Sequence record: NC_022968.1
DNA length: 64,000 nt
Reading direction: 5' to 3' (one strand)
DNA from: Escherichia phage 4MG
A program made the position numbers and the translations under genes. This document shows, one piece after another, positions 1 to 64,000 of this stretch (position 1 is its first letter; every line of letters starts with the position of its first letter). The notes below the pieces were generated by a model. The model was not told the DNA's origin. It did no database searches and saw nothing but the letters and a program-made list of their open reading frames with translations.

Positions 1-347
1 GACTGTTTTATTGTATTGCTCTCAGTCTGGATGATTGCGGTAATCATTTTATTGAATACTTCAATATCCACACTGTTGCACCAACTTCTGTTAAGTCTTT
101 TGCCCGTAGTCTGCTCCCGGAAGATGAGCAATGGGAAGTTAAGGAAAAGCTTGACAAAAAGAAGAATAAAATGGTATCATCCAAGTCCAAAGTTAAGATG
201 GACAAAGCCATGATGGTTAAGGCTGTCAATTACGACTGCCCTGGCTGGTTGGATGGTGTTACTCTTGCAGCAGGAAAGGCTGACTATGCAGATGCATATT
301 TGATTGGGAAAAAGTTCTTGGAGGACCTATCCGCAGGAAAAGAGTAA
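1..347 (+). CDS. 5'-truncated CDS running in from the window edge (C-terminal ~115 codons), unknown function
   Basis: Open frame from position 3 to TAA at 345-347 with protein-like composition; absent from ORF track because no start codon lies inside the window. Confidence 0.35.
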   Translation, partial: LFYCIALSLDDCGNHFIEYFNIHTVAPTSVKSFARSLLPEDEQWEVKEKLDKKKNKMVSSKSKVKMDKAMMVKAVNYDCPGWLDGVTLAAGKADYADAYLIGKKFLEDLSAGKE

Positions 348-388
348 AGAGTCCTGCATCTAAACCCAAGGCAAGGAAGAAACCTGTC

Positions 389-877
389 GTGGTGCCATTG
401 ACGGCAGAACTTTGGGTTAAGGATGCAAGACAGATAGCAGCATTCAGGGAGAAGTTAATTCTGGAACAAGGCGGTCTTGATCCTGTACTTGGTGAGCCAC
501 TTCGCAAACCATGTCTCGATCATGATCACTTCGACGGAAAGTGTCGAGGAGTCCTTAGCCAGTGTGTGAATACGTTTGAAGGATATGTCCTGAAGGCTTG
601 GATGAAGTACGTTTCTGCTTACACAGAGACCTCGTTGTCCACAGCGCTTAGAAATCTTGCTGACTACTTGGAACAAGATTTCAGTGGGTATCCTATTCAT
701 GCTGGCTACAAGGACGACATGCTGAAGTTTTTGAGAAGATGTACCAATGAGAAGATCATTGAAAGGGCTGAGTCGGATCTCGGCCTCATCATTCCGAAAG
801 GAACTCAGAAGCATGACAGCATCACACTTTACCTTACGGAGTTTGTCAGACAGACGGAGGAAAGATTTGCTGAATAA
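389..877 (+). CDS. Endonuclease VII-like (T4 gp49 family) nuclease
   Basis: Motif LDHDHFDGKCRGVLSQCVN matches the Endo VII DHDH..G..RGLLC..CN signature; GTG start. Confidence 0.55.
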   Translation: MVPLTAELWVKDARQIAAFREKLILEQGGLDPVLGEPLRKPCLDHDHFDGKCRGVLSQCVNTFEGYVLKAWMKYVSAYTETSLSTALRNLADYLEQDFSGYPIHAGYKDDMLKFLRRCTNEKIIERAESDLGLIIPKGTQKHDSITLYLTEFVRQTEERFAE

Positions 878-878
878 T

Positions 879-1079
879 TTGAGTAAGCCCCTGAAGTTCT
901 ATTACAAGAACTGGCGCGGGGAATACGGTTACCGTACCGTGGTGGACCCGGTGATGTGGTATGGGTCTACAGAGTTTCACAAAAAGCCTCAATGGATGAT
1001 CAAGGCATATGATGTCGAGAAAGATGCCGTGCGAGACTTTGCTGTGAATGATATCGTTGAATTTATCCGAGAGGTGTAA
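879..1079 (+). CDS. hypothetical small protein (start uncertain)
   Basis: Track ORF 747-1079 trimmed to TTG just after the upstream stop; no clear RBS. Confidence 0.3.
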   Translation: MSKPLKFYYKNWRGEYGYRTVVDPVMWYGSTEFHKKPQWMIKAYDVEKDAVRDFAVNDIVEFIREV

Positions 1080-2053
1080 TGCTGAGTGCAGAAGAAATCC
1101 TTGATTTAAAAGCTAAAGGCCTGAGTAACCGTGAAATTGCTCGTCGTTATCTGGGAAAAGAAAGCAAGGAATCCCACATCCGTCTTATTCTTAAGGCGCA
1201 TGAGTATAACAAGGAAGCTGAGAGAGTGATCAGTGATGTTATTGAGCAGCATCCCGGTGCTAAGATCTTCCTCGGTGACGTAGAAGTATCACCAACACTG
1301 GCTTGGGTCTTTAACCGATTCAAGGCGTTTGTAACACCTTCCCACGTAGAGCATGAACCTTACATGTACACATGGGCTGGTAAGTGGTTACATAACCCTG
1401 CGATCATCAGTCGCAAACTTCCTGACTACGAAACGTTCAAAACAGATATCCACGACGACCGTGAACTGGTTGAAGAACTGTGGCATATTTTGGATGAGTG
1501 TGATATCTTCATCGCACACAACGCTCGCTTCGACAAAGGTTGGGCTAACCAGCGTTTCGCGTTCCACGGAATGAAACCGCCATCTCCGTACATCGTGATC
1601 GATACGCTTGCAGAACTCAAGTCAGCATTCTCCTTGCCTTCTAACGCTCTGGAAGCTGCGTGTAATTACTTCCAACTGGACGCTCGTAAGCGCCACCACG
1701 AAGGTATCACGCTGTGGATTCGTTGTTTCCACGGAGAGATTGAAGCATTCGAAGAAATGGAATACTACAACATCGGGGATATCCCGACACTTGAAGGTAT
1801 CTACTTGAAAGTCCGTCCTTTCATGAAGAAACACCCTAACGTGACCCTGTACAATGATGAAGACGAAAACACGGTCCTGCGCTGTGTCCGTTGTAACTCT
1901 GATCAGGTTGTTGAGATGCCGGGTAAGGTCGGTACTACGTACCTGTCTAAGTTCCAGGCATACCGTTGTGAGTGCTGCGGTTCTGTGATGCGTGACCGCC
2001 GTAACATCCGTACTAAGGAAGAAATGGCTAACACGCTTGTGAATATCATTTAA
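1079..2053 (+). CDS. DEDDh-type 3'-5' exonuclease (DnaQ-like)
   Basis: IFLGDVEVS (Exo I DxE) and IAHNARFDKGW (Exo III HxAxFD) motifs; ATG overlaps upstream stop. Confidence 0.55.
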   Translation: MLSAEEILDLKAKGLSNREIARRYLGKESKESHIRLILKAHEYNKEAERVISDVIEQHPGAKIFLGDVEVSPTLAWVFNRFKAFVTPSHVEHEPYMYTWAGKWLHNPAIISRKLPDYETFKTDIHDDRELVEELWHILDECDIFIAHNARFDKGWANQRFAFHGMKPPSPYIVIDTLAELKSAFSLPSNALEAACNYFQLDARKRHHEGITLWIRCFHGEIEAFEEMEYYNIGDIPTLEGIYLKVRPFMKKHPNVTLYNDEDENTVLRCVRCNSDQVVEMPGKVGTTYLSKFQAYRCECCGSVMRDRRNIRTKEEMANTLVNII

Positions 2054-2084
2054 GGGCTTCGGCCCTTTTGCAAAGGAGAGAAGA

Positions 2085-2690
2085 TTGGATATTATTGTTC
2101 TTAACGCCCCGCCACAAAGCGGTAAAGATGAGATCTCTGCGTATCTGTGCAAAGGTAATCCCAACATCAACCACGAAGAGGTAAAGGAACTCCTGTTTGA
2201 GGTTGCTATTCGTTCAGCGGGGATTTCCCGTGAGTTGTGGGATGCAATGTATACTCGTCGGTATAAAGAGATCCCAAGCCCATATCTGATGATTGATGGT
2301 GTGAATGTATCTCCACGTCAGTGGATGATCCATTGCTCTGAGAAGGTTATCAAGCCGTTGTTTGGTAAGTCTGCATTTGGTAAGGCCGCTGTAGAGCACC
2401 TGAAAAAGACCTATGCGAATGATGAAGTCATTGTGTATTCTGATGGTGGTTTCAGGGAAGAAATCAAAGAGTTATCCGATTACGCATATTCAACTGGTGG
2501 TGAATTCTTCCTTGCACGTATCCACCGAAAAGGTTATGATTGGGGTAATGACAGTCGTAACTGGTTGTACCTTGATGGTATCAGAGGCCACGAACGTGAC
2601 TTTGACAACAAAGAGGGCGGCATGATAGACTGTGCTGAAGAGGTTCTCGAATGGGCGAGAACTATTAGCTACGGAGAAGAGAATGCGTAA
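2085..2690 (+). CDS. P-loop deoxynucleoside monophosphate kinase-like
   Basis: Walker A-like LNAPPQSGKD resembling T4 gp1 dNMP kinase (LSGVKRSGKD); RBS AAAGGAGAG upstream. Confidence 0.5.
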   Translation: MDIIVLNAPPQSGKDEISAYLCKGNPNINHEEVKELLFEVAIRSAGISRELWDAMYTRRYKEIPSPYLMIDGVNVSPRQWMIHCSEKVIKPLFGKSAFGKAAVEHLKKTYANDEVIVYSDGGFREEIKELSDYAYSTGGEFFLARIHRKGYDWGNDSRNWLYLDGIRGHERDFDNKEGGMIDCAEEVLEWARTISYGEENA

Positions 2691-3285
2691 ACCGCTAAAT
2701 ATCGGTATTGATGTTGACCTGACTTTTGTCGATTCAGGGTCCCCTTGGATTCTATGGATGGAACAGGTGTATGGTGTGAGTGCTGACTACAAGCTTCCAC
2801 CACCAAACCCACAAGGGAAACTCTACTACAACGTTTCCAAGTATTTTCCACCTGCAAAGGTAAATCAGGTTCCACCATACGAGTTCTGGGAAGACCCATA
2901 CCTCTATGACAAACTGAAGCCTCTGCCTGGTGCAGTTGAAGCAGTAGCGGCTTGGGCCGAAGCTGGACACTTCAACCAGTTTGTGTCTTACTGTAAGAAA
3001 GGCCACTTCTCGTCTAAGGTGCGATTCCTGAAACGTGAAACGGAAGAGTTTTTCAGTATCGAGCCAGGCTCAGGCCACGGGTTCTATGCAACGAAAAACA
3101 AAGCTGGTATCAAACTCGATGTCATCATTGATGACCGCAACGAGTTCCTGAATCAGTTCGGTCCTGAAGTGATCAAGATTAAGTTCAAGACACCTTACGA
3201 TCAGTCCGAAGAACTTCGTGTCTCGATTGACCTTGAGACCGATAACTGGGACGACATCCGGAAGTTTGTTCTGGACATTGCATAA
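2683..3285 (+). CDS. HAD-superfamily phosphatase, probable 5'-(deoxy)nucleotidase
   Basis: N-terminal IGIDVDLTF = HAD motif I DxDxT; start trimmed to ATG with GGAG RBS, overlapping the kinase stop. Confidence 0.5.
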   Translation: MRKPLNIGIDVDLTFVDSGSPWILWMEQVYGVSADYKLPPPNPQGKLYYNVSKYFPPAKVNQVPPYEFWEDPYLYDKLKPLPGAVEAVAAWAEAGHFNQFVSYCKKGHFSSKVRFLKRETEEFFSIEPGSGHGFYATKNKAGIKLDVIIDDRNEFLNQFGPEVIKIKFKTPYDQSEELRVSIDLETDNWDDIRKFVLDIA

Positions 3286-3479
3286 TGAAGAGATGCCCCA
3301 CAGGAGACTTCGTTGTCCACTATGGGGATTGGGTGGAGGTTTTCACCGAGGACGGAACCTTCCTCATATCCTTCAAAGCAACAAGCGACATGTGTCAGGA
3401 CATCCTGACACGTTATCTGGTGTTTAAAGCAGGAATGAACCCTGAGACACCATATCGAATCAAAAGGAGAGGCAAATGA
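3285..3479 (+). CDS. hypothetical protein
   Basis: ORF with TAATG stop/start overlap. Confidence 0.45.
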   Translation: MKRCPTGDFVVHYGDWVEVFTEDGTFLISFKATSDMCQDILTRYLVFKAGMNPETPYRIKRRGK

Positions 3480-3799
3480 CATTAAAACAAGAATCTTTCG
3501 ACATCCTGAAAAATGAATTGCAACGCCGTGTGGATAAGGTTCCACAGGTTATGGGGTTTGATGCCTATGGTATCACCGCCGCAGATATGGGTCTCGATGC
3601 CGATTTCATTAACCGACTGATCACTGAAGCCTACCTTGGTATCTTCACTGCCGAAGAAGCTGAAGAAATGATCGCATTCCAGCAACGCTTTGCTGATCGC
3701 ACCGCGATCCTTGAAAAGGTTGTGGAAGAAGCTGTTGGAAAGGTAATGGAAGCCAACAAAGAAAACATCCTGAAAAAACTGCAAGAAGGGGTTAAGTAA
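3476..3799 (+). CDS. hypothetical protein
   Basis: ORF with ATGA overlap, RBS AAAGGAGAGG. Confidence 0.5.
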   Translation: MTLKQESFDILKNELQRRVDKVPQVMGFDAYGITAADMGLDADFINRLITEAYLGIFTAEEAEEMIAFQQRFADRTAILEKVVEEAVGKVMEANKENILKKLQEGVK

Positions 3800-4764
3800 T
3801 GACAGAAGCTGTAATCGCTCGCGTAGTAGCGGATAGTGTTTCTCCGCAGGGACAACGTATTACAACTTTTGAGCTTGAATACCCGCGTATCATCCACAGT
3901 GAGTTGATGACGCACCGACTATTCAGTCGTAATGCTATGAGTAGCCGTGCAATTCCGATCAAGAAGATGATCGAGCAGGTTCAGCAAAATCCAGCAATGC
4001 CTGTTAAGTTCGGGAAGAACCAGCCCGGTATGCAAGATGCAGGTGACCATAACCAGTTGATCGATGCGGGTTATGAACCCGCAACTTGGTGGGGACTAGC
4101 AGGGCTGAGTGCAGCACGATTTGCTGAGGCATTTGCAGAAGCTGGGTATCATAAGCAGATTGCAAACCGCCTTCTGGAGCCATTCCAGCGTATGAAGACG
4201 GTCCTGACTGCTACCGACTTCGAGAACTTCTGGTGGTTGCGTGTGGATAAGGATGCAGATCCTACCATCTTCGCACTGGCTGAAGCCATGAAGAAGGCCT
4301 TTGATGAGTCCTTACCAGAACTTCTGGAACCGGGACAGTGGCATACGCCGTATGTTGATCACGTCTACGAATACGAAGACATTGACGACAAAGAATGTGT
4401 TGTGTTTGTTGGGTATTGTGTTCTTGACGAGAACGACAAGCCTGTTATGCTTACCGTTGAGGAAGCAAAGGCAATATCTGCCTCGTGTTGTGCTCAGGTC
4501 TCTTACCGTGTCCTGAACAACACAAAAGATAAGGCGCTGGACATTTATGGGAAACTTTTGAGCGGTAATAAGGTTCATGCTTCTCCGTTCGAACACCAGG
4601 CTACGCCACTTGTTCATGCTTCCTGTGATGAACTGGAGAATGGGGCATTCGCTTGGGAAGAGGGCGTTACCCACGTTGACCGGAATGGGATGTTCTGGAG
4701 TGGTAATTTCCGTGGTTGGTCACAACACCGCCAGTTAGTTCCCAACAACGTAGTTTCAGGTTGA
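3799..4764 (+). CDS. putative flavin-dependent thymidylate synthase (ThyX-like)
   Basis: THRLFSRNAMSSR resembles the ThyX RHR-x7-S-x-R signature; sits in nucleotide-metabolism module; 321 aa is long for ThyX. Confidence 0.4.
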   Translation: MTEAVIARVVADSVSPQGQRITTFELEYPRIIHSELMTHRLFSRNAMSSRAIPIKKMIEQVQQNPAMPVKFGKNQPGMQDAGDHNQLIDAGYEPATWWGLAGLSAARFAEAFAEAGYHKQIANRLLEPFQRMKTVLTATDFENFWWLRVDKDADPTIFALAEAMKKAFDESLPELLEPGQWHTPYVDHVYEYEDIDDKECVVFVGYCVLDENDKPVMLTVEEAKAISASCCAQVSYRVLNNTKDKALDIYGKLLSGNKVHASPFEHQATPLVHASCDELENGAFAWEEGVTHVDRNGMFWSGNFRGWSQHRQLVPNNVVSG

Positions 4765-4845
4765 CAAAGGTTCCAGTAATCCGTATCTTGGTTGTATGAA
4801 TTGCGGGGAGAGTTTCTCCCCGATTATAGGCAGAATGGAGAATAC

Positions 4846-5322
4846 ATGAGTAAAACAAAACGCAAACCTACCCAACACATTTCGGTCACTTTGGACTTCC
4901 TGAGAACCGTTCCTGGATTCGATGTGACACAAGAAAGTGGACTCCGCGCTGCCCTTTATGCAGTAGGATTCCAAGTCTCCGACAGTGAGGGTAATCCTAA
5001 GCAAGTAACTATGCTTAACAACAAAAATGTACGATGTGCTAATTTGCCATATTTGTACCGTAAGACCACGATCTTTGTCGGTGACATGCGTCCGGACTAT
5101 CCGTATGCAAAAATTTATAACGGCGTTGACATCCTTGATGTCGGTGTGTATTCAGAGCGCGACATGGAGTTCGTTATCGACTTGCCTTATGACATCCCGG
5201 TAAACGAAAAAGTCAACACCCGTAAGTACACAAAACGCGGTGACCGCCCAGACTCGTTCGATATTACGTTCAATAGTGAAGATGAAGCACGTCTGAGTGA
5301 CGCATTTGGTCTGGGGGACTAA
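4846..5322 (+). CDS. hypothetical protein
   Basis: Track ORF 4792-5322 trimmed to ATG with GGAG RBS; preceded by hairpin CGGGGAGAG-TTT-CTCCCCG. Confidence 0.5.
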   Translation: MSKTKRKPTQHISVTLDFLRTVPGFDVTQESGLRAALYAVGFQVSDSEGNPKQVTMLNNKNVRCANLPYLYRKTTIFVGDMRPDYPYAKIYNGVDILDVGVYSERDMEFVIDLPYDIPVNEKVNTRKYTKRGDRPDSFDITFNSEDEARLSDAFGLGD

Positions 5323-5552
5323 TGAGTAAAGAGAAGACCAAGTGGAAAGACCGTGGCTTTGATGATAAGCATCACTACGCCGGGTGGCTCTACTTCAATG
5401 ATTTGACCGATGACAGTAAGATGTACGATGATGTTTACTATGATCAATATTCTGGTAAAATAATCAATGTCACTGCTCCGTCTGAAGAAACACCTCAAGA
5501 CGAGGAAGTTGACGAAGCCGATAAATATCTTGCTCAATTCGAAGAGAAATAA
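5322..5552 (+). CDS. hypothetical acidic protein
   Basis: ORF; start overlaps upstream stop. Confidence 0.5.
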   Translation: MSKEKTKWKDRGFDDKHHYAGWLYFNDLTDDSKMYDDVYYDQYSGKIINVTAPSEETPQDEEVDEADKYLAQFEEK

Positions 5553-5561
5553 GGAGAAAGT

Positions 5562-7877
5562 TTGATCAATACAGTTGTAAAGAGTGATGGAACAGAAGTT
5601 GTGTTCGAGCCGGAACGTCTTAACAAAGCAGCAATCTTTGGTGATGACGGCAATGGCAACTGGTCACATATCTCAATGGACGCTTACAAGCGTCTGTATG
5701 ACGGTTGCACCACTCGTGAAGTAAACCAGGCATTGATCGACGCTTGTGTAAGTCGTAAAGATGAAGCTCACTCCCGCATGGCTGGACGTGTTCTCATCGG
5801 GCAGATCTACAAAGAGGCGTATGGTGGTTTTACAAAGATCCCTACGCTGTTTAACTTCTACCACTACATGACCAATATCGGCTACTGGGAAGATATGGGT
5901 TATGACTCTTTCGACCTGATTAAGCTGGAAGAAGCTATTGATCACTCGAAAGACCTGAGTTATGGTTATGCGGTTCTGAAACAGTTCCGCGATAAGTACG
6001 GTATCAAGGACAACATCAACGATGTTCTGTTTGAATCTCCGCAGATGATGTTCATGGGTATCGCAATGGCAGTAATGAAACGTATGCCGAAGGAACGCCG
6101 TATCAATGACGTTATCCAACTGTACACGTACCTGTCTGATCTGAAGATCAATGCTCCAACGCCGTACCTGAATGGTCTGCGTACTGGTCGCACTGGCTAT
6201 GCGTCATGTTGCATCATCAAAGCAGACGACACAGCTAAGAGCATCGGTGTTGCTCGTGAAGTTGCGTACACAATGACGGTTGCACAGGCCGGGATTGGGT
6301 ATTACCTGTCCTCCCGTTCAATCGGTGATGGTGTCCGTGGCAATACGATCAAACACATGGGTAAAATCCCATATTACCGTGGGATTGACTCTGGTGTGAA
6401 AGAGAACCGTCAGTCAACTCGTGGTGGCTCTGCAACAGTTTCGTTCTTGGCTATCGACCCACAAGTCGAAGACCTGATGAAGCTGAAGAACCCGCTCACA
6501 GTGACCTCTAAACGCCTGAACACAATGGATTACTCCATCGGTATTAACCAGTCGTTCATGAACCGTGTGGCTAAGAACCTTGACTGGATGCTGGTCTCTT
6601 ACAAGGATGCACCTCAGTTACACGAGGGTATGTTTAAGATGACCATGCAGGAGTTCGATGCGGAAGTTGCTCGTATCGCAGCGGATAAGAAGATCCCTAA
6701 GACTTGGGTTAAAGCCCGTGACTTAGCTCTGGAGATCATCACACAACGAGCAGAAACAGGTCGCCTGTACGTGTACTGGCCTGATGAGATGAACCGACAC
6801 ACGCCGTTCCTGGAGACAATTTACTCCTCTAACCTGTGTCAGGAAATCTGTCTGCCGACCAAGGGCTACAAAGATATGCGTAATATCTTCAACCCTGTTG
6901 CAGACGATGGTGAGGTTGCGCTATGCTTCCTGTCCTCTTTGGTTGCTGGTCGTGTTACTCCTGAAGAGTACGAGGATGTTGCTTACTACACCGTCCTGAT
7001 GATCGATAACGTTATGGATATCATGGAATATCCGTATGAGAACATGAAGCACACAGCCGAATCTCGTCGTTCGATTGGTGTTGGCCTGACTAACCTTGCT
7101 CACTACATCGCGAAACACAAAGTCGCGTATGGTTCTCCGGAAAGCAAGCAGTTGGTTCACGATCTGGCAGAACTGCACAGCTACAGCCTGCACAAGGCAA
7201 GCTTGCGACTGGCGAAAGAGCGTGGTGTGGCACCGTGGATGCATAAGACCAAATACCCTCAGGGTTGGTTGCCTATCGACACCTATAACAAGGCAGTTGA
7301 TAGTGTTGTGAAGAATCCGAGTCTGAAGCAGGACTGGGAAACTCTGCGACAGGAAATCATCAAGAATGGTGGTATTCGTAACAGTGTTCTGGAAGCGTAT
7401 ATGCCGAACGAAAGTTCCTCATTGGCTACCAACACAACCAACGGTCTGTATCCGGTACGTGATCATGTGATCTTCAAGAAATCGCCTCAAGGCTCTGTGC
7501 TGTTTATTGTGCCTGAGTATGAAGAACTGAAGGATTACTACACCTCTGCGTGGGATATCAACACAAACGACCTGATTGACATTTACGCCATCATTCAGAA
7601 GTTCGCAGGCCAGGCAATCAGTGCTGACCTCTACATCGACTACACCCAGTTGAAAGACGGGAAGATTTCGATGAAAGACCAGATTGGTTATCTGATCCGT
7701 GCGACGAAGATGGGGATGAAGACCTGGTACTACCTGAACTCGAAGGTTGGTGCTGGCGACTCCCTCACCGCAGAACTTCAGGCGAAGAAAGAAGCAGAAG
7801 AGGCCACCCGCAAGGATTATCCTCTGATCGCTGACAACTCTGTCGAAGATCCGTACTGTGAAGGTTGTGCATTGTAA
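5562..7877 (+). CDS. nrdA: ribonucleotide reductase class Ia large subunit
   Basis: 771 aa; N-terminal ATP-cone-like segment, SSNLCQEI active-site motif, C-terminal YCEGCAL Cys pair; TTG start after AAGGAG. Confidence 0.9.
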   Translation: MINTVVKSDGTEVVFEPERLNKAAIFGDDGNGNWSHISMDAYKRLYDGCTTREVNQALIDACVSRKDEAHSRMAGRVLIGQIYKEAYGGFTKIPTLFNFYHYMTNIGYWEDMGYDSFDLIKLEEAIDHSKDLSYGYAVLKQFRDKYGIKDNINDVLFESPQMMFMGIAMAVMKRMPKERRINDVIQLYTYLSDLKINAPTPYLNGLRTGRTGYASCCIIKADDTAKSIGVAREVAYTMTVAQAGIGYYLSSRSIGDGVRGNTIKHMGKIPYYRGIDSGVKENRQSTRGGSATVSFLAIDPQVEDLMKLKNPLTVTSKRLNTMDYSIGINQSFMNRVAKNLDWMLVSYKDAPQLHEGMFKMTMQEFDAEVARIAADKKIPKTWVKARDLALEIITQRAETGRLYVYWPDEMNRHTPFLETIYSSNLCQEICLPTKGYKDMRNIFNPVADDGEVALCFLSSLVAGRVTPEEYEDVAYYTVLMIDNVMDIMEYPYENMKHTAESRRSIGVGLTNLAHYIAKHKVAYGSPESKQLVHDLAELHSYSLHKASLRLAKERGVAPWMHKTKYPQGWLPIDTYNKAVDSVVKNPSLKQDWETLRQEIIKNGGIRNSVLEAYMPNESSSLATNTTNGLYPVRDHVIFKKSPQGSVLFIVPEYEELKDYYTSAWDINTNDLIDIYAIIQKFAGQAISADLYIDYTQLKDGKISMKDQIGYLIRATKMGMKTWYYLNSKVGAGDSLTAELQAKKEAEEATRKDYPLIADNSVEDPYCEGCAL

Positions 7878-7914
7878 TTCTTATGGGGCTTCGGCCCCGT
7901 TTTAGAGGGGAATA

Positions 7915-9003
7915 ATGGCTGTATTTAACGTTGAGAACACCGCTCATAAAACTGGTGACTATCCGCTGTTCTTAGGGCAGCAAATGGGGATGTATGACTC
8001 CATCAACAAAAAGTACCCGCAACTGTTCGACCTGTACAAAAAGCAGAAAGAGCAGGACTGGTCTGAAGATGAAGTTGAACTGAACCAATCCATTACCGAT
8101 TTCGCGACCTGTAGCAAATCAACCTACGATGTCATGGTCCAGACGATCATGTGGCAGTGGGAAGCCGACAGCGTTGCAGCACAGGCGATTATTTGTCTGT
8201 TCGCACCATTCATCACCAATAGTGAACTGTTTGCTATGATGATGAAGCAATCTGAGATTGAAGTTCTTCATGCTTTAACGTATTCTGATATTGTCCGTCA
8301 GTGTCTGCCAAACTCACGACAGATCATTGAAGACATTCAGAATAACCAAGCTGTTCTCGAACGCTCTGGTGTAATCGTGAAGTATATGCGTGAACTGGAA
8401 GTTCTCGGTGCAAAATACCGTATCGATCCTGAGTCCGTGGACAAAGAAGAGATTCGCCGTGGTATTCTGCGAGCGCTGTTCTCTCTGCTTGGTCTTGAAG
8501 GTATCGAGTTCATCTCCAGCTTTGCATGTACCTTTGCACTGGCAGAACAGGGTGTGTTCGTTCAGGTCGGTCAGCTTGTCCAGAAAATCATGCTGGATGA
8601 AATGCTGCACACCAAGATGGACTTCGGTGTTATTGACATTCTCCTGAAAGACCCTGTGTGGAAAGATAGTTTCTACGCTATCAAGTCAGAACTGAAGGCG
8701 ATCCTCGATGAGGTACGTACAAACGAGTATGCATGGGGTGATTACCTGTTCAGTGAAGGCCGTGCGATCATCGGGCTTAACGCTCCATTACTGAAGGACT
8801 GGACAGACTGGAACTGCGCCCCGATCTACGATTACTACGGTATCGAACGTGACTTCGAAGCACCAAAACGCGATCCTCTTCCGTTCATGGACACTTGGAT
8901 GAACCCAAGCAAACAGCAGAATGCGAATCAGGAACAAACCAACACCGATTATCGTGTCAACGCGGCAATTGATGACACTGAAGGCGAAACCTGGGATTTC
9001 TAA
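7915..9003 (+). CDS. nrdB: ribonucleotide reductase class Ia small subunit
   Basis: 362 aa directly downstream of nrdA with RBS GGGGAATA; size and position as expected for NrdB. Confidence 0.8.
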   Translation: MAVFNVENTAHKTGDYPLFLGQQMGMYDSINKKYPQLFDLYKKQKEQDWSEDEVELNQSITDFATCSKSTYDVMVQTIMWQWEADSVAAQAIICLFAPFITNSELFAMMMKQSEIEVLHALTYSDIVRQCLPNSRQIIEDIQNNQAVLERSGVIVKYMRELEVLGAKYRIDPESVDKEEIRRGILRALFSLLGLEGIEFISSFACTFALAEQGVFVQVGQLVQKIMLDEMLHTKMDFGVIDILLKDPVWKDSFYAIKSELKAILDEVRTNEYAWGDYLFSEGRAIIGLNAPLLKDWTDWNCAPIYDYYGIERDFEAPKRDPLPFMDTWMNPSKQQNANQEQTNTDYRVNAAIDDTEGETWDF

Positions 9004-9013
9004 GGAGAAAAAT

Positions 9014-9370
9014 ATGACAGTGCAAGACAACGTTCCACTTAAACCGCTACGCTTAGTGGCTTACGACCCACAGAAACTCCATCTTTTCCTTGGTGGCGAA
9101 CGGGTTAGTGGATTCATGCCATACCGTAAGATTTCCTTGCGCCGTGGTCTGAACGGCACGTTTGAAATGGAAATTTTCCTAAGTGGGGTGTCTTCTTGGG
9201 TCCCTAAGTTGCGTCAACTTTTAGGTTATGAAATGGCTATCAGTGTTCAGTATCCAAATGAATTTGCTGATAATCTTGGTTTTGAGGATGTTGGTGTCCT
9301 CTCCGGATTCGACCTGCACTTCACCAACGAAGTTCCGGAAATTGTGTTCTACTTTAAAAATAAGGATTGA
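9014..9370 (+). CDS. hypothetical protein
   Basis: Track ORF 8921-9370 trimmed to ATG after TAAGGAGAAAAAT. Confidence 0.5.
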   Translation: MTVQDNVPLKPLRLVAYDPQKLHLFLGGERVSGFMPYRKISLRRGLNGTFEMEIFLSGVSSWVPKLRQLLGYEMAISVQYPNEFADNLGFEDVGVLSGFDLHFTNEVPEIVFYFKNKD

Positions 9371-9371
9371 T

Positions 9372-9638
9372 ATGAGTATCAAAGACAATACCTTCGTGAT
9401 CTATGGCAAAGATAGCTGCCCTCACTGTGTTCGTGCGAAAGAATTCGCAAAGTCAAAAGGTCTTGACTTCCTGTACATGACCCTTGACAAGAACTATACA
9501 AAGGAAGAACTGGTTGCCAAATGTGCTCCAGTGATCCCGACAACCGTCCCACGCGTATTTATGGAAGTAGACGGTACTGAGCGTTATGTAGGGACCGCAG
9601 ATGAGTTTATCGCATTTGTGAAATCTCATAACATCTGA
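9372..9638 (+). CDS. glutaredoxin/NrdH-like redoxin
   Basis: CPHC active-site motif in an 88 aa protein next to nrdAB; trimmed start. Confidence 0.65.
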   Translation: MSIKDNTFVIYGKDSCPHCVRAKEFAKSKGLDFLYMTLDKNYTKEELVAKCAPVIPTTVPRVFMEVDGTERYVGTADEFIAFVKSHNI

Positions 9639-9716
9639 TTGACAGTCGTCTAAAAACCATATAAGATTAACTAAGCCCATCCTCATGTTGTTGGTGGGCC
9701 ACAAAGGAGAAAAGAA

Positions 9717-9857
9717 TGAGCAAACGTACTCTGCGTAAGGCATATCAAAAGGAACTGGCACTGGAACTGCGTGGTAAAAAGCGTAAGACTAAACGTGCCA
9801 CTGAAGACGAACTCCTGCAACTGGTAGCTGACGCTGCTGCCCGTAGCACATACTGAG
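9717..9857 (+). CDS. small basic protein (46 aa)
   Basis: Below track cutoff; ATG preceded by AAAGGAGAAAAGA. Confidence 0.35.
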
Positions 9858-9864
9858 GTAACCC

Positions 9865-10290
9865 ATGACTGACGTTATCAATGATGAAGGACAAACATTC
9901 GTCCCAATGCCACAATCAGAGCTTGACACTATTCTGTTTGGTGACCACGAGCAACTGGCCCGTGACTTTGTTGGTCTTGTATTCCCACGACTGATTAATC
10001 AGTTCAGTGAACAGACTCAATACCAGATCGAGGCAATGCGCCAGATGAAGTCTAGTTCAAAAGACCCGGCTTTCGAAAAGGAACTGAATGCCGCTCAGGT
10101 TCGCCTGAAAAAGGCTCTTTCCGAAGAGGTTATGCAAAAAGTTATGGATAAGATGGTCTATCTCCTGAAAGAAGAGCTTGCGCCACATGAGCTGGCCTAT
10201 GCTATCTACCAGGAACGTATTACCATCAAGATCTCTGGGATTGCCGCCCAACTTGAAACGGCTTTTGAAGAGGCGCTAGGAGAGGGTTAA
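9865..10290 (+). CDS. hypothetical protein
   Basis: ORF with RBS-like GAGGTAACCC upstream. Confidence 0.5.
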   Translation: MTDVINDEGQTFVPMPQSELDTILFGDHEQLARDFVGLVFPRLINQFSEQTQYQIEAMRQMKSSSKDPAFEKELNAAQVRLKKALSEEVMQKVMDKMVYLLKEELAPHELAYAIYQERITIKISGIAAQLETAFEEALGEG

Positions 10291-10309
10291 TCCGTAAGGA
10301 GGTCTTCTT

Positions 10310-10864
10310 TTGAAACTAACGCTTGAACAACTCAACAAGATTTTTCCAGTAGGTGCATCCGCTGGGCGTAACGCAAAGTTCATTGATGCACTGAACGACT
10401 TGTTTGAGAAGGGTGGTATTAATACTGTCAACCGTATCGCCGGATTCCTCTCCCAAATTGGTGTGGAGTCTGCCGAGTTCCGTTACGTCAAGGAGCTTGG
10501 GAAGGATTCGTACTTTGATAAGTATGATACTGGCTCTATCGCAAAGCGTCTTGGTAACACCCCAGAGAAGGATGGGGATGGGGCCAAGTACAAGGGGAGA
10601 GGCCTGATTCAGGTAACCGGACTTGCAAACTACAAAGCTTGCGGTAAGGCACTTGGTCTGGACCTCGTTAACCACCCAGAATTGCTTGAACAGCCTAAGT
10701 ATGCAGTTGCCAGCGCTGGTTGGTATTGGAACATGAGAAACATCAACGCCGCTTGCGATGCTGATGATATCGTTAAGATTACCAAGCTGGTAAACGGTGG
10801 TACAAACCACCTGGCCGAGCGCACAGCCTATTACAAAAAGGCAAAATCTGTTCTAACCTCGTAA
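10310..10864 (+). CDS. glycoside hydrolase family 19 lysozyme-like endolysin
   Basis: KYKGRGLIQVTGLANYKACG matches the GH19 catalytic signature (GRGxIQ[LV]T..NY); TTG start after TAAGGAGG. Confidence 0.7.
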   Translation: MKLTLEQLNKIFPVGASAGRNAKFIDALNDLFEKGGINTVNRIAGFLSQIGVESAEFRYVKELGKDSYFDKYDTGSIAKRLGNTPEKDGDGAKYKGRGLIQVTGLANYKACGKALGLDLVNHPELLEQPKYAVASAGWYWNMRNINAACDADDIVKITKLVNGGTNHLAERTAYYKKAKSVLTS

Positions 10865-10875
10865 GGAGAACCAAT

Positions 10876-11676
10876 ATGGGAAGAAGCAAAGAGGCTCGTG
10901 CAACAAAACTGAGCGCCCGTCAACAGCAACGTGCTGAACGTCAGGCCGCTAGTCAGGCAAAGCACCACCCGAAATTCGATGAGGAACGAAAAAGCGCACC
11001 ACCGCTAGTTGCTCTGAATGAAAAGCAGCAGGATTACCTTCACAAGTTGCAGACATGCAACATTATCATCGCGAAGGGGATCTTCGGAACAGGTAAAACC
11101 TACCTTGCATCCGCTCATGCTGCCGACTTGCTGCGTAGAAACGAACTCGACAAGATCATTGTCGCTCGTCCATACGTGCAGACGGGTAAAACCTCCGGCT
11201 TCAAACCGGGTACTTCACTGGAAAAGCTGTTCCCTTACGTCCGAAATATGCTGGATACCATCCGTAAGCGTATGGGTGATGGGGCTTACTACAATGCCCT
11301 GAAGGACGGCTTGAATGGGCGTATCGAAGTTCAGGAACTGGAAAGCATCCGTGGTCGTTCATTCGACGAAAAGAGCTTCCTGCTGATCGACGAAGCGCAG
11401 CAGAGCACCCCGGAAGAAATGCTGAGTATCATCACTCGTATTTCTGATAACTGTACGCTCGTAGTCATGGGTGATGCAAGTCAGAAAGATATTCATGGTC
11501 AGTCAGGCCTTGAATGGTTGATCGAGTTCACTCAGCGTCACAATCTTGCAGGCGTGGGATCTGTTTCCTTTGATGACCCGAATGAGGATATCGTTCGTGG
11601 TGGTATGGTTCGCGACATCGCTCTTGGCCTCATGGCTGACCGCGAAGAGAAGCGCTATACCCCGATGGCTTCTTAA
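10876..11676 (+). CDS. phoH: PhoH-like ATPase
   Basis: Walker A GIFGTGKTYLA, Walker B LLIDEAQ, typical PhoH size. Confidence 0.8.
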   Translation: MGRSKEARATKLSARQQQRAERQAASQAKHHPKFDEERKSAPPLVALNEKQQDYLHKLQTCNIIIAKGIFGTGKTYLASAHAADLLRRNELDKIIVARPYVQTGKTSGFKPGTSLEKLFPYVRNMLDTIRKRMGDGAYYNALKDGLNGRIEVQELESIRGRSFDEKSFLLIDEAQQSTPEEMLSIITRISDNCTLVVMGDASQKDIHGQSGLEWLIEFTQRHNLAGVGSVSFDDPNEDIVRGGMVRDIALGLMADREEKRYTPMAS

Positions 11677-11686
11677 CAGGAGGATT

Positions 11687-12319
11687 ATGGCATATTACAC
11701 TGGGGTAGGATCTCGCGAAACACCCCCAGAGGTTATCAGCGTCATGGAAGACGCTGCTTTCCGATTAGCAAGACTTGGATTCACACTGCGAAGTGGAAAA
11801 GCCGGGGGTGCTGATGAGGCATTTCAGGTAGGAATGCAAAAATATTACGAATCTCTTGACAATGGAAAACAAGAAGAGTATCGTACACGCTTGGCAGAGA
11901 TTTACATACCGTGGGACGGGTTTGCAGCAGATAATGACAAGCTCTGGGATTATTGGGATTATCCTTTGAGTTATGTCGATTACCTAATGCCGGAGCAAAA
12001 AGTGGTCAGGGACTCACTGGTCGAGGAAATTCATCCTAATTTCGAGGCACTTAAGAAGAAGCGTGGTGCTTTTGCACTTCACTCTCGCAACGTGCATCAG
12101 GTTTTGGGTGCAAATATTCTTGAGCCGCGCCCCTCTGCGTTTTGCCTGTACTATGCATCCGAGGATAAGCATGGTAATCCGAAAGGTGGTACGGCTACTG
12201 CGGTAAATCTTGCCAAAAAATATGGCGTGAGAACGCTTAATCTAAACACTCCGGAGCGCTTGGCCTTACTTGAGCAGTTCCTGACCAATCTTGAGAGGAA
12301 AAGAGGTGTCCAGGTTTAG
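11687..12319 (+). CDS. Rossmann-like nucleotide-binding protein (SLOG/DprA-like), function unknown
   Basis: N-terminal YTGVGSRETP ... SGKAGGADEAF pattern; trimmed to ATG after CAGGAGG. Confidence 0.4.
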   Translation: MAYYTGVGSRETPPEVISVMEDAAFRLARLGFTLRSGKAGGADEAFQVGMQKYYESLDNGKQEEYRTRLAEIYIPWDGFAADNDKLWDYWDYPLSYVDYLMPEQKVVRDSLVEEIHPNFEALKKKRGAFALHSRNVHQVLGANILEPRPSAFCLYYASEDKHGNPKGGTATAVNLAKKYGVRTLNLNTPERLALLEQFLTNLERKRGVQV

Positions 12320-12614
12320 AGATAAGCTGAATCAGTCCTATTGTCTCGTGAAATATGACAAAAAGGGCTGGGTTCTGGCTAAAAAGACAGGAAAACGGAT
12401 TTATGTCACTGAAAGTAATGGTGAAATCCGCTATATCTGCACCACAGATGATACTGACCAGTTCAAACATCTTACCGAGTCCTTGGAATATGAGTCAAGG
12501 AAGACCCTTGTAGTGGGTGATGTGGTGAGATTGGACAATTTTGGGCCATATCATGTGGTTGATTCCGGTTACCGTGGGGATGACGGTGAAGTGAAATATC
12601 TGATAGCTCGATAG
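12291..12614 (+). CDS. hypothetical protein
   Basis: ORF. Confidence 0.45.
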   Translation: MRGKEVSRFRDKLNQSYCLVKYDKKGWVLAKKTGKRIYVTESNGEIRYICTTDDTDQFKHLTESLEYESRKTLVVGDVVRLDNFGPYHVVDSGYRGDDGEVKYLIAR

Positions 12615-12621
12615 GAGGAGT

Positions 12622-13104
12622 ATGACAGTTAGTATTCATGGGGTTATCTCCCATCGAAAACTGATGGAGTTGAAGAATTGTGGGGTTGTTTCTCCGGGGC
12701 TGTTTGATGCTGAAGCGGAAAGCCTCTTCAATTTTTATCGTAAGGTTGTGGCTCAGTCTCTGTATGAGATGAACGATGGGTTCTTTACCCGAATGATTTA
12801 TAACACTGCCGCAGCAGAACGCGATGCACGGTGGATGTTCCCGGATCGTCGTGATTTGCTGAATCACCTGATCTACCTGGATGGTAAATCCAAGTATGTG
12901 ACTGTCGAAAAGGAAGAACTTGACAAGTTCACAATGCTGCACACCGCAGCCGTAGCCTCTGAAAGGGCGAGAAAAGTTCTCGTGACATTCAAGTACAGCG
13001 ACCAGGTACTTGTCGATGACGAAACAGGGTATTACATCGACTGGCTGATGAAGAATGCATACATTCTGAAAGGCTATATTGCAAACGCTCGTGAGGAGGA
13101 TTAA
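12622..13104 (+). CDS. hypothetical protein
   Basis: ORF after TAGGAGGAGT. Confidence 0.5.
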   Translation: MTVSIHGVISHRKLMELKNCGVVSPGLFDAEAESLFNFYRKVVAQSLYEMNDGFFTRMIYNTAAAERDARWMFPDRRDLLNHLIYLDGKSKYVTVEKEELDKFTMLHTAAVASERARKVLVTFKYSDQVLVDDETGYYIDWLMKNAYILKGYIANAREED

Positions 13105-13105
13105 T

Positions 13106-14029
13106 ATGGAACAGAACAAGAACTTTTTCGGAATGCCGGGATTCAGTGGCAACGTGTACAGCTACCCTGTCCACTCTCACGATCATGTTATCTACATTGA
13201 TGACCTGTCATGGTTAGAAGATCATCAGGACCGCTTGCAGGTAATTCGCCAGGCATCTCCTGATGATACCATTCGTGTGGTAATTAACAGTCCTGGTGGG
13301 GTTGTTTCTATCGCAATGGCTTATGTAAGTGCTATTCGTGAAAGCCAGGCGTCGATTGTTACCCACGCAGAAGGTAACGTGTGTTCTGCTGGTACTGTTC
13401 TGTGGCTTGCCTGTAAGGATCGCACGGTCTCTCCCCTGACTATGTTCATGTTCCACAACTACCAGGGCGGTACGTATGGTGACGGTGCAAACATGTACAG
13501 CCAGATTGCCTTTGAAAAGCACTACTTTGATCGCCTGATGGATACCTTCTACACCGGGGTTCTGACAGAGACTGAAATTGCTACGATCAAAGGTGGTGGT
13601 CAGGTGTGGATGGATGAAGTTGAGATCCTGAAGCGCACCCCAGCGGTTCTGCTCGATGAACGAAACATTAAGCGTATGCAAGAGGGGCAGCGTCCGATCA
13701 TCTCCGGTGAGAAGCCGAAAGAAAAGACCGTGGTCGAGAATGTTGATCTGAATAACCTCCCTGAAGACGGCGTGCCAGAAAGCATTTTCCTGAGAATTGA
13801 AGTTGAGGGTGAGACCTTTAAGTTCGACGTATCGACTCTCCAGGCAAAAGACTTTGATCCTTTCAACGTTGCTGAACTGCAAACCATCTACTCTCAGATT
13901 GGTGCAATCGCCTCAGGGTCAGAGGAAGCCTTGATTGTGAATACTCGAAACCGTCAGGACCTGATCGATGCGATTCTCGCCGCTTCTGAAGAGATTATGG
14001 CTGATGTGCTGGAGAAAATGGGGAAATAA
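13106..14029 (+). CDS. ClpP-like serine protease
   Basis: VINSPGG and GNVCSAGT motifs resemble the ClpP fold; trimmed to ATG after GTGAGGAGG. Confidence 0.55.
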   Translation: MEQNKNFFGMPGFSGNVYSYPVHSHDHVIYIDDLSWLEDHQDRLQVIRQASPDDTIRVVINSPGGVVSIAMAYVSAIRESQASIVTHAEGNVCSAGTVLWLACKDRTVSPLTMFMFHNYQGGTYGDGANMYSQIAFEKHYFDRLMDTFYTGVLTETEIATIKGGGQVWMDEVEILKRTPAVLLDERNIKRMQEGQRPIISGEKPKEKTVVENVDLNNLPEDGVPESIFLRIEVEGETFKFDVSTLQAKDFDPFNVAELQTIYSQIGAIASGSEEALIVNTRNRQDLIDAILAASEEIMADVLEKMGK

Positions 14030-14709
14030 TGTCTGCGCCTTTGAAGAAGAAGGGGGAACGTAGGGATTATGACGTGTATGAGACACCAGAATGGGCTGTC
14101 ACGGCCCTTTTGGATGTTATCCCTATCAACCCACACTGGAAATATTTAGAGCCGTGTAGAGCGTCTGGGAGATTCTACAACCACATGCCAATAGGTTCAG
14201 CCTGGGGTGAAATCCGTCATGGTGTGGATTATCTCAACACAGAGTACAAGCATGTGGATTGTATCATCACAAACCCGCCTTATTCTTTGGCTCAGGAGTT
14301 CGTTACAAAGGCCCTTGAAGATGCGGATGTGGTAATTATGCTCCTCAGGTTAGGATTCCTTGAAAGCCAGATCCGGAACAAGTGGTGGCAGGACAATAAA
14401 CCGTCCAGCCTGATGGTCTTATCACAAAGGCCTTCATTCACCGAAGACGGTAAGACTGATGGTTCTGGGTACGCTTACTTTGTGTGGGATAAGAAGAACC
14501 GCCTTAACCTTGAACCATTCTATTTCTTGGAGGGTCAAAGCGATGAGTGTCGCAAACAAGATGCGAGAGATCGCAAACAACGCAGAAAAGCAAACGCCAG
14601 CAGAAATGAAGGACATCTTCGAACAGATAGTGAGCGGGATAGCTCAGTGTGCGAGGAAGGGGATGTACGGGATGGGACTCTCAATGGACTTCCCGGTGGA
14701 GATGAGTGA
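14029..14709 (+). CDS. N6-adenine DNA methyltransferase (NPPY class)
   Basis: CIITNPPYSL catalytic motif; C-terminal ~55 codons are low-complexity and overlap the next ORF. Confidence 0.55.
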   Translation: MSAPLKKKGERRDYDVYETPEWAVTALLDVIPINPHWKYLEPCRASGRFYNHMPIGSAWGEIRHGVDYLNTEYKHVDCIITNPPYSLAQEFVTKALEDADVVIMLLRLGFLESQIRNKWWQDNKPSSLMVLSQRPSFTEDGKTDGSGYAYFVWDKKNRLNLEPFYFLEGQSDECRKQDARDRKQRRKANASRNEGHLRTDSERDSSVCEEGDVRDGTLNGLPGGDE

Positions 14710-14821
14710 TTACCTGCCTCATATTGTTGGGGATCTTCGTAATGGAGGTTTCACAGTTGACATCATCGGATACCAGCCGACAATGCAAGGCACTTCGATA
14801 AACTTCTTTGTTACCTGGTAA
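14543..14821 (+). CDS. hypothetical protein (overlaps methyltransferase 3' end; boundaries uncertain)
   Basis: Alternative-frame ORF with internal ATG; ends just before a terminator. Confidence 0.3.
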   Translation: MSVANKMREIANNAEKQTPAEMKDIFEQIVSGIAQCARKGMYGMGLSMDFPVEMSDYLPHIVGDLRNGGFTVDIIGYQPTMQGTSINFFVTW

Positions 14822-14826
14822 ATTAA

Positions 14827-14854
14827 CCCGCTTCGGCGGGTTTTTTCGTTTTTG
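14827..14854 (+). terminator. rho-independent terminator
   Basis: CCCGCTTCGGCGGG hairpin followed by TTTTTTCGTTTTTG. Confidence 0.8.
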
Positions 14855-14857
14855 TGC

Positions 14858-14886
14858 TTGACATCAATTTTACCGAGGATTATTAT
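14858..14886 (+). promoter_or_regulatory. sigma70-type promoter
   Basis: TTGACA - 17 nt - TATTAT, about 20 nt upstream of the AAGGAG/ATG of the next gene. Confidence 0.7.
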
Positions 14887-14907
14887 CTACCCAACAAAGG
14901 AGAACAC

Positions 14908-15180
14908 ATGAAATTTTTCATCTATTACCGACCACTGGAAACGATTCGATTCAAAGAGTACATGGGTGACTTGATCCATCTCTCCACTGAAGAGAAAGAA
15001 TATTCCCCGGATGGGAAAGTTTGGAAAATTAGACGTTGCAATCGTCCACAGAGTGTGTATACTCGTTTAGTAAAGATGCTGGCACATGGTGGGATGGAGA
15101 GTGACATGGTTTACCCTCTTGACGGCAAACGGTCAGTAAGAGATCTTGTTAACTACATGAATAAATGGGAGAACAAATAA
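14908..15180 (+). CDS. hypothetical protein
   Basis: Trimmed ORF; AAAGGAGAACAC then ATG. Confidence 0.55.
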   Translation: MKFFIYYRPLETIRFKEYMGDLIHLSTEEKEYSPDGKVWKIRRCNRPQSVYTRLVKMLAHGGMESDMVYPLDGKRSVRDLVNYMNKWENK

Positions 15181-15398
15181 TGTCAAAACGCCTTACGAAA
15201 GAGCAAGCGATTATCATCACCGGGTTTACAGGGCGCACAGCTTGTGGTTTTAGCCTTTTTCACGAGGATGTTGAAAAGCGTCTTGGGCGTCCTGTTTGGA
15301 CGCATGAGTTTGCCAACAAACAATTCTCTGAAGAGCTTCGCGATCTCTATCGTGAAGATTACCTGGCGATCTGTTACAGTGAGGAGGAAGCAGAATGA
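15180..15398 (+). CDS. hypothetical protein
   Basis: TAATG overlap with upstream gene. Confidence 0.5.
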   Translation: MSKRLTKEQAIIITGFTGRTACGFSLFHEDVEKRLGRPVWTHEFANKQFSEELRDLYREDYLAICYSEEEAE

Positions 15399-15784
15399 GC
15401 GAACTGAATGCTCGTGAAAAGCTGTTAGCCATTGCTGACTGGTTGGGTTGGCAGAATGAAGATCTATCTTTCGGCCTGAAGTCTCCTGAAGATGCAGTCA
15501 AGCTGTACAACTACTGGCAGGAACGTGCCGACACCCTACCTGAAATGGCAGACGAGGTAGAGGACGACGAAGGTCGTTATGTGTTCATGTTCCGTAAACA
15601 TGCCTTGGGCTATGACCCGCTTGGACAGGATGTTGAGATCCTTGCAAGCCTTGCACGGGACAAGTATGAAGAGAACAACGAAACACCGTGCTGTGATTTC
15701 AATGGACTCCGTAAACACGTTCGTACAATGTACATGAACGATGCCGAGTGGAAACTGCAAAAGGAGTATGGCCTTGTTCGATGA
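15395..15784 (+). CDS. hypothetical protein
   Basis: ATGA overlap; RBS GAGGAGG. Confidence 0.5.
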   Translation: MSELNAREKLLAIADWLGWQNEDLSFGLKSPEDAVKLYNYWQERADTLPEMADEVEDDEGRYVFMFRKHALGYDPLGQDVEILASLARDKYEENNETPCCDFNGLRKHVRTMYMNDAEWKLQKEYGLVR

Positions 15785-15926
15785 AAAATTTGAAGCGTGG
15801 TTCAATGAGAACTACCCTCATGTGACCGATCCAATCACTCGTGCCATTGCTCACTGTGCGTGGGATGCCCGGTGGGAGCTTCTGGTTGAAGAATTCCGTG
15901 AAGTTCACGGGGAGAAACAAAAATGA
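15768..15926 (+). CDS. hypothetical small protein
   Basis: Trimmed ORF with AAAAGGAG upstream. Confidence 0.4.
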   Translation: MALFDEKFEAWFNENYPHVTDPITRAIAHCAWDARWELLVEEFREVHGEKQK

Positions 15927-16174
15927 ACGGGGTCTCCATCAAGTATCGAGCATACTGGGGTGGGACTCGAAAACAACCGCTCGCAGGGTTCTCTGTAGGC
16001 AACAAACCCTGGGTGACTGTTCGCGAGAACTACGAAAAGCCTCTGCTTGTTCTCTGCACATGTGGGGCAAACGACTGGACCGATAACGGTCGCACAATGA
16101 ATGAATACGAATGTGGCTGTTGTGGCGAATTCGTACTAACAGAACCTAAACAGGAGAAACACAATGACCAATAA
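15923..16174 (+). CDS. Cys-rich small protein, possible zinc ribbon
   Basis: CTCG ... CGCCG cysteine pairs. Confidence 0.45.
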   Translation: MNGVSIKYRAYWGGTRKQPLAGFSVGNKPWVTVRENYEKPLLVLCTCGANDWTDNGRTMNEYECGCCGEFVLTEPKQEKHNDQ

Positions 16175-16475
16175 AACGTACACCGTTGTAAAAGACCAGT
16201 GCCATGAAAACATGGGTACTCCGTCTACCGTGGGTCAGTCAGTGACCACAATTGTGGCAGTTCCTTCTGGAACACAGATCGTGATAGTAGACCAAAACGG
16301 AGCCAAAGGCTTTTCACGGGTTCGTCGTGATGTTTATCTTACTCTTGGCGGTACATCACGAATTGCAGACAGATTCGGAAATGTTTCAGATTGTACATTC
16401 TCTGTGTACATTGGTGGGGTCGCCTATAATGGTAACGATGTGTACACCGCAGAGGAACTGGGGATCACCGAATGA
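16164..16475 (+). CDS. hypothetical protein
   Basis: ORF with AACAGGAGAAACAC RBS. Confidence 0.5.
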   Translation: MTNKTYTVVKDQCHENMGTPSTVGQSVTTIVAVPSGTQIVIVDQNGAKGFSRVRRDVYLTLGGTSRIADRFGNVSDCTFSVYIGGVAYNGNDVYTAEELGITE

Positions 16476-16738
16476 AAGTAACCGCGTTTTTAAAGTACGA
16501 TTTATACCCGTACTACATTGTTCTTGAAGGGGAACTCCAAGAGAACTTTGATGTGAAAACCAGTTGTGGAACCTATTCCCACACAAAAGTTCTGCGTGTT
16601 AAGCCTTTCTCTGAGTACGATTTACACTCTAAAATACACAGAGATATCAAACAACAGCATGATCGTTGTCTTCGTAAATTAAAAGTTGACTTGTTGAAGC
16701 AAAATGGTATAGACTTCATCAACACAGAAAATTTCTAA
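16472..16738 (+). CDS. hypothetical protein
   Basis: ATGA overlap. Confidence 0.45.
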   Translation: MKVTAFLKYDLYPYYIVLEGELQENFDVKTSCGTYSHTKVLRVKPFSEYDLHSKIHRDIKQQHDRCLRKLKVDLLKQNGIDFINTENF

Positions 16739-16747
16739 GGAGAAAAG

Positions 16748-18001
16748 ATGAAAGTATATCTGGTAGGTGGCGCAGTACGTGACGGTTTGCTTGGTCGTGA
16801 AGTTCATGACCGTGACTACGTGGTTGTGGGTGCAACGCACGAAGAAATGATCAATAAAGGTTTCACCCAGGTTGGCGCTGCTTTTCCAGTATACCTGCAT
16901 CCTGAAACCAACGAAGAGTATGCTTTGGCCCGTACCGAGCGCAAGACGGGCAACGGTCATACAGACTTCGAAACATTCTTCAGCCCGGACGTGACTTTGG
17001 TTGAGGATTTGTCTCGTAGAGACCTGACGATCAACGCTATGGCTAAAGATTTGGAAACAGGAGAGATCATCGACCCGTTTGGTGGTCAGTATGATATCGA
17101 AAAGAAAATTCTGCGTCATACAACGCTGGCATTCCTTGACGATCCTCTCCGCATCCTGCGTGTGTACCGATTCAAAGCACAACTGGGCAAAGACTGGGAA
17201 ATCCATGCCGACACTAAAGCTCTGTGCTTTAATAACCGTTATGGGCTGTCCCACATCAGCGGTGAGCGTAAGTGGAAAGAGATGGAGAAAGCCCTTGGTT
17301 CTGACAACTTCCGGGCATATGCTGAAGCAATGGCAGAGCTTGGTGAGTTGCCAGAACTGGATGCCCTGCGTGGAGTAGCACAACCACCAGAACACCACCC
17401 GGAAGGTGATGCTTTCGTTCATACACTGCTGTGTTTGGATGTGGCTGACCTTTACGAGGCTAACCCGTATACCAAATTTGCAGTGCTGTGCCATGACTTC
17501 GGTAAGGCGATCACTTTCCGTAAATACGGCAATCTGATCGGGCATGAAGAGGCAGGTCTGGAACCAGTACGTACATTGTGTGAGCGTATCCGTGTGCCTA
17601 ACGACTTCCGTGATGTTGCACTGTACGTAACAGAGCACCACACCCGTGTTCACTGTATCGCCCCTCGTGGCGGCAATAAGGGTGCAAAGCCACGGTCACT
17701 GATGAAACTGTTTGAGGCAGCAGGTAATGTGGCGAGCGCCAAAACAGCGATGAAGGTTGGTTCTTTGGCAGATGCGTGTTTCTGCGATGCAAAAGGTCGT
17801 GGTCCAACAAAAATTGCAGAGCCGTATCCGCAGGGTTATGTTCTGATGGATGCTTTCCGTTGCATGAAGGCTGTTGACACTAAGGTGATCTCTGCTGAGT
17901 GCCTTGCAAAAGGTAAGAGCGGTATCGAGATTGGTGAAGCTATTCGTGTTGCACGTATTGATGCTATCCGTAGCATCACCCAGCGTGAAATTAAGTGGTA
18001 G
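16748..18001 (+). CDS. cca: CCA-adding tRNA nucleotidyltransferase with HD domain
   Basis: MKVYLVGGAVRDGLLGREVHDRDYVVVG ... RRDLTINAMA ... HD-domain residues; close resemblance to E. coli Cca recalled from memory. Confidence 0.85.
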   Translation: MKVYLVGGAVRDGLLGREVHDRDYVVVGATHEEMINKGFTQVGAAFPVYLHPETNEEYALARTERKTGNGHTDFETFFSPDVTLVEDLSRRDLTINAMAKDLETGEIIDPFGGQYDIEKKILRHTTLAFLDDPLRILRVYRFKAQLGKDWEIHADTKALCFNNRYGLSHISGERKWKEMEKALGSDNFRAYAEAMAELGELPELDALRGVAQPPEHHPEGDAFVHTLLCLDVADLYEANPYTKFAVLCHDFGKAITFRKYGNLIGHEEAGLEPVRTLCERIRVPNDFRDVALYVTEHHTRVHCIAPRGGNKGAKPRSLMKLFEAAGNVASAKTAMKVGSLADACFCDAKGRGPTKIAEPYPQGYVLMDAFRCMKAVDTKVISAECLAKGKSGIEIGEAIRVARIDAIRSITQREIKW

Positions 18002-18009
18002 GAGAGACT

Positions 18010-18471
18010 ATGACCCTATTTGATTTTCCAAAACCGAATGGCAAGACGGTGCAGGAGAAGTACGAATATGCCAAGTTCCTAGTGTTGTGCAAGGAGCCTA
18101 CACTGGAACTTCTGCGATTCCTTGAAAGGGAGAAAGATAATTTTACGTACCGTCATCTTATGGTTGGTGGTTACACGTTTAGCTATGACCTTGTGTGGAG
18201 CAAAGGACTGCTCTTTGATAATCTTTCCCGGCAGGATACTACCTATCCACACTACGGTGTGGGCGGGTATGTAAGCAATGTCACCAGCAGGTACTATGGT
18301 TTTTCGTGGGCGAACCCTTATGAGGCATCTTTGTTGGAAAAGGCTGTTGACAACCTTATATTGTGGTCGGAAGAGCGTACAAGACTGGCAGAGATCCAGA
18401 GGGAAAAGGATATTCAAAATGCTCACCGAACTCGTGTCAAAGAATGGTTGAATACCCATGAAGAAAGCTGA
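18010..18471 (+). CDS. hypothetical protein
   Basis: Trimmed ORF after TAGGAGAG. Confidence 0.5.
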   Translation: MTLFDFPKPNGKTVQEKYEYAKFLVLCKEPTLELLRFLEREKDNFTYRHLMVGGYTFSYDLVWSKGLLFDNLSRQDTTYPHYGVGGYVSNVTSRYYGFSWANPYEASLLEKAVDNLILWSEERTRLAEIQREKDIQNAHRTRVKEWLNTHEES

Positions 18472-18664
18472 CAAGGAAGAGTACACATACGAGAAACACC
18501 ATTTCTACGCAGACAAACATGCAGGGAAGCAGGTCTGCGCCTGGTGCGGCCTTGTAGCCTTGAGAAACAAGGCAAGTGACTGGTGCGTTGACAAGGGGTG
18601 CAACTACAAACTGCACCCGTCTTATCGCAGCGCCATGTACAAATTTACGCAATTCTTCAAATAG
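18458..18664 (+). CDS. Cys-rich small protein
   Basis: CAWCG ... CNYK cysteine pairs. Confidence 0.45.
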   Translation: MKKADKEEYTYEKHHFYADKHAGKQVCAWCGLVALRNKASDWCVDKGCNYKLHPSYRSAMYKFTQFFK

Positions 18665-18672
18665 GAGAGCAT

Positions 18673-18993
18673 ATGTTCTGGTGGATTGATAATGTTGTAG
18701 GGCCATATATGTTCTTCGTGAACGAGTGGTTTGAGTGGCTGACGCTTGGTGTACTGATCGTGTCTTCTGCATTGATAGGTAAATTCTTCCATCCAAGAAG
18801 TTTTGATAGCTGGGAGGACTATTTCTGGCCCGTGTTGTTTATCACGGTGGCGACAGTGCTTATTCCAACTGCATCGGTACTGATAATGTTTATACTTCCG
18901 ATAATCGCCGTTGTCCTCTTGATCGCAGCGGTAGGTGGTGGAATATTCTGGGCTGTGCAGAATAACTTCTGGATAAAAAGGGGAAAACAATGA
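18673..18993 (+). CDS. small membrane protein
   Basis: Hydrophobic segments; RBS AGGAGAG. Confidence 0.5.
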   Translation: MFWWIDNVVGPYMFFVNEWFEWLTLGVLIVSSALIGKFFHPRSFDSWEDYFWPVLFITVATVLIPTASVLIMFILPIIAVVLLIAAVGGGIFWAVQNNFWIKRGKQ

Positions 18994-19208
18994 CTATTGA
19001 ACTTGTAATTTACCTGTGCATCGGTATACTGTGCATGGTCGCTGTAATAGCTGCTGATTGGTTCTTGGCAGATAGATTATCTGGACAAGGAATTGGTATT
19101 GGGCTGCTGGCTGTTGTGTTCTGGCCTTTATTTGGGATTTGCCTTATTGGTGGCCTGATAGCTGCCCTGTTTGAAGAAGATTTTGTAATCGCAAGGAGAA
19201 AGAGATGA
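18990..19208 (+). CDS. small membrane protein
   Basis: Two hydrophobic segments; ATGA overlap. Confidence 0.5.
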   Translation: MTIELVIYLCIGILCMVAVIAADWFLADRLSGQGIGIGLLAVVFWPLFGICLIGGLIAALFEEDFVIARRKR

Positions 19209-19693
19209 AGACACGCATGTACTGCGTAGTAAACCAATATATTGCTGGCATCCATGCCGGGATTCAGTCGGCACACGCGATGTCGGAGATGTTCCTTGAT
19301 TACTCTCAGCGCCGTAACAATGCCGGAAACCTGTTGTGGGACTGGGCTGATCGCGACAAGACCGTAATCGTGCTCAACGGTGGCTACCAGTCTTCATTGC
19401 AGGAACTATGTGAGAAACTGAAGCCTCTGAGCGGCACTTACCCTTGGGCTTCCTTCTGTGAGGAACAGGATGCCCTGAACGGTGCGATGACCGCAGTTGC
19501 TGTTGTGCTGCCTGAGTATATGTACTCACCGCAATACGCAGAAGTTGTTGACTTGGTGAAATTACCAGGTTACAATCCACCACAAGTTGCTAATCAGTAT
19601 CGTGACGAGATGGGAAATACCATCCACAACTATACGCAACCTGAAAAAGACCTGATCACAATGATCAAATCATTCCGACTGAAAGGAGAATAA
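19205..19693 (+). CDS. hypothetical protein
   Basis: ATGA overlap; RBS AGGAGAAAG. Confidence 0.5.
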   Translation: MKTRMYCVVNQYIAGIHAGIQSAHAMSEMFLDYSQRRNNAGNLLWDWADRDKTVIVLNGGYQSSLQELCEKLKPLSGTYPWASFCEEQDALNGAMTAVAVVLPEYMYSPQYAEVVDLVKLPGYNPPQVANQYRDEMGNTIHNYTQPEKDLITMIKSFRLKGE

Positions 19694-19695
19694 AT

Positions 19696-20031
19696 ATGAT
19701 CTACACTATCTTTTTACTCTGGACCCTCTTTGGCCTTGGCATCTGTACATATTCTTGGCTGAAAGGCGAAGATACCGTTGCCGACCCGAAATCGTTTGGT
19801 GTATTCGTTGTTCTGGCAATGGTCGAGGGGCTGATGTTGGTAACAACCCTGATCCCACCAAGCGCGGGTCTGTTTGCAGGGTGCTTGTTTGGTTTCTGGC
19901 TGTTCCGTCACCTGGTGGCAGCAAAAGCAATTCTCACCGGGAAGACCTGCAAAAACAAGAATATGGGTTATGGCATTCTTGTTAACGCCGTGTTCCTTGG
20001 CCTTGTGACCATCTCTTACTTCGGAGGGTAA
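19696..20031 (+). CDS. small membrane protein
   Basis: Hydrophobic segments; RBS AAGGAGAAT. Confidence 0.5.
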   Translation: MIYTIFLLWTLFGLGICTYSWLKGEDTVADPKSFGVFVVLAMVEGLMLVTTLIPPSAGLFAGCLFGFWLFRHLVAAKAILTGKTCKNKNMGYGILVNAVFLGLVTISYFGG

Positions 20032-20032
20032 T

Positions 20033-20209
20033 ATGAAAGTTGAAGAACTGAACCCGGAAATCCTTGTAGCCATGATAAATGCAGCGAGCAACATCGCCGC
20101 TGCTAAAATCAGGACAATTGGTGACGAATTCAACCGTGACCACAACTTTTTTAGCCGGGAATTTGGACGTGTTATCGAAGGCGTAATGAAAGAGGTCAAC
20201 AAAGAATGA
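20033..20209 (+). CDS. hypothetical small protein (58 aa)
   Basis: Below track cutoff; CGGAGGG RBS. Confidence 0.35.
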   Translation: MKVEELNPEILVAMINAASNIAAAKIRTIGDEFNRDHNFFSREFGRVIEGVMKEVNKE

Positions 20210-20547
20210 AAGACGTTCGTGGTGAAACCCTGAATGTTGGTGATGAGGTTTATATCTACTGGGGGTATAACCAATTGCGCCCAGCCGTGGTAAAGCAGAT
20301 CACTAAAAACAAGGCCAAAGTGTTTTGTGACGGGTCACTCTCCAAATGGAAGTCAGGTGAGTGCATGATCAAGGCAGAAGAACCAACAGGCTACTACCCT
20401 GACGAGGTGATCATGCTTCTTGAAGAGATTCGTCGTATTCGGGATGAGGCTCCGATGAATAAAGAGGGTCTTCCAACAAAACAACTGTGCCAGGGGCTTC
20501 TGAATTTTTGGGATATGAAGCGCCCAATGAAACTGGTTACCTCTTAA
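20206..20547 (+). CDS. hypothetical protein
   Basis: ATGA overlap. Confidence 0.45.
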   Translation: MKDVRGETLNVGDEVYIYWGYNQLRPAVVKQITKNKAKVFCDGSLSKWKSGECMIKAEEPTGYYPDEVIMLLEEIRRIRDEAPMNKEGLPTKQLCQGLLNFWDMKRPMKLVTS

Positions 20548-20555
20548 GGAGAGAT

Positions 20556-21629
20556 ATGAAAACTTTTGATATGATGCGATGCTACTCAGGTAGCCTCGCG
20601 TATGGGACTAATCTCCCAACATCGGATGTTGATATCCGTGGTCTGTTCTGTGCGGAACCTAAGTTCATCCGTACTCCATTCTTCAATATCAAAGAGCAGA
20701 CGCTCGCTGATGAAGAGGATGGTAAGATCTACGAACTGACAAACTTCATGAAGTTGTTTGTGGAGATGAACCCCAACATCATCGAACTGATGTTTGTTGA
20801 TGAAAAAGATATCATTTCCAGTTCAGACGCTTACGCATACCTGCGTACAATGGCACCTGAGCTTATGTCAAGTAAGGTTGCATTTAGCTTCTCTGGTTAT
20901 GCTATGGCACAGCTTAAGCGTATCCGTGGTCATGATAAGTGGATCACCAATCCGCAACCGGAGGAAAAGCCAACGCAAAAGGACTTCTTCCGTTTAGTCC
21001 ACAACTACAGTGAGCACCCTTTCCTTGCTGGTGTAATTAAGCACGAACGCTTCATGGAGGCCATGACAAATCTGAACGATATGTGCGTCCTCGTTCCTTA
21101 TGGCAACGACATCTATGGTGTGATGGAGAACTTCAGTAGCTCAGGTATGTTCAACGCAGATGGTTCTATTCGTCATGTTGACTACCAGCAACTGTCTGAT
21201 ACAGACAAGCGCCGGAAACCTGTGTTCATTGTAAAGTATCTGGCAGAAGAGCACAAACAGGCAAAGGAGAAGCACCGTAACTACTGGGCCTGGAAGCAGA
21301 ACCGTAACGAAGTGCGTCATCAGCTTGAAGTGAACTTTGGGTACGACACCAAACACGCCATGCATCTTGTACGTCTGATGCGCATGGCTGAAGAGATCCT
21401 GACTGATGGAAAGGTTCTGGTGAAGCGTCCTGACGCTCAAGAACTCTTAGATATCCGTGGTGGCAAGTGGACTCTTGACGAGCTTCTTAAATGGGCTGAT
21501 GAAAAAGATCATTACATTCGCGAAGTTCTGTACAAAAAGACAGACCTGCCGAAGTACACCGATCTTGAGTTAGCTTCTCGTGTTCTCATGACAGCGCAGG
21601 ATATCTGCTGGGCGAGTATGGATGTTTGA
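20556..21629 (+). CDS. Pol-beta superfamily nucleotidyltransferase (minimal NTase or CD-NTase-like)
   Basis: SGSLAYGTNLPTSDVDIRG = GS-x9-13-DxD nucleotidyltransferase motif; RBS TAAGGAGAG. Confidence 0.55.
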   Translation: MKTFDMMRCYSGSLAYGTNLPTSDVDIRGLFCAEPKFIRTPFFNIKEQTLADEEDGKIYELTNFMKLFVEMNPNIIELMFVDEKDIISSSDAYAYLRTMAPELMSSKVAFSFSGYAMAQLKRIRGHDKWITNPQPEEKPTQKDFFRLVHNYSEHPFLAGVIKHERFMEAMTNLNDMCVLVPYGNDIYGVMENFSSSGMFNADGSIRHVDYQQLSDTDKRRKPVFIVKYLAEEHKQAKEKHRNYWAWKQNRNEVRHQLEVNFGYDTKHAMHLVRLMRMAEEILTDGKVLVKRPDAQELLDIRGGKWTLDELLKWADEKDHYIREVLYKKTDLPKYTDLELASRVLMTAQDICWASMDV

Positions 21630-21834
21630 GGCAATCGTAGGCATAATTGGGGTTGCATATGCTGTGATTGCTGTGGTATACTCCGTGAAGATGGAGAACG
21701 ATAAGGTTCTTAAGCAGGTATATAAAGCAAAGTCAGATCATGACTGGTCAGAAATATGCTTTGCGGTCGGGTTCGCCTGGCCGCTGGCTACTTTGCTCCA
21801 CTATGTTATGAGGAGAAGAAATGCGTCAGCTTGA
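21622..21834 (+). CDS. small membrane protein
   Basis: Hydrophobic N-terminus. Confidence 0.45.
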   Translation: MFEAIVGIIGVAYAVIAVVYSVKMENDKVLKQVYKAKSDHDWSEICFAVGFAWPLATLLHYVMRRRNASA

Positions 21835-21996
21835 ATTTTCAGGAAAAATGCTTGAGCTTGTTGCTGAGTGGATGGATGACTATAAACGTCAACGTAGCTT
21901 CAGCGACGAGCCTGAGAACTGGCCTTATGAGCGCACCCAAGAAGACTGGATGAGTGACTTCTTTGTGTGGCTCCAGTGTAAGGGGTATCCGGTATG
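21821..21996 (+). CDS. hypothetical small protein (58 aa)
   Basis: Below track cutoff; AGGAGAAGAA RBS. Confidence 0.35.
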
Positions 21997-22224
21997 AGCT
22001 TCGGGACACTAACAGCAGAGCAGGCACAGATCCTGCAAGACCGTTATAAAGAACAGCAAGGTATTGAGAAGGTCGTATGGCCCTCACCAGGTAACTCCGG
22101 TGTTATCAAATGCCTGCATGACCAATGTCCTAATTGCGGGGGAACAGGTGTTCGCAAAGACGGCTTAGGACTGTGCTTCCACGGGATAGCCTGTCCTTGC
22201 CCTAAATGCAGTTTTACTTGCTGA
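21994..22224 (+). CDS. Cys-rich small protein
   Basis: CPNCGG and CPCPKC cysteine clusters. Confidence 0.45.
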   Translation: MSFGTLTAEQAQILQDRYKEQQGIEKVVWPSPGNSGVIKCLHDQCPNCGGTGVRKDGLGLCFHGIACPCPKCSFTC

Positions 22225-22231
22225 GGTATTA

Positions 22232-22882
22232 ATGGAAGAGATGCTATTGGTTGGTGGTGGAAAATCACCTGGGGTCACTGTCCTTGATATTGACCCATCA
22301 AAACAAACCCTTGGACAAACAAACCTTGTAGATGTCTACGGGCATCCGTTTACAAAGGTTGGGGCTGGCAATGCCATAATTCAGGATGTCTCTGGTCAAG
22401 GAAGGGTCATGTCCTTCCCAGGATCAGCATACTTCGAGACACCAATGACGGCAGACATAAGCATGGCAGTAGGTAAATTTGAAGTTCGTTCTGAGTTTTA
22501 TCTCAACAATACCGCAACTATGGCAGTATGGGGTACAGGGGATTATGTCTCTACAGGAAATATTGTTGGTGGGGTATTGCAGGTGGCGAACCTGTCTGGA
22601 GGTTCTCAGTATTTTGTTACAGACAATATTGGAAACTTTGTGAGGGCATTCTTCAGTCCGGCTGCTCCGGGGTGGAATGATTTCTCAATGATTTGGGACT
22701 CAACAACCAAAGTTATGAAAGTAGTGAATAACAACAATCCTTTAGCGACACAACAATACATAATTCCATATGGCTTTGGAAACGGGACAAAGTTGAGTGT
22801 CGGGGGAAGCTATCCACGAGGAGTCGGTTCTTATACCCTACAGGGATACCTGAAGCGGTTGCGGATCATTAAGTTATCATGA
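22232..22882 (+). CDS. hypothetical protein
   Basis: ORF. Confidence 0.5.
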   Translation: MEEMLLVGGGKSPGVTVLDIDPSKQTLGQTNLVDVYGHPFTKVGAGNAIIQDVSGQGRVMSFPGSAYFETPMTADISMAVGKFEVRSEFYLNNTATMAVWGTGDYVSTGNIVGGVLQVANLSGGSQYFVTDNIGNFVRAFFSPAAPGWNDFSMIWDSTTKVMKVVNNNNPLATQQYIIPYGFGNGTKLSVGGSYPRGVGSYTLQGYLKRLRIIKLS

Positions 22883-22955
22883 TTCATCCTGTCTCCTATA
22901 TAATATCTTGACTAACCATGATAAAATGGAGGTTAATAATATGATAGGAGGTAGT

Positions 22956-23444
22956 ATGTTTCAGAAATTAGTTCGTGAACACCCTACCCTACAAGAACAC
23001 TGGCAGACCCTGCTGGAAAAGGGGTTCATAGAGAACTCTAAGGGTTGCATCGCGCTTGTACGCAAGTACGCCGCTGATGAAAGAGTGCTTATTATCAGGG
23101 ATGCTAAAAACAGTATCCTTTATACCATTCGTGTAGGGCGATTGGAAGTTACTCGTGGCGTAGACACACAAAACCCGGTGACGTATACATTCCGTGTGGG
23201 TGATATGGGGAAGCTCGACCCAGAGCATCTGGAAGAGGCATTTGACCAATATGAGGGTTTTGAGACTTCCATCCGTGATCTCTATCGTACAATCGACAGG
23301 ATCATTAACGAGTATAAGAAGTCTCTTGGATGGGGATACAGAATCAAAGATTGGTTCAGAAACCCGCCGAACAAGGTGTTCTTTGCTGTATTCGTTATCT
23401 ATGCAATAATTAGCATGGTTGTGTATTTCTATCCACTTTTCTGA
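22956..23444 (+). CDS. hypothetical protein with C-terminal membrane anchor
   Basis: Trimmed to ATG after ATAGGAGGTAGT; hydrophobic C-terminus. Confidence 0.5.
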   Translation: MFQKLVREHPTLQEHWQTLLEKGFIENSKGCIALVRKYAADERVLIIRDAKNSILYTIRVGRLEVTRGVDTQNPVTYTFRVGDMGKLDPEHLEEAFDQYEGFETSIRDLYRTIDRIINEYKKSLGWGYRIKDWFRNPPNKVFFAVFVIYAIISMVVYFYPLF

Positions 23445-23455
23445 GGAGATTGTCT

Positions 23456-23851
23456 ATGAGGGACAGAGGAGATTATTACCGTAAGTACGCCGAGCGGAGG
23501 CGAATGATAGACCGTGAGCGTCGTTCTACGCCAGAAGGAAAGGCAAGGCAGTTACAGATCAGGCTTGAGCGTATCGAGGCTGAGAAACGTGCAACCATGC
23601 ACAGTGAGTGGGACATCTTTGTAAGAGAAGAGGCCAACCATCTTTGCAACGTGAGGATGTGTGAAACTGGCATCCGTTGGGAGCCAGACCACATGCTGCC
23701 CCTCCGGGCAAAGATTGTCTCCGGCCTTAACTGTGGTGATAATATCCAGGTAATCCCTGCAAAGATGAATCGTAGCAAAAAGAACCACATGATTTATACC
23801 AACCGCTTTGAGTGGATTAAGGATTTGGAGACCGTATGCAGGATGAAATGA
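23456..23851 (+). CDS. HNH endonuclease-like protein
   Basis: C-x4-C ... EPDHMLP ... N.Q..P ... NRSKKNH resembles the HNH motif. Confidence 0.45.
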   Translation: MRDRGDYYRKYAERRRMIDRERRSTPEGKARQLQIRLERIEAEKRATMHSEWDIFVREEANHLCNVRMCETGIRWEPDHMLPLRAKIVSGLNCGDNIQVIPAKMNRSKKNHMIYTNRFEWIKDLETVCRMK

Positions 23852-24330
23852 TTAGACTGTTTGTAAAAGACACCAGCCACGAGGTGATAAGCAAACTCCC
23901 CGGAATATCTAGTGCTGTTGCACAGGTAAAGTCCGGGGTTTGTGGGGCAATTGTTTTTGTCGTGAAGTCAAAACACAACATTGATTCTGAAGGCATACTC
24001 AATCCAAGATTGGTTATCACAAAGAGTGCTGGTAAGAATGAGCAGATATTTATGATAGCCACGAGTAAGGATGAGAAGATTTGGATTCATCCGGACGAAG
24101 TTTTCATTGGTAACACCCAGGTCTACAACCGGGACATGTTCTTTGATGCTTCTGCTCCAACTGAGGAAGAAGTCCAAATGCTGAGAATGGCTAAAGGTGC
24201 GGATTTGGATGCCCTTATGAAGGCATTTGGGAAAGTCCCCGGAAGGATTATGGAAAGGATAATGTCCGGGACTTTTGTGGAAGAGTACACAGCGGTAACC
24301 AAAGAAAAGGTAATCGTTTTAATGGGATAA
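23836..24330 (+). CDS. hypothetical protein
   Basis: ORF, last plus-strand gene before a terminator. Confidence 0.5.
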   Translation: MQDEMIRLFVKDTSHEVISKLPGISSAVAQVKSGVCGAIVFVVKSKHNIDSEGILNPRLVITKSAGKNEQIFMIATSKDEKIWIHPDEVFIGNTQVYNRDMFFDASAPTEEEVQMLRMAKGADLDALMKAFGKVPGRIMERIMSGTFVEEYTAVTKEKVIVLMG

Positions 24331-24356
24331 CCCGCCTTGAGCGGGTTTTCTTTTAT
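24331..24356 (+). terminator. rho-independent terminator
   Basis: CCCGCCTTGAGCGGG followed by TTTTCTTTTA. Confidence 0.75.
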
Positions 24357-24667
24357 CTGTCTTTTGACATTTTCTCAATAACGAGCCTGTCAGAATCATC
24401 CAACAGCATGAGGTGCTCTAAAGGAATGTCAATTGTTACTGGCATACCCCTAACGTGACATTCAAACCAGATGTCGTCTGGTGGGTATGGGATACGATCA
24501 GGTCCAAACTTTGATCGTTGGATCACAAAGCATTCACGACCATTAAGTTGCCCGGTAAGAGGGTTTTTAGGGCTGAATCCGTACAGAAGGCAAATGGTGT
24601 CCTCGCGTACACGGTTATCTGGTTCATTGCGGTCTGGACGACCACCCTTATCTTCGAGTAATTGCAT
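24353..24667 (-). CDS. hypothetical protein
   Basis: Minus-strand ORF in a two-gene inverted island. Confidence 0.45.
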   Translation of the reverse strand: MQLLEDKGGRPDRNEPDNRVREDTICLLYGFSPKNPLTGQLNGRECFVIQRSKFGPDRIPYPPDDIWFECHVRGMPVTIDIPLEHLMLLDDSDRLVIEKMSKDR

Positions 24668-24915
24668 TATTTGACTCCAAAGTTGAGTTTGCCATTGAGC
24701 TTCTGCACACGATGCGGCAGTATTTCTTCATACCACCAATCTTTCTCATGAAGACGGTATGATACGTGGGTCCCATAAGTATCTTCCTGACCGTTCTCAC
24801 CCTTGATGCGGTAAGTCCTGGTGAAGATGTCACGGATTGTTGCTTCAAACTGACCATCGATCAAGACGATCTCATTGTATTTGTACTTATCTTGTTCTAA
24901 GATTTCTTGAGACAT
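24667..24915 (-). CDS. hypothetical protein
   Basis: Trimmed to ATG preceded on the minus strand by AAAGGAGAAACATA. Confidence 0.5.
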   Translation of the reverse strand: MSQEILEQDKYKYNEIVLIDGQFEATIRDIFTRTYRIKGENGQEDTYGTHVSYRLHEKDWWYEEILPHRVQKLNGKLNFGVK

Positions 24916-24975
24916 TATGTTTCTCCTTTGTGTTGGTAAGGTAAGATTATCAGTGAAATTATTTTTAGTCAATAG

Positions 24976-25003
24976 TTGACATCATCTTTATTCCTGCCAT
25001 AAT
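24976..25003 (+). promoter_or_regulatory. sigma70-type promoter
   Basis: TTGACA - 16 nt - CATAAT upstream of the GHKL ATPase gene. Confidence 0.6.
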
Positions 25004-25034
25004 GGTTGAACACAAACCGTTTCAAGGAGAAACC

Positions 25035-26183
25035 ATGAAAAGCATTAAACTGAGCATTGCACCAACCTACGTAGCCCATTGGTCATGGTGGGAGGGCGTT
25101 CGTGAACTCATTCAGAACGCCATTGACGCTGGTGACCACGAAGTTGTGTTCATTAAGGACACCATTTCAATTGCATCCTACGGTGGTAAGCTGCCTATCC
25201 AATCCCTCCTGATGGGTAAGACCACTAAGGAAGATGATGATACCAAGATCGGTAAGTTTGGCGAGGGGATGAAGGTAGGTTTCCTGTGCCTGTTACGTGA
25301 AGGTGCAGACATTACCATGTACAACGGTCGAGATCTGTGGAAACCAGAGCTTGCGATGGATGATGTGTTCGACGAGAAGGTTCTCTCTGTCAATATCGAG
25401 GAGGGGCGTTTCCCTAATCGCTCTGAGGATTGTGTTACCATCCATATCAAGAATGTTCCTGAACACGCCATACGTGAAATAAAGAACAACTATGCCCCGG
25501 AACGTGCTAATCTTGAGGTGGTGTTTGAAGCAGAGGGCTATGGTAAGGCCTACGCGAAAAAGAACGAGCGTGATTACAAGGATTGCCGTCTATACGTTAA
25601 TGGCCTGTACGTAACCACCGTTGAGGGTAAGTACAAGTTCGATTATGACTTCCCGGCAGACCGATTCACTCTGGATCGTGACCGTAACCAGGCAAGTGAG
25701 TTCGAAGTTCGCTGGAATGCAACCCGTCTTCTGTCACAATCTGACGATGTGCTTATGCTGGCAGACCTGGGTGTTGGTCAGTACGATGACCTTGAGCACT
25801 TCGATAGTCAGAACGAGTCAAGCTATTATGTTCGTGGTTATGAACAGGACACTCTCGAAGAACGGGCGGTATCCATCTTCCGTGAACAAAATGGTTGGAA
25901 GGCATTCCCTATCAATGCCAATTGGTCTGATAGTCGTAAACGATTAGTTACTGAAATGGCGATCAGCCACGGCAAAACTCCGGTGACAGTCAAGAAAGCA
26001 GCCTACCAGATGCTGAAACACGAGTTTTCTGTGCCTGAGGAGATCAACGAAATGGTTGAATTCAAGGCTCTTAGCTACCTTGAGAAATTCCTTGCAAAAC
26101 ACGGTCGAAAACTGTACAGTAAGCCGCGTAAGGACCTGGAAAAAACAATCCATATGCTAAAAGTGGCTAAAGGGGAAGCATGA
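25035..26183 (+). CDS. GHKL-superfamily ATPase (Hsp90/MutL/MORC-like)
   Basis: N-terminal ELIQNAIDAG matches the Bergerat N-box E-x3-N-x2-D-A; GKFGEG matches the G2 box; RBS CAAGGAGAAACC. Confidence 0.5.
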   Translation: MKSIKLSIAPTYVAHWSWWEGVRELIQNAIDAGDHEVVFIKDTISIASYGGKLPIQSLLMGKTTKEDDDTKIGKFGEGMKVGFLCLLREGADITMYNGRDLWKPELAMDDVFDEKVLSVNIEEGRFPNRSEDCVTIHIKNVPEHAIREIKNNYAPERANLEVVFEAEGYGKAYAKKNERDYKDCRLYVNGLYVTTVEGKYKFDYDFPADRFTLDRDRNQASEFEVRWNATRLLSQSDDVLMLADLGVGQYDDLEHFDSQNESSYYVRGYEQDTLEERAVSIFREQNGWKAFPINANWSDSRKRLVTEMAISHGKTPVTVKKAAYQMLKHEFSVPEEINEMVEFKALSYLEKFLAKHGRKLYSKPRKDLEKTIHMLKVAKGEA

Positions 26184-26327
26184 CATACTCGATCTACGGC
26201 AGAATGTCAAAAGACTCGGCCTCCCGCGAGGGGGCCTGGTACTGTTTGAAAACTAAGGTTTCTGTTGACAATGTTCAGCAGGTTATGGAATACTACGCTA
26301 AGACATGGCGATATGTGGAGAAAAGAA

Positions 26328-26576
26328 ATGAAATTGAGTGAAATCAAAAAGGTCCTTGAGCAGTCCCGCTCTAATGGTATTTATTTTCACGATAAGGGTT
26401 GGAATCAGGACCCAGGAAGTGTTCGTGGACTGGCCTACCTCTCTAAGGATGGTCATTTGTTCATGACCTACTTACACCCACTTAAAAATAGGCGTGTGGT
26501 ACGTCCATTCACGCCGGACATGGAAAACATGCTCAGACCGTCAGAGGGCCTTGTCATCTGGGAGGGTTCTGTATGA
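26328..26576 (+). CDS. hypothetical protein
   Basis: Trimmed ORF with GGAGAAAAGAA RBS. Confidence 0.45.
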   Translation: MKLSEIKKVLEQSRSNGIYFHDKGWNQDPGSVRGLAYLSKDGHLFMTYLHPLKNRRVVRPFTPDMENMLRPSEGLVIWEGSV

Positions 26577-26767
26577 AAATTTCAAGCAATATGAAGAACT
26601 TCCTCATCGGCTTTCCGGTAGTGATTTTCGTTCTGGTAACTCTCGGCTTCCTGATCTCAACTTTCGGCCCAGGCTCCCTATTAATCCTTGGATTTTTGGC
26701 ATTTTTCGGGATGATCGGGATTGTTGTTGGGGATTTTATTCGTGATAAGTTCGGGGTCTGGAAATGA
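26573..26767 (+). CDS. small membrane protein
   Basis: Two hydrophobic segments; ATGA overlap. Confidence 0.5.
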   Translation: MKISSNMKNFLIGFPVVIFVLVTLGFLISTFGPGSLLILGFLAFFGMIGIVVGDFIRDKFGVWK

Positions 26768-26940
26768 CAGAACAAGAACTACGTGTGCAACAGGCAGGTG
26801 ACCTGTTGCATTACATTGAGAAAACGCTGCTGTTTGAGGCGGTTTTTAATTACTGGGAAGACCGTTGTCGGGTTGCAGACAAGATTAAAGAGCTTCACGA
26901 AATGGCTGTAGAGCCACGGGAGCCGTATGCAAAGTCGTGA
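26764..26940 (+). CDS. hypothetical small protein (58 aa)
   Basis: Below track cutoff; ATGA overlap. Confidence 0.35.
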   Translation: MTEQELRVQQAGDLLHYIEKTLLFEAVFNYWEDRCRVADKIKELHEMAVEPREPYAKS

Positions 26941-27175
26941 TTATCGTGAGCTACTGAAAGAGATCCACGGGGATTCTATTGATAACTGGTATCTCCCAGA
27001 AGAAGAGTGGGGAAAGGAGAACGCTATGGGCGGTGAAAATATTCTGGAGTTCATTAACCACGAGGTGTGGAAAGACACCGACACAGGGCAATGGCGATTC
27101 AAGGACAAGCTTTTCAAGCGAGAGGGTCAGGCCCGTAAAGCGGCACGTCTGTACTTTCGCAAGAAATTCTCCTGA
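26927..27175 (+). CDS. hypothetical protein
   Basis: ORF. Confidence 0.45.
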   Translation: MQSRDYRELLKEIHGDSIDNWYLPEEEWGKENAMGGENILEFINHEVWKDTDTGQWRFKDKLFKREGQARKAARLYFRKKFS

Positions 27176-27214
27176 TTTTGTGATAAAATAAAGGTTTACA
27201 AATAGGAGGAAATA

Positions 27215-27868
27215 ATGTTAGAAGCGATGTTAACAGCGGGTAAGAGTGCCCCAGTTGTGGGTAATAAGACTCTTCTTCTGCTACAGGCAGATAAAGGCGG
27301 TGTCGATCAGGCAAAAAGTGACAGGGTGTTCTCTAAAGTGGCGACAGTTAGTACCACAACCACAGCAAAGTTCAACAACAAGCAGTTTGATTGCCTGTCT
27401 GCGGCAAGTTATTTTGAAATAATGGCGGCAAACAAAACAGACCTTGTTTTTGGGTCAACAGATGACTACACTATCGAATTCTGGTGTAAGAACTCCAGTG
27501 TTGCATCCTCGTGGTGGTTGTATTTTGGAACCGGAACACAAAGTTGCTTGAAGGTATATCAGAGCGTTGTCTACTTACAGGATCAACTGAGGTATCTAAG
27601 TTTTAACTCAAACTTCTGGCCTTTATCAACATGGGCGCATATAGCAATTGTTAACAAGGACGGTATAACAAAGCTTTATATCAACGGGTCAACCGCTGTG
27701 ACTGGGGCTGGTTTTGCTTCTGGGGGTTGGAGTCTCCCATCTGTCTATGCGCGAATTGGGTATGGTGAGGCTACAGCGTTTGCATACATGGACCAAATCA
27801 GGATCAGTAAGGTTGCCAGGTATAGCGGTAACTTCTCTGTTCCAACAGCACCCTTTATTCTTGATTAA
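27215..27868 (+). CDS. hypothetical protein
   Basis: RBS AATAGGAGGAAATA; followed by a terminator. Confidence 0.5.
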   Translation: MLEAMLTAGKSAPVVGNKTLLLLQADKGGVDQAKSDRVFSKVATVSTTTTAKFNNKQFDCLSAASYFEIMAANKTDLVFGSTDDYTIEFWCKNSSVASSWWLYFGTGTQSCLKVYQSVVYLQDQLRYLSFNSNFWPLSTWAHIAIVNKDGITKLYINGSTAVTGAGFASGGWSLPSVYARIGYGEATAFAYMDQIRISKVARYSGNFSVPTAPFILD

Positions 27869-27890
27869 GGCCCTTAGGGGCCTTTTTTGT
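27869..27890 (+). terminator. rho-independent terminator
   Basis: GGCCCTTAGGGGCC hairpin followed by TTTTTTGTTGTT. Confidence 0.8.
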
Positions 27891-27948
27891 TGTTGACATC
27901 CAGAAAAATAGCTGGTACGCTCTTGGTAGATAACTAACAGGAGAAACT

Positions 27949-28065
27949 ATGGACACTATTTTAACAATCATCTTCCTTCTTGTGATGGTAGGTGTTGGTT
28001 TACGAGGACTGCCCTTCTGGGCCTGGGTTGTTTTGGCACACGAATCTAAAAGGAGGGATCGATGA
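27949..28065 (+). CDS. small membrane protein (38 aa)
   Basis: Below track cutoff; CAGGAGAAACT RBS; hydrophobic. Confidence 0.3.
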   Translation: MDTILTIIFLLVMVGVGLRGLPFWAWVVLAHESKRRDR

Positions 28066-28256
28066 AGCGAAGATACCGAGTTGTTACAGCAATTTCAGAG
28101 GGCGGCACTGAAATGTTTGTGCTACAGACCCGGAATATCTTCTGGCCCTTCTGGGCTGATGTGAGTCGGCATATGTACGAGGAATATGCTACAAGGGCCT
28201 TAGAGACAGAGAAGAAAAAAGATGCCTACAAGGGACGTGTCGTTCGCTTAGGCTGA
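28062..28256 (+). CDS. hypothetical protein
   Basis: RBS AAAAGGAGGG; ATGA overlap. Confidence 0.45.
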   Translation: MKRRYRVVTAISEGGTEMFVLQTRNIFWPFWADVSRHMYEEYATRALETEKKKDAYKGRVVRLG

Positions 28257-28468
28257 TATTTGCTGCCGTCAGGCAGCGCCGCAAAAATCCAATAGGAGAT
28301 TTTCGTGAAAAGAGGTGTAACTTTTGAGAAAGCGGTAGCCCTCGTTGAGGACACGCTTTCCAAAACAGGGGCCGGAAAATACATTAACGAGTACGTGGTG
28401 AAAATTATGGAGATCACGTATGATATGGGCTTCAAAGCCGGGGCAAAGACCTTAGAGAAGGAGAGGAA

Positions 28469-28714
28469 ATGAACATTTTTATTGACGAGCGTCGTGGAAC
28501 GCCGATCACCCAGGAAGAGCGCGAGTGGATCGAGAAAGAGATCCGTGAACTCGAAGCGTACCGTGTAGATGAGGATGCGCTAGCCGCTGAAGCGCAGTCT
28601 ATGAGGGAGGAAGGCATGTCTGCTTTTGATCGTGACGTGATCATTATGTGTATTGATGCTGATATCTACGGAATGAAACGAACCCTCGAACAGGGTCGTG
28701 TTATTTTGTGGTAA
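28469..28714 (+). CDS. hypothetical protein
   Basis: RBS GAAGGAGAGGAA. Confidence 0.45.
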   Translation: MNIFIDERRGTPITQEEREWIEKEIRELEAYRVDEDALAAEAQSMREEGMSAFDRDVIIMCIDADIYGMKRTLEQGRVILW

Positions 28715-28787
28715 TTCGCTTGACAGCCAGTTAATGCTGGCTTAAAATCACTGCATACAAAACAAATCCATAAAGGAGAAATAAAAC

Positions 28788-28958
28788 ATGCTGTCATTAA
28801 CCACTATCGCTTTTACCCTGAACCTTATCGCGGCGGTACTAAATACCTACATCGGTTTCCAGGGAAAGTCTACGTTCAATCTCGGCCTTGCGATGTTTAA
28901 CTGGCTCCTGACAGGGGCATTTCTGGCTGCGTTGGCACACGAGACAGGGTTATAATGA
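28788..28958 (+). CDS. small membrane protein (56 aa)
   Basis: Below track cutoff; AAAGGAGAAATAAAAC RBS. Confidence 0.35.
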
Positions 28959-29202
28959 AAGCTCATCGCTGGAACGTACCAAAAACGAAAAAGATGACAG
29001 ACATTCAGTACCTGTTCGGCGTTGCCGGGGTGCTTATGTGTGTGGTAGCATTCATTGGTTTTTGGTTGCTCATCCTTGCGGCGCTGCTGTCATGAAGCCG
29101 ATGAGCGAGTACCTGCTGTGCTTCCTGTACTTCGTTATGGTCTTTGCCATTGGAAGCGTTGTCTGGGGCATGTTTATTTTCCTTACCAACTGAGGATAAA
29201 AG

Positions 29203-29385
29203 ATGACACATGAAGATTATGTAAAAGATATGGATGACAAATCCCTGCGACAGCATGTTGAGCATGGAAGACAATTCCTCATTGACCACCCTGAGCCGGA
29301 GGCCCTGAAAGGTCGTAGTCAGGTCCGTAAGTGGGTTGAGTGTGCAGAGCGTGAACTGAAACGGCGATTCCCTGATGAATCGTAG
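29203..29385 (+). CDS. hypothetical protein
   Basis: RBS TGAGGATAAAAG. Confidence 0.45.
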   Translation: MTHEDYVKDMDDKSLRQHVEHGRQFLIDHPEPEALKGRSQVRKWVECAERELKRRFPDES

Positions 29386-29683
29386 CATCACCTATGCCGA
29401 TATCAGCGCGTTGACCAGAGACCTTCTTCAAAGAACCTATCCTAAAGGGAAGGCTCTTTGCATTCGTGCTGACTCTGACTTCTTCCGTGTTGGGGAGTCT
29501 TACGATATCGTCCGTATCGATCACTGGGAAGATACAGTCCACATAGCCACCGGGAATTATTTTGACGATGTTCTGGTCTGCGGAAGAACAATGTACGAAG
29601 GCATTGTTGCGGCTAAGGTCGAGAACGAAGAAAATGTTTACGTGTTTGATATTTGTGAGAGGAGACAAAAACGTGAAAGTTAA
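29375..29683 (+). CDS. hypothetical protein
   Basis: Overlapping start. Confidence 0.45.
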   Translation: MNRSITYADISALTRDLLQRTYPKGKALCIRADSDFFRVGESYDIVRIDHWEDTVHIATGNYFDDVLVCGRTMYEGIVAAKVENEENVYVFDICERRQKRES

Positions 29684-29903
29684 TGTAACACAGAAGAACA
29701 AAGCCAGAGCGATCATTGGTGAACTGGAGGCTGGCGACGGATTCCTTTTTGACGGGTATCCATATATGGTTTGTGAGAACGGCTTGCTGGTGAACTATAA
29801 AGGCTACGTGCCTGCGGTTTGCCTTCGTAATGCAAGAATTGTGACCATCCGATTTGAAACGGAGGTCCAGTTAACGCAGATCGATGTGGAGTACACCGTA
29901 TGA
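29673..29903 (+). CDS. hypothetical protein
   Basis: GTG start after GAGGAGACAAAAAC. Confidence 0.4.
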   Translation: MKVNVTQKNKARAIIGELEAGDGFLFDGYPYMVCENGLLVNYKGYVPAVCLRNARIVTIRFETEVQLTQIDVEYTV

Positions 29904-30292
29904 GTGAAATGCGAATAACCGATGACCCTATCAAGGCCATTGAGGGGACAGTTGGTGATATTACCATCACAGGGACTGGGGTTTACTACCCAGCACACAG
30001 AACGATCAGCATCAGCCAACCGAATGCAAATCGGCCAGACGACGAAGATTTTGTCCTGATGTGCGACGTTTCAGATTTGCCTAAACTGATCGCTGCCCTG
30101 AAAGAAATCCAGAAAGCATATGAGGGGCCGATCTCCTATAGTGGAGAACGATCTGCACACTACGCTAGTGGCTGGGATGATTGCATGAGACATCACAGAG
30201 GCCCACAACTACCAGACGGTTACCGTGGACCCTTGGGTGTTGTAAATAGCGAATATGATGAAGGCTGGAATGATGCCTGGGATTTCTTATAG
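29900..30292 (+). CDS. hypothetical protein
   Basis: ATGA overlap. Confidence 0.45.
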   Translation: MSEMRITDDPIKAIEGTVGDITITGTGVYYPAHRTISISQPNANRPDDEDFVLMCDVSDLPKLIAALKEIQKAYEGPISYSGERSAHYASGWDDCMRHHRGPQLPDGYRGPLGVVNSEYDEGWNDAWDFL

Positions 30293-30300
30293 GAGATGCC

Positions 30301-30720
30301 ATGATTGATTATGATATGCTGAATGAGTATTTCCTCCATGAACGCCATGAGCGGTTGATGGTTGTTTACAAAGAGGGCAGTGTTTCACAGGCAGAGCTAT
30401 ATCGCAGACAAAAGTACCTGAAGGCTTACTACTTCGTCAGTGATAAGCGAGAACTGCGGATGATGATCTGCGGAATCCGGTTCAGTGGTGTCATCATTGA
30501 GCCTGGTGCAGACCTGACCTACGAGAATTTCCGTTACTCGATGAGCCGTATGCGGTCAGAAGATGATGACCTGTTATTTGTGATGGACGATAAACATAAG
30601 GAACGTCTGGACGATATCATGGAAGAGTTCTGGGAAAGTTCCAGCAACAAAGAACTCATGGATAAATTCAAGGAGCGGATCAAGTTTGTAAAAATGGAGG
30701 ATACGAAATGTCAGCATTAA
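30301..30720 (+). CDS. hypothetical protein
   Basis: RBS TAGGAGATGCC. Confidence 0.5.
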   Translation: MIDYDMLNEYFLHERHERLMVVYKEGSVSQAELYRRQKYLKAYYFVSDKRELRMMICGIRFSGVIIEPGADLTYENFRYSMSRMRSEDDDLLFVMDDKHKERLDDIMEEFWESSSNKELMDKFKERIKFVKMEDTKCQH

Positions 30721-30899
30721 TGGTTGTGCTCTGGGTATTGTGGTTTGTGATCGCCGTGCGACTGAACTTCGAATTCGTTGGAATGCGGAGCATGGTTCAG
30801 TTCTTCCCGGAAGGCTGGCGTTGGTGGATGTTGCCAGTACAACTGTTGACACTCTTCAACTTCGCCATGTGTGTACTCTTCAATCCGTTTTCGGGGTGA
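30708..30899 (+). CDS. small membrane protein
   Basis: Hydrophobic; overlapping start. Confidence 0.45.
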   Translation: MSALMVVLWVLWFVIAVRLNFEFVGMRSMVQFFPEGWRWWMLPVQLLTLFNFAMCVLFNPFSG

Positions 30900-30903
30900 T
30901 ACC

Positions 30904-31332
30904 ATGATAAAACATTGCCACAATTGCAGTGCCTGTTGTGAAGTTATCGCTATAGACAACATCACACACGAAGACTTCCACGAAAAGATCAGGACCGGAA
31001 GAATATCCGCTATCCACGGGGAGATGATGAAACCAATCTCCAGGGATGAGGCCTACAAACGGAATCCTCTTGTTGTTACAGGTCGTGAGGAAGTTGGTAA
31101 AGGAACAAAACACTTCACCAGCTACTTTACCTGCACAAAGCTGAAAGACAACAAGTGCTCAATGTACGAGGATCGCCCGTACATGTGCAGCGGGTATCCG
31201 TTCTATGACCGGGAGCCTGTTGACACACAATCCCACGCTTCTCTGTGCAAGACACAGCTACGCAGGAAGGACACCCCGTACTCACCAACATGTACGTATG
31301 TCCCAACACTAATCGCGGTCAGAAATATCTAA
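30904..31332 (+). CDS. Cys-cluster protein (YkgJ-like CxxCxxCC)
   Basis: CHNCSACC near N-terminus plus further conserved Cys residues. Confidence 0.45.
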   Translation: MIKHCHNCSACCEVIAIDNITHEDFHEKIRTGRISAIHGEMMKPISRDEAYKRNPLVVTGREEVGKGTKHFTSYFTCTKLKDNKCSMYEDRPYMCSGYPFYDREPVDTQSHASLCKTQLRRKDTPYSPTCTYVPTLIAVRNI

Positions 31333-31356
31333 CCCACACAATAATGGAGCTTAAAG

Positions 31357-31914
31357 GTGACTAAGAAAAGAACAGAACTCAAGTTGTATAGACTAGTTTT
31401 CATGCTGGACCATATCAAAGAGTGCGATGTTGATGAGACTGGGTATTTGATATATCCAACAACAGACAATAAGTTGTACGACATATACATACTTGCTGAA
31501 AATAAAGAAAGTGTCATATTCAGGGCGGGAAGCTCCATAGCGGATCGCCAATCCTATTTTGGGATTGGTAATTTTTGGGGTGATGTAGAGGTCCTGAAAG
31601 TGGAAGAGATCCCCAGTGAAGACTATAAGGAATATATCATCACCGACACCCCTTTTGAAGGGGGTGGATTAAAGGTCTGGTGTTCAGGACCTGGTTATGA
31701 AAAGAGTAAATGGGAAGAGCTATGCGATGTCAAAGAAGGTACTAATATGCTCCGTGTATCAGACCTCAATGCTCACGCCGGGTGTGGTGCAGTACCTGCC
31801 AAAACGATAGAGGCTGCGCTTGAGAGATACAGGCTAGAAAGGGCAGAGCAAGAGCGCAGACACAAGGAGCGGGAGGAACGGAAGCTCAAGAGGCAGGCAA
31901 AGAAAGTAAAGTAA
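31357..31914 (+). CDS. hypothetical protein
   Basis: Lys/Arg/Glu-rich C-terminus; followed by a terminator. Confidence 0.5.
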   Translation: MTKKRTELKLYRLVFMLDHIKECDVDETGYLIYPTTDNKLYDIYILAENKESVIFRAGSSIADRQSYFGIGNFWGDVEVLKVEEIPSEDYKEYIITDTPFEGGGLKVWCSGPGYEKSKWEELCDVKEGTNMLRVSDLNAHAGCGAVPAKTIEAALERYRLERAEQERRHKEREERKLKRQAKKVK

Positions 31915-31925
31915 CACACAACAAG

Positions 31926-31952
31926 GGAGCCTGAAGAGGCTCCTTTTCTTTT
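31926..31952 (+). terminator. rho-independent terminator
   Basis: GGAGCC-TGAAGA-GGCTCC hairpin followed by TTTTCTTTT. Confidence 0.8.
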
Positions 31953-31977
31953 ATCTAAAGTGGCACATCAATTTCCC

Positions 31978-32006
31978 TTGACCTGAAGTGTCCCGTCGAT
32001 TATACT
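31978..32006 (+). promoter_or_regulatory. sigma70-type promoter
   Basis: TTGACC - 17 nt - TATACT, then GAGGAG RBS and ATG at 32037. Confidence 0.7.
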
Positions 32007-32036
32007 CCATCTATCAATTACACGAGGAGAAATTTT

Positions 32037-32150
32037 ATGACTGGACTTGAATTTTTAGTGCTAAGTGCGTGGGTGTGCTTCATGCTGTTCGGAAGCATTG
32101 GCCTGCTTCTGTGGGTATCTGTTGGTCCAGTGGCTAAGAAGGACGAATGA
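32037..32150 (+). CDS. small membrane protein (37 aa)
   Basis: Below track cutoff; strong promoter and RBS; hydrophobic. Confidence 0.4.
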   Translation: MTGLEFLVLSAWVCFMLFGSIGLLLWVSVGPVAKKDE

Positions 32151-32326
32151 TGGAACTGATTATCTTGTGGGGACTGCTGATCCTCTGTGTTGTCCTGATA
32201 GTGCTTGCTATCTGCGCCATCTTCAGCGATGACGATGACGACACGCCTTCCTCCGGCTCAGGCACTGTTGATACCGCTATGCTGATCACCACACAACAGG
32301 CTATGGTTGTCACCATGATTTTATAA
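32150..32326 (+). CDS. small membrane protein (58 aa)
   Basis: TGATG overlap; hydrophobic N-terminus, acidic DDDDD tract. Confidence 0.4.
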   Translation: MELIILWGLLILCVVLIVLAICAIFSDDDDDTPSSGSGTVDTAMLITTQQAMVVTMIL

Positions 32327-32338
32327 GGAGAACACAAC

Positions 32339-32566
32339 ATGTTTATATTCAGCAAAGAAGTGGTCAACACCCTTCTGAAAGAGGCCCACCAGGAATTAAC
32401 AAGGGTTGAGGATGCCCTGCTTGCACTTCACGACAGGGGGTACGGAATGTGCTCTGAAGAGTTCGTTTCCCTGATGGAGTATCGCAGACTGACAAAGAAT
32501 TCCATTGAAGATCTGGAGAAGAAGTTCAAAAGACTTGGGCTGATTGAGGAGATCCTGAAGAAATGA
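32339..32566 (+). CDS. hypothetical protein
   Basis: RBS TAAGGAGAACACAAC. Confidence 0.5.
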   Translation: MFIFSKEVVNTLLKEAHQELTRVEDALLALHDRGYGMCSEEFVSLMEYRRLTKNSIEDLEKKFKRLGLIEEILKK

Positions 32567-32802
32567 AAGAGCACGAGTTCAAAATACGTTTCGACAAAGC
32601 CACAGGTGAGTGGCGTGTATGGGTGAAGGTTCCGTTCCTGTTCTTCTGGACCTGCTGGCAGGTTGTTTTCAAAACCCAGAATGGCATATACGGAAATCCG
32701 TTCTTTGATAGCGAAAGAGACTGCGAGAAAGGCATCGAGAAGTGGAAGCTGGAAAACGCACCGGACTATGAGCGTTACAACACAACCCACCGCAAACTCT
32801 AA
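32563..32802 (+). CDS. hypothetical protein
   Basis: ATGA overlap. Confidence 0.45.
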   Translation: MKEHEFKIRFDKATGEWRVWVKVPFLFFWTCWQVVFKTQNGIYGNPFFDSERDCEKGIEKWKLENAPDYERYNTTHRKL

Positions 32803-32811
32803 GGAGAACAC

Positions 32812-33099
32812 ATGGCTTTCCACAAGGTTGTAAAAGCGCCTGCGAAACGGGCGCATATAAAGAATTACCCACACAAGAAGTCTGAAGCGAGAGACCGAAG
32901 AGTGAAGTGGTTATGGGACTATACAAAATCACTTCTTGGGGTTATCCTCGTAAACAGCGGCTATCATAAGTTTCACTTCTACGAACAATGGAGTGCTGTG
33001 AAAAAAGAGCTTAAAGAACTCGATGCTTACGATGAGCGAAACACCTGGCTCATTATCTCAGATGTTAAGTGGGAGCACAACAGATTTTATCGGTGGTGA
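32812..33099 (+). CDS. hypothetical protein
   Basis: RBS TAAGGAGAACAC; last gene before the non-coding region. Confidence 0.5.
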   Translation: MAFHKVVKAPAKRAHIKNYPHKKSEARDRRVKWLWDYTKSLLGVILVNSGYHKFHFYEQWSAVKKELKELDAYDERNTWLIISDVKWEHNRFYRW

Positions 33100-33112
33100 C
33101 CACACAAAAGGG

Positions 33113-33141
33113 TTGACGTAAACTGTCAGCCCTGTTATAGT
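33113..33141 (+). promoter_or_regulatory. sigma70-type promoter with no ORF downstream
   Basis: TTGACG - 17 nt - TATAGT directly after the last plus-strand gene; no RBS or ORF follows. Confidence 0.55.
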
Positions 33142-34805
33142 CATTATACGCCACATCTCCTGAAGCGGGAGGATACAATCACCAGACCTGCGTGAAAGGT
33201 TGTACACCCTGTTAACATTCTGTCATGTCGATAAAACACCATTTCATAAACATATACCCCACAACATGTCGATGCTATAAACATGTCTGAAGTGACCCAG
33301 CAAATTAGCCGGGGACTAATCGCCTTGCGATATACCCACCCCTCCCCCGCCCGGAGGGAAACGTAAACAGGCCCCTCTCTTTGTGTTTTCTGGCACGAAA
33401 ATATCCTGAAGAGGCAGGGCCTCGAAGACAGGTGTTTCTGGGCGCAATCTCTATGTCTGATGTGTTAGACGGACAATCACAGCCCCTCCGGGTTGTCAAG
33501 GATCTTTACAAAATATCTGAGAGGTCTGACCACGAGACCCTATCGAGTTTTTGGCACGATGATTGCATGATGATTACGTGGCGCAACTAATGATTACAAG
33601 TGCAACTATTAGCAATGTGACAGTTTACACCTGTTACAGCACGATTTGCTCTTGACTTGCTTATATTTGTGTGAATGAGCCTATTTAACATAATACACGT
33701 TATGCGAACCACAGATCACCGGGAGACAGGCCATATAGTCACATATGTTATCATTGCATCAGTGAACCATACCACAAGGCAACCAATAGCCTGCTACATG
33801 TTACCACCACGACAGTTTCACGCTGTTATTATTCATTTTGTGGGGTGTTTTGTCGATGAGAATACAAATGATAATCATTCTGAATACGATTTCGATTTCA
33901 GTTTCGAAATGAAAACCATTCTCAAATGGAAAATATTTTGTAAATCTGCCATAAAAAGCTTGACACAGAGGGAAAAATGTGTTTAGCATTTAAGCCTATC
34001 TTGAGCATCCAACCGCAATGATAATCATTAACGTTAAGCCTTGCTACGCCTGGCTTTAATAGACTTTTCCTATCAATAAAAAGCTTGACAGTTTACACCT
34101 TTTCATGCTCAAGAAAACCGCTTTTCATCGGGCATCTAGCCCGGTTTACAACATGATTAATCATGATTTGTCAATCATTAAACATGATTAAACCGCTTTT
34201 GATCTTCATAACCTGGCGACACAATAACACGAGGGCGATCATGCGATAGCGTGATCGGTGTTATCGTGGCGAGGTTATAAAATACTTCAACTATGCAATA
34301 GTTGCATTATGAATTATTCATTGTTCTAGTCATCTTGTCTGTTAACGCTTAGGCGCTAACGAGCCACGATAACGCGAACGAAAACGATATTTATTATCGT
34401 TTGAGTTACCCTCGTGTTATTGTGTCGCTCGCTCCGCTCGCGCCACTCACCCCGATAACGCGAACGATATTTTTATTTGACAAAAGATGATTACTATGCT
34501 CAAAAAAGACAGTTCACACAAAGGGTTAGATGAGAAAAGTTATCATTTCAGGGCTTTTGCTTCGTATTCACTCAATTTGCATAAAAACACGGTGTTTATT
34601 CACTTGATAACCTGCGTTATCATTTTTGGGGTGTGAGTGAGTCAAAGGCGGGTAATGATACACGATTAAACGCAATATAACGCGTTTTGAGAGGGTTTAT
34701 CTGTTAGGCTTGCCGTTGTATGGCTTCAAAGAGATCTCTTTAAATTCACTTTTTTGCATAAAGACGGGTAAAGATTTAGTGTTTTGTTTGGGGTGTTGGT
34801 ATGAT

Positions 34806-34834
34806 ATGCAAAAAGCCGGGGATTATCCCGGCCT
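34806..34834 (-). terminator. rho-independent terminator (minus strand)
   Basis: Minus-strand hairpin GGCCGGGATAATCCCCGGC followed by TTTTTGCATAT, just after the stop of gene 34853-35062. Confidence 0.7.
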
Positions 34835-34852
34835 TACTTGGTGTGACTTTGA

Positions 34853-35062
34853 TCAGATAAACATTGCAGCATAATGATCGTAAAGGTCTTGCGCTTGTCT
34901 GGCAGGCCAGCGGCTTTCATCCACCGGGACACGTAGATCAATCGGGCGGCGATCTTTCAATCCGTTAACATGAAAAAATGTTTCACCTGTAAGCTGTACG
35001 ATCTCCAGTTTAACGAGGTTGTCAGAATCTTTTACGGTCTGCTGAATGAGAATAGTAGTCAT
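34853..35062 (-). CDS. hypothetical protein
   Basis: Trimmed ORF; minus-strand GTGGAG RBS. Confidence 0.45.
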   Translation of the reverse strand: MTTILIQQTVKDSDNLVKLEIVQLTGETFFHVNGLKDRRPIDLRVPVDESRWPARQAQDLYDHYAAMFI

Positions 35063-35068
35063 TTGCAA

Positions 35069-35434
35069 TTACTCCACAATTGTGATGGTTTGACCTGGTA
35101 ACAGGAAATTCCCGGTTTTATCGTCAAAAATTCCGGTTGCACTTGTTACGGTGACCGTTTCGCCTGATGTCACGATCATAACTTGGGATTCAGTTGGATA
35201 ATCAAAGGTGTAAAGGCGAGGTGTTAACGGCTTGCCGCTTTCTTTCGAATAGTTAACATCATAATCATAAACGGCTTGACATTTGATCGCTACCGTTTCG
35301 GCCTTGTAATAGTGGTTATCATAGCCATAGCCACGCATAAACGGCGCGGATATTTCCAGGACTTCACACAGCGAACCACGAAACAACATATCGCCTTTTT
35401 TCAGGTCTAAAAGGTTGATTTTCTTAAGATCCAT
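35069..35434 (-). CDS. hypothetical protein
   Basis: Leader hairpin plus AGAGGTAAACAAAATG. Confidence 0.5.
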   Translation of the reverse strand: MDLKKINLLDLKKGDMLFRGSLCEVLEISAPFMRGYGYDNHYYKAETVAIKCQAVYDYDVNYSKESGKPLTPRLYTFDYPTESQVMIVTSGETVTVTSATGIFDDKTGNFLLPGQTITIVE

Positions 35435-35457
35435 TTTGTTTACCTCTCAAAGTGTAA

Positions 35458-35474
35458 CGGGGCGACTAGCGCCC
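35458..35474. repeat. GC-rich leader hairpin (family member)
   Basis: GGGGCG-ACTAG-CGCCCC between two minus-strand genes, about 20 nt upstream of the start codon. Confidence 0.6.
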
Positions 35475-35484
35475 CCGATGATTA

Positions 35485-35862
35485 TTACTGATAAGCGGGA
35501 TCGTTGGTGATGTCGATCCAATGAGTTAAATCAATTTTGCCTTTTTCTTTCATTTTCTCGATCAGGCGGTCGGCTAATGTCTCAGAACGAACATAAACAT
35601 TCTCGCTAAAATCCTGGCCTGTTTCATCGTCGATCATTTCGCAATATTCGATTTTACCGATGAAAGCATGATTCAAGGCGTAAGTTTTACCAGTAAACCA
35701 GTTGTGTAAATGAATCTCGCATTTATAATCATCGCTACGGCCTTCAGTAGTCATAACGTCGATCAGATCACCTTTGAAAACTGAAAGATTCCACATGAGA
35801 TCTTTAGTTTTACCGCCAAAATCTTTAGTTTCTACGGTTGAAGCCAGGTTAATGATCGACAT
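35485..35862 (-). CDS. hypothetical protein
   Basis: First gene of a minus-strand unit; RBS AGAGGTAAATCA. Confidence 0.5.
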   Translation of the reverse strand: MSIINLASTVETKDFGGKTKDLMWNLSVFKGDLIDVMTTEGRSDDYKCEIHLHNWFTGKTYALNHAFIGKIEYCEMIDDETGQDFSENVYVRSETLADRLIEKMKEKGKIDLTHWIDITNDPAYQ

Positions 35863-35899
35863 TTGATTTACCTCTTAGTCTGTTTTGTTTGATTTCGTT

Positions 35900-35945
35900 T
35901 GTTTGCCCTACGAGATAAATATTACTATAGGGGGATCAGCACGTC
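35900..35945 (-). promoter_or_regulatory. sigma70-type promoter (minus strand), conserved family
   Basis: Minus-strand TTGACG - 17 nt - TAATAT followed by conserved CGTAGGGC. Confidence 0.5.
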
Positions 35946-36358
35946 AATAGCTCTTTACATAACTTTACACTATTCACTGTTTGCATCTTTATGCATCGCT
36001 ATGCAATTCATTTCATGGTGAAATTACTTTTTAGGCGTTTTTCCGTGTCAAGCTATTTTTATATAGCCTTTAAACGTCCTGTAACGCGTTTTAAGCGGTT
36101 TTGCGTCCAGGCTGTACCCTAGCCCGTTTTAACGGAGATCTCCCCATATTCACTATTTTGCATAGGATTTGAGGGTGTAGTGATAATCATTCTCATCGCC
36201 CAGCGATTAGCCCCCGGCTAACTATCTAAATGATAGTGATTCTCATTACCGGAATAACAGGCACCTCCGGTGGCTTTCCTCCGGTGTCCATCGTTGCCGC
36301 TTCCACAAAAGAATAACAAAAACCGGGACAGAAAACAAGCCCCGGAATTGTAAAGATT

Positions 36359-36676
36359 TTAGCGGATATTTATCCCGGCGGGTAGCCAGTAGCCAGAATA
36401 ATGATCATGAGGTGTGAACCCGTGGGACGGCTTTATATATGTAACTGATAACCATTCTCGATCATCCAGATAAAGCGCCTCATCTATTGCCACCACAAAA
36501 CACAATTCACCTTCACGATCTTTAACGGTTGCGATAGCGTGTTTTTCTATCGCCTTTTCAAGTGCAGCCAGGCCGCGCCGGAATTGTTCCGGGCGTGTGC
36601 GGTAACCTAAGTTATCCTCAGGGCAAAGTCTGTTTAAGGTAGCCCAGCTAACCGCAATCATTTTTTGAAGTGTCAT
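36359..36676 (-). CDS. hypothetical protein
   Basis: Trimmed to ATG with minus-strand AAGAGG RBS. Confidence 0.45.
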   Translation of the reverse strand: MTLQKMIAVSWATLNRLCPEDNLGYRTRPEQFRRGLAALEKAIEKHAIATVKDREGELCFVVAIDEALYLDDREWLSVTYIKPSHGFTPHDHYSGYWLPAGINIR

Positions 36677-36686
36677 TGTCTGCCTC

Positions 36687-37163
36687 TTATCTGTAACGGT
36701 GCATTGATTCACGATAGACCGATCCGCCGTCGAACTTCTCCGCACTTCTCAGGGCGTCCACTAGCTCGCACATTTTGCGGAGTACATACGAACAATGATC
36801 ATTAAAGTCAATGGCTTTTTTAATCATTTCCTCTTTACTCTCCCCATCAATAAAGACAAGTTGATCAAGGGCGTTATAGTGATCAAGCCAGGCGCGGATC
36901 GCGTCATGCTCCAGGGGGCGATCTGTCTGGCTAAAACTTGACAGGCCGAAAGATTCAAAAGTGTTTACATTGTCCATTAATTCATCATAAGCGGTTTCCC
37001 AGCTACTAGCCCAGAACTCAACCGCATCAGATTGAAAATCAGGATCATCAGGGTCAATAAAACAGATTGAAAAAAGTTGCAGGCCTTCACGCTTTGTTAA
37101 GGTATAGCGAGCACTATCAAGGGCGCGTGTTTTGGTGTCTTCTGGGGTGATTTCATATTTCAT
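36687..37163 (-). CDS. hypothetical protein (start uncertain)
   Basis: Track ORF trimmed to internal ATG. Confidence 0.4.
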   Translation of the reverse strand: MKYEITPEDTKTRALDSARYTLTKREGLQLFSICFIDPDDPDFQSDAVEFWASSWETAYDELMDNVNTFESFGLSSFSQTDRPLEHDAIRAWLDHYNALDQLVFIDGESKEEMIKKAIDFNDHCSYVLRKMCELVDALRSAEKFDGGSVYRESMHRYR

Positions 37164-37305
37164 TCTTTGATACCTATAAACGGAAAATGTGAGAGATCTG
37201 CGGGGCGTAAGTGTTGACTTTGAACCCATTCACCAGACATCAGAGCCAGGACACGGGAACCGCGCCAGCGGTAGCGATTCCCATTCAAAAGGTTAACGTA
37301 AATGA

Positions 37306-37533
37306 TCATGCGCCGTAAAGACCATCACTATTAAAATCATCCTCAAAAGAGGCCAAGTATTCGAAAAATTCAAACTCCATCGCGACAACATGTTTAACCA
37401 AATCAGCATTTTTGTATTCAGCCGGGGACAGGCGGATCGGCGCGTCACTATATAGATCCGTAAGTTCGATGTATTCCCCGACCTTTTGAGCGGTTACCGT
37501 GTTTTTCTTGTTGTCGAAAATTACTTGTTTCAT
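37306..37533 (-). CDS. hypothetical protein
   Basis: ORF with ATGA overlap to upstream gene. Confidence 0.45.
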   Translation of the reverse strand: MKQVIFDNKKNTVTAQKVGEYIELTDLYSDAPIRLSPAEYKNADLVKHVVAMEFEFFEYLASFEDDFNSDGLYGA

Positions 37534-37754
37534 GATATACGCTCAATAATAATGATTGCTTGCGGGATAGAATCAGGAGTAACGATCAGGGCTTTTGATT
37601 GACGAATTTTAAAGCCTAGTTTCGCTTTGCACACCGTGGCGGTCATTTTCCGCATTTCAGGATCTACGTTTGCACCTTCACAGAACCATACAGCCTTTTC
37701 ACCTGCGATAAGGTTGCGTAAAAATTCAGTTTGCCCGGTTTGATTCTTTAACAT
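37530..37754 (-). CDS. hypothetical protein
   Basis: Leader hairpin plus GAAAGGTAAACGAAATG. Confidence 0.5.
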   Translation of the reverse strand: MLKNQTGQTEFLRNLIAGEKAVWFCEGANVDPEMRKMTATVCKAKLGFKIRQSKALIVTPDSIPQAIIIIERIS

Positions 37755-37775
37755 TTCGTTTACCTTTCAAAGTAT

Positions 37776-37794
37776 GCCGGGGACGTTCCCCGGC
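37776..37794. repeat. GC-rich leader hairpin (family member)
   Basis: GCCGGGGA-CGT-TCCCCGGC, 8-bp stem and 3-nt loop. Confidence 0.65.
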
Positions 37795-37801
37795 TTGCTG
37801 A

Positions 37802-38062
37802 TTAGATTGATTTTTCGATATCGGCTAAAATCTCTTTTGCAAGAGTATAGTTTACATTCAGATCCCGCGCTATGTCTTCGGCTAACAGTTTACGACCTAC
37901 GTTACCGAAACTTAACATTCTTTTAACTTCTGGTAACCCTTTGCCCCAATAGTTATAGCAGGAATCACCGATATATTTTGAGTAAAACGCGTTATCGTTG
38001 CGAACTCCACCTAAAACAGCGACATTAACAGAGATAACGTGTTTAAAATTGTGCTTTTCCAT
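37802..38062 (-). CDS. hypothetical protein
   Basis: Leader hairpin plus AAAAGGTAAACAAAATG. Confidence 0.5.
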   Translation of the reverse strand: MEKHNFKHVISVNVAVLGGVRNDNAFYSKYIGDSCYNYWGKGLPEVKRMLSFGNVGRKLLAEDIARDLNVNYTLAKEILADIEKSI

Positions 38063-38082
38063 TTTGTTTACCTTTTCGGCTT

Positions 38083-38103
38083 GCCGGGGAGGTATTCCCC
38101 GGC
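38083..38103. repeat. GC-rich leader hairpin (family member)
   Basis: GCCGGGGA-GGTAT-TCCCCGGC. Confidence 0.65.
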
Positions 38104-38147
38104 CTCAAAAAGATATTAACCGATCCGCGCCTTGCTTGCAAGCGTTT

Positions 38148-38480
38148 TTATTCATCTTCCCCGTAATCATCGCCAATGTTGAAAATGTCCAGCATATCAC
38201 CAGCAGCGATCCACAGCAGGTACATTTCCAGGGTATGGCGATCCATATTATCGATCCCGTCTACCCCTTCACGCTCGATCCCGGTTTCAGCCAGATAATC
38301 CCGGATCATTTGATCGGTGTAGGCGCTAAACTGTAAACCGTCCCGGAAATAGGGCAGGGCTTCAACGGTGGAGGCTTCACAATCCCCAGAGTGGGCGATC
38401 TCTTCTACCTGGTCACGGTCACGGAAAATCAGACACAACCGACCACAGGAGGAAGACCAATAAACGTTTTTCTTTTTCAT
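38148..38480 (-). CDS. hypothetical acidic protein
   Basis: Trimmed start; acidic C-terminus DDYGEDE. Confidence 0.45.
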   Translation of the reverse strand: MKKKNVYWSSSCGRLCLIFRDRDQVEEIAHSGDCEASTVEALPYFRDGLQFSAYTDQMIRDYLAETGIEREGVDGIDNMDRHTLEMYLLWIAAGDMLDIFNIGDDYGEDE

Positions 38481-38482
38481 GA

Positions 38483-38716
38483 TTAAGCCCACACTTTAGC
38501 ATAAGAGAAGAGATCGGAAATATAGCCACGATACCCGCCGCGCTTGTGATTGCTTGCGTTATTCTTCCAGGCAACAACCACAGATCCCGAACGTTTTACA
38601 CCACAGAAGATCCCGCGATCCCCACCTTTTCCGGCTTCTACCCATTGCCCCGGCTGCAATTTTGCAACGTTGGTTTGAGCGTCCCAGATATCCACGGTTT
38701 TAGTGTATCGTGCCAT
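38483..38716 (-). CDS. hypothetical protein
   Basis: Leader hairpin plus GAAAGGTAAATATTATG. Confidence 0.5.
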   Translation of the reverse strand: MARYTKTVDIWDAQTNVAKLQPGQWVEAGKGGDRGIFCGVKRSGSVVVAWKNNASNHKRGGYRGYISDLFSYAKVWA

Positions 38717-38737
38717 AATATTTACCTTTCATTATGA

Positions 38738-38756
38738 CCGGGGACAATCCCCGGCC
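38738..38756. repeat. GC-rich leader hairpin (family member)
   Basis: CCGGGGA-CAA-TCCCCGG. Confidence 0.65.
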
Positions 38757-38768
38757 TGTTAGAATACT

Positions 38769-39110
38769 TTAGCCGATCTGGTTTTCAGAGTCAACCGGGA
38801 AAACATCATTTACAATCTCAACAACTACCGCGAAAACATCCAGAGCATCACGGATCGGCAGGCTATCCGCTTGCTTTACATAGCCTTTCACGCTTTCAAG
38901 CTGATAAGAGATGTAATGAGCTTTGCAGGGTTTTTGTGTGCCGTGATCAATGCTGTTTTCCGTGCGGATCATGATATCCAGGCGATCCCCGTTCACAGCG
39001 TCATTGATATGACAAAAACGCAATAACGTTTTATCATCGAAACGACGAAAATCACATTTTGCTTTGTCAGTAACGCCAGCCAGGAAGAAAAATTTATTTG
39101 CCAGTTCCAT
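38769..39110 (-). CDS. hypothetical protein
   Basis: ORF. Confidence 0.45.
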   Translation of the reverse strand: MELANKFFFLAGVTDKAKCDFRRFDDKTLLRFCHINDAVNGDRLDIMIRTENSIDHGTQKPCKAHYISYQLESVKGYVKQADSLPIRDALDVFAVVVEIVNDVFPVDSENQIG

Positions 39111-39126
39111 TTTTAAAACCTCGTTT

Positions 39127-39243
39127 TAGAATAAAGATAATAACAGCAGGAAGATCACGAAAGACCACACCAGACGACACATGATCCGCGCCTCAGTGTA
39201 AACCGGGTTTTCGGTAGTGTATTCTACTTTGTAACCTTTCATG
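39127..39243 (-). CDS. small membrane protein (38 aa)
   Basis: Below track cutoff; leader hairpin plus GGTGAGGTGAATCATG. Confidence 0.3.
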
Positions 39244-39261
39244 ATTCACCTCACCAGGTGA

Positions 39262-39280
39262 CCGGGAACCGCTCCCGGCC
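39262..39280. repeat. GC-rich leader hairpin (family member)
   Basis: CCGGGA-ACCGC-TCCCGG. Confidence 0.6.
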
Positions 39281-39321
39281 TTGTCTGATAATTATTGATC
39301 AACCGTTCCCCGTTGTCAAAT

Positions 39322-39618
39322 TTATTTTTTGGCCTCTTGTGTGGCGTACATTTCAACCAAACTTTGAGCGCTCAAATTATCCACAAAAAAGGATGTCACG
39401 GCAACCGCCGGATCACCTTCCACGGCTTCACCTTCCGGCATTGGTTCGACTTCCGGCGATGGTATGCAAGCCGGATTAATCCAGCGGCGATCCTCGGAAT
39501 AGCCACGCGCTACAATGTAGCAGGTTAGCGGATCGTCGTATGATTCAACAATAAAATCATCACACTGTTTAAGCGCAAGGGCGCTATAAAAACACATTCC
39601 GGCGAATACTTCAAACAT
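39322..39618 (-). CDS. hypothetical protein
   Basis: ORF. Confidence 0.45.
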   Translation of the reverse strand: MFEVFAGMCFYSALALKQCDDFIVESYDDPLTCYIVARGYSEDRRWINPACIPSPEVEPMPEGEAVEGDPAVAVTSFFVDNLSAQSLVEMYATQEAKK

Positions 39619-39627
39619 GATCTTTAC

Positions 39628-39846
39628 CTACTTTTTGAGGGTGAGGATAGGGCGTTTATCGCCTTCTTTAACTCCGGGATCTAGCTCATCACAGATCCCG
39701 ATCTGCTCGCCTTTGCCTAACGTGTATTCGTTTTCGTACACGTTGCAAGCCTGCTCGGTGGGGAATGTTTTTTTAACATCCCAGCTACATTCTAACTTCA
39801 TTGAAGTTAGCGAGATATGGCAGGCCATAACGATAAACCCGAACAT
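39628..39846 (-). CDS. hypothetical protein
   Basis: ORF. Confidence 0.45.
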   Translation of the reverse strand: MFGFIVMACHISLTSMKLECSWDVKKTFPTEQACNVYENEYTLGKGEQIGICDELDPGVKEGDKRPILTLKK

Positions 39847-40082
39847 TACGCCACCTCTTCAAAAGTCGATTCCCAGGCCCCGTGATAATCAACGCCGTTT
39901 TCGGTGTCCTCATCACAAGAGTGGATATTATCAAAAAGTTCGCCGGATGTATAGCCCTCATTCAACATTTCGAAAATTCTTTCTTGTGCTGATTCTTCTA
40001 AAAAATCCGCGTGGCGGTCTAATACTTCACCGTTATTATCTGACTTTTTCCACCAATAAGAGATTTTGATTTCGCGTTTCAT
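39846..40082 (-). CDS. hypothetical acidic protein
   Basis: Trimmed to ATG (MKREIKISYWW...). Confidence 0.45.
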   Translation of the reverse strand: MKREIKISYWWKKSDNNGEVLDRHADFLEESAQERIFEMLNEGYTSGELFDNIHSCDEDTENGVDYHGAWESTFEEVA

Positions 40083-40189
40083 TTTTCGGACTCCAGAATG
40101 ATATGGATAGCGACAACAGAGCAAGCCGCTACGATGAAAGATACCAGCGCCGCCACACACCAAAGGTTTGTATAATCTAACATTTTCAT
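40079..40189 (-). CDS. small membrane protein (36 aa)
   Basis: Below track cutoff; minus-strand AGAGAGG RBS; ATGA overlap. Confidence 0.3.
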   Translation of the reverse strand: MKMLDYTNLWCVAALVSFIVAACSVVAIHIILESEK

Positions 40190-40259
40190 TACCTCTCTTT
40201 AAGTGGTGGCATTATTGCCGCCTATGAATAAAGATACCATAAGCGGCGCAGATTGCAAG

Positions 40260-40550
40260 TTATTTTTTGATCTGGTTTGTGCGGTTATAGTCCTCATACC
40301 GTACACGGGACACGGTGACCGATTGAGGGAGGAGGCAACGCACACGATCCGCGCGGTTGTCATATTTCTGGATATGTGCCGGGGTATTGTTGCGGGTAAA
40401 CTTCACGCGTAAACGTAATTTTGTTGGATCACGGTCATCGATCCCGGTGACCACACCGAACCCAATTTGACCATAATTATGATAAACCATTTTGCCCAAG
40501 TATTTGTTTTCAAGAGCATTTTTAGTCAGAGCATTCATTACTTTACACAT
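40260..40550 (-). CDS. hypothetical protein
   Basis: First gene after promoter region; RBS AAAAGGTAAATATCATG. Confidence 0.5.
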   Translation of the reverse strand: MCKVMNALTKNALENKYLGKMVYHNYGQIGFGVVTGIDDRDPTKLRLRVKFTRNNTPAHIQKYDNRADRVRCLLPQSVTVSRVRYEDYNRTNQIKK

Positions 40551-40589
40551 GATATTTACCTTTTGGTTGTGTGGGCTTCACTATGTCGC

Positions 40590-40635
40590 CCTACGTGTTA
40601 AATATTAACAGATTCACGCCAGGACGCAAGAAAAT
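40590..40635 (-). promoter_or_regulatory. sigma70-type promoter (minus strand), conserved family
   Basis: Minus-strand TTGCGT - 16 nt - TAATAT followed by conserved CGTAGGGCGAC. Confidence 0.45.
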
Positions 40636-40839
40636 TATTAAATCTTTACAATATTCACTGTTTTGCATAAGTATTCAATGATATGCAAATAGTTTCACGT
40701 TGTTACTAAATTTAAGCCCTTTTGAGCGTGGCGCGGTTTCGTGATACCGCTTTAAAGCTCCTGTAAGCCTCTCTAAGCGCTTCAACGTCGAACCCTGGCA
40801 AGTGCATCACCTCGCGGAGAAGTCCCCAAATTCACTTTT

Positions 40840-40873
40840 TTGCATAGAAAAAAGGCCGGGGATCGTCCCGGCC
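40840..40873 (-). terminator. rho-independent terminator (minus strand)
   Basis: Minus-strand GGCCGGGACGATCCCCGGCC followed by TTTTTTCTATG, just after the stop of gene 40879-41082. Confidence 0.75.
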
Positions 40874-40878
40874 TCTTG

Positions 40879-41082
40879 TTAGTCAGTTTGTACGGCTTGC
40901 CACTGTAAAGCACGTTTGCGATCCGCCAACCGTTTATTGAGATTTGGATCATAACGGTCTGGCGTCCAGGTTTTGGCAACGCGTTCCGGCTTGTGTAATT
41001 TGTCGTTACGTTGGCGGCGCTCGTTTACTTCACCATAAGCCAGGCGATCACGCTTGCTTGTCATCTTCTCAATATTTCGCAT
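40879..41082 (-). CDS. hypothetical basic protein
   Basis: ORF ending at the terminator. Confidence 0.45.
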   Translation of the reverse strand: MRNIEKMTSKRDRLAYGEVNERRQRNDKLHKPERVAKTWTPDRYDPNLNKRLADRKRALQWQAVQTD

Positions 41083-41096
41083 TCTAAACCCTCGTT

Positions 41097-41444
41097 TTAT
41101 TTTCGTTTGTTGTATACATGTTCAATGATCCGGCCTTGCTGTTCTGCTAGCTCATTAGCTCGCCATTCTATGATCTCGGTTATCTGCTCTTTTGTGCCTT
41201 CTTTGTGATACGTGATAAACCCGCCACGCTTTTTCACTTCACACAATAGCCCGTTACCCTCAAGATCATTTAATGCCCCAGATCGCCGGGTGTGGTAGTG
41301 CTTACCGTGGAACCTATATTCAATATAATGATACACTTTCCCGATCCTGTATTCGTAGTAAATCCAGAGCACTCCCCGCCATAGCCTGGCGGGGATCTTC
41401 CAGTAAATAGCAGCAGCAGCTACCAAAAACAGGATTTTAAACAC
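41097..41444 (-). CDS. hypothetical protein with N-terminal membrane anchor
   Basis: Hydrophobic N-terminus. Confidence 0.45.
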   Translation of the reverse strand: MFKILFLVAAAAIYWKIPARLWRGVLWIYYEYRIGKVYHYIEYRFHGKHYHTRRSGALNDLEGNGLLCEVKKRGGFITYHKEGTKEQITEIIEWRANELAEQQGRIIEHVYNKRK

Positions 41445-41446
41445 TG

Positions 41447-42013
41447 TTAATAATCCTCTAACATTTCGCGCAGGGCTTCCAGTTCCTCACCTGTAAAGAT
41501 CTTGCGGAGTTCCTCGCCTGTTTTCTGGCAAGCAAGATAAATCTCTAAACCTTTGCGGCTATCCTCATCATAACCCATGTTAGCGCAAAAATCAGCATGA
41601 GTTTCTGATCCACAATCAGCATCAGCTAGCAGGCAGTAAAGCACGTTTGCGGCGCAAGGTGTCGCAACATATACACGGTAACCGAAAGACATTGCTTTAT
41701 TATTGTTGCGTTTGTAATCGTCGCGTGTCCAGTTTTTCTGATCCACTTGTGCAACTTTCGCGCCAACTTTCGCAAGCTCTCGCGCATCAGTCGGAGTTAC
41801 GCCACCGTTACGGCCTACACGGTGCCCGGTTCCCGTTTTAAATTCAGTGCGGTAAACGTTAGCGCCCTTTTCGAAACTCACAAAAAACAGATCCGCTTCC
41901 CACTTAGGATCATTGTTAACGCCGCCATATTGAGCATTAAAAGTAATGCCCTTTTCTTTCAGGAAGTTAGAAACGGCTACGTCTTGATCGTTGAAAGTGA
42001 TTTTGTTATTCAT
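41447..42013 (-). CDS. hypothetical protein
   Basis: 188 aa ORF. Confidence 0.5.
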   Translation of the reverse strand: MNNKITFNDQDVAVSNFLKEKGITFNAQYGGVNNDPKWEADLFFVSFEKGANVYRTEFKTGTGHRVGRNGGVTPTDARELAKVGAKVAQVDQKNWTRDDYKRNNNKAMSFGYRVYVATPCAANVLYCLLADADCGSETHADFCANMGYDEDSRKGLEIYLACQKTGEELRKIFTGEELEALREMLEDY

Positions 42014-42108
42014 GATATTTTACCTTTTGTTTGGTTTGGCATTATTGCCGGGTTATTTCTCTTACTTGGTGGAGCTATCTTAAAGCCCCACCTATTAAGA
42101 GTCAACAA

Positions 42109-42294
42109 CTATTTAATAATTTCTTTGCCGAAAGAATCAAAAGAGGCGATCACTTTTAGATTATCATCTAACAGCTTGCCGGGGATCTTTAGATTGTTGA
42201 TCCGTTGGCTAGCCTCTTGTTTAACGTCCTCAATAGTGCGGCTTGCCGAATTGAAGATCGTTAAAACTTGCCCGTTATCCATGCTTACAACCAT
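42109..42294 (-). CDS. hypothetical protein
   Basis: ORF. Confidence 0.4.
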   Translation of the reverse strand: MVVSMDNGQVLTIFNSASRTIEDVKQEASQRINNLKIPGKLLDDNLKVIASFDSFGKEIIK

Positions 42295-42295
42295 T

Positions 42296-42691
42296 TCACA
42301 CCGCCTTTAAATAATTGTTAGTTACTCGGTAAACGTGGCGATAAGCTTGTTTTTTGGTGTGCGGCGCATAGGTCATAGACTGATAAGCCAGATCATAACC
42401 GATTTTTTCAAGCCAGTAAAGCGCGGCGCTTTGCCCTTCATTGTGTGATTGTTCCCGGCGGCGTGGCGATTCCAGGACGGTGACGCCGAACCCGGTATAA
42501 CCATTTTGCACGGACAGAAGATCCCCACGGTGAAGCGTGGCGCGGTATTTGTTGATCGTGTTACCGTTGACATCTCGCCCAAAATCAAAGGAATCAATGA
42601 CCACGAAAAAATCCCCGGTTGTCTGGCGTGAAACTTCTTTCAGGCGGTTAACAGCGTCATACAGATTGATTGAGGTTTTAAACTTTGCCAT
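42296..42691 (-). CDS. hypothetical protein
   Basis: Leader hairpin plus TAAAGGTAAAGAAAATG. Confidence 0.5.
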   Translation of the reverse strand: MAKFKTSINLYDAVNRLKEVSRQTTGDFFVVIDSFDFGRDVNGNTINKYRATLHRGDLLSVQNGYTGFGVTVLESPRRREQSHNEGQSAALYWLEKIGYDLAYQSMTYAPHTKKQAYRHVYRVTNNYLKAV

Positions 42692-42711
42692 TTTCTTTAC
42701 CTTTAGTCAGT

Positions 42712-42729
42712 GCCGGGAACCGTCCCGGC
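42712..42729. repeat. GC-rich leader hairpin (family member)
   Basis: GCCGGGA-ACCG-TCCCGGC. Confidence 0.6.
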
Positions 42730-42770
42730 TTGAGTAGAATTATCGGCTTTTCTTGCCGGGGTGTCAATAC

Positions 42771-43064
42771 TTACAGAAGATTTTTTAATTCTTCGTAAGT
42801 GGCGGCGCTAATCTCGGTTACAGATTTAACACGTACAACATGAGCGCCACAATCAGACCAATAACCGCTTTCGTTCACTTCGTCGATATCATCGAAAGAA
42901 TAATGGGCGGCGGCGCAACGGTTTTCCGCTTCGTTGGTTGCATCTTCCAGGGAGTGATCAACAATAAGATCCACGGTCGGGAATTCTTTCCCATCATACA
43001 TGCAATAGATACGGGCAAGGAAAAATTTTGCTGGGGCGGTAGTGGTTTTGTTTGTAGTAGTCAT
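42771..43064 (-). CDS. hypothetical acidic protein
   Basis: Leader hairpin plus AAAAGGTAATACAAAATG. Confidence 0.5.
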   Translation of the reverse strand: MTTTNKTTTAPAKFFLARIYCMYDGKEFPTVDLIVDHSLEDATNEAENRCAAAHYSFDDIDEVNESGYWSDCGAHVVRVKSVTEISAATYEELKNLL

Positions 43065-43085
43065 TTTGTATTACCTTTTTTGTGT

Positions 43086-43104
43086 GGCGGGAACTATTCC
43101 CGCC
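43086..43104. repeat. GC-rich leader hairpin (family member)
   Basis: GGCGGGAA-TAG-TTCCCGCC. Confidence 0.6.
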
Positions 43105-43144
43105 TTGATTTGTAATATAATCGATCTAGCTTAGGATTGCAAAT

Positions 43145-43342
43145 TTATTTTGCAACATAATCCGGGTTAGGTGTACGGCGTTCAATGATCCGGGCTTCGT
43201 ACCCGTTGCGGCGATAATCTTTCTTTGTTGCTCTCGCATCAGACCAATTTGCCTCGGCGCAGGAATCCTCCCAGCCGTTGCAGGTTCTTTCCTGTACGAT
43301 GATTTCATAAAGCCATTTATTAACACGCGGAGCCTTTGCCAT
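43145..43342 (-). CDS. hypothetical protein
   Basis: RBS GAGGTAAACGAAATG; preceded by a hairpin-containing promoter. Confidence 0.5.
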   Translation of the reverse strand: MAKAPRVNKWLYEIIVQERTCNGWEDSCAEANWSDARATKKDYRRNGYEARIIERRTPNPDYVAK

Positions 43343-43373
43343 TTCGTTTACCTCGTTTTGTTTCGGTTTTGGT

Positions 43374-43403
43374 ATTATGCGCCGGATTCCCGGCGCTTGT
43401 CAA
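43374..43403 (-). promoter_or_regulatory. sigma70-type promoter whose spacer is a GC-rich palindrome
   Basis: Minus-strand TTGACA - AGCGCCGGGAATCCGGCG - CATAAT; spacer is a family hairpin. Confidence 0.5.
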
Positions 43404-43405
43404 AT

Positions 43406-43735
43406 TTATTTTCTTGCCATATGAGCAGCAAGCCGGGCGGCAACCTGGGATCGCTTATGCATTACCGGGATCGGCTTGCCGTTTGCGTCGTGTACATAGG
43501 ATACACGGGGCGCTTTGCGGTTGCGATAGCCTGCTTTTACTTCCAGCGTAACAACCGGGGCGCGTTCCATTTCAGCACGTTGATCGGCGGTGTCCTGGAT
43601 TGCTTCAACCATAACGCCGGGGATCACTTGCCAGCGTTTACCAGCAGGGGCGGCGGTGCCGTTGTCGATCACTTTGCCACCGTTAGATTTTGCAGCAGTA
43701 CGGGCAAGGGCGCGAGAATTGAAATAGTTATTCAT
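43406..43735 (-). CDS. hypothetical basic protein
   Basis: Track ORF trimmed to ATG (MNNYFNSRAL...). Confidence 0.45.
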   Translation of the reverse strand: MNNYFNSRALARTAAKSNGGKVIDNGTAAPAGKRWQVIPGVMVEAIQDTADQRAEMERAPVVTLEVKAGYRNRKAPRVSYVHDANGKPIPVMHKRSQVAARLAAHMARK

Positions 43736-43825
43736 GGTGTAACCTCGTTTAGTGTGGTTGTTTGTTTCGCTTGTCAATGTCCGGGAAGTATAACCCCAGA
43801 CATTAACCAGCGTCAACAATTATTT

Positions 43826-44122
43826 TTATTCTTCGGTGTCGTCATCAGGATCACCGTAAGCACTAGGGATCGGGGTGTTACAGTTATCACAAGGCAGATC
43901 CGCGCCTTCCCAGTAGACATCCACGCCAGCAGGCATCCAGGCCGGATCGCATTCGTCCCTTAATTCTTCCAGCAGGCGGGGGAAGTTTTCACGGGTACAC
44001 TTTGAACAAAGGCAACCGCCATCACGCATGATCAAAATTTTCGGATACCCGCCGAACTCATACGGGTGACGGATATAATTTTTTACAGTGCCGATCAATT
44101 GCTTGTTAGCGGAAATTTTCAT
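43826..44122 (-). CDS. Cys-rich acidic protein
   Basis: CLCSKC ... CDNC cysteines; leader hairpin plus GAAAGGTAAAACAGAATG. Confidence 0.5.
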   Translation of the reverse strand: MKISANKQLIGTVKNYIRHPYEFGGYPKILIMRDGGCLCSKCTRENFPRLLEELRDECDPAWMPAGVDVYWEGADLPCDNCNTPIPSAYGDPDDDTEE

Positions 44123-44143
44123 TCTGTTTTACCTTTCGTTAGT

Positions 44144-44162
44144 GCCGGGGCGCGTCCCCGGC
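44144..44162. repeat. GC-rich leader hairpin (family member)
   Basis: GCCGGGG-CGCGT-CCCCGGC. Confidence 0.65.
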
Positions 44163-44195
44163 TTGTTAGTAAGATAGCCGATCCGAACCTGGGGA

Positions 44196-44726
44196 TCAAG
44201 CTACTTTTAAAATATTTTTCAGGCCGTCGATATTAGACAGCAGATCCGCGCCTGCTTTCTTTGCAGCTTCCAGGGCTTCGGAGTCGATCCCGTTTTCCTT
44301 GTAAACATCTTTTGCAGCGTCGATCAATGTTTCATCGTCATCATAGGAATAATCGAAACTACATCCCATCGTTTCGCCGTCCAGGAGTGTGATCCCGTTT
44401 GCGGTAGCAGTTACCACGAAACCATAATCACTAGCGTTTAAATCGCGCTCTAATGCCTCTTGTGCGGCCTTGTAAGCGTTAGCCGATGGATTCTCATCAC
44501 CCTGGCTTATCAGGTGTGCGATCCTTTCTTTCAAGCTGTATTGAAGCGGGATCGCGTACTTGTAAGAGTTTCGGCAGGCTTGCGGATTTTTAACCGTTAC
44601 CCCACCTTCGTGATCGTCGGTCATTTCCCATTGATCCGCGAACCCGGTAAACTCATTAAAGTTAACAACGTTAACAGTAAAATCAATGCCGTTTGAAGAG
44701 TAGTTGAAAGTTTCGATAGTGTCCAT
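44196..44726 (-). CDS. highly acidic protein, first gene of a minus-strand unit
   Basis: 176 aa rich in Asp/Glu; RBS AAAAGGTAAAGCAAATG; directly downstream of a promoter. Confidence 0.5.
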   Translation of the reverse strand: MDTIETFNYSSNGIDFTVNVVNFNEFTGFADQWEMTDDHEGGVTVKNPQACRNSYKYAIPLQYSLKERIAHLISQGDENPSANAYKAAQEALERDLNASDYGFVVTATANGITLLDGETMGCSFDYSYDDDETLIDAAKDVYKENGIDSEALEAAKKAGADLLSNIDGLKNILKVA

Positions 44727-44764
44727 TTGCTTTACCTTTTGTGTGTGGGCGGCGGTGTGTCGCC

Positions 44765-44800
44765 CTGATGAGATGAATAGTAAGCGCTTTACTAATTGCC
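44765..44800 (-). promoter_or_regulatory. sigma70-type promoter (minus strand), conserved family
   Basis: Minus-strand TTGACG - 17 nt - TACTAT followed by CAGGGCGAC. Confidence 0.5.
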
Positions 44801-44850
44801 GTCAATACCCCTGGATGAAAATATTTTAAAAATCTTTTTGCCCGGTGTGG

Positions 44851-44878
44851 TTGCATCCCGGCGGGGATCGTGTACTAT
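44851..44878 (+). promoter_or_regulatory. sigma70-type promoter (plus strand), divergent from the minus-strand promoter
   Basis: TTGCAT - 16 nt - TACTAT, preceded by AAAATCTTTTTGCC element. Confidence 0.45.
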
Positions 44879-44908
44879 ATAAAGACACACACAAGAGAGG
44901 TAAACGAA

Positions 44909-45100
44909 ATGGAAAACGGGAAAGTAGTTGCAAGCGAAACAATGGTAACCCTGTACACCTGGGAGAGTGAGCGCGGAGCGCCCCAGGTTAGGATCGTGCC
45001 TTTGCCGTTTGCAGAACGTGCGAGCGTGTCCGGGTTTTACTATGGCACAAAGGCGGTGAGTGAGTCCGGCGCGGTGTTATGGGATAGCAGGGAAGACTAA
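44909..45100 (+). CDS. hypothetical small protein
   Basis: Trimmed to ATG after AGAGAGGTAAACGAA. Confidence 0.4.
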   Translation: MENGKVVASETMVTLYTWESERGAPQVRIVPLPFAERASVSGFYYGTKAVSESGAVLWDSRED

Positions 45101-45120
45101 AAAATCTTTTTGCCTGGGGC

Positions 45121-45149
45121 TTGCAATCCGTGCGGCCCTGGGTTATATT
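45121..45149 (+). promoter_or_regulatory. sigma70-type promoter with no ORF downstream
   Basis: TTGCAA - 17 nt - TATATT, preceded by a second copy of AAAATCTTTTTGCC; no RBS-led ORF follows. Confidence 0.45.
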
Positions 45150-45475
45150 TATCAGACAGAAGAGAAAACGCCACTCCACGGCGAAAAGGCGGGGCTAACG
45201 TACCGGGCGCGGGTGCCAGGTCGGAAGGTGGATCGCCGGTAGTTCGTCTGAATGACATTTGTAAAGATTTGTAAAGATGGTTGATCCTGGGGTTGGTTCT
45301 GCTATTATTATCACATAGCGGGAACATTGAAACCGGAGTACAAAACACCGGGGGTGCCTGTCATTCTGCAAATGATAATGATTATCATTCAACAAGCTAA
45401 ATGAGAATGCTTCTCATTCCGCATAAAAATTTATCTTGACATCGAGTGTGCTTGTGTGAGAAAATTATTGATCCC

Positions 45476-45681
45476 AAAAAATTTTTTCGCGTCTATAGAA
45501 AAAATACGTTTTTGAAACTGAAAAGTCGATCGAGAACCGGGCGCAAAAATTTTTTCGAGAGCGAGAAAAAATACGATCTCGATTTTGAAAAATCGATCGA
45601 GAACCCAATCTCTACCGAGAAAAATTTTTTGAGCAGTATAGAAAAAATACGATCTTGAAAACGAAAAAGTGATCGAGTACC
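45476..45681. repeat. three imperfect tandem direct repeats (~62 bp unit)
   Basis: Units at about 45476, 45545 and 45621 sharing AAAAATTTTTTCG...AGAAAAAATACG...TCGATCGAGAACC. Confidence 0.7.
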
Positions 45682-45907
45682 TGAAGTTTTACTCCCGAAA
45701 TATTGGAGATAAGTTTTGCAGTTTTTTGAGATATTTGTCCAGATGTGACAGTTGTTTTTGCAGTAAATTCATACAGTTACGTGCATGTTTTTGAGATATG
45801 TGGCAGGTTGTTTTCGAGATCTTTATTCACAAAATATTGGATTTACCTGGACACTTCAGCAGAGGCCGTTTCGAAAACCATTTCGATTTTCATTTTGATT
45901 TCTGGTT

Positions 45908-45942
45908 CAAAATATCCAGGCAAATATCAGGTCAAATATCAC
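45908..45942. repeat. short iteron-like repeats
   Basis: CAAAATATCCAGGCAAATATCAGGTCAAATATCAC (AAATATC three times). Confidence 0.5.
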
Positions 45943-45949
45943 ACGGTTT

Positions 45950-46774
45950 TCATTTCGGTTCCTTACCGAAAATATCTCTCCACATACAAATATCATAGCT
46001 CTTGTGGTGCGCCATCTCATACATCTGAATTTCTTCGTCTGTTGGATGCAAGATATCCATGAAAAGATGCTTTATATCTGAGGTGTTAAACGTTGAAGAA
46101 ACCCCGTCTATGGTGGTATGGATAGCCAGTTCACCATATGCCTTTGTCAGGTGGATACGGTCTTTACCATTCATGATGGTTACACGATCATCTTGCACTG
46201 CAATCCAACTATCCACACCGATAACCATATCACTTGGTGTGCTTGCATGGACCAAAAGCTCTATGACCGTGCTGGTTGGGATGATACTGTTCAGGTAATC
46301 CCTTTGCCACTCATTCCATCCACGCTCCTGGAGGCATCTACGCAATACAAAATCGCATCTAAGCTCGTTAGTGGCATCTCCAACGATATAGTTAAACTCA
46401 TCCGAGATCTCGGCTCTGTCCATTTTGTTGTCGAGGGATAAAATATCTTTTGCCATGTTATCAGCACGGCGAGCAACATTAATCAAGCTCCACGTCAAGG
46501 CCTCTATTTGACGTTCAAGCGCCTCAACGTAGGCTTGGTAATCAGCAATCTCAGAACTCTTTGCATAGGACTTAAGTTCTTCAAGCTCCGACGCGACCTT
46601 GCCCTTCTGCTTATCAAAGTCAGTTTCATCATCTGGATCACTTGAAAACTCAAGATATGATAGCTCATGCTCTGTGCTTTCATAGATCTTTTTCAGGTCT
46701 GTCTCGATGTCTGGGACATCAAACTTCTTTTTGTGGTGTGGGACGATCTCTGTTGTGTGAAATACTGTAGTCAT
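45950..46774 (-). CDS. hypothetical protein
   Basis: 274 aa ORF. Confidence 0.5.
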   Translation of the reverse strand: MTTVFHTTEIVPHHKKKFDVPDIETDLKKIYESTEHELSYLEFSSDPDDETDFDKQKGKVASELEELKSYAKSSEIADYQAYVEALERQIEALTWSLINVARRADNMAKDILSLDNKMDRAEISDEFNYIVGDATNELRCDFVLRRCLQERGWNEWQRDYLNSIIPTSTVIELLVHASTPSDMVIGVDSWIAVQDDRVTIMNGKDRIHLTKAYGELAIHTTIDGVSSTFNTSDIKHLFMDILHPTDEEIQMYEMAHHKSYDICMWRDIFGKEPK

Positions 46775-46896
46775 CTAAAAGCTCCTGTAAGCTCTTCTGA
46801 GCGTTTCTAATCAAAGGCTGTACGTTCGCCTACCTTACATGCTAAAAACCCCGTAGAACTCGATTGGTGAGCTTTACGGGGCATTGTGGTGTCATT

Positions 46897-47046
46897 TTAC
46901 TGACCGTGCTTCTGACTCATCTGATATTTCATCCAAGCCATGTTCATTTTGTGCTTCACATCGTATGTGATCGGGAGATTACCGAATAGAAAATAGCTCA
47001 GGTCATAAAGCTTCTCCCAAAATTTAAATATCAGTTTCTCTTTCAT
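46897..47046 (-). CDS. hypothetical small protein (49 aa)
   Basis: Below track cutoff; minus-strand AAGGAG RBS. Confidence 0.3.
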   Translation of the reverse strand: MKEKLIFKFWEKLYDLSYFLFGNLPITYDVKHKMNMAWMKYQMSQKHGQ

Positions 47047-47167
47047 CCTCGATCTCCTTCAGTAGTCGTTTTGCTTTCGCAAATATGAATCCTCTAGCTG
47101 AACCTCTTGGAGATGCATCGCACAACTCTTTCAGCATCTCATATAGTTTGGTTTCTTTATCTGTCAT

Positions 47168-47512
47168 TCACCCTCCGTTCTTTTCTATACCAAGGATCAT
47201 CCCCTGGAGTTGTTGTTTCATCGGGATCAATGCTGGGAAGTCGTCTACCCAGACATCCGGAACCCAACCCGCTTTTGCACAAACTGTAGCCTTCTGTACA
47301 CCACCACAGTAGATGATGTCAATGCCAAGTTTCTCAGCCCAGTATTCGATGTCTTCATTGCGATCCGTTTCATGTCGGAAGGTAACGAACTTCACCGACC
47401 AACCAGACCCACGAGAACAAAACAGGTGGACAAACTCAGCCCACCGTTGAGGGTCGAGGGTGAAGGTATCATCGAAGTCAAGCGCTATCCGCTTACTTTC
47501 AAATGGCTTCAC
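47168..47512 (-). CDS. small HAD-like protein
   Basis: IALDFDDTFT contains the DxDxT motif; GTG start. Confidence 0.4.
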   Translation of the reverse strand: MKPFESKRIALDFDDTFTLDPQRWAEFVHLFCSRGSGWSVKFVTFRHETDRNEDIEYWAEKLGIDIIYCGGVQKATVCAKAGWVPDVWVDDFPALIPMKQQLQGMILGIEKNGG

Positions 47513-47847
47513 AGCGCCCCCGGATCTGCATTCTCACAACGATCCCACTTGCCACACTTCTTATCAACGTAGTGCTCAAGGCGACGTTGGACTGTTTCTA
47601 CGATTGCTGGCATGTCATCCTCACGAGGATTAATGCAGTCCTGAAGTTCAAGCAGGAAGGCCAGATCGATTACACAGTTGATAACATCAGCAATCTCACC
47701 GATTGCAGGTTCATCGCAACGCCAAGGGCGATTAAGCGCTCTTGACAGTTCACCAACTTCCTCTACGAGATTCTTAAACACTGAATCAACAGTCCGGGCT
47801 TGCGCCCGAACCGAGGACTGGAGTACGCGTTCAGCGATTCCTGTCAT
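47509..47847 (-). CDS. MazG-like nucleotide pyrophosphohydrolase
   Basis: EEVGELSRAL ... EIADVINCVIDLA matches the MazG fold motif. Confidence 0.5.
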   Translation of the reverse strand: MTGIAERVLQSSVRAQARTVDSVFKNLVEEVGELSRALNRPWRCDEPAIGEIADVINCVIDLAFLLELQDCINPREDDMPAIVETVQRRLEHYVDKKCGKWDRCENADPGAL

Positions 47848-48491
47848 TTAGACTCCTTCTCCTTTGCCTTTTCTGCTTCGGCAGCTTTGGCAGAAGCATC
47901 AAGCTCTTCAGTGTACTTCTTGATTTGAGCATCAAGGTACTTGATCGTGCTATCAGCCAGTTGCTGAGTACGAGGTGACTCAACCACGTTCTGACCTACA
48001 TATGCTGCCAGCATCTTGTACGCAGTCTCTTTCTGAGGCATGAAGTTGGCATACAGAATACCGATGAAGCAAACAATCATGCCAAACACAGCGATCTTAC
48101 GTGGTCCTTTGGTCATATCACGCTTAGGAACAGGTTGTTGTTCTTGTTCACGGCGTGGCGGTGCAGTAACTTCGCCAAGAACTTCAAATCGCAGCCAACC
48201 GGAAGTCTCGCCATTTGGATACCGAACTTTCAAAGTTCCATCGTTATCGACGGTTGTGATTACCAGCACATCCCCAGTCTTTAAATTGATCCAGTCCTTA
48301 GTCAGGACAAGGTTCTGACCGAGATAGAAGCCGTAGCTCTCTTTTTTACCGTCAGTCTCTTCATAACATTTCTGGATAGCATACATGATCACATATGCTG
48401 CGCCAGCGATAAACATCAGGAAACCCCAACCGCTGTAAGTACCGTCAGTGGTGAGTACATCAATTAAGTAAATCAGAAAAGGCCATGACAT
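47844..48491 (-). CDS. membrane protein
   Basis: Multiple hydrophobic segments; Lys/Glu-rich C-terminus. Confidence 0.5.
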   Translation of the reverse strand: MSWPFLIYLIDVLTTDGTYSGWGFLMFIAGAAYVIMYAIQKCYEETDGKKESYGFYLGQNLVLTKDWINLKTGDVLVITTVDNDGTLKVRYPNGETSGWLRFEVLGEVTAPPRREQEQQPVPKRDMTKGPRKIAVFGMIVCFIGILYANFMPQKETAYKMLAAYVGQNVVESPRTQQLADSTIKYLDAQIKKYTEELDASAKAAEAEKAKEKESK

Positions 48492-48748
48492 CAGTTATTC
48501 TCCTCTACGTAAGAAACAGTTGTGGAAGGATCATTTTTACTTCCACCGTAATTTGTGTGGGTGGTTGAGTTAGGGCAGCGAACTACGTACAGAGTTCTCT
48601 GTCCACGCTCAGATGAAGACACCCGGTAAATATGACAATCCCGAAGACCATCTGGTAGTTCATAAATTCCAGTTTTTTCCTCTGAAGGATATGGACCACA
48701 ACCAGATAATATCATCGTAACAGCCAGCAATGCAAGAACTTTTCTCAC
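48491..48748 (-). CDS. lipoprotein
   Basis: Signal peptide MRKVLALLAVTMILSGC with lipobox LSGC. Confidence 0.55.
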   Translation of the reverse strand: MRKVLALLAVTMILSGCGPYPSEEKTGIYELPDGLRDCHIYRVSSSERGQRTLYVVRCPNSTTHTNYGGSKNDPSTTVSYVEENN

Positions 48749-48759
48749 TTAATTTCCCC

Positions 48760-48963
48760 TTACGGAATCTCAGCCTTTCGATTATCAACACACATGACAG
48801 TGGGGATAGGTTTGGTAGAGAAATCCTTGATCTTATCTTTGCCGTTGCAAAACTCAACAGCCCACTTGAATGCCCCTTCATCACGGCTAACGCCAGAAAA
48901 GACCACAGCAAAAACAAACAATGAAAGAAAAATACCAACCATAAAATAGTATGGATTACTCAT
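48760..48963 (-). CDS. small membrane protein
   Basis: Trimmed start; one hydrophobic segment. Confidence 0.4.
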   Translation of the reverse strand: MSNPYYFMVGIFLSLFVFAVVFSGVSRDEGAFKWAVEFCNGKDKIKDFSTKPIPTVMCVDNRKAEIP

Positions 48964-49232
48964 GTTGTTGTCGGCTCCGCGCCGCCCCCAGTTGATTCGT
49001 CGCATTTAGAAGCTCCTGTCGCCCATGCCTCCGAGCACATTGAACTTCCACACACATCTGAAGTGACTCACATCACTTCCTCTTGGAACTAACTATACAC
49101 TAACAAATCTTTAGATCAAGTGTTTTTTATAAAGATCTTATTTTTATTTGTTTATATCTTTATTATTTAGTTCTTTATTATATCGTAGGTCGTTTTTGTC
49201 ACCCCTCCACCTACGTTTTTGGCAGGGGTTGG

Positions 49233-49529
49233 TTACTTCTTAATCAGTTCATCAAGAGGAATGTACAGACTGGTTTTGCCGGGTCTTTCTACCACTTCGA
49301 GGTAACCTAGTGCCTCTAAAGTTTTAAGAGACCTCTGTACACTTCGTGGGCTAACACTAGTTGCTTCCGCAATGGTGTTAACTGACTCTACAAACTCTGC
49401 TCCCTTGCTCTGGAAGAACTGCCACCTGAACTTAATATACAGGTAGACCCGGAGGTCTGTTGACGAGACCTCCGGATTTGACAGGATTCCATACGAGCAT
49501 AAAACACTGAAAGACTTATCTATTCTCAT
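49233..49529 (-). CDS. helix-turn-helix DNA-binding protein
   Basis: IAEATSVSPRSVQRSLKTLEALGYL resembles a winged-helix HTH. Confidence 0.45.
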   Translation of the reverse strand: MRIDKSFSVLCSYGILSNPEVSSTDLRVYLYIKFRWQFFQSKGAEFVESVNTIAEATSVSPRSVQRSLKTLEALGYLEVVERPGKTSLYIPLDELIKK

Positions 49530-49912
49530 GCTGTCTCCAGATAGTCTTTCAGATATTCGATGACGTAGCTACGTGCATAGTTCTCATCAGCATCGTTATG
49601 CCACATTTTAGTGACAACACCAGTCAATTTGTATAGTGAACGTTCAAAATGGTTCATCCCCGGAAGAATACTCACCATAAAATCCTCTTCCTCACTAATT
49701 TCAAGAGGATTAACAGTGAAGTCTGGTTGAACTAGTGTCTCCCAGGCTCCATTTTTGAACCGTTTTAAGGTCAAGGCACGACGATTTGAAGAGGTAAGAT
49801 ACTCAGAGTAGTCATCCCCCTGGTGAAAACCGATCCTGACCATAGCCCCACTGTACATAAAATCAACATCCACAGTGAGGCGCTCTACCTTCAGCCTATT
49901 TTGCGTGTTCAT
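49526..49912 (-). CDS. hypothetical protein
   Basis: ATGA overlap. Confidence 0.45.
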   Translation of the reverse strand: MNTQNRLKVERLTVDVDFMYSGAMVRIGFHQGDDYSEYLTSSNRRALTLKRFKNGAWETLVQPDFTVNPLEISEEEDFMVSILPGMNHFERSLYKLTGVVTKMWHNDADENYARSYVIEYLKDYLETA

Positions 49913-51332
49913 CTAAGTCAACAGCCCTCCCAAATGGTGGGTCGTACTTGGATTTGTTACGTCCACACAGCACCCACAACGTATCCCACTTCTTACCCCA
50001 GTCTTTTTTGCGTGAGGTAAGGTCTTCAATGTACCCATCAGTGAAGATTATCACATCTTTTGCATCAGGGATATTCTTTTCGATGTATTCAAAGGCAACA
50101 CCAGCGCGTGTACCACCTGTGGAAGTCACATTATAGTCCAGCATCTCCTTGATGTTATCCTGTGTGTACACTTTCACTTCCCCAACCATCGTAGACCAGC
50201 AGAAAAGTGTTACCCGGAAGCACTTATACAGGGTGCACAGGCCAATAATCTCATTGAATATCCTGGTCATGGTCTGTCTGCTGATAGAACCCGACACATC
50301 GAAGCATACAACGATGTCGATTGTCTCAGATTGCTTCCTTCCCGGAAGAATAATGCTCTGTTTGTGGGTGATTGCCCCATAATTACGCAGTACCTGGGTC
50401 ACCGAGCCAGACCTACGAGCGGGTTTACGGTACGAAAGGTGCGACCTCACACGAGAAACCATACGTTGTTTAATGATTTTCATGTAGTCAATGTGTGGTT
50501 TCCGCATTCTTGCAATCAATTCCCGCGCTTCTTTCGGCCCTTCACCCCCGGCAGCACTCATTGCAGCATCAATCAGCCCAGCAGACCACGCAAGATTCTC
50601 ATCTTTGGCGATTGGGCCGAGGCTTGGGTGCGGGTCTACATACCCAAGGATGTCACGCTCAGGGTCATAATCCCCGATATGTGTACCCATAGGGTTGCCA
50701 GTAACCGCTTTCCCATTGTAGATCATCTCGTAAATTTCTTCTGCTGTCTTGTTTTGGAATGCAAAATCACAATAGCAGTAGGCAAGGAATCCAAATTCTT
50801 TGTCTTTATTGAACTTAGTTTGCGCCCCCAGAGGGAAGAACTTCAGGGTTTTATTCCTTGGCCCCAAGTCTCCAGCCACCAAATCTGTGTTGATGTACTG
50901 ATCCGCTGCGATATTGTACATCTTGGAGTTGAAGCTTTTACCACGGGCCATATGGTCGTTGGTGATATGGCGTATTTCATGCATGAGAATAACCACCACT
51001 TCTTTTGGTGTTTTCTTGCGATAGAATACGTCTACATACGTCTTGTAATCATCCTTCTGTTGTTGTGTCATTGTTGGATGATTGTCAATACGATCAAACA
51101 CTTTCTTTTTGCGCTCTGCTGGCATACCCATAATGAACTCAGGGTTGTAATACAGATTACGATGGTCTGTTGCAGCCGTTGGCAACCAACGCCAGTCAGC
51201 GATGATCGGTAAAGAACTCAGCAAAGTTCCGTAAAATGGGCGATGTTGCAGCAATGCAATACGTGCTGACTGAATTAGTTTTAGCGCTTCATCTTGAAGC
51301 TTAGAGATCATCTCAGATTCATCTTTGTACAC
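49896..51332 (-). CDS. metallopeptidase-like / von Willebrand factor A domain protein (DUF2201-like architecture)
   Basis: HEIRH (HExxH) in N-terminal half; DVSGSI (MIDAS DxSxS) in C-terminal half; start set at GTG with GGAG RBS. Confidence 0.55.
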   Translation of the reverse strand: MYKDESEMISKLQDEALKLIQSARIALLQHRPFYGTLLSSLPIIADWRWLPTAATDHRNLYYNPEFIMGMPAERKKKVFDRIDNHPTMTQQQKDDYKTYVDVFYRKKTPKEVVVILMHEIRHITNDHMARGKSFNSKMYNIAADQYINTDLVAGDLGPRNKTLKFFPLGAQTKFNKDKEFGFLAYCYCDFAFQNKTAEEIYEMIYNGKAVTGNPMGTHIGDYDPERDILGYVDPHPSLGPIAKDENLAWSAGLIDAAMSAAGGEGPKEARELIARMRKPHIDYMKIIKQRMVSRVRSHLSYRKPARRSGSVTQVLRNYGAITHKQSIILPGRKQSETIDIVVCFDVSGSISRQTMTRIFNEIIGLCTLYKCFRVTLFCWSTMVGEVKVYTQDNIKEMLDYNVTSTGGTRAGVAFEYIEKNIPDAKDVIIFTDGYIEDLTSRKKDWGKKWDTLWVLCGRNKSKYDPPFGRAVDLDEHAK

Positions 51333-51344
51333 AGTTATCTCCAA

Positions 51345-51372
51345 ATAAAAAAGGCCATCTATATGATGGCCT
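51345..51372 (-). terminator. rho-independent terminator (minus strand)
   Basis: Minus-strand GGCCATCATATAGATGGCC followed by TTTTTTATTT. Confidence 0.65.
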
Positions 51373-51381
51373 GATTATAAT

Positions 51382-51645
51382 TCACTCTTCTACAGGATGC
51401 AAGAACTTTTGTGGTAAAAAGTGATCAAGCCCTTCTATTCTGAAACACCAGGCCAACTGAGCACCAGGAGCACCGGGGAAATGTGGGATAGCAAACAAGA
51501 CAATCCCATCAACTTTTCCAATTACGAGTCGCCCCATAGAGGTTGTTGATACCTTTTGACCGAACTTGATATCCGGAATAAAGCCTGCATCCAACATTTT
51601 CTTTTCAGGAGCCGACGCGGGTCGGCCCAGCATTTCTTCGTACAT
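51382..51645 (-). CDS. hypothetical protein
   Basis: TAATG overlap with upstream gene. Confidence 0.45.
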   Translation of the reverse strand: MYEEMLGRPASAPEKKMLDAGFIPDIKFGQKVSTTSMGRLVIGKVDGIVLFAIPHFPGAPGAQLAWCFRIEGLDHFLPQKFLHPVEE

Positions 51646-52577
51646 TACACCACCTTGTTGAGCATCGCAGCAATCTTAGGCAGGCCCATCTCTGTCTGAA
51701 TGATCAGTTGGGTCAGCGCCTTTTCCATTTTCTTCGACACAATGATGAAGTTGTCTTTAGCAAAACCAACTTTAAGGTCCATAATCAGGATCGCCTTTGG
51801 TTCACCAGACAGCTTCTCTCCGGTCAGAGAGCAGGTATTGCGAATATACTTCGCTTTGAACTGTGCATAGGTCACAGAAACGTTCATACCAGCGTCGGAG
51901 AATGTCTTGCAGTAGTTGGCGTAGGCCAGCGCTACAGCAACATCATCAGGCAGTTTTTGCTTCTCTTCCGCTGGTGCTGTAGTTTCTTCTGCAACCGGAG
52001 GCTGTTTATGGAAGTGCTGTTCAGCAAGTTCCATTGCGGAAGACGCGGTGCGCTCTTTAGGTTCCGGGTGACGTGGAAAATCTTCTGCAACAACAGGTTT
52101 TTCTACAACTTCTGAAGTATCTACTGGCATTTCTTTCTCCTCTTTTGGAATATATTTGGTTTTCAGTTTTTCCATGTGCTCTTTTGACATGTTGAGCATC
52201 ATTGCTTGTACGATTTCACGGTCAAGTGGCTCAATTATAGTGATTGCCGTCTTCTTGTCAACCAAACAATCTTTCAGTTCGTTAGCACGTTGAAGAACAA
52301 CACAGACGTTACCACGTACATAACCCTTCTTATCGTTGATACGCTCAACGGTTGGGTACAGCGGGTCTTTTTCACCATGCACAGAGCGCATACTGAAGTC
52401 CATATTGGTATAGTCACATTTACCCATACCAAGAAGCTTTTCACCCATCATGAACCAGTCATCAAGGGTCAGACTGAATTCCAGGCCACGTTTCTTTGTG
52501 CGTTCAACCTTTTTACGGTAACGTTCCTCTAGACTTTTGATCTCACTGGCGGTAAATTTCTTTTTCACATCAAACAT
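51645..52577 (-). CDS. hypothetical protein with degenerate HNH_3-like segment
   Basis: ERINDKKGYVRGNVCVVLQRANELK resembles the C-terminal half of HNH_3; minus-strand AAGGAG RBS. Confidence 0.45.
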   Translation of the reverse strand: MFDVKKKFTASEIKSLEERYRKKVERTKKRGLEFSLTLDDWFMMGEKLLGMGKCDYTNMDFSMRSVHGEKDPLYPTVERINDKKGYVRGNVCVVLQRANELKDCLVDKKTAITIIEPLDREIVQAMMLNMSKEHMEKLKTKYIPKEEKEMPVDTSEVVEKPVVAEDFPRHPEPKERTASSAMELAEQHFHKQPPVAEETTAPAEEKQKLPDDVAVALAYANYCKTFSDAGMNVSVTYAQFKAKYIRNTCSLTGEKLSGEPKAILIMDLKVGFAKDNFIIVSKKMEKALTQLIIQTEMGLPKIAAMLNKVV

Positions 52578-52647
52578 TTTCTACTCCTTGGGTTATTCCC
52601 GTTCTTGTTGGGAGAATTATCCTGGATTGTGTCCCCACTGTCAACAC

Positions 52648-52676
52648 TTGATTTCAAAATTTTTACAGTGTATGCT
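52648..52676 (+). promoter_or_regulatory. sigma70-type promoter
   Basis: TTGATT - 17 nt - TATGCT, then GAGGAA RBS and ATG at 52708. Confidence 0.55.
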
Positions 52677-52707
52677 TTCTATACATTCAGTAAGCAGAGG
52701 AATAAAA

Positions 52708-53739
52708 ATGAGTAAGTTTAACGTTGATGTGCGACCCGTGTCTGTCCCAAAAGTGACTGCGGATATAGACTGGAGCCTGTTGAAAGATGACCAAACAACC
52801 CGTGACATGCTGGAACAGCTACAGAGAGAAAGGGAGTATCGACAAATGGCAATGATAGGTATGTGGGAAAACCCACGAGCCAGTAAGGATGAGTTTATCT
52901 CCCGTTTGCAACCCAAGATGGTGGAGGATAATCCTTTCGTAGAACTGCTCAGAGAACTTGTTGATAGGGTTGATGTCAGAGATGGCCCATATTCATGGTT
53001 ATGGGGGACATATGAAGACCGCCGTGGTGGTATGGACAGACGCCAAATGGCAAGATTAGAAGTAGAAATAAGAGAAAGAAACCCTTCCTCAAGCCCTTTT
53101 GAGCGCGCGCCGGGTGAGGATGTATCACGGGGTAGTGTTATCGCTTCTATTCGTGGTCATGGTGATGGTGCAGCGCTTATTGATAGTCATAACTGGCGTT
53201 TGTCTTCACGCACAAGGAACTTTCTCTCTATCTTGAAGCCACTGATCCGGCAAATGGGCCGCTGTGAGCCTGACCTGGTGATAAAGGCAGATTTCAGAAG
53301 GTATAGTGCCAGTACATCGAGCTTTATGCAGCCGCGCTCTGATATCGACCTGCTGGGTATTTCTTTAACCATTGGCGACCTGCTTGTATATTGTGATTTC
53401 AGAGATCGTGATAATTTTGATGTACACTGCAATCACATTGGACACAGTGTTTTCCATTTGCGTGACCAAGGTGTAAGGGTGCAGAATGCTCGTGAGGCGA
53501 TGTTGATTTGCAATAAATATGAAACGCTCTTCACTTTTAAGTGGGACGAACGTCTGAGAAACATGATGGCAGGTGAATCTCCAACGGAAGATGAACTGCT
53601 AATGATGGAAATGGCTGGTTATAAAGATGAATTTTGGCTTGACAAGATAGATTACTTTGATACACTCAAGATCAAACCTTTTAACATGATGGAGCAATCA
53701 CGATGGTACGAACAAACAATTCCTCGATTCCAGTTTTAA
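52708..53739 (+). CDS. hypothetical protein
   Basis: 343 aa, trimmed start. Confidence 0.5.
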   Translation: MSKFNVDVRPVSVPKVTADIDWSLLKDDQTTRDMLEQLQREREYRQMAMIGMWENPRASKDEFISRLQPKMVEDNPFVELLRELVDRVDVRDGPYSWLWGTYEDRRGGMDRRQMARLEVEIRERNPSSSPFERAPGEDVSRGSVIASIRGHGDGAALIDSHNWRLSSRTRNFLSILKPLIRQMGRCEPDLVIKADFRRYSASTSSFMQPRSDIDLLGISLTIGDLLVYCDFRDRDNFDVHCNHIGHSVFHLRDQGVRVQNAREAMLICNKYETLFTFKWDERLRNMMAGESPTEDELLMMEMAGYKDEFWLDKIDYFDTLKIKPFNMMEQSRWYEQTIPRFQF

Positions 53740-54212
53740 CCCCGGCACAAGAACTCGCTTTAGCGATTAAAATTGCAGCAGAAGGCCACCTGAATCAGAA
53801 AGATAAGGGTGGTAACCCGTATATTCTTCACCCGCTGAAGGTGATGCACTACCTGAAGACCGATGATTTTCAGCTTATGGCTATCGCCGCGCTTCATGAT
53901 GTGGTTGAAGACACCGATGTTACCGCTTCGGATCTGGTAATGCTGGGCTTCTCGAATCGTGTGAAGGATGCTGTGGTTCTTCTGACGAAAACCCCTAATC
54001 AGACACCGGAAGAGTATTTTAACCGCCTAGCCCAAAACTACGATGCGGTACGTGTGAAGCTTGCAGACCTGCGCCATAACTCTGATGTTCGTCGTCTGAA
54101 AGGGCTGACGGATAAAGATTTGTTGCGTGTTCGTAAGTATCACGACATGTACCTTCGTCTGACAAAGATGAAAGAACACCATGAAGCAATCAATATGTTG
54201 TCGCAACTATGA
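53703..54212 (+). CDS. HD-domain (p)ppGpp hydrolase-like protein (small alarmone hydrolase)
   Basis: HLNQKDKGGNPYILHP ... AALHDVVEDT ... LADLRHN match the RelA/SpoT hydrolase motifs. Confidence 0.6.
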   Translation: MVRTNNSSIPVLTPAQELALAIKIAAEGHLNQKDKGGNPYILHPLKVMHYLKTDDFQLMAIAALHDVVEDTDVTASDLVMLGFSNRVKDAVVLLTKTPNQTPEEYFNRLAQNYDAVRVKLADLRHNSDVRRLKGLTDKDLLRVRKYHDMYLRLTKMKEHHEAINMLSQL

Positions 54213-54562
54213 ACCTCTTGACACTGCTCCGCACAAACAAGTATACTCAGAAACAGATGGGGTTCCTGCTGGGAATTCCCTCGTGGAAAGTGAGTAAGCT
54301 CGTTCTCAAGCTTGAGAGCCGTGGTTACATACAGGTTAATCGTAGATACAAACTGAGTGGTCCAGTGTCAAGACCTTTTTTGATTTACGATCAGAATCTT
54401 TACAAAGTGACTCTATACAGGAGCAAAGAATGTCCAGAAATCAAGGTTACACCCACAAAGGAACAGTCCAGAAGCCGCGACTCGGTTGGGCGTGGACTGA
54501 GAAACTTCGCGAAACATCTCGTTACTGGATGTCTTACCAGCATTCGGAGACCGGAAAGGTAG
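54209..54562 (+). CDS. hypothetical protein (3' end overlaps next ORF)
   Basis: ATGA overlap with upstream gene. Confidence 0.35.
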   Translation: MNLLTLLRTNKYTQKQMGFLLGIPSWKVSKLVLKLESRGYIQVNRRYKLSGPVSRPFLIYDQNLYKVTLYRSKECPEIKVTPTKEQSRSRDSVGRGLRNFAKHLVTGCLTSIRRPER

Positions 54563-54642
54563 TGAAGTACCGTAAAACTGACGGTAAAGTTGTGGGTGGT
54601 GAAGACTACCTTGATCTCGAATCCATTAAGGAGCTTAAATGA
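54430..54642 (+). CDS. hypothetical protein
   Basis: CAGGAGCAAAGA RBS; overlaps previous ORF in another frame. Confidence 0.4.
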   Translation: MSRNQGYTHKGTVQKPRLGWAWTEKLRETSRYWMSYQHSETGKVVKYRKTDGKVVGGEDYLDLESIKELK

Positions 54643-55127
54643 ATATCAAATCAAGCAAACAGCTTTACGAAGAGCACCTTGAAAAAGGTACACCACTTGA
54701 GAACATCCTCAAGGTTATGGTCAACAGGGCTGATCGTTATCAGAACTATTACAACGATATGAAGATCCGTGCAAAGAACTACGAAAAGCAATATGATGAC
54801 CTGCTTCGTAGTTCTGGACGGCTTATCACTGTTAAGGTTGATCATATAGCACAGGACAACTGGGTGTCATACACCTGGTACAAGCACAACAAATATCGCT
54901 GGAACGGTAAATGCTGGCACAAAACTGATGATAAAGGGCCGCATTACAATGCAAAACACTACCAAGGGAAGTTTACTGTGGATATTCTTCTTTCAGAAGA
55001 AGATATGCCAGAAGTTTTCGTTGGTAAATGCACGGGTAGTGTCTTCGGAGAAAAGGTGATCACAGCCAAAGGGCATATGATCGGGTACGGTGATGAATTT
55101 GAATTGAGGAAAATAACCAATGGCTAA
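54639..55127 (+). CDS. hypothetical protein
   Basis: ATGA overlap. Confidence 0.5.
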   Translation: MNIKSSKQLYEEHLEKGTPLENILKVMVNRADRYQNYYNDMKIRAKNYEKQYDDLLRSSGRLITVKVDHIAQDNWVSYTWYKHNKYRWNGKCWHKTDDKGPHYNAKHYQGKFTVDILLSEEDMPEVFVGKCTGSVFGEKVITAKGHMIGYGDEFELRKITNG

Positions 55128-55500
55128 CTGGAAAACACGGTTTGACATACGTGATGTATGGGGTCAACGAAATGGTGAATGCGGTCCTGAAGAATGGACT
55201 GATAAAACTGTTCATGAGTTGGCAAAAGAGGTTGCTCGTCGCATAAAGCGTAAGTGGCCTCAACACATGATTGACGGTCATGACTGGGACCCTAATCTCA
55301 CAGAAATCTACGACTGGTTTGTGTCGGTTCCTTCTTTGAAAGAACATCGTGATATGCTGGCGCGTCTGATTGCGAATGAGAATGTCAGTGATGATGAGAT
55401 CTGCGATCTTTCAAACAACACACCGATGAAAGAGTTCAATGACGCAATGGACCTTTTCTACGACTGGTGTGATCGTAACTTGGTATGGGTGGAAAAGTGA
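55120..55500 (+). CDS. hypothetical protein
   Basis: ORF. Confidence 0.45.
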   Translation: MANWKTRFDIRDVWGQRNGECGPEEWTDKTVHELAKEVARRIKRKWPQHMIDGHDWDPNLTEIYDWFVSVPSLKEHRDMLARLIANENVSDDEICDLSNNTPMKEFNDAMDLFYDWCDRNLVWVEK

Positions 55501-55713
55501 AGCCTTTAGATTTTAACAGGGACGTTCCTCGTCATCGACACCGCCTTAGTCGTCGTGCATGGTATGTGGTTTTTGGTGCTGGTAGGGTGCATCAAACAGA
55601 TAAGTTATTGCCGAAAGACCTTGCAGAGAGAATCCATACCCTATACAATGATATAGACCCCATTGATATTGAGGGGGTAATTGAAAGTTATCTTGAACAA
55701 AGGAGACAAACTA

Positions 55714-56922
55714 ATGTCGAGTCGTAACATTTTTGATGAGAACCGTATCACACTTCGGGATGTTCCTGATCTGATGAAGTTCTGTCAGCGTCGTGGACGC
55801 GCTTTGATGATGTTTGGTGGTGCTGGTCTTGGCAAGAGCCAGGCAATGAAGCAGGTAGCCAATATGATGTTTGGTGAGCGTGACGACAACCTGATCGACT
55901 TCCGTCTTGCGGATAAAGAACCGTCTGACGTTGTTGGGGTGCAGATCCCCGTTACCGACAACAATGGTATTACACGTACTGTGTACGCTATCCCAAGCTT
56001 CTGGCCTGATGATCCGAACTGGCAGGGCATTGTGTTCCTGGATGAGTTGCTCCATGCGGAGCCATATCTCCAGAAAGTTGCCTATCAGATCATGCTTGAT
56101 CATAAGATCGGTACATATAAGTTCCCGGTAGGCGCGGTGTTTGCAGGTGCAGGTAACCGCCCTGGTGATGGTACTGCGGTAAGTATGCTGGAAGCTCCAC
56201 TGGCTAACCGTATGATCCTCGTTGAACTGGATTACGACACAACTGTTTGGTTACAGGACTTCGCTATGCACAACGATGTTCACCCATCCGTTGTTGGTTT
56301 TGTGAGCGCAAACCCAAGTAAGATCGAAAACTATGAAGAGATGCTGGAGATTAACTCCCCTTCATACGCCACTCCGCGTACTTGGGTCACCGCAAGTGAT
56401 ATTCTGTACGATTATGACGCAGGCCTGCTCTCTGCTCGTCTGGCACTGGCATCGTTGCAGGGTAGTATCGGTAAGCCTCTGGCTAACGAACTGTGGGAAT
56501 ACCATACCCGTATCTCCAAAATGGTCTCTATCGAGGATGTGATGAGCGGTAAACTTACTAAACATACCGGGGCTGACTCATCCGACATCCTGTGGACACT
56601 GGGTTCTCAAGGTTCTATCTGGCTTCGTAAGGCTATCCAGAACAAGGAGTACACTGATGATGAGGTTATCGCGTTTGCTGCTAACTTCCTGAAGTATATG
56701 TATGATAACTTCGGGCAGGATGACACGGCATCCAACCGTGACTTCGTAAGTTCGGTGTTTATGTCCTTCATCCAGGAGAACTCCTTCGGGAAGGCGATCC
56801 TGATGTCGGGTAACCGTGAGCGTTTACCTGCTAAACTACTCCAGAAATACCCGGTGGTTATGGAGATCATCACAGAATACCGTAAGAACTTCTCTGACGG
56901 TGTAGATGCAATCGTGAACTAA
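55714..56922 (+). CDS. MoxR/CobS-like AAA+ ATPase
   Basis: Walker A GGAGLGKSQ, Walker B IVFLDELLHAEP; trimmed to ATG after AAAGGAGACAAACTA. Confidence 0.65.
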   Translation: MSSRNIFDENRITLRDVPDLMKFCQRRGRALMMFGGAGLGKSQAMKQVANMMFGERDDNLIDFRLADKEPSDVVGVQIPVTDNNGITRTVYAIPSFWPDDPNWQGIVFLDELLHAEPYLQKVAYQIMLDHKIGTYKFPVGAVFAGAGNRPGDGTAVSMLEAPLANRMILVELDYDTTVWLQDFAMHNDVHPSVVGFVSANPSKIENYEEMLEINSPSYATPRTWVTASDILYDYDAGLLSARLALASLQGSIGKPLANELWEYHTRISKMVSIEDVMSGKLTKHTGADSSDILWTLGSQGSIWLRKAIQNKEYTDDEVIAFAANFLKYMYDNFGQDDTASNRDFVSSVFMSFIQENSFGKAILMSGNRERLPAKLLQKYPVVMEIITEYRKNFSDGVDAIVN

Positions 56923-56931
56923 GGGGGCGTT

Positions 56932-57621
56932 GTGTCTGGAGATCGCTGGATTCTGTATCGTCAACAGCATGAGCTTGGGTTTTATGAGCTTAAACTCTGC
57001 CTGAACAGTGGTGATGAGTGGGCGTATGCCCCTATCATCTCTCTTGGCTCTGGAAGCCAACAGGCAGATTTTGCTGCTGAGGATTATTTTAAAAGGTCTT
57101 TACCTTTGCTAGGAGAAGAGGGCTACGACAGAAGTATAGACCTGAAGCAGAAGAGAAGCTATGTTGAGGTGGAGACAGACACACAACGCAGACACCTTAG
57201 TTTTATCGAAAGGGGAATATTCCCCTTTGGTGAATGGGCGGGTGTTGCTTTCGAGGACTGTCCCCCACCCCTGCTGTTGTGGTATATCAACGGGGGTGAT
57301 TTTGATAACCTCAAAATTTCTTGCTCTCTGAAGGCAGCGTGTCTTGGTGCGTATCTTTCAATTCAGGATCGTGCTGATTATTACAAACCATCAAGGGACA
57401 AGGTGAGTCTTTCTGGAACCATATTACGCTGTGAAAGGTTCAGAGAGATGTACAGCGTTCATATGGTAACAGAAGACAGGAATTACTTGACCTTCCTGAG
57501 CAAGACACAATACGAATGTGGTGATGAGGCCTGTTTTAATGGCTACATTATTGAGAACATGGAATGGGGTGGTATCTGCTACAATCGTGGTTCTTCTAAA
57601 AAACCTGCTAAAAACATTTGA
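56932..57621 (+). CDS. hypothetical protein
   Basis: GTG start after CTAAGGGGGCGTT. Confidence 0.45.
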   Translation: MSGDRWILYRQQHELGFYELKLCLNSGDEWAYAPIISLGSGSQQADFAAEDYFKRSLPLLGEEGYDRSIDLKQKRSYVEVETDTQRRHLSFIERGIFPFGEWAGVAFEDCPPPLLLWYINGGDFDNLKISCSLKAACLGAYLSIQDRADYYKPSRDKVSLSGTILRCERFREMYSVHMVTEDRNYLTFLSKTQYECGDEACFNGYIIENMEWGGICYNRGSSKKPAKNI

Positions 57622-57646
57622 CAGCCTCTTCGGAGGCTGTTAATCT
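57618..57646 (+). promoter_or_regulatory. sigma70-type promoter whose spacer is a hairpin (may also act as a weak terminator)
   Basis: TTGACA - GCCTCTTCGGAGGCTGT - TAATCT. Confidence 0.4.
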
Positions 57647-57680
57647 TTGTGCATACCAAACAGAACGAGGATAAACTCAA

Positions 57681-58022
57681 ATGCAAATTACTGAAACTCT
57701 GAATGACCAACAACGTCTGATGTCTCTTGGACACAAAGAGGCTCTGCAACAGAACTTCCCGATCTTCAACGAACTGACCACCGATGGTTATGAGGTTGAG
57801 TTCTATTATGTTGATGGTTTTGGTGGCCTGACCATCGTTCCAAGCGTGAAGCGTATCCGCGTTAAAGCGAACCAGGAAGCGCTGTCTGACGTGGACTACT
57901 GCTCTAAACTGGCACATAAGGTCCGTCAATCCTTTGAATCTCGTCTGACAAATCCGAAATTCCTGTCAGGTCAGAAGATCTCCAGTGCATTCAAAAACAA
58001 GAAGGGGAAATACCGTGTATAA
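57681..58022 (+). CDS. hypothetical protein
   Basis: RBS GAGGATAAACTCAA. Confidence 0.5.
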   Translation: MQITETLNDQQRLMSLGHKEALQQNFPIFNELTTDGYEVEFYYVDGFGGLTIVPSVKRIRVKANQEALSDVDYCSKLAHKVRQSFESRLTNPKFLSGQKISSAFKNKKGKYRV

Positions 58023-58206
58023 CTTAACCTGGGAACAAGCAAAGCAGGCAATGCGTGAAGGTAAGCGTGTACGCAACCAATATTTCACCAGCGATGAGTG
58101 GTTTGAAATGGTTGATGGGCGTATCTACGCAGAGGACGGTTGCCCTATGGCAGGCTGGTATCGTGGTGAGGCGTGGCAGGATGAAGGCTGGAGTGTGATC
58201 GAATGA
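58015..58206 (+). CDS. DUF2829-like small protein, possible Thoeris anti-defence (Tad2-like) signal sponge
   Basis: N-terminal YNLTWEQAKQAMREGKRVRNQYF resembles the DUF2829 pattern; GTG start overlapping upstream stop. Confidence 0.35.
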   Translation: MYNLTWEQAKQAMREGKRVRNQYFTSDEWFEMVDGRIYAEDGCPMAGWYRGEAWQDEGWSVIE

Positions 58207-58351
58207 TCTACAAAAACCAATTCTGTAATGTTTGGCGCAAGTTTGTTAACGGTAAAGGCTATGTATCTGGTGACCAAGGCCTTACTTGGACAGAGAACGG
58301 CGCTCCTGAAGACCTGATCAAGCGTTTACCTTACTATGTGGAGAGCAAAGC

Positions 58352-58552
58352 ATGACAACAAAGTGGATCGAGACCCCCAATGGTGTTAATGACATCCCTG
58401 TTGGTTACTGGTGTGTTGTCATGAAAGATGGGAAACCCGGCTTTTGCGAAGCCAGTAAGGGTAACGGTTGCATTCACTACATCATCAACGGGCATTTCTA
58501 TTTCGATATGGAACCTGTTGTTGCGTATTGTAAATTCCCACTTTGGCTTTAG
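58352..58552 (+). CDS. hypothetical protein
   Basis: ATGA overlap. Confidence 0.45.
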   Translation: MTTKWIETPNGVNDIPVGYWCVVMKDGKPGFCEASKGNGCIHYIINGHFYFDMEPVVAYCKFPLWL

Positions 58553-58562
58553 GAGAGAAAGT

Positions 58563-58856
58563 ATGAGCCGCAGACCCGGTTTCGGTTATATCTACATTGT
58601 TGATAAAGAAGGTGATGATCGCCTGGTGCGTCTTGGTTCTCTCGATATCGACTACGTGAAGGACCAGTATGGTCCTGATGCAAAGAACTGCCATATCCGT
58701 GAAGATAGTGGCTTCTGCCAGTCGTCATGGACAGCGGGTGAATCTGCTGGTGCAATTCTGGCTAAAATCTCAGAGCACGATAAAGAGTATGTCCATTTTG
58801 TCCGTGACTTTGCTCAACGGAACCACATTGTCCTGATGAAGGGGGAGTTATGGTAG
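58563..58856 (+). CDS. hypothetical protein
   Basis: Trimmed to ATG after TAGGAGAGAAAGT. Confidence 0.5.
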   Translation: MSRRPGFGYIYIVDKEGDDRLVRLGSLDIDYVKDQYGPDAKNCHIREDSGFCQSSWTAGESAGAILAKISEHDKEYVHFVRDFAQRNHIVLMKGELW

Positions 58857-59047
58857 AATTTAGACCTGTTCCGGATTATGCAGATGTTATGTCAGCGGAA
58901 GATTGGTCAAACTGTGTAAGGGTCGGTGCATTTATTCCCGATGATGGTGATGGGTACTGGTGCAAAAATGATATATCCGAATCCAATATCAGTTGCTGGA
59001 AGCCTAAGCCGGAGTGGGCCACCCATGTTGCGTGGTACAATCGCTAA
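58850..59047 (+). CDS. hypothetical protein
   Basis: ORF. Confidence 0.4.
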   Translation: MVEFRPVPDYADVMSAEDWSNCVRVGAFIPDDGDGYWCKNDISESNISCWKPKPEWATHVAWYNR

Positions 59048-59219
59048 TGGCTAAGTTTAAATTCCAGAAATCCGAACTAAATGAGCGTTGGTGGCTTGAC
59101 ACCGCCAACCTTGTTGTGGGAGGATACACCTACAAAAGGCATCGGGTGTTCGTTGTCTGTGCTAAAACCAAAGCAGAAGCTCGTGAGAGCATGGCTGCTT
59201 TCATTGAGAGGAGTTGTAT

Positions 59220-59732
59220 ATGACGATTGAATTAAAACTGGACACAGCGGCAGTAGAAAAGCTTTTCCCAGAGGGGACAGAACTGCGTGTAAACCTACAA
59301 CAATCTGTGGTGAACAATATCGCCAAGCGGATTCTTGATCGCGATATCTCTGTTCGCCTGGAAACCTTGATCCGTACCCATGTGGCGCATGAGTGCGGCA
59401 TGATGGACCTGAATACCCTGGTCAAGAATGCTCTTGATGCACACCTTGAGAAAACTGGCTGGCATGATCACCGTCTTAAGGATAGCACCACCTCACAGAT
59501 CCGTGAATTGGTTAAGAAAAAGGTGCAACAGCTTGCGGATTCAGAAATGCAAAAGATCATTAACGATACCCTTTCTCGTTCTACCAATACGATGAAGGAT
59601 ACCCTTGATCGCCATATCGACAATGCGCTTCAGGATGTGGAAAAACACATCGCTACACGCCTTAACCAGAAATTCGCTGCGGTTGTTGATGCTGCGATTG
59701 CTGCTAAACTCGGTATGGAGGTGAAGAAATGA
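59220..59732 (+). CDS. hypothetical protein
   Basis: RBS GAGGAGTTGTAT. Confidence 0.5.
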   Translation: MTIELKLDTAAVEKLFPEGTELRVNLQQSVVNNIAKRILDRDISVRLETLIRTHVAHECGMMDLNTLVKNALDAHLEKTGWHDHRLKDSTTSQIRELVKKKVQQLADSEMQKIINDTLSRSTNTMKDTLDRHIDNALQDVEKHIATRLNQKFAAVVDAAIAAKLGMEVKK

Positions 59733-60223
59733 GCTTCAAATACAAAGTTGGTGACCTGATCGAAGCGGTCAAGAATGGTGAGGTTAATGTTTTTGCGCAT
59801 GGCTGCAACTGTTTTTGCACAATGGGTAGCGGTATCGCACCACTGATCAAAGAAGCGTTTCCGAAAATGTACGCTGCGGATCTGAAGACCGAGAAGGGTG
59901 ATAAGCATAAGCTTGGAACCTACACAATGGCCTTCCTGAAGGACGGCGAAGCTGCTGGTTTTAATCTGTATTCGCAATATGGCTATAATCGCCGTAAACA
60001 GGGCCTCAGGGACCTCGATTACAATGCCCTGTATGATTCGTTGGATTTGATGAAGAAGGCCTTACAGAGCTTTACAGACGGTTCTGTGGCTGACTACAAA
60101 ATCGGCTTCCCTAAAATCGGTGCTGGTCTTGCAGGCGGCGACTGGAACGTCATCGAAGCGATGATCAAGTCCGTGTTTTGGGATTGCGATGTCACAATCT
60201 ACATCCTTCCGGAGAAAAAGTGA
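59729..60223 (+). CDS. macro domain protein (ADP-ribose binding or hydrolysing)
   Basis: VFAHGCNCFCTMGSGIAPLI and IGFPKIGAGLAGGDW match the two glycine-rich macro-domain motifs; ATGA overlap. Confidence 0.55.
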   Translation: MSFKYKVGDLIEAVKNGEVNVFAHGCNCFCTMGSGIAPLIKEAFPKMYAADLKTEKGDKHKLGTYTMAFLKDGEAAGFNLYSQYGYNRRKQGLRDLDYNALYDSLDLMKKALQSFTDGSVADYKIGFPKIGAGLAGGDWNVIEAMIKSVFWDCDVTIYILPEKK

Positions 60224-60411
60224 TGTTCGTGATAATCTATTTGGCTATGTGGGTTCTGGCAACAACTGTATTCATCAGGCGCTGGCAGCGTCAGTTTGGA
60301 AGGGTTGATGCCTTTATCTTGGTATCGGCTATCTTTGCAGGGTTCTTTTGGTTCGCATACTTCCCGATTTTGGTAATCCTTCGCTTAATAAACGGAGACT
60401 GGAGATCATGA
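60223..60411 (+). CDS. small membrane protein
   Basis: Two hydrophobic segments; overlapping start. Confidence 0.4.
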   Translation: MFVIIYLAMWVLATTVFIRRWQRQFGRVDAFILVSAIFAGFFWFAYFPILVILRLINGDWRS

Positions 60412-60608
60412 TCGAATTAAAAGATGGTATGGTTGCACATACTAAAAAGATCGACCTTCATGTCGGTAATACGGTGTTCACCTATAACGCCCCTCGTGGT
60501 CAGAGCTTTGCTATCCTACTCCTTGGTGCAGAGAAGCCAAGTGGTGACGGCACTGGTATCCAGATCGATGAGTGGCTGAAGAATCGCGGTTGGAAACTGG
60601 AGGACTAA
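60408..60608 (+). CDS. hypothetical protein
   Basis: Trimmed start. Confidence 0.45.
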   Translation: MIELKDGMVAHTKKIDLHVGNTVFTYNAPRGQSFAILLLGAEKPSGDGTGIQIDEWLKNRGWKLED

Positions 60609-60850
60609 TGTATTATAAACATAAAAGCGCAGACCAGCAGAAAGAATTATTCGCTATTTTGGATACGGATAACAACTCTTTCTGGTTCTCAGGTATGAAT
60701 CGTGTAGCATATTCATCCTCTGGGATTGCAAAGACAGCGTTCTCTTCCAGCGCGAAAAATCCTCTCCGCTGCAAGTTCGGAGAACAGACTCGCTTTAAGA
60801 TTGTTCGCGTAGCGATTACACCAGAGGGGATTATTGCTCATGAGGTATAA
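60608..60850 (+). CDS. hypothetical protein (paralog pair, copy 1)
   Basis: Shares D-T-x-FW-x-G-x-AW/Y-x-S-xG-AK-xA...RxK...Q-TR-x-V-V pattern with next gene. Confidence 0.5.
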   Translation: MYYKHKSADQQKELFAILDTDNNSFWFSGMNRVAYSSSGIAKTAFSSSAKNPLRCKFGEQTRFKIVRVAITPEGIIAHEV

Positions 60851-61088
60851 AAAACGACTTGACACAGTTTTCTTAATCTTCGATACTGAGGACGGTATTT
60901 TGTGGAGTCATGGGCCAAAGGCTGCTTGGATAAGTACCGGGGCAGCAAAGAATGCCTGGAACTTATGCTCTAAGTCATACTATGACGACAAAGGCGACCG
61001 CATAAAACCGAAGTTTGACGATCAAACGCGTTATGTCATCGTTGAAATTCATGAAAATTTTGTTAGAAATCTTGTAGAGGAGAAATAA
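60840..61088 (+). CDS. hypothetical protein (paralog pair, copy 2)
   Basis: Tandem duplicate of previous gene. Confidence 0.5.
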   Translation: MRYKKRLDTVFLIFDTEDGILWSHGPKAAWISTGAAKNAWNLCSKSYYDDKGDRIKPKFDDQTRYVIVEIHENFVRNLVEEK

Positions 61089-61475
61089 ATGACTATGAGT
61101 AAATCTTTGGGCCAAACTACCCCTGCACAGCCTACAGAAATTGGGGGTAAGCGTTTCGCTGGTATCCTGCGTGATGTGGAACCGTTCTTCGGTTTCGGTA
61201 CGCATAAAGAGGTTCGTTGCATCTATGGTATCTTGGGCCGTGACCACAAAAACCGTGGCTTTGATGGTGGGCCGGTCCGTACTTCTGTTGTGCAGGATCT
61301 GATTGTCCATGAAGGTGATATTTATGCTATCACTATGAATAGCGCCTATCTGCTGGAAAGCGTACAGCTTCAGCATTTTATCGCCAGCGATATTTGGCGT
61401 GATGACATTGCCAAGCTCATTGCTCTCGCAATGATTGGTCAGGCAGCAAAGAATGAGGAGTCTAAAATTGACTAA
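61089..61475 (+). CDS. hypothetical protein
   Basis: ORF. Confidence 0.45.
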   Translation: MTMSKSLGQTTPAQPTEIGGKRFAGILRDVEPFFGFGTHKEVRCIYGILGRDHKNRGFDGGPVRTSVVQDLIVHEGDIYAITMNSAYLLESVQLQHFIASDIWRDDIAKLIALAMIGQAAKNEESKID

Positions 61476-62514
61476 ACCTATTAAGTACCCAAGCACCAAC
61501 CAGTTCCGTCAGGTTATTAAGGCGATTCATGATCGCCTGACCTTTGATGGTATTGATGAGAATGGAAACATCAAGCGCAAGGTTGTTGCGCCAGATCAGT
61601 ACCTGATCCCGTACATCGGTACAGTTAAGATCCACGGGACCAACGGCAGCATTGTCTTCCACTCTGAAGATGAGGTTGTTTTCCAGTCCAAAGAGCGTAT
61701 CGTTCAGGTTGGGGATGACAACAACGGCTTTGCTGCGTTCATGACCCGTAAAGATACCAAAGAGCTTCTGGAGCAGGTCAAGTACCTGTGTGAATGCAAT
61801 GACACACCATTCTCTTTCCCAGTTGAGATCGCTGGTGAGTGGGCTGGTCGCGGTATCCAGAAAGGCGTTGCTGTAAGCGAAGTTGAGCCGTTCTTCACGA
61901 TCTTCCGTGTTGCGGTTGGTCGCAATGAAGAGGGAAATTCCCTGAACTGGATGCCACCAAACTTCCAGTACGGCATTGGCCTGCCACAACAGCGGATCTT
62001 CAGTGTTCTTGACTTTGGTTTCTGGTCTGTGCAGATCCCATTCAACGAACCTGAACTGGTACAGAACGATCTGACCACACTGACGATGCAGGTTGAAGCC
62101 TCCTGCCCGGTTGGGAAACACTTCGGCGTTGAAGGTGTTGGTGAAGGCATTGTGTGGTCTCCTCTGCAACCTGAACTGGCTAAAGACTCCGGTCTGTGGT
62201 TCAAGGTGAAAGGCGAGAAGCACTCTGTGTCTAAGGTGAAAACTCTGGCTGAAGTTGACCCAGTACGTCTTCAGAACATGCGTGAGTTTGTTGACTACGC
62301 TGTGACTGAGAATCGCCTTGAGCAGGCTCTTGGTGAGGTTGGTCTCGACCAAACCAAGATCGGTGAGTTCATCGCATGGGTTAGTCGTGACATCAACAAG
62401 GAAGAAGGCGATGTTCTGGAAGCTAACTCCCTGACCATGAAGGATGTTGCGAAGTTCATCAGTAACAAATCTCGTGGCTGGTACATGCAGAAACTGAACG
62501 AGAGTCCACTGTAA
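61468..62514 (+). CDS. Rnl2-family RNA ligase
   Basis: VKIHGTNGSIV (motif I KxHGxN) and AGEWAGRGIQKG parallel T4 Rnl2 EKIHGTNFSL and FGEFAGPGIQKN as recalled; TTG start after GAGGAG. Confidence 0.6.
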   Translation: MTKPIKYPSTNQFRQVIKAIHDRLTFDGIDENGNIKRKVVAPDQYLIPYIGTVKIHGTNGSIVFHSEDEVVFQSKERIVQVGDDNNGFAAFMTRKDTKELLEQVKYLCECNDTPFSFPVEIAGEWAGRGIQKGVAVSEVEPFFTIFRVAVGRNEEGNSLNWMPPNFQYGIGLPQQRIFSVLDFGFWSVQIPFNEPELVQNDLTTLTMQVEASCPVGKHFGVEGVGEGIVWSPLQPELAKDSGLWFKVKGEKHSVSKVKTLAEVDPVRLQNMREFVDYAVTENRLEQALGEVGLDQTKIGEFIAWVSRDINKEEGDVLEANSLTMKDVAKFISNKSRGWYMQKLNESPL

Positions 62515-62699
62515 TGGCGCTGATCGTATGCACCTCACGGCCTGTTAAGGACAGGCCAGTGAAGTCTGAAGTTGATACTCTTATCTTCGAAGATGAAGAA
62601 ATGGGTAGACAATACGTAGAGGAACATGGTACGTTTGTCTTCTCAGTTCAAAAAGCGAGGATTATTCATGCAACAGACAGAGCCGAAGTTCGAAGTTAA
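62514..62699 (+). CDS. hypothetical protein
   Basis: ATGG overlap. Confidence 0.4.
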   Translation: MALIVCTSRPVKDRPVKSEVDTLIFEDEEMGRQYVEEHGTFVFSVQKARIIHATDRAEVRS

Positions 62700-62847
62700 T
62701 CATTTTGTTCGCGATAAGCACACGGGTAGAGTTATGAGAATCACCGATGTGCAATGGCAAGATGGTTGGTGTTATTCTTTTGATATGTTGGGTTGGCGTT
62801 TGTACCCAGAAGAGGATTTAGAGCCAATTGTTCCGATGCGTGGGTAA
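62668..62847 (+). CDS. hypothetical small protein
   Basis: Trimmed ORF. Confidence 0.35.
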   Translation: MQQTEPKFEVNHFVRDKHTGRVMRITDVQWQDGWCYSFDMLGWRLYPEEDLEPIVPMRG

Positions 62848-62875
62848 GCTTAAGGATTTATTAAGAGGAGAAAGT

Positions 62876-63238
62876 ATGGTAAAATCGAATGTTATTACTA
62901 TCAATGGACAGACCATTGTCAATGGTAGTATTAATTTCAATGGTGACCTGAACATCACCTCGAATGGAGATAACGTCTTCATCAATGGTGAACTTGTTCA
63001 CACCACACAGGAAAAGAACATCACTGTCGTTATTAACGGTGACACTAAGGGGATCAGCACAGTCTCTGGTGATGTCAACGTATACGGCACAGTGGCTGGT
63101 AACATCAAAACCACCTCTGGTGATGTTCACGTTGAAAACGGCGCACTTGGTGACGTTACCACAGTGTCCGGAGATGTACGTGCAAAAACAATAGAAGGCA
63201 ATGTAAAAACTGTCTCAGGCGATATCTCCCGCCGTTAA
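62876..63238 (+). CDS. repeat protein with beta-helix-like periodicity (bactofilin-like?)
   Basis: Repeated SGDV/NGxx units; RBS AAGAGGAGAAAGT. Confidence 0.5.
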   Translation: MVKSNVITINGQTIVNGSINFNGDLNITSNGDNVFINGELVHTTQEKNITVVINGDTKGISTVSGDVNVYGTVAGNIKTTSGDVHVENGALGDVTTVSGDVRAKTIEGNVKTVSGDISRR

Positions 63239-63243
63239 TTGAT

Positions 63244-63266
63244 AGCCCCTGCCCTGGGGCTTTTTA
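63244..63266 (+). terminator. rho-independent terminator
   Basis: GCCCCTGCCCTGGGGC followed by TTTTT. Confidence 0.7.
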
Positions 63267-63280
63267 ATTTGGAGCGTAAT

Positions 63281-63811
63281 TTGAAAGTAAAAAATCTGAT
63301 CCTGGCAACCGCCTGTGTGTTTTCTCTAGCCACCACGCCTGTACTGGCTAAAGACAACGCAAAGAAGCCCAAGGTGATTCATCTCTGCAAAAAAGATGAT
63401 TCAGCGGTAAATATCTTGGCATGTAATATGTATCGTGAAGCCCGTGGTGAGAGCGATTCTGGGATGATGTCTATCGCCTTTGTCACCCTTAACCGAAAGG
63501 ACAACGATAAGTTCCCTCACACCGTAAAGAAGATCGTGTACCAGTCCGGGCAATTCTCCTGGACATCTGGTAGTTCTTCCTTCAAAGTGTATGAAAAGGA
63601 GCGTTGGGAAAAGGCAAAAGAGTTTGCCTCGTTTCTAATCAAGGTGCATACCACGAACAAAATTGTGTATGATGCCCTTGACATCACTAAGGGTTCTACG
63701 TATTATCACTCAAAGAAGGTTAAACCATACTGGACGAAAGTTATGATTCGCACTGTAAGGATTGATAACCACATTTTCTATAAAGAGAAGCCTGAATCCC
63801 AGGGAGCCTGA
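63281..63811 (+). CDS. secreted SleB-like cell wall hydrolase
   Basis: N-terminal signal peptide (LILATACVFSLATTPVLA); NMYREARGES ... VTLNR ... YQSGQFSWT match Hydrolase_2/SleB motifs; TTG start after GGAG. Confidence 0.55.
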   Translation: MKVKNLILATACVFSLATTPVLAKDNAKKPKVIHLCKKDDSAVNILACNMYREARGESDSGMMSIAFVTLNRKDNDKFPHTVKKIVYQSGQFSWTSGSSSFKVYEKERWEKAKEFASFLIKVHTTNKIVYDALDITKGSTYYHSKKVKPYWTKVMIRTVRIDNHIFYKEKPESQGA

Positions 63812-63815
63812 ACGT

Positions 63816-63989
63816 ATGAAGAGTATTTTGCTACTTTGTGTTTGCATTATCCCGTATCTTGTGATACTGTCTCTTACTCAATGGATGTTCTGGGAGCAAG
63901 TGTCTGGGGCTTACGCTCTTGGCCTGCTGGCAGGTATCTATATCGTGCGGAAGGCTCGCAAAAGAAACCCCATAAATAACTGCAAATAG
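63816..63989 (+). CDS. small membrane protein
   Basis: Trimmed to ATG after AGGGAG; hydrophobic. Confidence 0.4.
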   Translation: MKSILLLCVCIIPYLVILSLTQWMFWEQVSGAYALGLLAGIYIVRKARKRNPINNCK

Positions 63990-64000
63990 AGGAGAAGCGG

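Follow-up and report, generated by a model that had tools for sequence, protein, structure and literature searches.

A probable counter-defence role for a PbcSpo/Aph1-type small alarmone hydrolase of Escherichia phage 4MG

We here report that a 169-aa HD hydrolase encoded by Escherichia phage 4MG (NC_022968.1) is probably a small alarmone hydrolase from the PbcSpo/Aph1 branch of the RelA/SpoT superfamily, an adenosine 3'-pyrophosphate hydrolase that serves in counter-defence against toxic small alarmone synthetases (toxSAS). The gene, hereafter SAH, lies at 53703..54212 on the + strand (end coordinate including the TGA stop) of the window, by which we mean the whole 64,000-nucleotide stretch that was analyzed. 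Both the preference for adenosine substrates and the counter-defence role during infection are what we infer from its relatives. In the proposed mechanism, H43, H65, D66 and D122 would hold a divalent metal (Mn2+ or Mg2+), which together with the E69-D70 dyad would hydrolyse the 3'-pyrophosphate ester of adenosine nucleotides, converting pppApp, ppApp and pApp into ATP, ADP and AMP plus pyrophosphate. A base pocket shaped by D34 and R131 would favour adenine over guanine, and the same chemistry would very probably strip the 3'-pyrophosphate that translation-targeting toxSAS add to A76 of the tRNA CCA end. In an infected cell, SAH would erase the products of toxSAS effectors from abortive-infection or toxin-antitoxin systems of the CapRel, FaRel2, PhRel and FaRel types, and might also counter injected (p)ppApp synthetase toxins, with the outcome that translation and ATP pools would last long enough for phage production. 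Read in this way, SAH would clearly illustrate how a phage enzyme can reverse what a bacterial immune effector has done chemically, instead of binding and blocking the effector.

Results

SAH is a real gene and not a chance ORF, given that database searches return homologs up to E 6e-99, that it matches PHROG 990 at E 4e-68, and that its dN/dS against the ortholog of phage PVP-SE1 is 0.048 (63.8 synonymous and 17.2 nonsynonymous differences), a ratio that points to strong purifying selection. It is, however, an ordinary gene of an already known kind. The ORF starts with ATG and its sequence is exactly as described in an earlier note, which had been made from the DNA letters and an ORF list. 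PVP-SE1, KpS8 and GAP31 are annotated with the same start codon, and a GGAG Shine-Dalgarno can be read from the sequence at 53691..53694 (+), 8 nt 5' of the ATG.

The protein is a single 169-aa domain, which the AF2 model renders as one compact helical domain, and a Pfam profile search of the protein found no RelA_SpoT synthetase domain. The earlier note had described it as lacking a synthetase domain and as carrying three RelA/SpoT-type motifs, and both descriptions are borne out: GGNPYILHP is found at residues 36-44, AALHDVVEDT at 62-71 and LADLRHN at 120-126 of the ORF translation. With the catalytic set intact on alignment to RelSeq, SAH is thus a stand-alone HD hydrolase of the RelA/SpoT superfamily, that is, a small alarmone hydrolase. 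The HMM search that had been suggested as a check gives a split answer. NCBIfam spoT_relA matches residues 21-104 with 56 bits, but Pfam HD_4 (PF13328) covers residues 21-89 only and reaches 21.9 bits (E 1.5e-4), below its gathering cut-off of 27.2 bits. A precomputed Pfam domain is absent from close SAH homologs and present in more distant ones, and the sub-threshold score reflects the sensitivity of the Pfam model for the SAH branch. Because HD_4 stays below its cut-off, we based the assignment on sequence and fold matches in the PDB and not on Pfam. Pfam matches to Sigma70_r1_2 and SEN1_barrel were weak and were discarded as sub-threshold noise.

The top PDB sequence match to SAH is 7SMG, the (p)ppApp hydrolase Aph1 (E 2.8e-28), whereas Rel, SpoT and MESH1 match at E 1e-11 to 1e-7. 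The same entry is the top Foldseek match of the AF2 model (pLDDT 96.8), with an E of 9e-11, a TM of 0.92 and an rmsd of 1.9-2.2 A, compared with an E of 5e-7 and a TM of 0.65 for MESH1, and superposition of the model on MESH1, PaSAH and Rel is far poorer than on 7SMG. Since 7SMG leads in both sequence and fold and all six residues of the Aph signature are present (see below), we place SAH with the (p)ppApp hydrolases. The model has no helix in residues 1-13 and a single unbroken last helix at 137-168; the predicted fold is compact and appears to be without the extra alpha-0 (N-terminal) and alpha-9 (C-terminal) helices of Rel and other SAHs.

Aph1, adenosine 3'-pyrophosphohydrolase 1, is a monofunctional enzyme from Bacteroides caccae that in vitro hydrolyses pApp, ppApp and pppApp but not (p)ppGpp. 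Its hydrolysis of ppGpp is undetectable, and all 12 Aph1 homologs tested cleave ppApp, with modest ppGpp activity in only two of them (Ahmad et al. 2023; PMC10083569). It shares with SAH the HD/ED catalytic set, the full signature and a compact helical HD fold without an additional, separate helix at the C-terminus. The two proteins are, however, only 35-40% identical, and SAH is longer by approximately 13 residues at the N-terminus and its last helix runs on to residue 168. They also differ in setting, given that Aph1 is an immunity gene in a prophage MuF-toxin cassette and SAH stands alone in a virulent-type myovirus. Aph1 assembles as a tetramer through its N- and C-termini (Ahmad et al. 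2023), and the termini of SAH are longer than those of the tetrameric enzyme.

Residue conservation was counted across 105 family representatives. Six residues of the active site are present in every one of them, namely the first metal-binding histidine H43 (codon 53829..53831, +; RelSeq H53 by alignment), the HD metal-binding dyad H65-D66 and the catalytic ED dyad E69-D70 (codons 53895..53912, +; aligned to RelSeq H77, D78, E81 and D82) and the fourth metal ligand D122, in register with RelSeq D144. N126 is invariant as well; in the family alignment it lies with D122, D128 and R131 in the DLRHNSDVRR segment (codons 54066..54095, +). Changing HD to Ala abolishes the activity of Aph1, and D54A at the corresponding HD active-site Asp inactivates ATfaRel, a hydrolase from Cellulomonas marina.

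The six-residue signature that Ahmad et al. 2023 defined for Aph1 (D24, R96, D116, R119, K133 and Y134; PMC10083569) is complete in SAH as D34, R108, D128, R131, K145 and Y146. Among the 105 representatives, D34 is found in 102, D128 in 82, R131 in 104, K145 in 83 (with Arg in ten more) and Y146 in all, and R108, the one signature position lying away from the active site, is variable (46 of 105). The K145-Y146 pair (codons 54135..54140, +, by the family alignment) corresponds to K133-Y134 of Aph1, in which the Tyr is a proposed pyrophosphate contact (PMC10083569). In alignments to 7SMG, BsRel and RelSeq, D34 (codon 53802..53804, +) is the equivalent of Aph1 D24, a specificity determinant, and occupies the position of RelSeq R44. 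The guanine-contacting basic residue of the HD1 motif (RelSeq R44, TtRel R43) is therefore absent from SAH and replaced by Asp, and PbcSpo is reported to be without the HD1 motif of (pp)pGpp hydrolases. In the alignment, moreover, Rel enzymes show Thr where SAH has R131 and no counterpart of the two-residue SD insert. Together, the mutations D24R and R119A allow Aph1 to hydrolyse ppGpp (PMC10083569).

A functionally characterized ortholog is found in Salmonella phage PVP-SE1, a different phage species with approximately 84-85% DNA identity to the window. SAH and PVP-SE1 gp220 (YP_004894027) are 92% identical (156/169, no gaps) and have syntenic flanks; they share the start codon, the flanking genes, and the catalytic and active-site signature residues, and they differ by 13 substitutions, including R108, which is Gly in gp220. 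PVP-SE1 has one matching place for SAH even at E<=1, and because gp220 is the sole RSH-type hydrolase homolog in that phage, we take it on sequence to be the 'PVP-SE1 SAH (PbcSpo)' tested by Jimmy et al. (PNAS 2020; PMC7229694), who call the enzyme a stand-alone phage SAH. In their hands, all five toxic small alarmone synthetases that were tried, CapRel, PhRel2, FaRel2, PhRel and FaRel, were neutralised by it in E. coli (PMC7229694 Table 1), in an assay by plasmid co-expression of heterologous toxins, outside infection. Our literature searches turned up no demonstration at the level of infection for any phage SAH. The toxicity rescue against a small alarmone synthetase that the earlier note had proposed as an experiment is thus in effect already published, with a positive result for the ortholog, and its suggestion that the enzyme counters alarmone-based immunity agrees with that result. 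The host genera of this phage group are also those in which CapRel defences occur, namely in prophages of Salmonella and E. coli and in Enterobacter and Klebsiella.

The window comes from an rV5/PVP-SE1-like myovirus (Vequintavirinae), and SAH sits in a variable segment that is missing from the syntenic locus of rV5. The upstream gene (52708..53739, +, 343 aa, function unknown; ORF list) belongs to the same rightward gene string, and its 3' end overlaps the start of SAH by 37 nt. It is 70% identical to PVP-SE1 gp219 and has no match in Pfam, NCBIfam or the PDB. We rejected the name 'thymidylate kinase' for it, as this is a PHROG label without support from those three sources, and its AF2 model, built with five orthologs, was unusable (pLDDT 40.7). 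Because phage CR9 carries SAH without this gene, it is not an obligatory partner, and we dropped it as a candidate partner. The downstream gene (54209..54562, +, 117 aa; ORF list) begins with an ATG that overlaps the stop codon of SAH (ATGA). It is 86% identical to PVP-SE1 gp221 and matches PHROG 23131, of unknown function. Only a weak sigma-70-like match, pointing rightward, is found in the intergenic region 52578-52707. A scan with a promoter consensus returned 10 sites against 7.6 +/- 2.8 expected, which is not significant; two of the consensus sites are at 53639-53666 and 54218-54247.

Discussion

The earlier note had called SAH a (p)ppGpp hydrolase that would degrade the host alarmone to keep the cell metabolically active, and a reading in which SAH is primarily a (p)ppGpp hydrolase, collapsing the stringent response so that transcription and translation keep running, is the first alternative to be weighed. 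In its favour, SAH is a member of the RSH hydrolase superfamily with all of the catalytic residues of RelSeq, and several GenBank records name the ortholog 'guanosine-3',5'-bis(diphosphate) 3'-pyrophosphohydrolase'. The stringent response can also restrict phages, and T7 gp8 and the MazG-like Atd1 are other means by which phages target it. However, the label is not supported by the branch to which SAH belongs, in which sequence and fold put Aph1 ahead of Rel, SpoT and MESH1 by many orders of magnitude, D34 stands in place of the guanine-contacting Arg, and R131, in the HNSD..R segment, occupies the site at which Aph1 must have Ala for guanine to fit. The behaviour of Aph1 and its 12 homologs and the missing HD1 motif of PbcSpo speak against it as well, and ppGpp could be covered by a separate MazG-like gene of the phage, located in the window at 47509-47847. 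Hence, we regard a primary (p)ppGpp function, and with it the proposed effect on the host stringent response, as unlikely. Adenine specificity is nevertheless not absolute in the family, because two of the 12 Aph homologs cleave ppGpp modestly and expression of ATfaRel, a PbcSpo member, lowers ppGpp in vivo, and SAH could have some ppGpp activity too.

A housekeeping role, in which SAH would be a phosphatase of NADPH, PAPS or another 3'-phosphorylated nucleotide in phage nucleotide metabolism, comparable to MESH1, draws on the promiscuity of MESH1-type SAHs, on NADPH and PAPS complexes among the Foldseek matches, and on a window rich in nucleotide-metabolism genes (RNR, ThyX, NT5C and MazG). 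We consider it very unlikely, given that Aph1 is a far nearer relative of SAH than MESH1 is, that the Aph signature is conserved under strong purifying selection, that the ortholog rescues cells from toxSAS, and that the 'thymidylate kinase' label of the adjacent gene is unsupported. Hardly any weight falls on a type IV antitoxin or immunity function against a (p)ppApp synthetase toxin of the phage itself, modelled on Aph1 and the MuF-fused Apk2. Such a cassette does occur in Streptococcus phage K13, and its SAH homolog, like Aph1, directly follows a MuF-domain protein and a small ORF; ATfaRel, for its part, is the antitoxin of FaRel. But Pfam finds a RelA_SpoT synthetase or MuF domain in none of the 64 window ORFs of at least 110 aa, a scan that covered 64 kb of the approximately 145-kb genome and that divergent Apk domains can escape, as the MuF protein of K13 shows. 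SAH does not directly follow a MuF-fused (p)ppApp synthetase or a Tis1-like gene, and its neighbours are unrelated conserved ORFs of unknown function, not toxins. The same stand-alone arrangement is shared with PVP-SE1, KpS8, GAP31, Hena1 and CR9, in line with the description of the PVP-SE1 enzyme by Jimmy et al.

Comparison with other known hydrolases helps to delimit the preferred reading of SAH as an adenosine 3'-pyrophosphate hydrolase. ATfaRel, the SAH antitoxin of FaRel, is assigned to the PbcSpo subfamily by Jimmy et al. (PMC7229694), and we liken it to SAH by this description and not by sequence. It is a universal toxSAS neutraliser that removes the 3'-pyrophosphate from the tRNA CCA end in vitro and restores aminoacylation of FaRel2-pyrophosphorylated tRNA. 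It differs from SAH in belonging to a three-gene toxin-antitoxin operon beside its own toxin and in its reported effect on ppGpp in vivo, and Ahmad et al. exclude it from the ppApp-specific enzymes. PaSpo of Salmonella phage SSU5 (SSU5_099) is, like SAH, a stand-alone phage SAH; it neutralises every toxSAS tested and removes the modification that FaRel2 leaves on tRNA. However, it represents another subfamily, with 213 aa, 36% identity to SAH over 119 residues, a Rel-like Arg-Lys at the position of D34-K35, no HNSD..R segment and a clear Pfam HD_4 match of 68 bits. The enzymes for which removal of pyrophosphate from tRNA has been shown are ATfaRel, MESH1 and PaSpo, and its extension to the clade of SAH is a prediction. 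Rel/SpoT and MESH1 share the superfamily, the metal ligands and the ED dyad with SAH, but they have Arg at the position of D34, Thr at that of R131, extra helices and no SD insert, with a TM to the SAH model of approximately 0.6-0.69.

Atd1 (Ho et al.) resembles SAH in that it is phage-encoded and weakens abortive infection by removing an alarmone, but it has an unrelated MazG fold and acts on (p)ppGpp; we therefore rejected the 'ATD1 alarmone-degrading enzyme' as a relative of SAH. Two further enzymes were set aside as ppGpp-hydrolysing members of PbcSpo: XccSAH is a Mesh1-L and not a PbcSpo protein, and the paper on the C. glutamicum enzyme puts pbcSpo in a separate SAH subgroup.

A stricter version of the preferred reading is that SAH is an 'eraser' which ignores (p)ppGpp, repairs tRNA CCA ends pyrophosphorylated by CapRel-type defences, clears (pp)pApp and is a genuine anti-defence factor. 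This is quite possible, although we would stop short of calling it probable, and Jimmy et al. and Kurata et al. have already put the idea forward in a general form. If true, some Vequintavirinae carry an anti-defence gene in an accessory segment.

Homologs of SAH are common among phages: searches match 355 phage records at E<=1e-5 and 772 when the cut-off is relaxed to E<=1, and most of the phage homologs are labelled only 'metal-dependent phosphohydrolase' or '(p)ppGpp pyrophosphohydrolase'. The latter label is probably wrong, and a useful outcome would be to correct the annotation to PbcSpo/Aph-type adenosine 3'-pyrophosphohydrolase. An Asp at the position of the Rel Arg, combined with the HNSD..R segment, offers a simple test to separate Aph-type copies from PaSpo-type and other phage copies. 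The phage also encodes a CCA-adding-like enzyme, RlaP and an RNA ligase for tRNA or RNA end repair, and SAH could work alongside them.

The small alarmone hydrolase gene and its protein family

A small alarmone hydrolase (SAH) of 169 aa is encoded at 53703..54212 (+), with an ATG start and a GGAG Shine-Dalgarno sequence, read from the sequence, 8 nt upstream of it. The ORF lies where the earlier note placed it, and the three motifs quoted there are all present: GGNPYILHP (residues 36-44), AALHDVVEDT (62-71) and LADLRHN (120-126). The start falls within the final 37 nt of the upstream ORF (true start: ATG at 52708), and at the 3' end the stop codon and the ATG of the following ORF are merged in ATGA at 54209, a tight packing that is typical of a phage operon. 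Homologs with E-values down to 6e-99, a match to PHROG 990 ‘metal-dependent phosphohydrolase’ at 4e-68 and a dN/dS of 0.048 against the ortholog in Salmonella phage PVP-SE1 (dS 0.945, dN 0.046) together show that this is a real gene.

Profile searches gave a mixed answer to the HMM check proposed earlier: Pfam HD_4 is weak (21.9 bits, below the 27.2-bit cut-off) and covers the N-terminal half only, whereas NCBIfam spoT_relA matches residues 21-104 with 56 bits. Comparison with solved structures is decisive for the predicted identity of the protein. By far the top PDB sequence match is 7SMG, a ‘(p)ppApp hydrolase’ (E 2.8e-28, residues 18-159), compared with 3e-11 to 3e-8 for Rel and SpoT hydrolase domains and 1e-7 to 1e-6 for MESH1. 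An AlphaFold2 model from an alignment of 105 sequences is very confident (pLDDT 96.8, pTM 0.92). With this model, Foldseek ranks the four 7SMG chains first (E ~9e-11, target TM 0.90-0.92), at an rmsd of ~2 Å in three of the four chains and 3.8 Å for chain B, followed by MESH1 (5e-7, TM ~0.65), P. aeruginosa SAH, Rel and SpoT. Entry 7SMG holds Bacteroides caccae Aph1, founding member of the monofunctional (p)ppApp hydrolases (Ahmad et al. 2023, PMC10083569).

Catalytic and specificity residues

Residues H43, H65, D66 and D122 align with the metal ligands H53, H77, D78 and D144 of RelSeq (1VJ7), E69-D70 with E81-D82 and N126 with N148; all seven are invariant across 105 family representatives. 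In Aph1, a six-residue signature has been described (D24, R96, D116, R119, K133, Y134), in which D24 replaces the guanine-stacking R43 of TtRel, and the double mutant D24R+R119A gains ppGpp hydrolysis (PMC10083569). All six positions are matched in the window protein, by D34 (equivalent to D24; kept in 102 of the 105 representatives), R108 (R96; 46), D128 (D116; 82), R131 (R119; 104), K145 (K133; 83, plus 10 with Arg) and Y146 (Y134; all 105). The R108 position is variable in the family, being Gly in PVP-SE1, and its equivalent is the sole signature residue put outside the active site by Ahmad et al. (PMC10083569). Rel enzymes, in contrast, have Arg at the D34 position and Thr at the R131 position, and are without the Ser-Asp two-residue insert.

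Proposed function

Co-expressed in E. coli, the PVP-SE1 SAH, classed in the PbcSpo subfamily, neutralises each of the five validated toxic small alarmone synthetases (toxSAS), namely CapRel, PhRel2, FaRel2, PhRel and FaRel (Jimmy et al., PNAS 2020, PMC7229694, Table 1), and the same authors proposed that such hydrolases could let incoming phages bypass alarmone-mediated defence. The PVP-SE1 genome has a single place matching our protein, even at E<=1, so gp220 must be the enzyme that they tested. It is identical at 156 of 169 positions, gap-free, with none of the 13 substitutions at catalytic or active-site signature residues, and genes on both sides have orthologs flanking gp220. FaRel, like the Tas1/Apk toxins, produces (pp)pApp, whereas the product of FaRel2, PhRel, PhRel2 and CapRel is not an alarmone. 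Aminoacylation of toxSAS-modified tRNA is restored by ATfaRel, the PbcSpo antitoxin of FaRel, and also by MESH1, and the same modification is removed by SSU5 PaSpo, a member of another SAH subfamily.

The two toxSAS product classes share a pyrophosphate on the adenosine 3'-OH, either free (pApp, ppApp, pppApp) or on tRNA A76, and an adenine-selective HD hydrolase would undo both; such reversal fits the universal rescue by the PVP-SE1 ortholog. We therefore consider it probable that the protein is a metal-dependent 3'-pyrophosphohydrolase of adenosine 3'-pyrophosphates used as enzymatic counter-defence, where substrate preference and use in infection are what we infer. The reality of the gene, its orthology, residues and fold are established here; for its relatives, the literature has established rescue from toxSAS, specificity for ppApp and repair of tRNA.

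The interpretation in the earlier note, a (p)ppGpp hydrolase-like protein, is half right: the superfamily holds, but the favoured substrate and the first-listed purpose, keeping the host metabolically active, are probably wrong. A primary activity on (p)ppGpp is possible but disfavoured; two of the 12 Aph homologs tested hydrolyse ppGpp to a modest extent and ATfaRel reduces ppGpp levels in vivo, but the D34/R131 pocket argues against it, as do the biochemical data on Aph1 and its homologs. A housekeeping phosphatase is a good deal less probable, given that the protein is far closer to Aph1 than to MESH1 and that the PVP-SE1 ortholog has a toxSAS-neutralising phenotype. Least probable is immunity against a toxin of the phage itself, as in the Aph1 paradigm: Pfam found neither a RelA_SpoT synthetase nor a MuF domain in any of the window's 64 ORFs that are 110 aa or longer, and hence this reading is without support in the window.

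Counter-defence by hydrolysis of adenosine 3'-pyrophosphates is also ecologically plausible, because phage-protective CapRel systems are known from SJ46, a prophage of Salmonella/E. coli, and from Enterobacter and Klebsiella, genera that are hosts of this phage group. Countering alarmone-based immunity, listed second in the earlier note, agrees with what is already published for the 92%-identical ortholog. The literature already covers the family, its structure, its specificity determinants and toxSAS neutralisation by that ortholog, which comes from the same group of phages. No infection-level test of such phage hydrolases was found in the literature searched; whether they protect phages in real infections, and by acting on which substrate, is a worthwhile question but not a new one.

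Phage group and genomic context

Megablast of 53000-55000 matched 57 phage records, all ~145 kb rV5/PVP-SE1-like myoviruses of Klebsiella, Salmonella, Cronobacter, Erwinia, Escherichia, Enterobacter, Proteus and Raoultella, the closest being Escherichia phage vB_EcoM_LNA4 (85% identity); annotated relatives belong to the Vequintavirinae (genera Mydovirus, Seunavirus and Henunavirus). The hydrolase is kept and syntenic across the phages matched, with the same surrounding gene order in PVP-SE1, KpS8, GAP31 and Hena1. Orthologs are mostly named ‘metal-dependent phosphohydrolase’, and in a few records ‘guanosine-3',5'-bis(diphosphate) 3'-pyrophosphohydrolase’. The syntenic locus of rV5 itself keeps the Srd-like gene, the gp006-like gene and the MoxR-type ATPase, but gives no match to the hydrolase even at E<=10, and Cronobacter phage CR9 has the hydrolase without the upstream gene. 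Hence, the gene is accessory and separable, and it sits within a variable segment, as is usual for anti-defence genes.

The segment is bordered by a DUF2201 metallopeptidase/VWA-like gene (49896-51311, -; DUF2201_N 3.8e-24, DUF2201 7.7e-12, VWA_CoxE 2.2e-07) and a MoxR-type ATPase (55714-56922, +; PHROG 1297, 3e-106). RefSeq relatives of the former, with KpS8 gp108 and PVP-SE1 gp216 as likely counterparts by position and size, are apparently named ‘HNH endonuclease’, for which the domain matches give no support. The hydrolase lies in a rightward gene string diverging from a 310-aa Srd-like/HNH gene (51645-52577, -; PHROGs HNH endonuclease, ‘decoy of host sigma70’ and ‘Srd anti-sigma factor’). 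The region's best sigma-70-like promoter match (TTGACA-17-GATAAT, 11/12) lies 5' of this gene at 52616-52644 (-), and promoters are annotated at the corresponding place in PVP-SE1 and rV5. RefSeq and PHROG 10920 give the name ‘thymidylate kinase’ to the upstream gene (52708-53739, +), which has a 37-nt overlap with the hydrolase. That label looks unsupported: its product matches nothing by sequence in Pfam, NCBIfam or PDB, and an AlphaFold2 model with five orthologs reaches a pLDDT of just 40.7. The product has only a 48-residue stretch in common with rV5 gp010. Downstream, the ORF listing gives a 117-aa ORF (54209-54562, +) overlapped in another frame by one of 70 aa (54430-54642, +); gene calls within 54209-54642 are uncertain. 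Annotation there varies, with one 61-aa gene in KpS8 and overlapping genes 029A and 028 in GAP31.

Elsewhere in the window, a 417-aa protein (16748-18001, +) combines a PolyA_pol head domain (7.5e-21) with a PolyA_pol RNA-binding domain and an HD domain, which is the architecture of bacterial class II CCA-adding/tRNA nucleotidyltransferases that have a phosphohydrolase domain; a putative tRNA 3'-end repair enzyme is of interest beside a hydrolase for which tRNA CCA ends may be a further substrate. RNA-repair- or anti-defence-looking candidates are an RlaP-type RNA repair pathway pol-beta family protein (20556-21629, +; 1.6e-13), an RNA ligase (61453-62514, +; PF09414, 1.9e-08), a Macro domain protein (59729-60223, +; 4e-05) and a weak, sub-threshold PTH2 peptidyl-tRNA hydrolase-like protein (19205-19693, +; 0.0025). 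Despite these tRNA-repair-type enzymes, ARAGORN found no tRNA gene anywhere in the 64-kb window (1-64000), and therefore any tRNA cluster of the phage must lie outside it. A 112-aa MazG-like protein (47509-47847, -) matches Pfam MazG at a sub-threshold E of 0.0012; its likely KpS8 counterpart, a same-size 339-nt gene, is annotated ‘MazG-like pyrophosphatase’. The phage MazG-like enzyme Atd1 is reported to deplete (p)ppGpp and to blunt TIR-based defence; the phage of the window may therefore split the removal of guanosine and adenosine alarmones between its own MazG-like protein and the SAH, which are unrelated enzymes.

Homologs beyond the phage group

Homologs were found by tblastn in 355 phage records at E<=1e-5 (772 at E<=1), and protein databases hold 4,264 at E<=1e-5 and, with 50% clustering, 6,064 clusters at E<=1e-10. 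Judged by their residues, the phage homologs are of more than one type: Aph-type D-K and HN.D..R features occur in Aeromonas phage Aes012 (T4-like) and Streptococcus phage K13, and in part in Rhodococcus phage Trina, and are absent from Pseudomonas phage XD2, Vibrio phage F100 and SSU5 PaSpo, the last having a Rel-like Arg-Lys unlike the Aph-type D-K. In the K13 sequence, 701-2905 encodes, in this order, a portal protein, a 527-aa MuF-domain ‘minor head protein’, a 69-aa ORF and an SAH homolog of 137 aa that has the Aph-type signature. This arrangement looks like an Apk2/Tis1/Aph1-style toxin-immunity cassette of pneumococcal prophages, and immunity to a phage-borne toxin, the Aph1 paradigm, looks applicable to this homolog; Pfam recognised no synthetase domain in the MuF protein's C-terminal half. 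In four Klebsiella phage records (OY979426.1, OY757067.1, OY978784.1 and OY978796.1), the annotation at the SAH match names unrelated features (‘major head protein’, ‘nicotinamide phosphoribosyl transferase’, ‘Rz-like spanin’ and ‘Sir2’), which suggests that annotation table and sequence are out of register in these records.

Follow-up and report, generated by a model that had tools for sequence, protein, structure and literature searches.

Phage T4 counters the PrrC anticodon nuclease with a tRNA repair pathway composed of RnlA (an Rnl1-type ligase) and Pnk, and the repair of anticodon-nuclease cuts in general requires an end-healing enzyme of the Pnkp type. Tad2 sponges, which belong to Pfam family PF11195 (DUF2829), include SPO1 Gp34.65 (8SME), HgmTad2/AcrIIA7 (8KBI), SptTad2 (8WJD) and ModTad2 (9EIB). 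The HgmTad2 mutants W21A/N22A and S90A/T92A/D93A lost gcADPR binding. Relatives of Tad2 bind diverse signals (PMC12393519), and sponge pockets have been described as positively charged (PMC12265669). T4 also carries tk.4, which encodes AdfM, an anti-DarT factor that resembles the DarG macrodomain and is needed on DarTG2 hosts; T4 without tk.4 is specifically sensitive to DarTG2 (bioRxiv 10.1101/2025.11.20.689424). The thymidine ADP-ribosylation introduced by DarT is reversed by SCO6735, TARG1 and DarG (PMC9411070).

Organization of the locus

The analysed window is a stretch of 64,000 nucleotides from Escherichia phage 4MG (NC_022968.1), a Seunavirus of the Vequintavirinae, and its proteins were exact matches to published 4MG proteins. 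The block at positions 57681 to 62514 contains 15 genes, all on the plus strand and translationally coupled: adjoining genes overlap or abut, and Shine-Dalgarno sequences precede nearly all of them. It is syntenic with the corresponding regions of GAP31 and EC152, although these close relatives differ in its gene content. Downstream of it lie the genes for SleB endolysin, rIIA, rIIB, helicase, primase and polymerase. An earlier note on this DNA had proposed that a Tad2-like protein, a macro domain protein and an Rnl2-like ligase in the block form a toolkit against host immunity. All features that it named were present where it had placed them, and its fold assignments were right for all three proteins. 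The two enzymes that it had mentioned elsewhere in the window were also found, namely an E. coli-type CCA enzyme (16748-18001, 410 bits), which lies 44 kb from the block, and a RelA/SpoT-type HD hydrolase (53703-54212, E = 2.2e-15) corresponding to its ppGpp hydrolase. Other genes in the window encode an RlaP-type nucleotidyltransferase, NrdAB and ThyX.

The macrodomain protein

The 164-aa protein encoded at 59729-60223 matched Pfam Macro with 24.0 bits (cutoff of 22), and both glycine-rich motifs (G33/G35 and G131/G133) were invariant in alignment A4. It belongs to the ALC1/TARG1/DarG class, SCO6735/BT1257 subtype. Its matches in the PDB were ALC1-class proteins (BT1257, TARG1, Poa1p, DarG and SCO6735) together with OARD1, and the top NCBIfam match was DarG. 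Comparison with T4 AdfM (Tk.4) by BLASTP gave an identity of 36% over the full length (E = 2e-29), and the two proteins share PHROG 335. Both are single-domain phage macrodomains of about 155 to 164 aa with the motifs HGCNCF, NLYxQ and P(K/R)IGAG, and both genes sit amid small early genes. However, the loop following Gln83 in the 4MG protein is 6 residues longer than in AdfM and rich in Arg and Lys, as in SCO6735 (5E3B) and BT1257 (2FG1/2AFC).

The strongest sequence matches in the PDB were those to BT1257 (E = 2e-7), although the identity with SCO6735 and BT1257 is only about 25%. In alignment A4, N27, Q83 and G85 correspond to Asn27, Gln85 and Gly87 of SCO6735, and the long R/K-rich loop matches the SCO6735 loop containing Lys89/93. 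The Gln-x-Gly motif, shared with SCO6735 and BT1257, occupies the position at which TARG1 and DarG have a catalytic lysine. SCO6735 is a cellular enzyme under DNA-damage control, whereas the 4MG protein is the product of a phage early gene. By analogy with SCO6735, Asn27 and Gly85 would keep Gln83 in position, and the basic mobile loop would grip the DNA. The 4MG protein is probably an AdfM-type enzyme that most likely strips ADP-ribose from the thymidines of phage single-stranded DNA; homology suggests that this mark would be set by a DarT2-type toxin and that its removal would restore replication. A role in counter-defence, as the earlier note had suggested, is consistent with both the homology to AdfM and the SCO6735-type site for thymidine-linked ADP-ribose. 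Judged from its sequence, this is the best-supported counter-defence gene of the block, and its assignment is well supported; the evidence for AdfM itself comes from one preprint on the T4 protein. Other substrates are possible because the protein also resembles Poa1p-type ADP-ribose-1''-phosphate phosphatases and OARD1.

A minimal Tad2-fold protein

The gene at 58015-58206 encodes a 63-aa protein (4MG gp096), which the earlier note had described as DUF2829/Tad2-like. The search with PF11195 gave no direct match, the protein falling below Pfam detection, but its N- and C-terminal segments both aligned to solved Tad2 structures and the Tad2 core fold was confirmed. It is shorter than the Tad2 sponges (89 to 104 aa) because the whole β2-β3 insertion, which in Tad2 carries the dimer-forming helix α2 and the cyclic-dinucleotide pocket, is missing. 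The aromatic pocket positions are kept, with F24 in place of Trp and W48. However, N22 of HgmTad2 aligns with T25, and the polar triad S90/T92/D93 aligns with G51/E52/A53. Although the fold agrees with that of Tad2, the name gcADPR sponge therefore overreaches for a protein in which the insertion, the polar triad and the Trp-Asn pair (here Phe-Thr) are missing.

The mini-Tad2 family is the only new element of the locus. It comprised 453 phage records from many lytic enterobacterial lineages, was restricted to phages and occurred in early or pre-early accessory regions; the homologue of Seafire, a T5-like phage, lies in a pre-early operon inside the terminal repeat. Its strictly conserved residues, E28 and E40, have no counterpart in Tad2. 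The 63-aa protein is acidic, with a pI of 4.6 and 12 D/E versus 7 K/R. It most likely oligomerises via helix α1 and holds a small molecule between protomers, in a predicted pocket lined by F24, T25, I37, A39, M45, W48 and E52. The loss of the polar triad and the insertion domain suggests that the ligand is probably not bound in the canonical Tad2-gcADPR manner.

The Rnl2-family RNA ligase

The last gene of the block (61468-62514) encodes a 348-aa Rnl2-family RNA ligase (RnlB) with a nucleotidyltransferase domain and a C-terminal domain; its start is likely the TTG at 61468, which is preceded by a GAGGAG Shine-Dalgarno sequence. The open reading frame at 61435-62514 matched Pfam RNA_ligase with 35.1 bits (cutoff of 27) and PHROG 548 with an E value of 4.5e-78, in agreement with the RNA ligase assignment of the earlier note. 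The sole NCBIfam match was TIGR02307, with 30 bits against an equivalog cutoff of 197 bits. T4 Rnl2 (gp24.1; 2HVQ) shares the two-domain architecture, and its residues 32-297 could be aligned over both domains. The shared motifs include motif I (KIHGTN), motif III (GE(W/F)AG.GIQK; GEWAGRGIQK in 4MG), motif IV (EG(I/Y)V) and motif V (K.K). Even so, the two sequences have diverged strongly (phmmer E = 0.002); when they are aligned pairwise, Arg appears to stand in place of the motif IIIa Asp of T4 Rnl2. On sequence grounds, the protein is a distant but full-length and genuine Rnl2-family enzyme.

Such an enzyme would join the 3'-OH and 5'-phosphate ends at nicks in duplex or otherwise structured RNA, and a phage or host tRNA is a possible repair target. 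Similar to the T4 RnlA-Pnk pathway, a phage RNA ligase is present here in a genome with a CCA-adding enzyme and an RlaP-type nucleotidyltransferase. However, the 4MG ligase belongs to the Rnl2 and not the Rnl1 family, and neither the 64-kb window nor the 50 kb of GAP31 syntenic with it contained a Pnkp-type end-healing kinase/phosphatase corresponding to T4 Pnk. A role of the ligase in defence is unproven because this end-healing partner is missing from the window, and we found no Rnl2-type ligase with a demonstrated anti-defence role in the literature consulted. The enzyme proposed in the earlier note is real, but its counter-defence role is only putative.

Linkage and possible roles of the three genes

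The three genes are linked only in the lineage of 4MG and do not form a conserved cluster, as their homologues lie about 7 to 20 kb apart in other phage lineages. The macro and mini-Tad2 genes are located at 137 kb and 157 kb in Phi_KR8, and the macro gene and the homologue of the 170-aa protein at 15.9 kb and 26.2 kb in HMGUkp2. In T4, tk.4 is located at 61 kb and the Rnl2 gene between genes 24 and hoc. Their proximity in 4MG is probably due to shared descent within the Vequintavirinae. The block is probably one coupled early/middle operon, a mosaic of accessory genes in which the three proteins have independent roles, and not a functional module.

The interpretation in the earlier note is partly supported: the three genes are real, but as separate accessory genes and not as a demonstrated, coordinated toolkit. 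In its full form, it would make the block a dedicated island in which a gcADPR sponge acts against Thoeris, the macro protein undoes the action of ADP-ribosylating toxins, the ligase mends RNA cleaved by host nucleases and the small genes encode further inhibitors. The confirmed Tad2 fold with its aromatic positions, the homology to AdfM, the genuine Rnl2 and the RNA and alarmone genes in the same window (CCA enzyme, RlaP and the RelA/SpoT-type hydrolase) agree with this, as do the pre-early location in a T5-like phage and the variable gene content among close relatives, which is expected of arms-race loci. Such an island is nonetheless unlikely, considering the missing gcADPR-binding residues (triad and Asn) and insertion, the lack of a Pnkp-like enzyme in the window and the syntenic part of GAP31, the absence of linkage in other lineages and the other 12 genes, which had no match to a known family with function. 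More doubtful still is the idea that the 63-aa protein uses the Tad2 scaffold not as a sponge but as an acidic decoy or stoichiometric inhibitor of a host protein or nucleic-acid target. Its acidity, its invariant glutamates as opposed to the positively charged sponge pockets (PMC12265669) and the lack of the dimerisation helix are in line with direct inhibition, and one protein of the DUF2829 family had earlier been described as the anti-CRISPR AcrIIA7. However, the anti-Cas9 activity of AcrIIA7 was not reproducible, the characterised Tad2-fold proteins are all ligand sponges, and the aromatic pocket positions are retained.

We consider it similarly improbable that the genes serve the nucleic-acid metabolism of the phage itself rather than evasion of immunity. 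The macro protein would then clear NAD-derived by-products as an ADP-ribose-1''-phosphate or O-acetyl-ADP-ribose hydrolase, the ligase and CCA enzyme would mature or repair phage RNAs or tRNAs, and the 63-aa protein would be a structural or regulatory protein sharing only the Tad2 fold. The macro protein is indeed annotated as a phosphatase in 4MG, GAP31 and T4 (A1pp motif) and has Poa1p and OARD1 among its PDB matches; NrdAB, ThyX and the CCA enzyme show that nucleotide-metabolism genes are present in the window. In addition, no established biological role of T4 Rnl2 was found in the literature consulted, and the conserved mini-Tad2 residues differ from the Tad2 ligand contacts. These points are countered by the specific DarTG2 sensitivity that follows loss of tk.4, by the Gln/Asn/Gly constellation and basic loop shared with the DNA-thymidine hydrolase SCO6735, and by the restriction of mini-Tad2 to phage early or pre-early accessory regions. 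Furthermore, Bas54, a related phage of the Vequintavirinae, can do without 146 of its 227 genes under laboratory conditions, which fits accessory rather than core roles.

The remaining small genes

The 12 remaining genes of the block showed no match to a known family with function in Pfam, PHROGs or NCBIfam. The first (57681-58022) encodes the 113-aa gp097, an exact match to YP_008857468.1; it belongs to phrog_27513, labelled as unknown function, and had no match in Pfam or NCBIfam. Downstream of the mini-Tad2 gene are genes for a 50-aa protein (58203-58355; phrog_2381), whose ATG overlaps the preceding stop by 4 nt, and a 66-aa protein (58352-58552; phrog_7252), which has no counterpart between GAP31_020 and GAP31_019 in the GAP31 gene table. 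The 97-aa protein that follows (58563-58856) starts at ATG 58563 with a GGAG Shine-Dalgarno sequence, its match to phrog_12924 covering residues 46-142 of a longer open reading frame. Next are a 65-aa protein (58850-59047; phrog_14149) and a 58-aa protein (59047-59223; phrog_11116, GAP31_016). The latter bears the label "baseplate wedge subunit" in both PHROGs and RefSeq; such a function seems improbable for a gene of only 58 codons in an early block.

The 170-aa protein (59220-59732; phrog_3806), the stop of which overlaps the start of the macro gene (ATGA), is a patchy accessory gene product found in 405 phage records, mostly of T4-like Klebsiella and Enterobacter phages, in which it does not adjoin the macro gene; it was not found in EC152. 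The macro gene is followed by genes for a 62-aa hydrophobic, predicted membrane protein (60223-60411; phrog_15498, "membrane protein"), a 66-aa protein (60408-60608; phrog_8770) and two tandem paralogues of phrog_8277, of 80 aa (60608-60850, E = 6e-31) and 82 aa (60840-61088, E = 2.4e-33). The 128-aa protein preceding the ligase (61089-61475), 100% identical to the 4MG protein, is annotated as a methyltransferase in 4MG and GAP31. Pfam and NCBIfam searches gave no match, and the AlphaFold2 model (pLDDT of 82.3) showed a β-barrel with a C-terminal helix, for which the Foldseek matches were weak (TM of 0.3 to 0.38) and confined to the RFTS domain of DNMT1, which is non-catalytic. The annotation is unfounded, as the model has no methyltransferase fold.

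In the gap upstream of the first gene, the scan for terminator-like structures identified a strong plus-strand stem-loop with an 11-bp stem (57618-57643), directly 3' of the stop of a 229-aa open reading frame (57621) and 38 nt 5' of ATG 57681, which is a possible transcript boundary or processing site.

A minimal Tad2-fold protein without the β2-β3 insertion

We searched Pfam and NCBIfam directly with the 63-aa protein encoded at 58015-58206 (mini-Tad2) and found no match in either; PF11195 (DUF2829), with a gathering threshold of 25 bits, was not matched even at E ≤ 1. A word-indexed protein search returned close relatives only, and phmmer against the PDB gave only a chance match to dodecin. 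A profile built from 15 close relatives retrieved 385 proteins at E ≤ 1e-3 among 1.8 billion representatives, delineating a family of ~60 to 70 aa with the consensus MTxxEAxxAMxxGKKVxHxYFTxxE...EDGY...GW. PF11195, described as 'Tad2-like', was matched by 51 of 100 relatives at E ≤ 1 (best, 1.9e-6), and one relative, P0062, exceeded the threshold at 31.6 bits. Profile searches of the PDB placed SptTad2, Tad2, ModTad2 and HgmTad2 within the top six, with both the N- and C-terminal segments aligned, at E-values of only 0.06 to 1.1. Alignment with the four solved Tad2s using hhalign gave a probability of 89% and an E-value of 2e-6. Furthermore, the AlphaFold2 model of the 63-aa protein (pLDDT 95.2) retrieved Tad2 structures as its best nine Foldseek matches (TM 0.57 to 0.69), and the Tad2 core fold, consisting of α1, an antiparallel sheet and α3-β5, is present in it. 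The profile, hhalign, AlphaFold2 and Foldseek results thus indicate that the Tad2 fold guessed in the earlier note was correct, although the direct PF11195 match to the 63-aa protein itself did not materialize.

The polar contacts of the known sponges are not retained. In SPO1 Tad2, the signal gcADPR is contacted by W25, N26, W73, S76, T78 and D79, and in HgmTad2 by W21, N22, W87, S90, T92 and D93; binding is lost in the HgmTad2 mutants W21A/N22A and S90A/T92A/D93A. In mini-Tad2, F24 and T25 occupy the positions of Trp and Asn in the hhalign alignment. W48 is kept and G51, E52 and A53 replace Ser, Thr and Asp in the HMMER alignments and in the global pairwise alignment with SptTad2, the only Tad2 for which the latter was sensible (those with HgmTad2 and ModTad2 were unreliable). 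The gcADPR site retains its aromatic walls, whereas its polar residues are replaced. In addition, Tad2 is a homotetramer of two V-shaped dimers, which form through helix α2 of the β2-β3 insertion (residues 36-59 in SPO1 Tad2 and 32-72 in HgmTad2), and this insertion also bears the cyclic-dinucleotide pockets. The whole insertion is missing from mini-Tad2, where the AlphaFold2 model shows a tight β2-turn-β3 hairpin at residues 30-39. With polar contacts and insertion both absent, the expectation that the protein bears the features of a gcADPR sponge was not borne out. The residues A9, G16, F24, E28, E40, G42 and G58-W59 are invariant in the mini-Tad2 family, and Glu28 and Glu40 among them have no counterpart in Tad2. 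The 63-aa protein is acidic, with a pI of 4.6.

Tad2 relatives act as inhibitors of CBASS, of Pycsar and of Thoeris types I, II and IV (PMC12393519). Because they counter several systems, a different ligand for mini-Tad2 is plausible. We regard a role of the 63-aa protein as an immune-signal sponge as possible but doubtful. Likewise possible but doubtful is the fuller proposal that it is the founding example of an insertion-less Tad2 clade, which would sequester a signal other than the canonically bound gcADPR, possibly one without an assigned sponge. As a minimal, insertion-less and widespread variant of a known sponge fold, mini-Tad2 is the sole element found here that goes beyond the literature consulted. 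If it binds an immune signal, the smallest working Tad2 scaffold would be 63 aa, and a widespread sponge would be present in therapeutic-type phages of E. coli, Klebsiella and Salmonella, with a bearing on host-range prediction and on the search for new signalling molecules with sponges as probes.

Homologues of mini-Tad2 were found in 453 phage records from many lytic enterobacterial lineages, including Vequintavirinae and phi92-like, Felixounavirus-like, T4-like and T5-like phages. The fusion partners of mini-Tad2 relatives were uninformative, and the one fusion to a peptide deformylase is probably a gene-call artefact. In the T5-like Salmonella phage Seafire (NC_048110.1), the homologue at 5001-5198, near the A2 gene, closes a pre-early operon within the 9.6-kb terminal repeat (first-step-transfer DNA). 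Such a pre-early position would be consistent with action on the host very early in infection.

The macrodomain protein resembles T4 AdfM

The 164-aa protein encoded at 59729-60223 had been read as a macro domain with both glycine-rich motifs, and the searches bore this out. Pfam Macro (PF01661) was matched at 24.0 bits (gathering cutoff, 22), with residues 24-141 aligned to profile positions 2-113 of 118. BLASTP with T4 Tk.4 gave 36% identity over the full length (E 2e-29; residues 1-157 versus 1-148), and the two proteins share phrog_335 (213 bits for 4MG and 223 bits for T4). Homologues were found by tblastn in 3,012 phage records, and the match adjoins the vs gene in T-even phages. The sequence matches in the PDB were BT1257 (2AFC/2FG1, E 2e-7), TARG1/OARD1, Poa1p, 5M3I, SCO6735 (5E3B) and the DarG macrodomain from T. 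aquaticus (5M31/5M3E), and the top NCBIfam match was the DarG antitoxin model (E 3.9e-8).

[quoted passage not shown] In SCO6735, Gln85, positioned by Asn27 and Gly87, takes the place of the catalytic Lys of TARG1 and DarG, and DNA binding is aided by a mobile loop that is longer and rich in Lys (PMC9411070). The alignment of the 4MG protein showed N27, Q83-Y-G85, the Gly-rich loops G33/G35 and G131/G133, and a long loop from Y86 to R94 containing R88, R89, K90 and R94. The Asn, the Gln-x-Gly replacing the catalytic Lys, the longer basic loop and the Gly-rich loops of the SCO6735/BT1257 subtype are thus all present, as read through alignment with BT1257 (54% identical to SCO6735) rather than with SCO6735 itself. 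T4 AdfM likewise keeps the Asn and Gln, but it lacks six residues of the loop.

A 2025 preprint identified tk.4 as the only gene that T4 needs on a DarTG2 host and gave its product, which resembles the DarG macrodomain, the name AdfM (bioRxiv 10.1101/2025.11.20.689424). Judged from its sequence, the 4MG protein is probably a DNA ADP-ribosyl glycohydrolase of the AdfM/SCO6735 type, and the gene is a credible candidate anti-DarT2 factor, of a kind that has already been described. If it works like T4 AdfM, protection from DarTG2 would reach well beyond the T-even phages, with homologues in ~3,000 phage genomes, and the old 'phosphatase' annotation in rV5-like phages, a historical label, would need correction. 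No NADAR (AdfN-like) gene was present among ten further window ORFs scanned.

A divergent Rnl2-type RNA ligase

The earlier note had also recognized an Rnl2-like RNA ligase, and this assignment holds for the 348-aa protein encoded at 61468-62514. It matched Pfam RNA_ligase (PF09414) at 35.1 bits (cutoff, 27) and PHROG 548 (E 4.5e-78), and could be aligned with residues 32-297 of T4 Rnl2. Motifs I, III, IV and V are present as KIHGTN, GEWAGRGIQK, EGIV and KVK, and align with K35, E99, E204 and K225/K227 of T4 Rnl2 as numbered in the work of the Shuman laboratory. The sole NCBIfam match, TIGR02307 (Rnl2 family), covered positions 27-312 of 326 at 30.3 bits, far below the cutoff of 197. By these motif and profile matches, we consider the protein to be a divergent but genuine Rnl2-type enzyme, already annotated as such.

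Anticodon nucleases leave 2',3'-cyclic-phosphate and 5'-OH ends, on which a kinase/phosphatase must act before ligation, as in the T4 Pnk/Rnl1 pathway. In a motif scan of the 64-kb window, no ORF combined Walker A with DxDGT as in Pnkp. The annotation of the related phage GAP31 lists no Pnkp in its syntenic stretch (12.6-62 kb), and neither does the annotation examined of another relative, EC152. The action of T4 Pnk and RNA ligase against PrrC requires such a kinase/phosphatase partner, whereas none was found in the 4MG window. A counter-defence role of the ligase is possible but unsupported. Because no end-healing partner lies beside the ligase, the locus gives no shortcut to the role of Rnl2-type ligases in phages.

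Gene block organization and conservation

The block at 57681-62514 contains 15 plus-strand genes whose stops and starts overlap or abut, with GGAG-type Shine-Dalgarno sequences at nearly all of them. A perfect hairpin with an 11-bp stem (TTGACAGCCTC TTCG GAGGCTGTTAA) lies at 57618-57643, directly 3' of a 229-aa ORF and ahead of the first gene of the block, parting the two; it is terminator-like on both strands. The Seunavirus (Vequintavirinae) phages LNA4, EC152 and GAP31 match the region with 84 to 91% nucleotide identity and patchy coverage. In relatives, the same block is followed by genes for a SleB-type endolysin, rIIA, rIIB, a helicase, a primase and a DNA polymerase, and judged from this gene order it is an early/middle region. 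A promoter scan found sigma-70-like sites to be no commoner than in shuffled controls (24 versus 19.9 ± 4), so the early timing is deduced from context only.

Several block proteins are 100% identical to entries of the published phage 4MG: the 63-aa protein is YP_008857469.1 ('hypothetical'), the macrodomain protein is YP_008857476.1 ('phosphatase'), a 113-aa protein is gp097, and a 128-aa protein bears the label 'methyltransferase'. GAP31 lacks the 66-aa gene at 58352-58552 and carries two genes, GAP31_017 and GAP31_015, that are not represented in the 4MG block; EC152 lacks the 170-aa gene (59220-59732) adjoining the macrodomain gene. Since gene content varies gene by gene even among close relatives, the block is a mosaic accessory region.

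The mini-Tad2, macrodomain and ligase genes had been suggested to form a toolkit against host immunity. Their presence was confirmed, and the reading as a counter-defence cluster is partly supported: the macrodomain protein is a credible anti-DarT2 candidate, but the role proposed for the ligase found no support and the homologues are scattered in other phages. In the Klebsiella phage Phi_KR8, the macrodomain and mini-Tad2 genes are 20 kb apart; in HMGUkp2, the macrodomain gene and the homologue of the 170-aa gene are 10 kb apart; and in T4, tk.4 is located at 61 kb and Rnl2 between genes 24 and hoc. Within Seunavirus and related phages, the proximity of the three genes reflects common ancestry. 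The 170-aa gene was rejected as a conserved partner of the macrodomain gene, as in other phages its homologues lie 7 to 10 kb away from macrodomain or mini-Tad2 genes and EC152 does not have it.

For the other 12 genes of the block, the Pfam, PHROG and NCBIfam searches pointed to no function. The 'methyltransferase' label of the 128-aa protein (61089-61475), which is carried in 4MG, GAP31 and PHROG 16099, is unfounded, as AlphaFold2 and Foldseek revealed no such fold. The model (pLDDT 82) is a six-stranded β-barrel with a long C-terminal helix, and its only resemblance, a weak one, is to the RFTS domain of DNMT1, which is non-catalytic (TM 0.3 to 0.38); this resemblance probably accounts for the propagated label. 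Adjacent genes at 60608-60850 and 60840-61088 encode ~80-aa paralogues, both in phrog_8277 (E 6e-31 and 2.4e-33), a tandem duplication of a small early protein between the macrodomain gene and the ligase.

Other genes in the window

The host-like CCA enzyme and the ppGpp-type hydrolase noted elsewhere in the window are both real, and lie 44 kb and 4 kb away, respectively. The gene at 16748-18001 encodes an E. coli-type multifunctional CCA-adding/repair enzyme with PolyA_pol and HD domains (410 bits; cutoff, 451). It forms a second RNA-related group, ~40 kb from the ligase, with a gene ~2.5 kb downstream (20487-21629) for an RlaP-family 'RNA repair pathway' nucleotidyltransferase (PF10127; phrog_388). 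The 169-aa HD protein encoded at 53703-54212 matches RelA/SpoT in the hydrolase portion at the N-terminus of the latter (TIGR00691, E 2.2e-15), with Pfam HD_4 below threshold (21.9 versus 27.2), and appears to be a small alarmone hydrolase encoded by the phage. The 400-aa gene upstream (52537-53739), which overlaps the HD gene, carries the PHROG label 'thymidylate kinase' and has no Pfam match.

A MoxR-type AAA ATPase (55681-56922, plus strand; phrog_1297; Walker A GGAGLGKS) and a DUF2201 metallopeptidase/VWA protein (49896-51344, minus strand) represent a MoxR-VWA pair in a phage. The gene for a 309-aa protein at 51645-52577 (minus strand) is transcribed divergently from the block. The PHROG matches of this protein bear the labels 'HNH endonuclease', 'decoy of host sigma70' and 'Srd anti-sigma factor', and the annotations of PVP-SE1 and EC152 give it as an anti-sigma factor. 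A 120-aa protein (62876-63238) shows repeated 'SGDV' β-helix turns and a weak Bactofilin match below cutoff (18 bits); directly 3' of its gene lies that of a SleB-type cell-wall hydrolase (63239-63811; Hydrolase_2, E 8e-21). Finally, WP_229359458.1 and WP_229359560.1, assigned to 'Staphylococcus haemolyticus' and located on a 148,277-bp contig, have the same sequences as WZX10795.1 and WZX10788.1 of EC152. A Seunavirus genome seems to have been deposited inside a Staphylococcus assembly, probably through contamination.

Follow-up and report, generated by a model that had tools for sequence, protein, structure and literature searches.

Organization of the locus

The window (the whole 64,000-nt stretch of Escherichia phage 4MG DNA, NC_022968.1, that was analysed here) comes from the large, Salmonella/Cronobacter-type genome of a member of the Vequintavirinae and shows 90-91% identity to vB_EcoM_LNA4 and GAP31. 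Four features follow one another on its + strand: a gene for a small repeat protein (gene A), an intrinsic terminator, a gene for an SleB-type hydrolase (gene B), and a gene for a small membrane protein (gene C). Both ORFs named in the initial annotation, gene A and gene B, were found at the positions given there, and the gene A–terminator–gene B arrangement is real. It is also common and already known from related phages, and genes A and B adjoin each other in Seunavirus, Mydovirus, Henunavirus, and Avunavirus. For the window, the outcome is chiefly that genes described earlier in sister phages are now annotated correctly. What the present analysis adds is the conservation of the terminator and of the TTG start codon of gene B, and the spread of exported homologues of its product to phi92-like and T5-like phages.

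The neighbours of gene B are early-type genes (RNA ligase, phosphatase, MoxR ATPase, and rIIA). In relatives, such as GAP31, rIIA lies 3' of gene C. The Certrevirus early-promoter type had two matches in the 64 kb, neither of them close to the gene A–C locus, and no promoter was identified for gene B. A sigma-70-like candidate at 63678-63706 inside gene B, which agreed at 11 of 12 positions, was rejected: its positions coincide with the conserved codons for L-D and Y-Y, and it is not retained in Mydovirus. The PADLOC defence models gave no match, nor did an Rfam scan of positions 60000-64000.

Gene A encodes a predicted beta-solenoid protein

Gene A (62876..63238, + strand) encodes a 120-aa protein that falls into phrog_3163 and is orthologous to gp242 of PVP-SE1 and to GAP31_004. 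Its ATG start codon is preceded by AGAGGAGAAAGT. The repeats that had suggested a beta-helix were recovered as T(V/T)SGD(V/I) units, with four [ST][VTI]SG[DN][VI] motifs at residues 62, 79, 96, and 112 (spacing 17, 17, and 16); none of 100,000 shuffles of the sequence contained four such motifs. A right-handed beta-helix is predicted, in keeping with the initial annotation, and the product is predicted to be a cytoplasmic beta-solenoid. The 120-aa form begins MVKSNVITING, ends SGDISRR, and carries no terminal tails. A longer form of 136 aa, initiated at TTG 62828, could also be made, since the annotations of relatives include an extension at the N-terminus (MGLREW...); this hypothetical form would begin MFRCVGKLK.

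Gene A belongs to an uncurated, large, and mostly phage-borne family of approximately 9,800 sequence clusters. Among phages, 140 records contain a homologue, with Vibrio, Acinetobacter, and jumbo phages represented. In none of the four records inspected did a hydrolase adjoin the gene A homologue; in Vibrio phage QD01, the homologue lies between RNA ligase 2 and rIIA/rIIB, and the phage has no Hydrolase_2 gene. Bacterial homologues were located on phage contigs or prophage-like ones, and no wall enzyme was encoded in their vicinity. Membrane anchors or MTS-like peptides at the termini occur in part of the family, and on qualitative inspection many members have either N-terminal membrane helices or terminal, putatively amphipathic 'F..(I/L)FG' peptides that could tether them to the membrane. 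The helical moment of amphipathic N-terminal tails in the family did not differ significantly from that of shuffles (0.476 vs 0.452).

The proposal that gene A forms a bactofilin-like polymer was not supported. The right-handed triangular beta-helix core of bactofilins is predicted for gene A, but its score against the Pfam Bactofilin model (PF04519) was 18.3 bits, below the cut-off of 27.9, and only 3 of 71 family members matched that model (E < 0.01). Three other members of the 71 matched DUF4097 (E < 0.01; best E = 2.1e-5), and gene A itself gave no match to Toastrack/DUF4097 (PF13349). A family profile searched against the PDB retrieved no bactofilin chain at E <= 10, and the structural matches of gene A were generic for the beta-solenoid fold. 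In an AF2 model of a gene A tandem fusion (30-residue linker, matched alignment), which is a weak test of self-association, the pTM was 0.46, no confident self-interface was seen, and confidence was lower at the C-terminal turns. Bactofilins (such as BacA and T. thermophilus 6RIA) are characterised by disordered terminal tails with an N-terminal membrane-targeting peptide (consensus MFSKKKK) and by nucleotide-independent end-to-end polymerisation; the 120-aa form of gene A has no such tails or peptide, and no polymerisation signal was seen for it in the tandem model. The other solenoid families compared, Toastrack/DUF4097, FapA, and the MinC C-terminal domain, likewise had few or no matches in the gene A family. 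FapA (PF03961) matched 1 of 10 long members weakly, and this was the only Pfam domain found when the long members were searched for fusion partners; none matched the MinC C-terminal domain. The best explanation is that gene A encodes a cytoplasmic accessory protein of the RNA-ligase-to-rIIA gene block, and our best guess for its role is a membrane-proximal binding scaffold.

A conserved terminator and a recurrent TTG start codon at gene B

The intrinsic terminator that separates gene A from gene B (63244..63265, + strand), which the initial annotation had also placed there, was recovered in a terminator scan. It consists of a hairpin at 63244-63261, with a stem of AGCCCC/GGGGCT and a 6-nt loop of TGCCCT, and a five-T run at 63261-65. 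Its fold energy is -18.7 kcal/mol (z = -2.3). In all eight phages compared, from Seunavirus, Mydovirus, Henunavirus, and Avunavirus, the GCCCC/GGGGC stem is invariant and the loop is variable. The start codon of gene B follows the end of the terminator after 15 nt and is TTG instead of ATG, with a Shine-Dalgarno sequence GGAG at 63271-63274. The TTG start recurs in seven of the eight phages compared (four genera). Together, the conserved terminator and the recurrent TTG imply that the dose of gene B is under selection. Transcription of gene B would need read-through of the terminator, and this, combined with translation from TTG, would keep the gene B product at a low dosage.

Gene B encodes an SleB-type hydrolase with a predicted signal peptide

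Gene B (63281..63811, + strand) encodes a 176-aa protein that we interpret as the precursor of an SleB-type peptidoglycan hydrolase. The SleB-type motifs noted initially were borne out by a match to Pfam Hydrolase_2 (PF07486) at E = 6.4e-21 (75.3 bits vs a cut-off of 27), in which residues 56-167 cover positions 1-100 of the 100-position profile, and by a match to the phrog_938 endolysin family at E = 8.6e-30. By contrast, the score against the NCBIfam spore_SleB equivalog model TIGR02869 was 46.8 bits, far below the cut-off of 236.5, and gene B lacks an N-terminal PG-binding domain. Judged by its sequence, gene B is a member of the Hydrolase_2 family and not an SleB equivalog.

The product aligns to the catalytic domains of Bacillus SleB (4F55 and 4FET), including the GESRGE segment, and shares with them the pattern Y-x-E-x-R-G-E...N-R...F-P. 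Glu53 (codon 63437..63439, + strand), in the motif Y-R-E-A-R-G-E, stands opposite the first Glu of the SleB segment G-E-S-R-G-E, and we take it to be the catalytic residue in line with the SleB structure papers. Across 31 homologues, E53, N71, R72, and Q91-W94 do not vary. SleB itself resembles the lytic transglycosylases and uses a Glu for catalysis. Bacillus SleB requires muramic-delta-lactam, which E. coli-type peptidoglycan does not contain; gene B, unlike SleB, would be a periplasmic enzyme of a phage with a Gram-negative host, acting on a wall without this modification. We assume that it is active on normal peptidoglycan.

The first 23 residues of the gene B product (63281..63349, + strand) form a predicted signal peptide. 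The N-terminus reads MKVKNLILATACVFSLATTPVLA followed by KD, with a basic n-region (+2), an uncharged stretch of 18 residues (6-23), Pro at -4, and V-L-A at -3 to -1, after which signal peptidase I would cleave. This assignment comes from a heuristic analysis of n-, h-, and c-regions that sought a basic n-region, a hydrophobic h-region of about 10-15 residues, and small residues at -3 and -1. Gene B fits this pattern, and so does the majority of the 34 homologues examined. Some 20 of these, the closer ones, have an n-region charge of 0 to +2, an uncharged stretch of 18-20 residues, and an A/V-x-A site, and signal peptides extend to the rV5-like, phi92, and T5-like homologues. By this heuristic, the signal peptide claimed for the hydrolase is supported. 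Two other routes of export were rejected: there is no RR motif for the Tat pathway, and the context of Cys12, which is not conserved, fails the lipobox rules for a lipoprotein. The mature part contains two Cys residues that close homologues retain, as would fit an oxidising compartment.

Orthologues of gene B include PVP-SE1 gp243 (85% identity), rV5 SleB, CB7_83, and CR3_087. These Vequintavirinae SleB-like hydrolases share with gene B a site upstream of rIIA, a signal peptide, and a small downstream gene for a two-helix membrane protein, and gene B shows no substantive difference from them and is another member of the group. A signal peptide was also reported for CB7_83 (PMC7344957).

A small membrane protein gene lies downstream of gene B

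Gene C (63816..63989, + strand) starts 4 nt past the stop codon of gene B and encodes a 57-aa protein with two predicted membrane helices (hydropathy peaks at residues 1-21 and 29-44) and a C-terminal tail with a charge of +6. The initial annotation did not mention it, and we regard it as the feature of the locus most relevant to mechanism. Gene C matched phrog_24442 at E = 9.4e-44; it had no Pfam match and no homology to named holin families. Its size, two helices, charged tail, and position beside an endolysin gene are those of class II holins and pinholins, features that are permissive and not diagnostic, and we consider it a class II holin- or pinholin-like candidate.

Gene C lies directly 3' of the hydrolase gene in all Seunavirus and Mydovirus records with coordinates that were compared and is present in 58 records overall. 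It is absent from Av-05 and from rV5-like and T5-like phages that retain the exported hydrolase, which implies that a dedicated holin partner is not general. In phage CB7, an overlapping gene beside CB7_83, CB7_82, encodes a two-helix class II holin candidate that is a non-homologous analogue of gene C (PMC7344957). Because CB7 has no rIIA/B, the small membrane gene appears to go with the hydrolase and not with rII (PMC7344957).

Hydrolases with predicted signal peptides accompany other endolysins in many phages

A separate GH19 enzyme is encoded 53 kb upstream of gene B (10310..10864, + strand), as annotated at the outset (Pfam Glyco_hydro_19, E = 5.7e-10). It is globular and has no signal peptide, and its homologues are annotated as endolysins beside holins in many phages. 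The view that a second, exported hydrolase is unusual had to be abandoned. Hydrolase_2 genes with a signal peptide were found in 1156 phage records, among them those of rV5-like phages, phi92, and T5-like phages. They occur together with other endolysins in the Vequintavirinae and in phages of the phi92-like and T5-like types. For the Vequintavirinae, the hydrolase, its signal peptide, and a downstream holin candidate were described in 2020 for phage CB7 (PMC7344957). CB7_83 was reported, as data not shown, to be toxic when expressed in E. coli (PMC7344957). Our literature search turned up no phage Hydrolase_2 protein of a Gram-negative host that had been studied experimentally; BSPM4 ORF52 was set aside as an experimental precedent, since it concerns an unrelated Chi-like phage.

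In rV5-like phages, the hydrolase is present and the gene upstream of it is unrelated to gene A. As gene A homologues occur in 140 records and the hydrolase in 1156, each being found without the other, their distributions are independent. The best explanation is that gene A and gene B are two functionally independent items.

Discussion

We propose that gene B encodes a low-dose, Sec-exported auxiliary lysis enzyme that acts beside the GH19 endolysin, and that gene A encodes a separate accessory protein; we put the chances that this reading is correct at about even. The gene B product would be exported by the Sec pathway and cleaved by signal peptidase I, and the enzyme would then build up in the periplasm, so that a large-hole holin would not be needed. 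There it may work as an auxiliary to the cytoplasmic GH19 endolysin, and in this lineage depolarisation of the inner membrane by gene C probably triggers or potentiates it. Tgl of Kayvirus offers a parallel: this large virulent myovirus encodes it as a further lytic enzyme beside the major endolysin, and Tgl has an N-terminal signal peptide, is exported by the host, and acts after membrane permeabilisation (PMC7150955). Tgl was toxic in E. coli unless its signal peptide was removed, and lysis followed once a holin mimic was added (PMC7150955). However, Tgl has IsaA/SceD-type transglycosylase motifs, a different fold, a Gram-positive host, and no sequence relationship to gene B. Against our proposal, gene B lies among early-type genes, which would be odd timing for an enzyme of lysis alone.

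A different division of labour, which we consider rather unlikely, is that genes B and C form a SAR-endolysin/pinholin pair, in which the gene B product would remain tethered by an uncleaved anchor until depolarisation and would serve, in place of GH19, as the main lysis system. The likeness to phage 21 R21/S21 and P1 Lyz lies in the combination of an exported muralytic enzyme with a small two-helix protein with a cationic C-terminus. The hydrophobic segment of gene B is rich in Ala, Thr, and Ser, helix 2 of gene C contains a GLLAG motif, the 4-nt spacing between the genes suggests translational coupling, and a class II holin has been proposed for the corresponding position in CB7 (PMC7344957). 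However, SAR endolysins have an uncleaved, weakly hydrophobic, Gly/Ala-rich N-terminal helix that leaves the membrane, whereas most gene B homologues have Pro at -4 and an A/V-x-A site with a charged residue directly after it, the pattern typical of signal peptidase I cleavage. Gene B is also of another catalytic family, the order is hydrolase followed by membrane protein, and many lineages retain a gene B-type enzyme without an adjacent small membrane gene. Moreover, a standard GH19 endolysin is present as well. In PVP-SE1, the endolysin gp146 has reportedly been characterised biochemically.

The position of gene B immediately 5' of rIIA/rIIB among early-type genes could instead mean that it acts early as a periplasmic wall-remodelling factor, and not in lysis: it could loosen the peptidoglycan to let the infected cell enlarge, alter the wall to block injection by later phages (superinfection exclusion), or change muropeptide signalling. 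Its construction for low expression is in line with this possibility, as is the conservation of such enzymes in T5-like and other phages despite the presence of a full endolysin, and so is the analogue Tgl, which is transcribed from an early-type promoter (PMC7150955). We nevertheless judge it rather unlikely. The literature searched contained no evidence for exclusion or remodelling, and the superinfection control suggested by the initial annotation met with evidence neither for nor against it. The toxicity of CB7_83 on expression fits a lytic role equally well (PMC7344957).

A broader and quite unlikely possibility, taken jointly, is that the gene A family is an unrecognised class of phage membrane scaffolds, that exported Hydrolase_2 proteins are early remodelling or exclusion factors, or both. 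The gene A family could supply inner-membrane scaffolds that resemble bactofilins or Toastrack proteins and act within the early block of rIIA/rIIB, for example in envelope stress or lysis timing, and the widely conserved, dose-limited exported Hydrolase_2 proteins of large virulent phages could be holin-independent wall-remodelling or exclusion factors that act early and are not endolysins.

Finally, a cooperation in which a bactofilin-like gene A polymer positions or regulates the wall hydrolase is highly improbable, for although the two genes adjoin in four genera, the bacterial bactofilin BacA recruits the wall synthase PbpC, and some gene A family members have membrane anchors or MTS-like peptides, a conserved terminator separates the genes, their products would occupy different compartments (before cleavage, the hydrolase would have a cytoplasmic n-region of only 4 residues), Vibrio phages carry gene A without the hydrolase, gene A scores below the bactofilin cut-off, and the weak AF2 tandem test gave no confident self-association.

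An SleB-type hydrolase with a signal peptide, in addition to a conventional endolysin, is found in most large virulent phages that infect enterobacteria and Pseudomonas. The apparent selection on the dose of gene B provides a useful design hint for cloning. If gene B pre-loads the periplasm with its enzyme, it would represent a holin-independent branch of lysis control and a candidate enzybiotic that reaches peptidoglycan unaided.

Gene order between RNA ligase 2 and rIIA

Window positions 61400-64000 matched Vequintavirinae phages, most closely Escherichia phage vB_EcoM_LNA4 (91%), Cronobacter phage GAP31 (90%), and Salmonella phage PVP-SE1 (81%), where the counterparts are gp239 (RNA ligase 2), gp240, gp241, gp242 (hypothetical), gp243 (labelled "cell wall hydrolase SleB" or "endolysin"), and gp244. 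The conserved block opens with an RNA ligase 2 (RnlB-like) gene (61435-62514, + strand; Pfam RNA_ligase E = 1.9e-8, phrog_548 E = 4.5e-78) and closes with rIIA, the next gene at the GAP31 locus. Both genes initially annotated at 62876-63811 were confirmed. Gene A, for a 120-aa beta-helix protein, occupies 62876-63238 (+), with a putative ATG start preceded by AGAGGAGAAAGT. A hairpin (AGCCCC-TGCCCT-GGGGCT) with a T-run follows at 63244-63261, 5 nt past the gene A stop codon, and then come gene B, for a SleB-type enzyme (63281-63811, +; TTG start at 63281, GGAG at 63271-74), and gene C, for a two-helix membrane protein (63816-63989, +; ATG at 63816, 4 nt past the gene B end). An AGGAG 3' of gene C, at the window edge, presumably serves rIIA.

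Gene B encodes a predicted exported Hydrolase_2 enzyme

Gene B matched the full-length Pfam Hydrolase_2 domain (E = 6.4e-21) and also phrog_938 ("endolysin"), and the Bacillus SleB catalytic domains (4F55, 4FET) align with it through the GESRGE segment. Because it scored far under the NCBIfam SleB equivalog cut-off, gene B is a family member and not a SleB orthologue. The predicted catalytic residue E53 is invariant in 31 homologues, as are N71, R72, P79, Q91-F-S-W94, P149, W151, and Y167. The N-terminus (MKVKNLILATACVFSLATTPVLA/KDN) has an n-region of charge +2, an uncharged stretch of 18 residues, Pro at -4, and V-L-A at -3 to -1, with neither a lipobox nor a Tat motif. This architecture recurs in most homologues compared, and also in those of rV5-like phage nom (…LSLPVVA/AP), phi92 (gp170; …TPVVAQA/EA), and T5-like phage IrisVonRoten (…SFSSQA/SH), and it predicts a cleaved signal peptide. 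The proposal of an exported SleB-type hydrolase thus stands, with export as a prediction. Cys31 (63371-63373) and Cys48 (63422-63424) form an HxC…LAC pair kept in Vequintavirinae and phi92 hydrolases; distant homologues have Cys instead in N-C-L-A and T-I-C-x-V-V-x-Q. These shifted positions may mark a relocated disulfide, which would fit a periplasmic enzyme.

Homologues of gene B occurred in 1156 phage records (tblastn), mainly of Escherichia, Salmonella, Pseudomonas, and Klebsiella phages. The Certrevirus orthologue CB7_83 has been described as SleB-like, conserved across all Vequintavirinae genera, bearing a signal peptide, and toxic on expression in E. coli (data not shown by those authors), in a paper that attributes three peptidoglycan-degrading enzymes to each genome (Buttimer et al., 2020; PMC7344957). 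The GH19 enzyme at 10310-10864 was confirmed as a separate hydrolase, of a family that is the conventional endolysin in many phages. Given CB7_83 and the 1156 records, a second, exported hydrolase does exist here but is not new and, contrary to what had been supposed, not unusual.

A conserved terminator and weak start codon precede gene B

The terminator noted between genes A and B held up: its GCCCC/GGGGC stem and T-run are invariant in eight phages (Seunavirus, Mydovirus, Henunavirus, and Avunavirus), with a variable loop (TGCC, TACC, TTTC, GCAA, ATCG, or TTCA), and its fold energy is -18.7 kcal/mol (z = -2.3). The gene B start codon comes only about 15 nt after the T-run, implying that gene B is transcribed mainly via read-through. 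The start codon is TTG in seven of the eight phages; Av-05 has ATTTTG at the aligned position, but its annotated start lies about ten bases upstream. Other homologues also have non-ATG starts (GTG in rV5-like phages, TTG in phi92). Together, terminator and weak start codon suggest that the dose of this exported, potentially self-lytic enzyme has been selected to be low. Their conservation is what the present analysis adds for gene B.

Small membrane proteins next to the hydrolase

Gene C (MKSILLLCVCIIPYLVILSLTQWMFWEQVSGAYALGLLAGIYIVRKARKRNPINNCK; 57 aa) contains two hydrophobic stretches and a tail of charge +6, features that are holin-like but not diagnostic, and matches phrog_24442, of unknown function. 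It was found in 58 records, every one Seunavirus or Mydovirus, in which it is often left unannotated, and lies directly 3' of the hydrolase gene in the records with coordinates compared. Hena1 and CB7 carry non-homologous small membrane proteins at this position; no small membrane gene was found there in Av-05, rV5-like nom, or the T5-like phage. In CB7, the 65-aa two-helix protein CB7_82, whose gene overlaps CB7_83, was proposed to be a class II holin, and rIIA/B are missing (PMC7344957). Since CB7 retains the membrane gene without rIIA/B, this gene goes with the hydrolase and not with rII.

PVP-SE1 gp244 (8342-8516 of locus L001) is annotated outside the conserved frame, its start displaced by a 1-nt difference in T-run length from the window; the conserved two-helix frame is intact at 8355-8516. 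A 47-aa ORF across gene C (63836-63979, +) uses the same alternative frame as the gp244 annotation and a 222-aa read-through hydrolase homologue (P0137), and is probably a chance ORF or annotation artefact. A near-consensus sigma-70 promoter (TTGACA-17-TATTAT, 11/12 positions) lies at 63678-63706 (+) in the 3' part of gene B, upstream of gene C and rIIA; its function is doubtful, because it overlaps L-D and Y-Y codons that are themselves conserved and has been lost from Proteus phage Mydo.

Gene A belongs to a beta-solenoid family

The beta-helix assignment of gene A was upheld. The Val-, Gly-, Asn-, and Thr-rich protein contains four T(V/T)SGD(V/I) units at 17-residue spacing, equalled in 0 of 100,000 shuffles, and an AF2 model built with 71 homologues has 14 short strands (pLDDT 80, pTM 0.67). 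The further suggestion of a bactofilin-like polymer was not borne out: the Pfam Bactofilin match was sub-threshold, Bactofilin and DUF4097 were each touched by 3 of the 71 homologues, and an AF2 tandem fusion gave no confident self-interface. Neither Foldseek of the model nor the family profile found a significant or related PDB chain, and, apart from one protein labelled "Bactofilin," all BFVD matches were unnamed family members. By the tests applied, this family of beta-solenoids (phrog_3163, uncurated; at E <= 1e-3 it comprises 9,787 cluster representatives, most of 110-160 aa) falls within neither bactofilin nor Toastrack.

Many members have a short amphipathic peptide at one end, either N-terminal (MNIFKSL…, MFKKFLKGFF…, MKIFKKNN…) or C-terminal (…SWFKELLFSIFG, …SSIFEKIFG, …VSNFIGNFFG), and in others N-terminal membrane helices lead into basic stretches. 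These sequence features suggest widespread membrane tethering among the members; a helical-moment test of the terminal peptides was not significant. The peptides recall the bactofilin membrane-targeting consensus MFSKKKK (PMC12448750), and some resemble targeting sequences of FtsA, MinD, or bactofilin. Terminal "F..(I/L)FG" peptides or membrane helices with basic stretches occur in homologues P0046, P0086, P0166, P0186, P0188, P0198, P0219, P0251, P0272, and P0275, and the 513-aa P0220, rich in repeats, has both a signal peptide and a C-terminal membrane domain of several helices. No such tail is present in gene A of the window, except in a product initiated at TTG 62828, which would begin MFRCVGKLKDLLRG…. 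A Shine-Dalgarno sequence and start codon are present at the 62876-equivalent position in the window, LNA4, GAP31, PVP-SE1, KB57, and Mydo, and an upstream MGLRE[WY] extension is also conserved in the last four.

Gene A homologues occurred in 140 phage records (Vibrio, 38; Klebsiella, 28; others). Further homologues, recovered from bacterial assemblies or metagenomes, had prophage-like or phage-like surroundings. No hydrolase gene adjoins the homologue in Acinetobacter phage Bestia, Vibrio phage 1.263.A, or jumbo phage GAP32, and rV5-like phages keep the hydrolase downstream of an unrelated 126-aa protein. In the Vibrio Straboviridae phage QD01 (386-8197 of locus L019), a gene A homologue is preceded by RNA ligase 2/methyltransferase and followed by rIIA/rIIB, an order shared with window 61435-64000, and no Hydrolase_2 gene is present at that locus. 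Taken with the conserved terminator and the difference in compartment, these separate occurrences make functional coupling of gene A to the hydrolase unlikely. Only the hydrolase and small membrane genes of this order are Vequintavirinae-specific relative to QD01. In two metagenomic phage contigs (L012 3919-5348; L014 1690-3119), the gene A homologue directly follows a 359-aa adenylosuccinate-synthetase-family gene, which may encode a PurZ-like enzyme of modified-adenine phages.

Proposed role of the exported hydrolase

The best-supported reading is that gene B encodes a Sec-exported, dose-limited auxiliary muralytic enzyme beside the cytoplasmic GH19 endolysin. Sec would export the enzyme, its dose would be kept low, and it would complement the GH19 endolysin in lysis, probably coupled in the window lineage to the small holin-like protein. 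Of the experimentally studied enzymes, Kayvirus Tgl comes closest in behaviour. Tgl, "an additional endolysin" alongside LysK, carries a signal peptide and, unless this is taken off, is toxic in E. coli; it lysed cells once a holin mimic was added, and an early-type promoter drives its transcription. The Ala/Thr/Ser-rich hydrophobic segment of gene B would also suit a true SAR-endolysin/pinholin pair with gene C; however, the cleavage motif is conserved among homologues, and some lineages lack the partner gene. An early wall-remodelling or exclusion factor would fit the early-type neighbours, but the literature searches gave no evidence for either role, and the superinfection control proposed initially was not upheld.

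The locus adds another member to a set of genes known from sister phages; what is of interest beyond that is the biology of the exported Hydrolase_2 enzymes and the phrog_3163 family of beta-solenoids.
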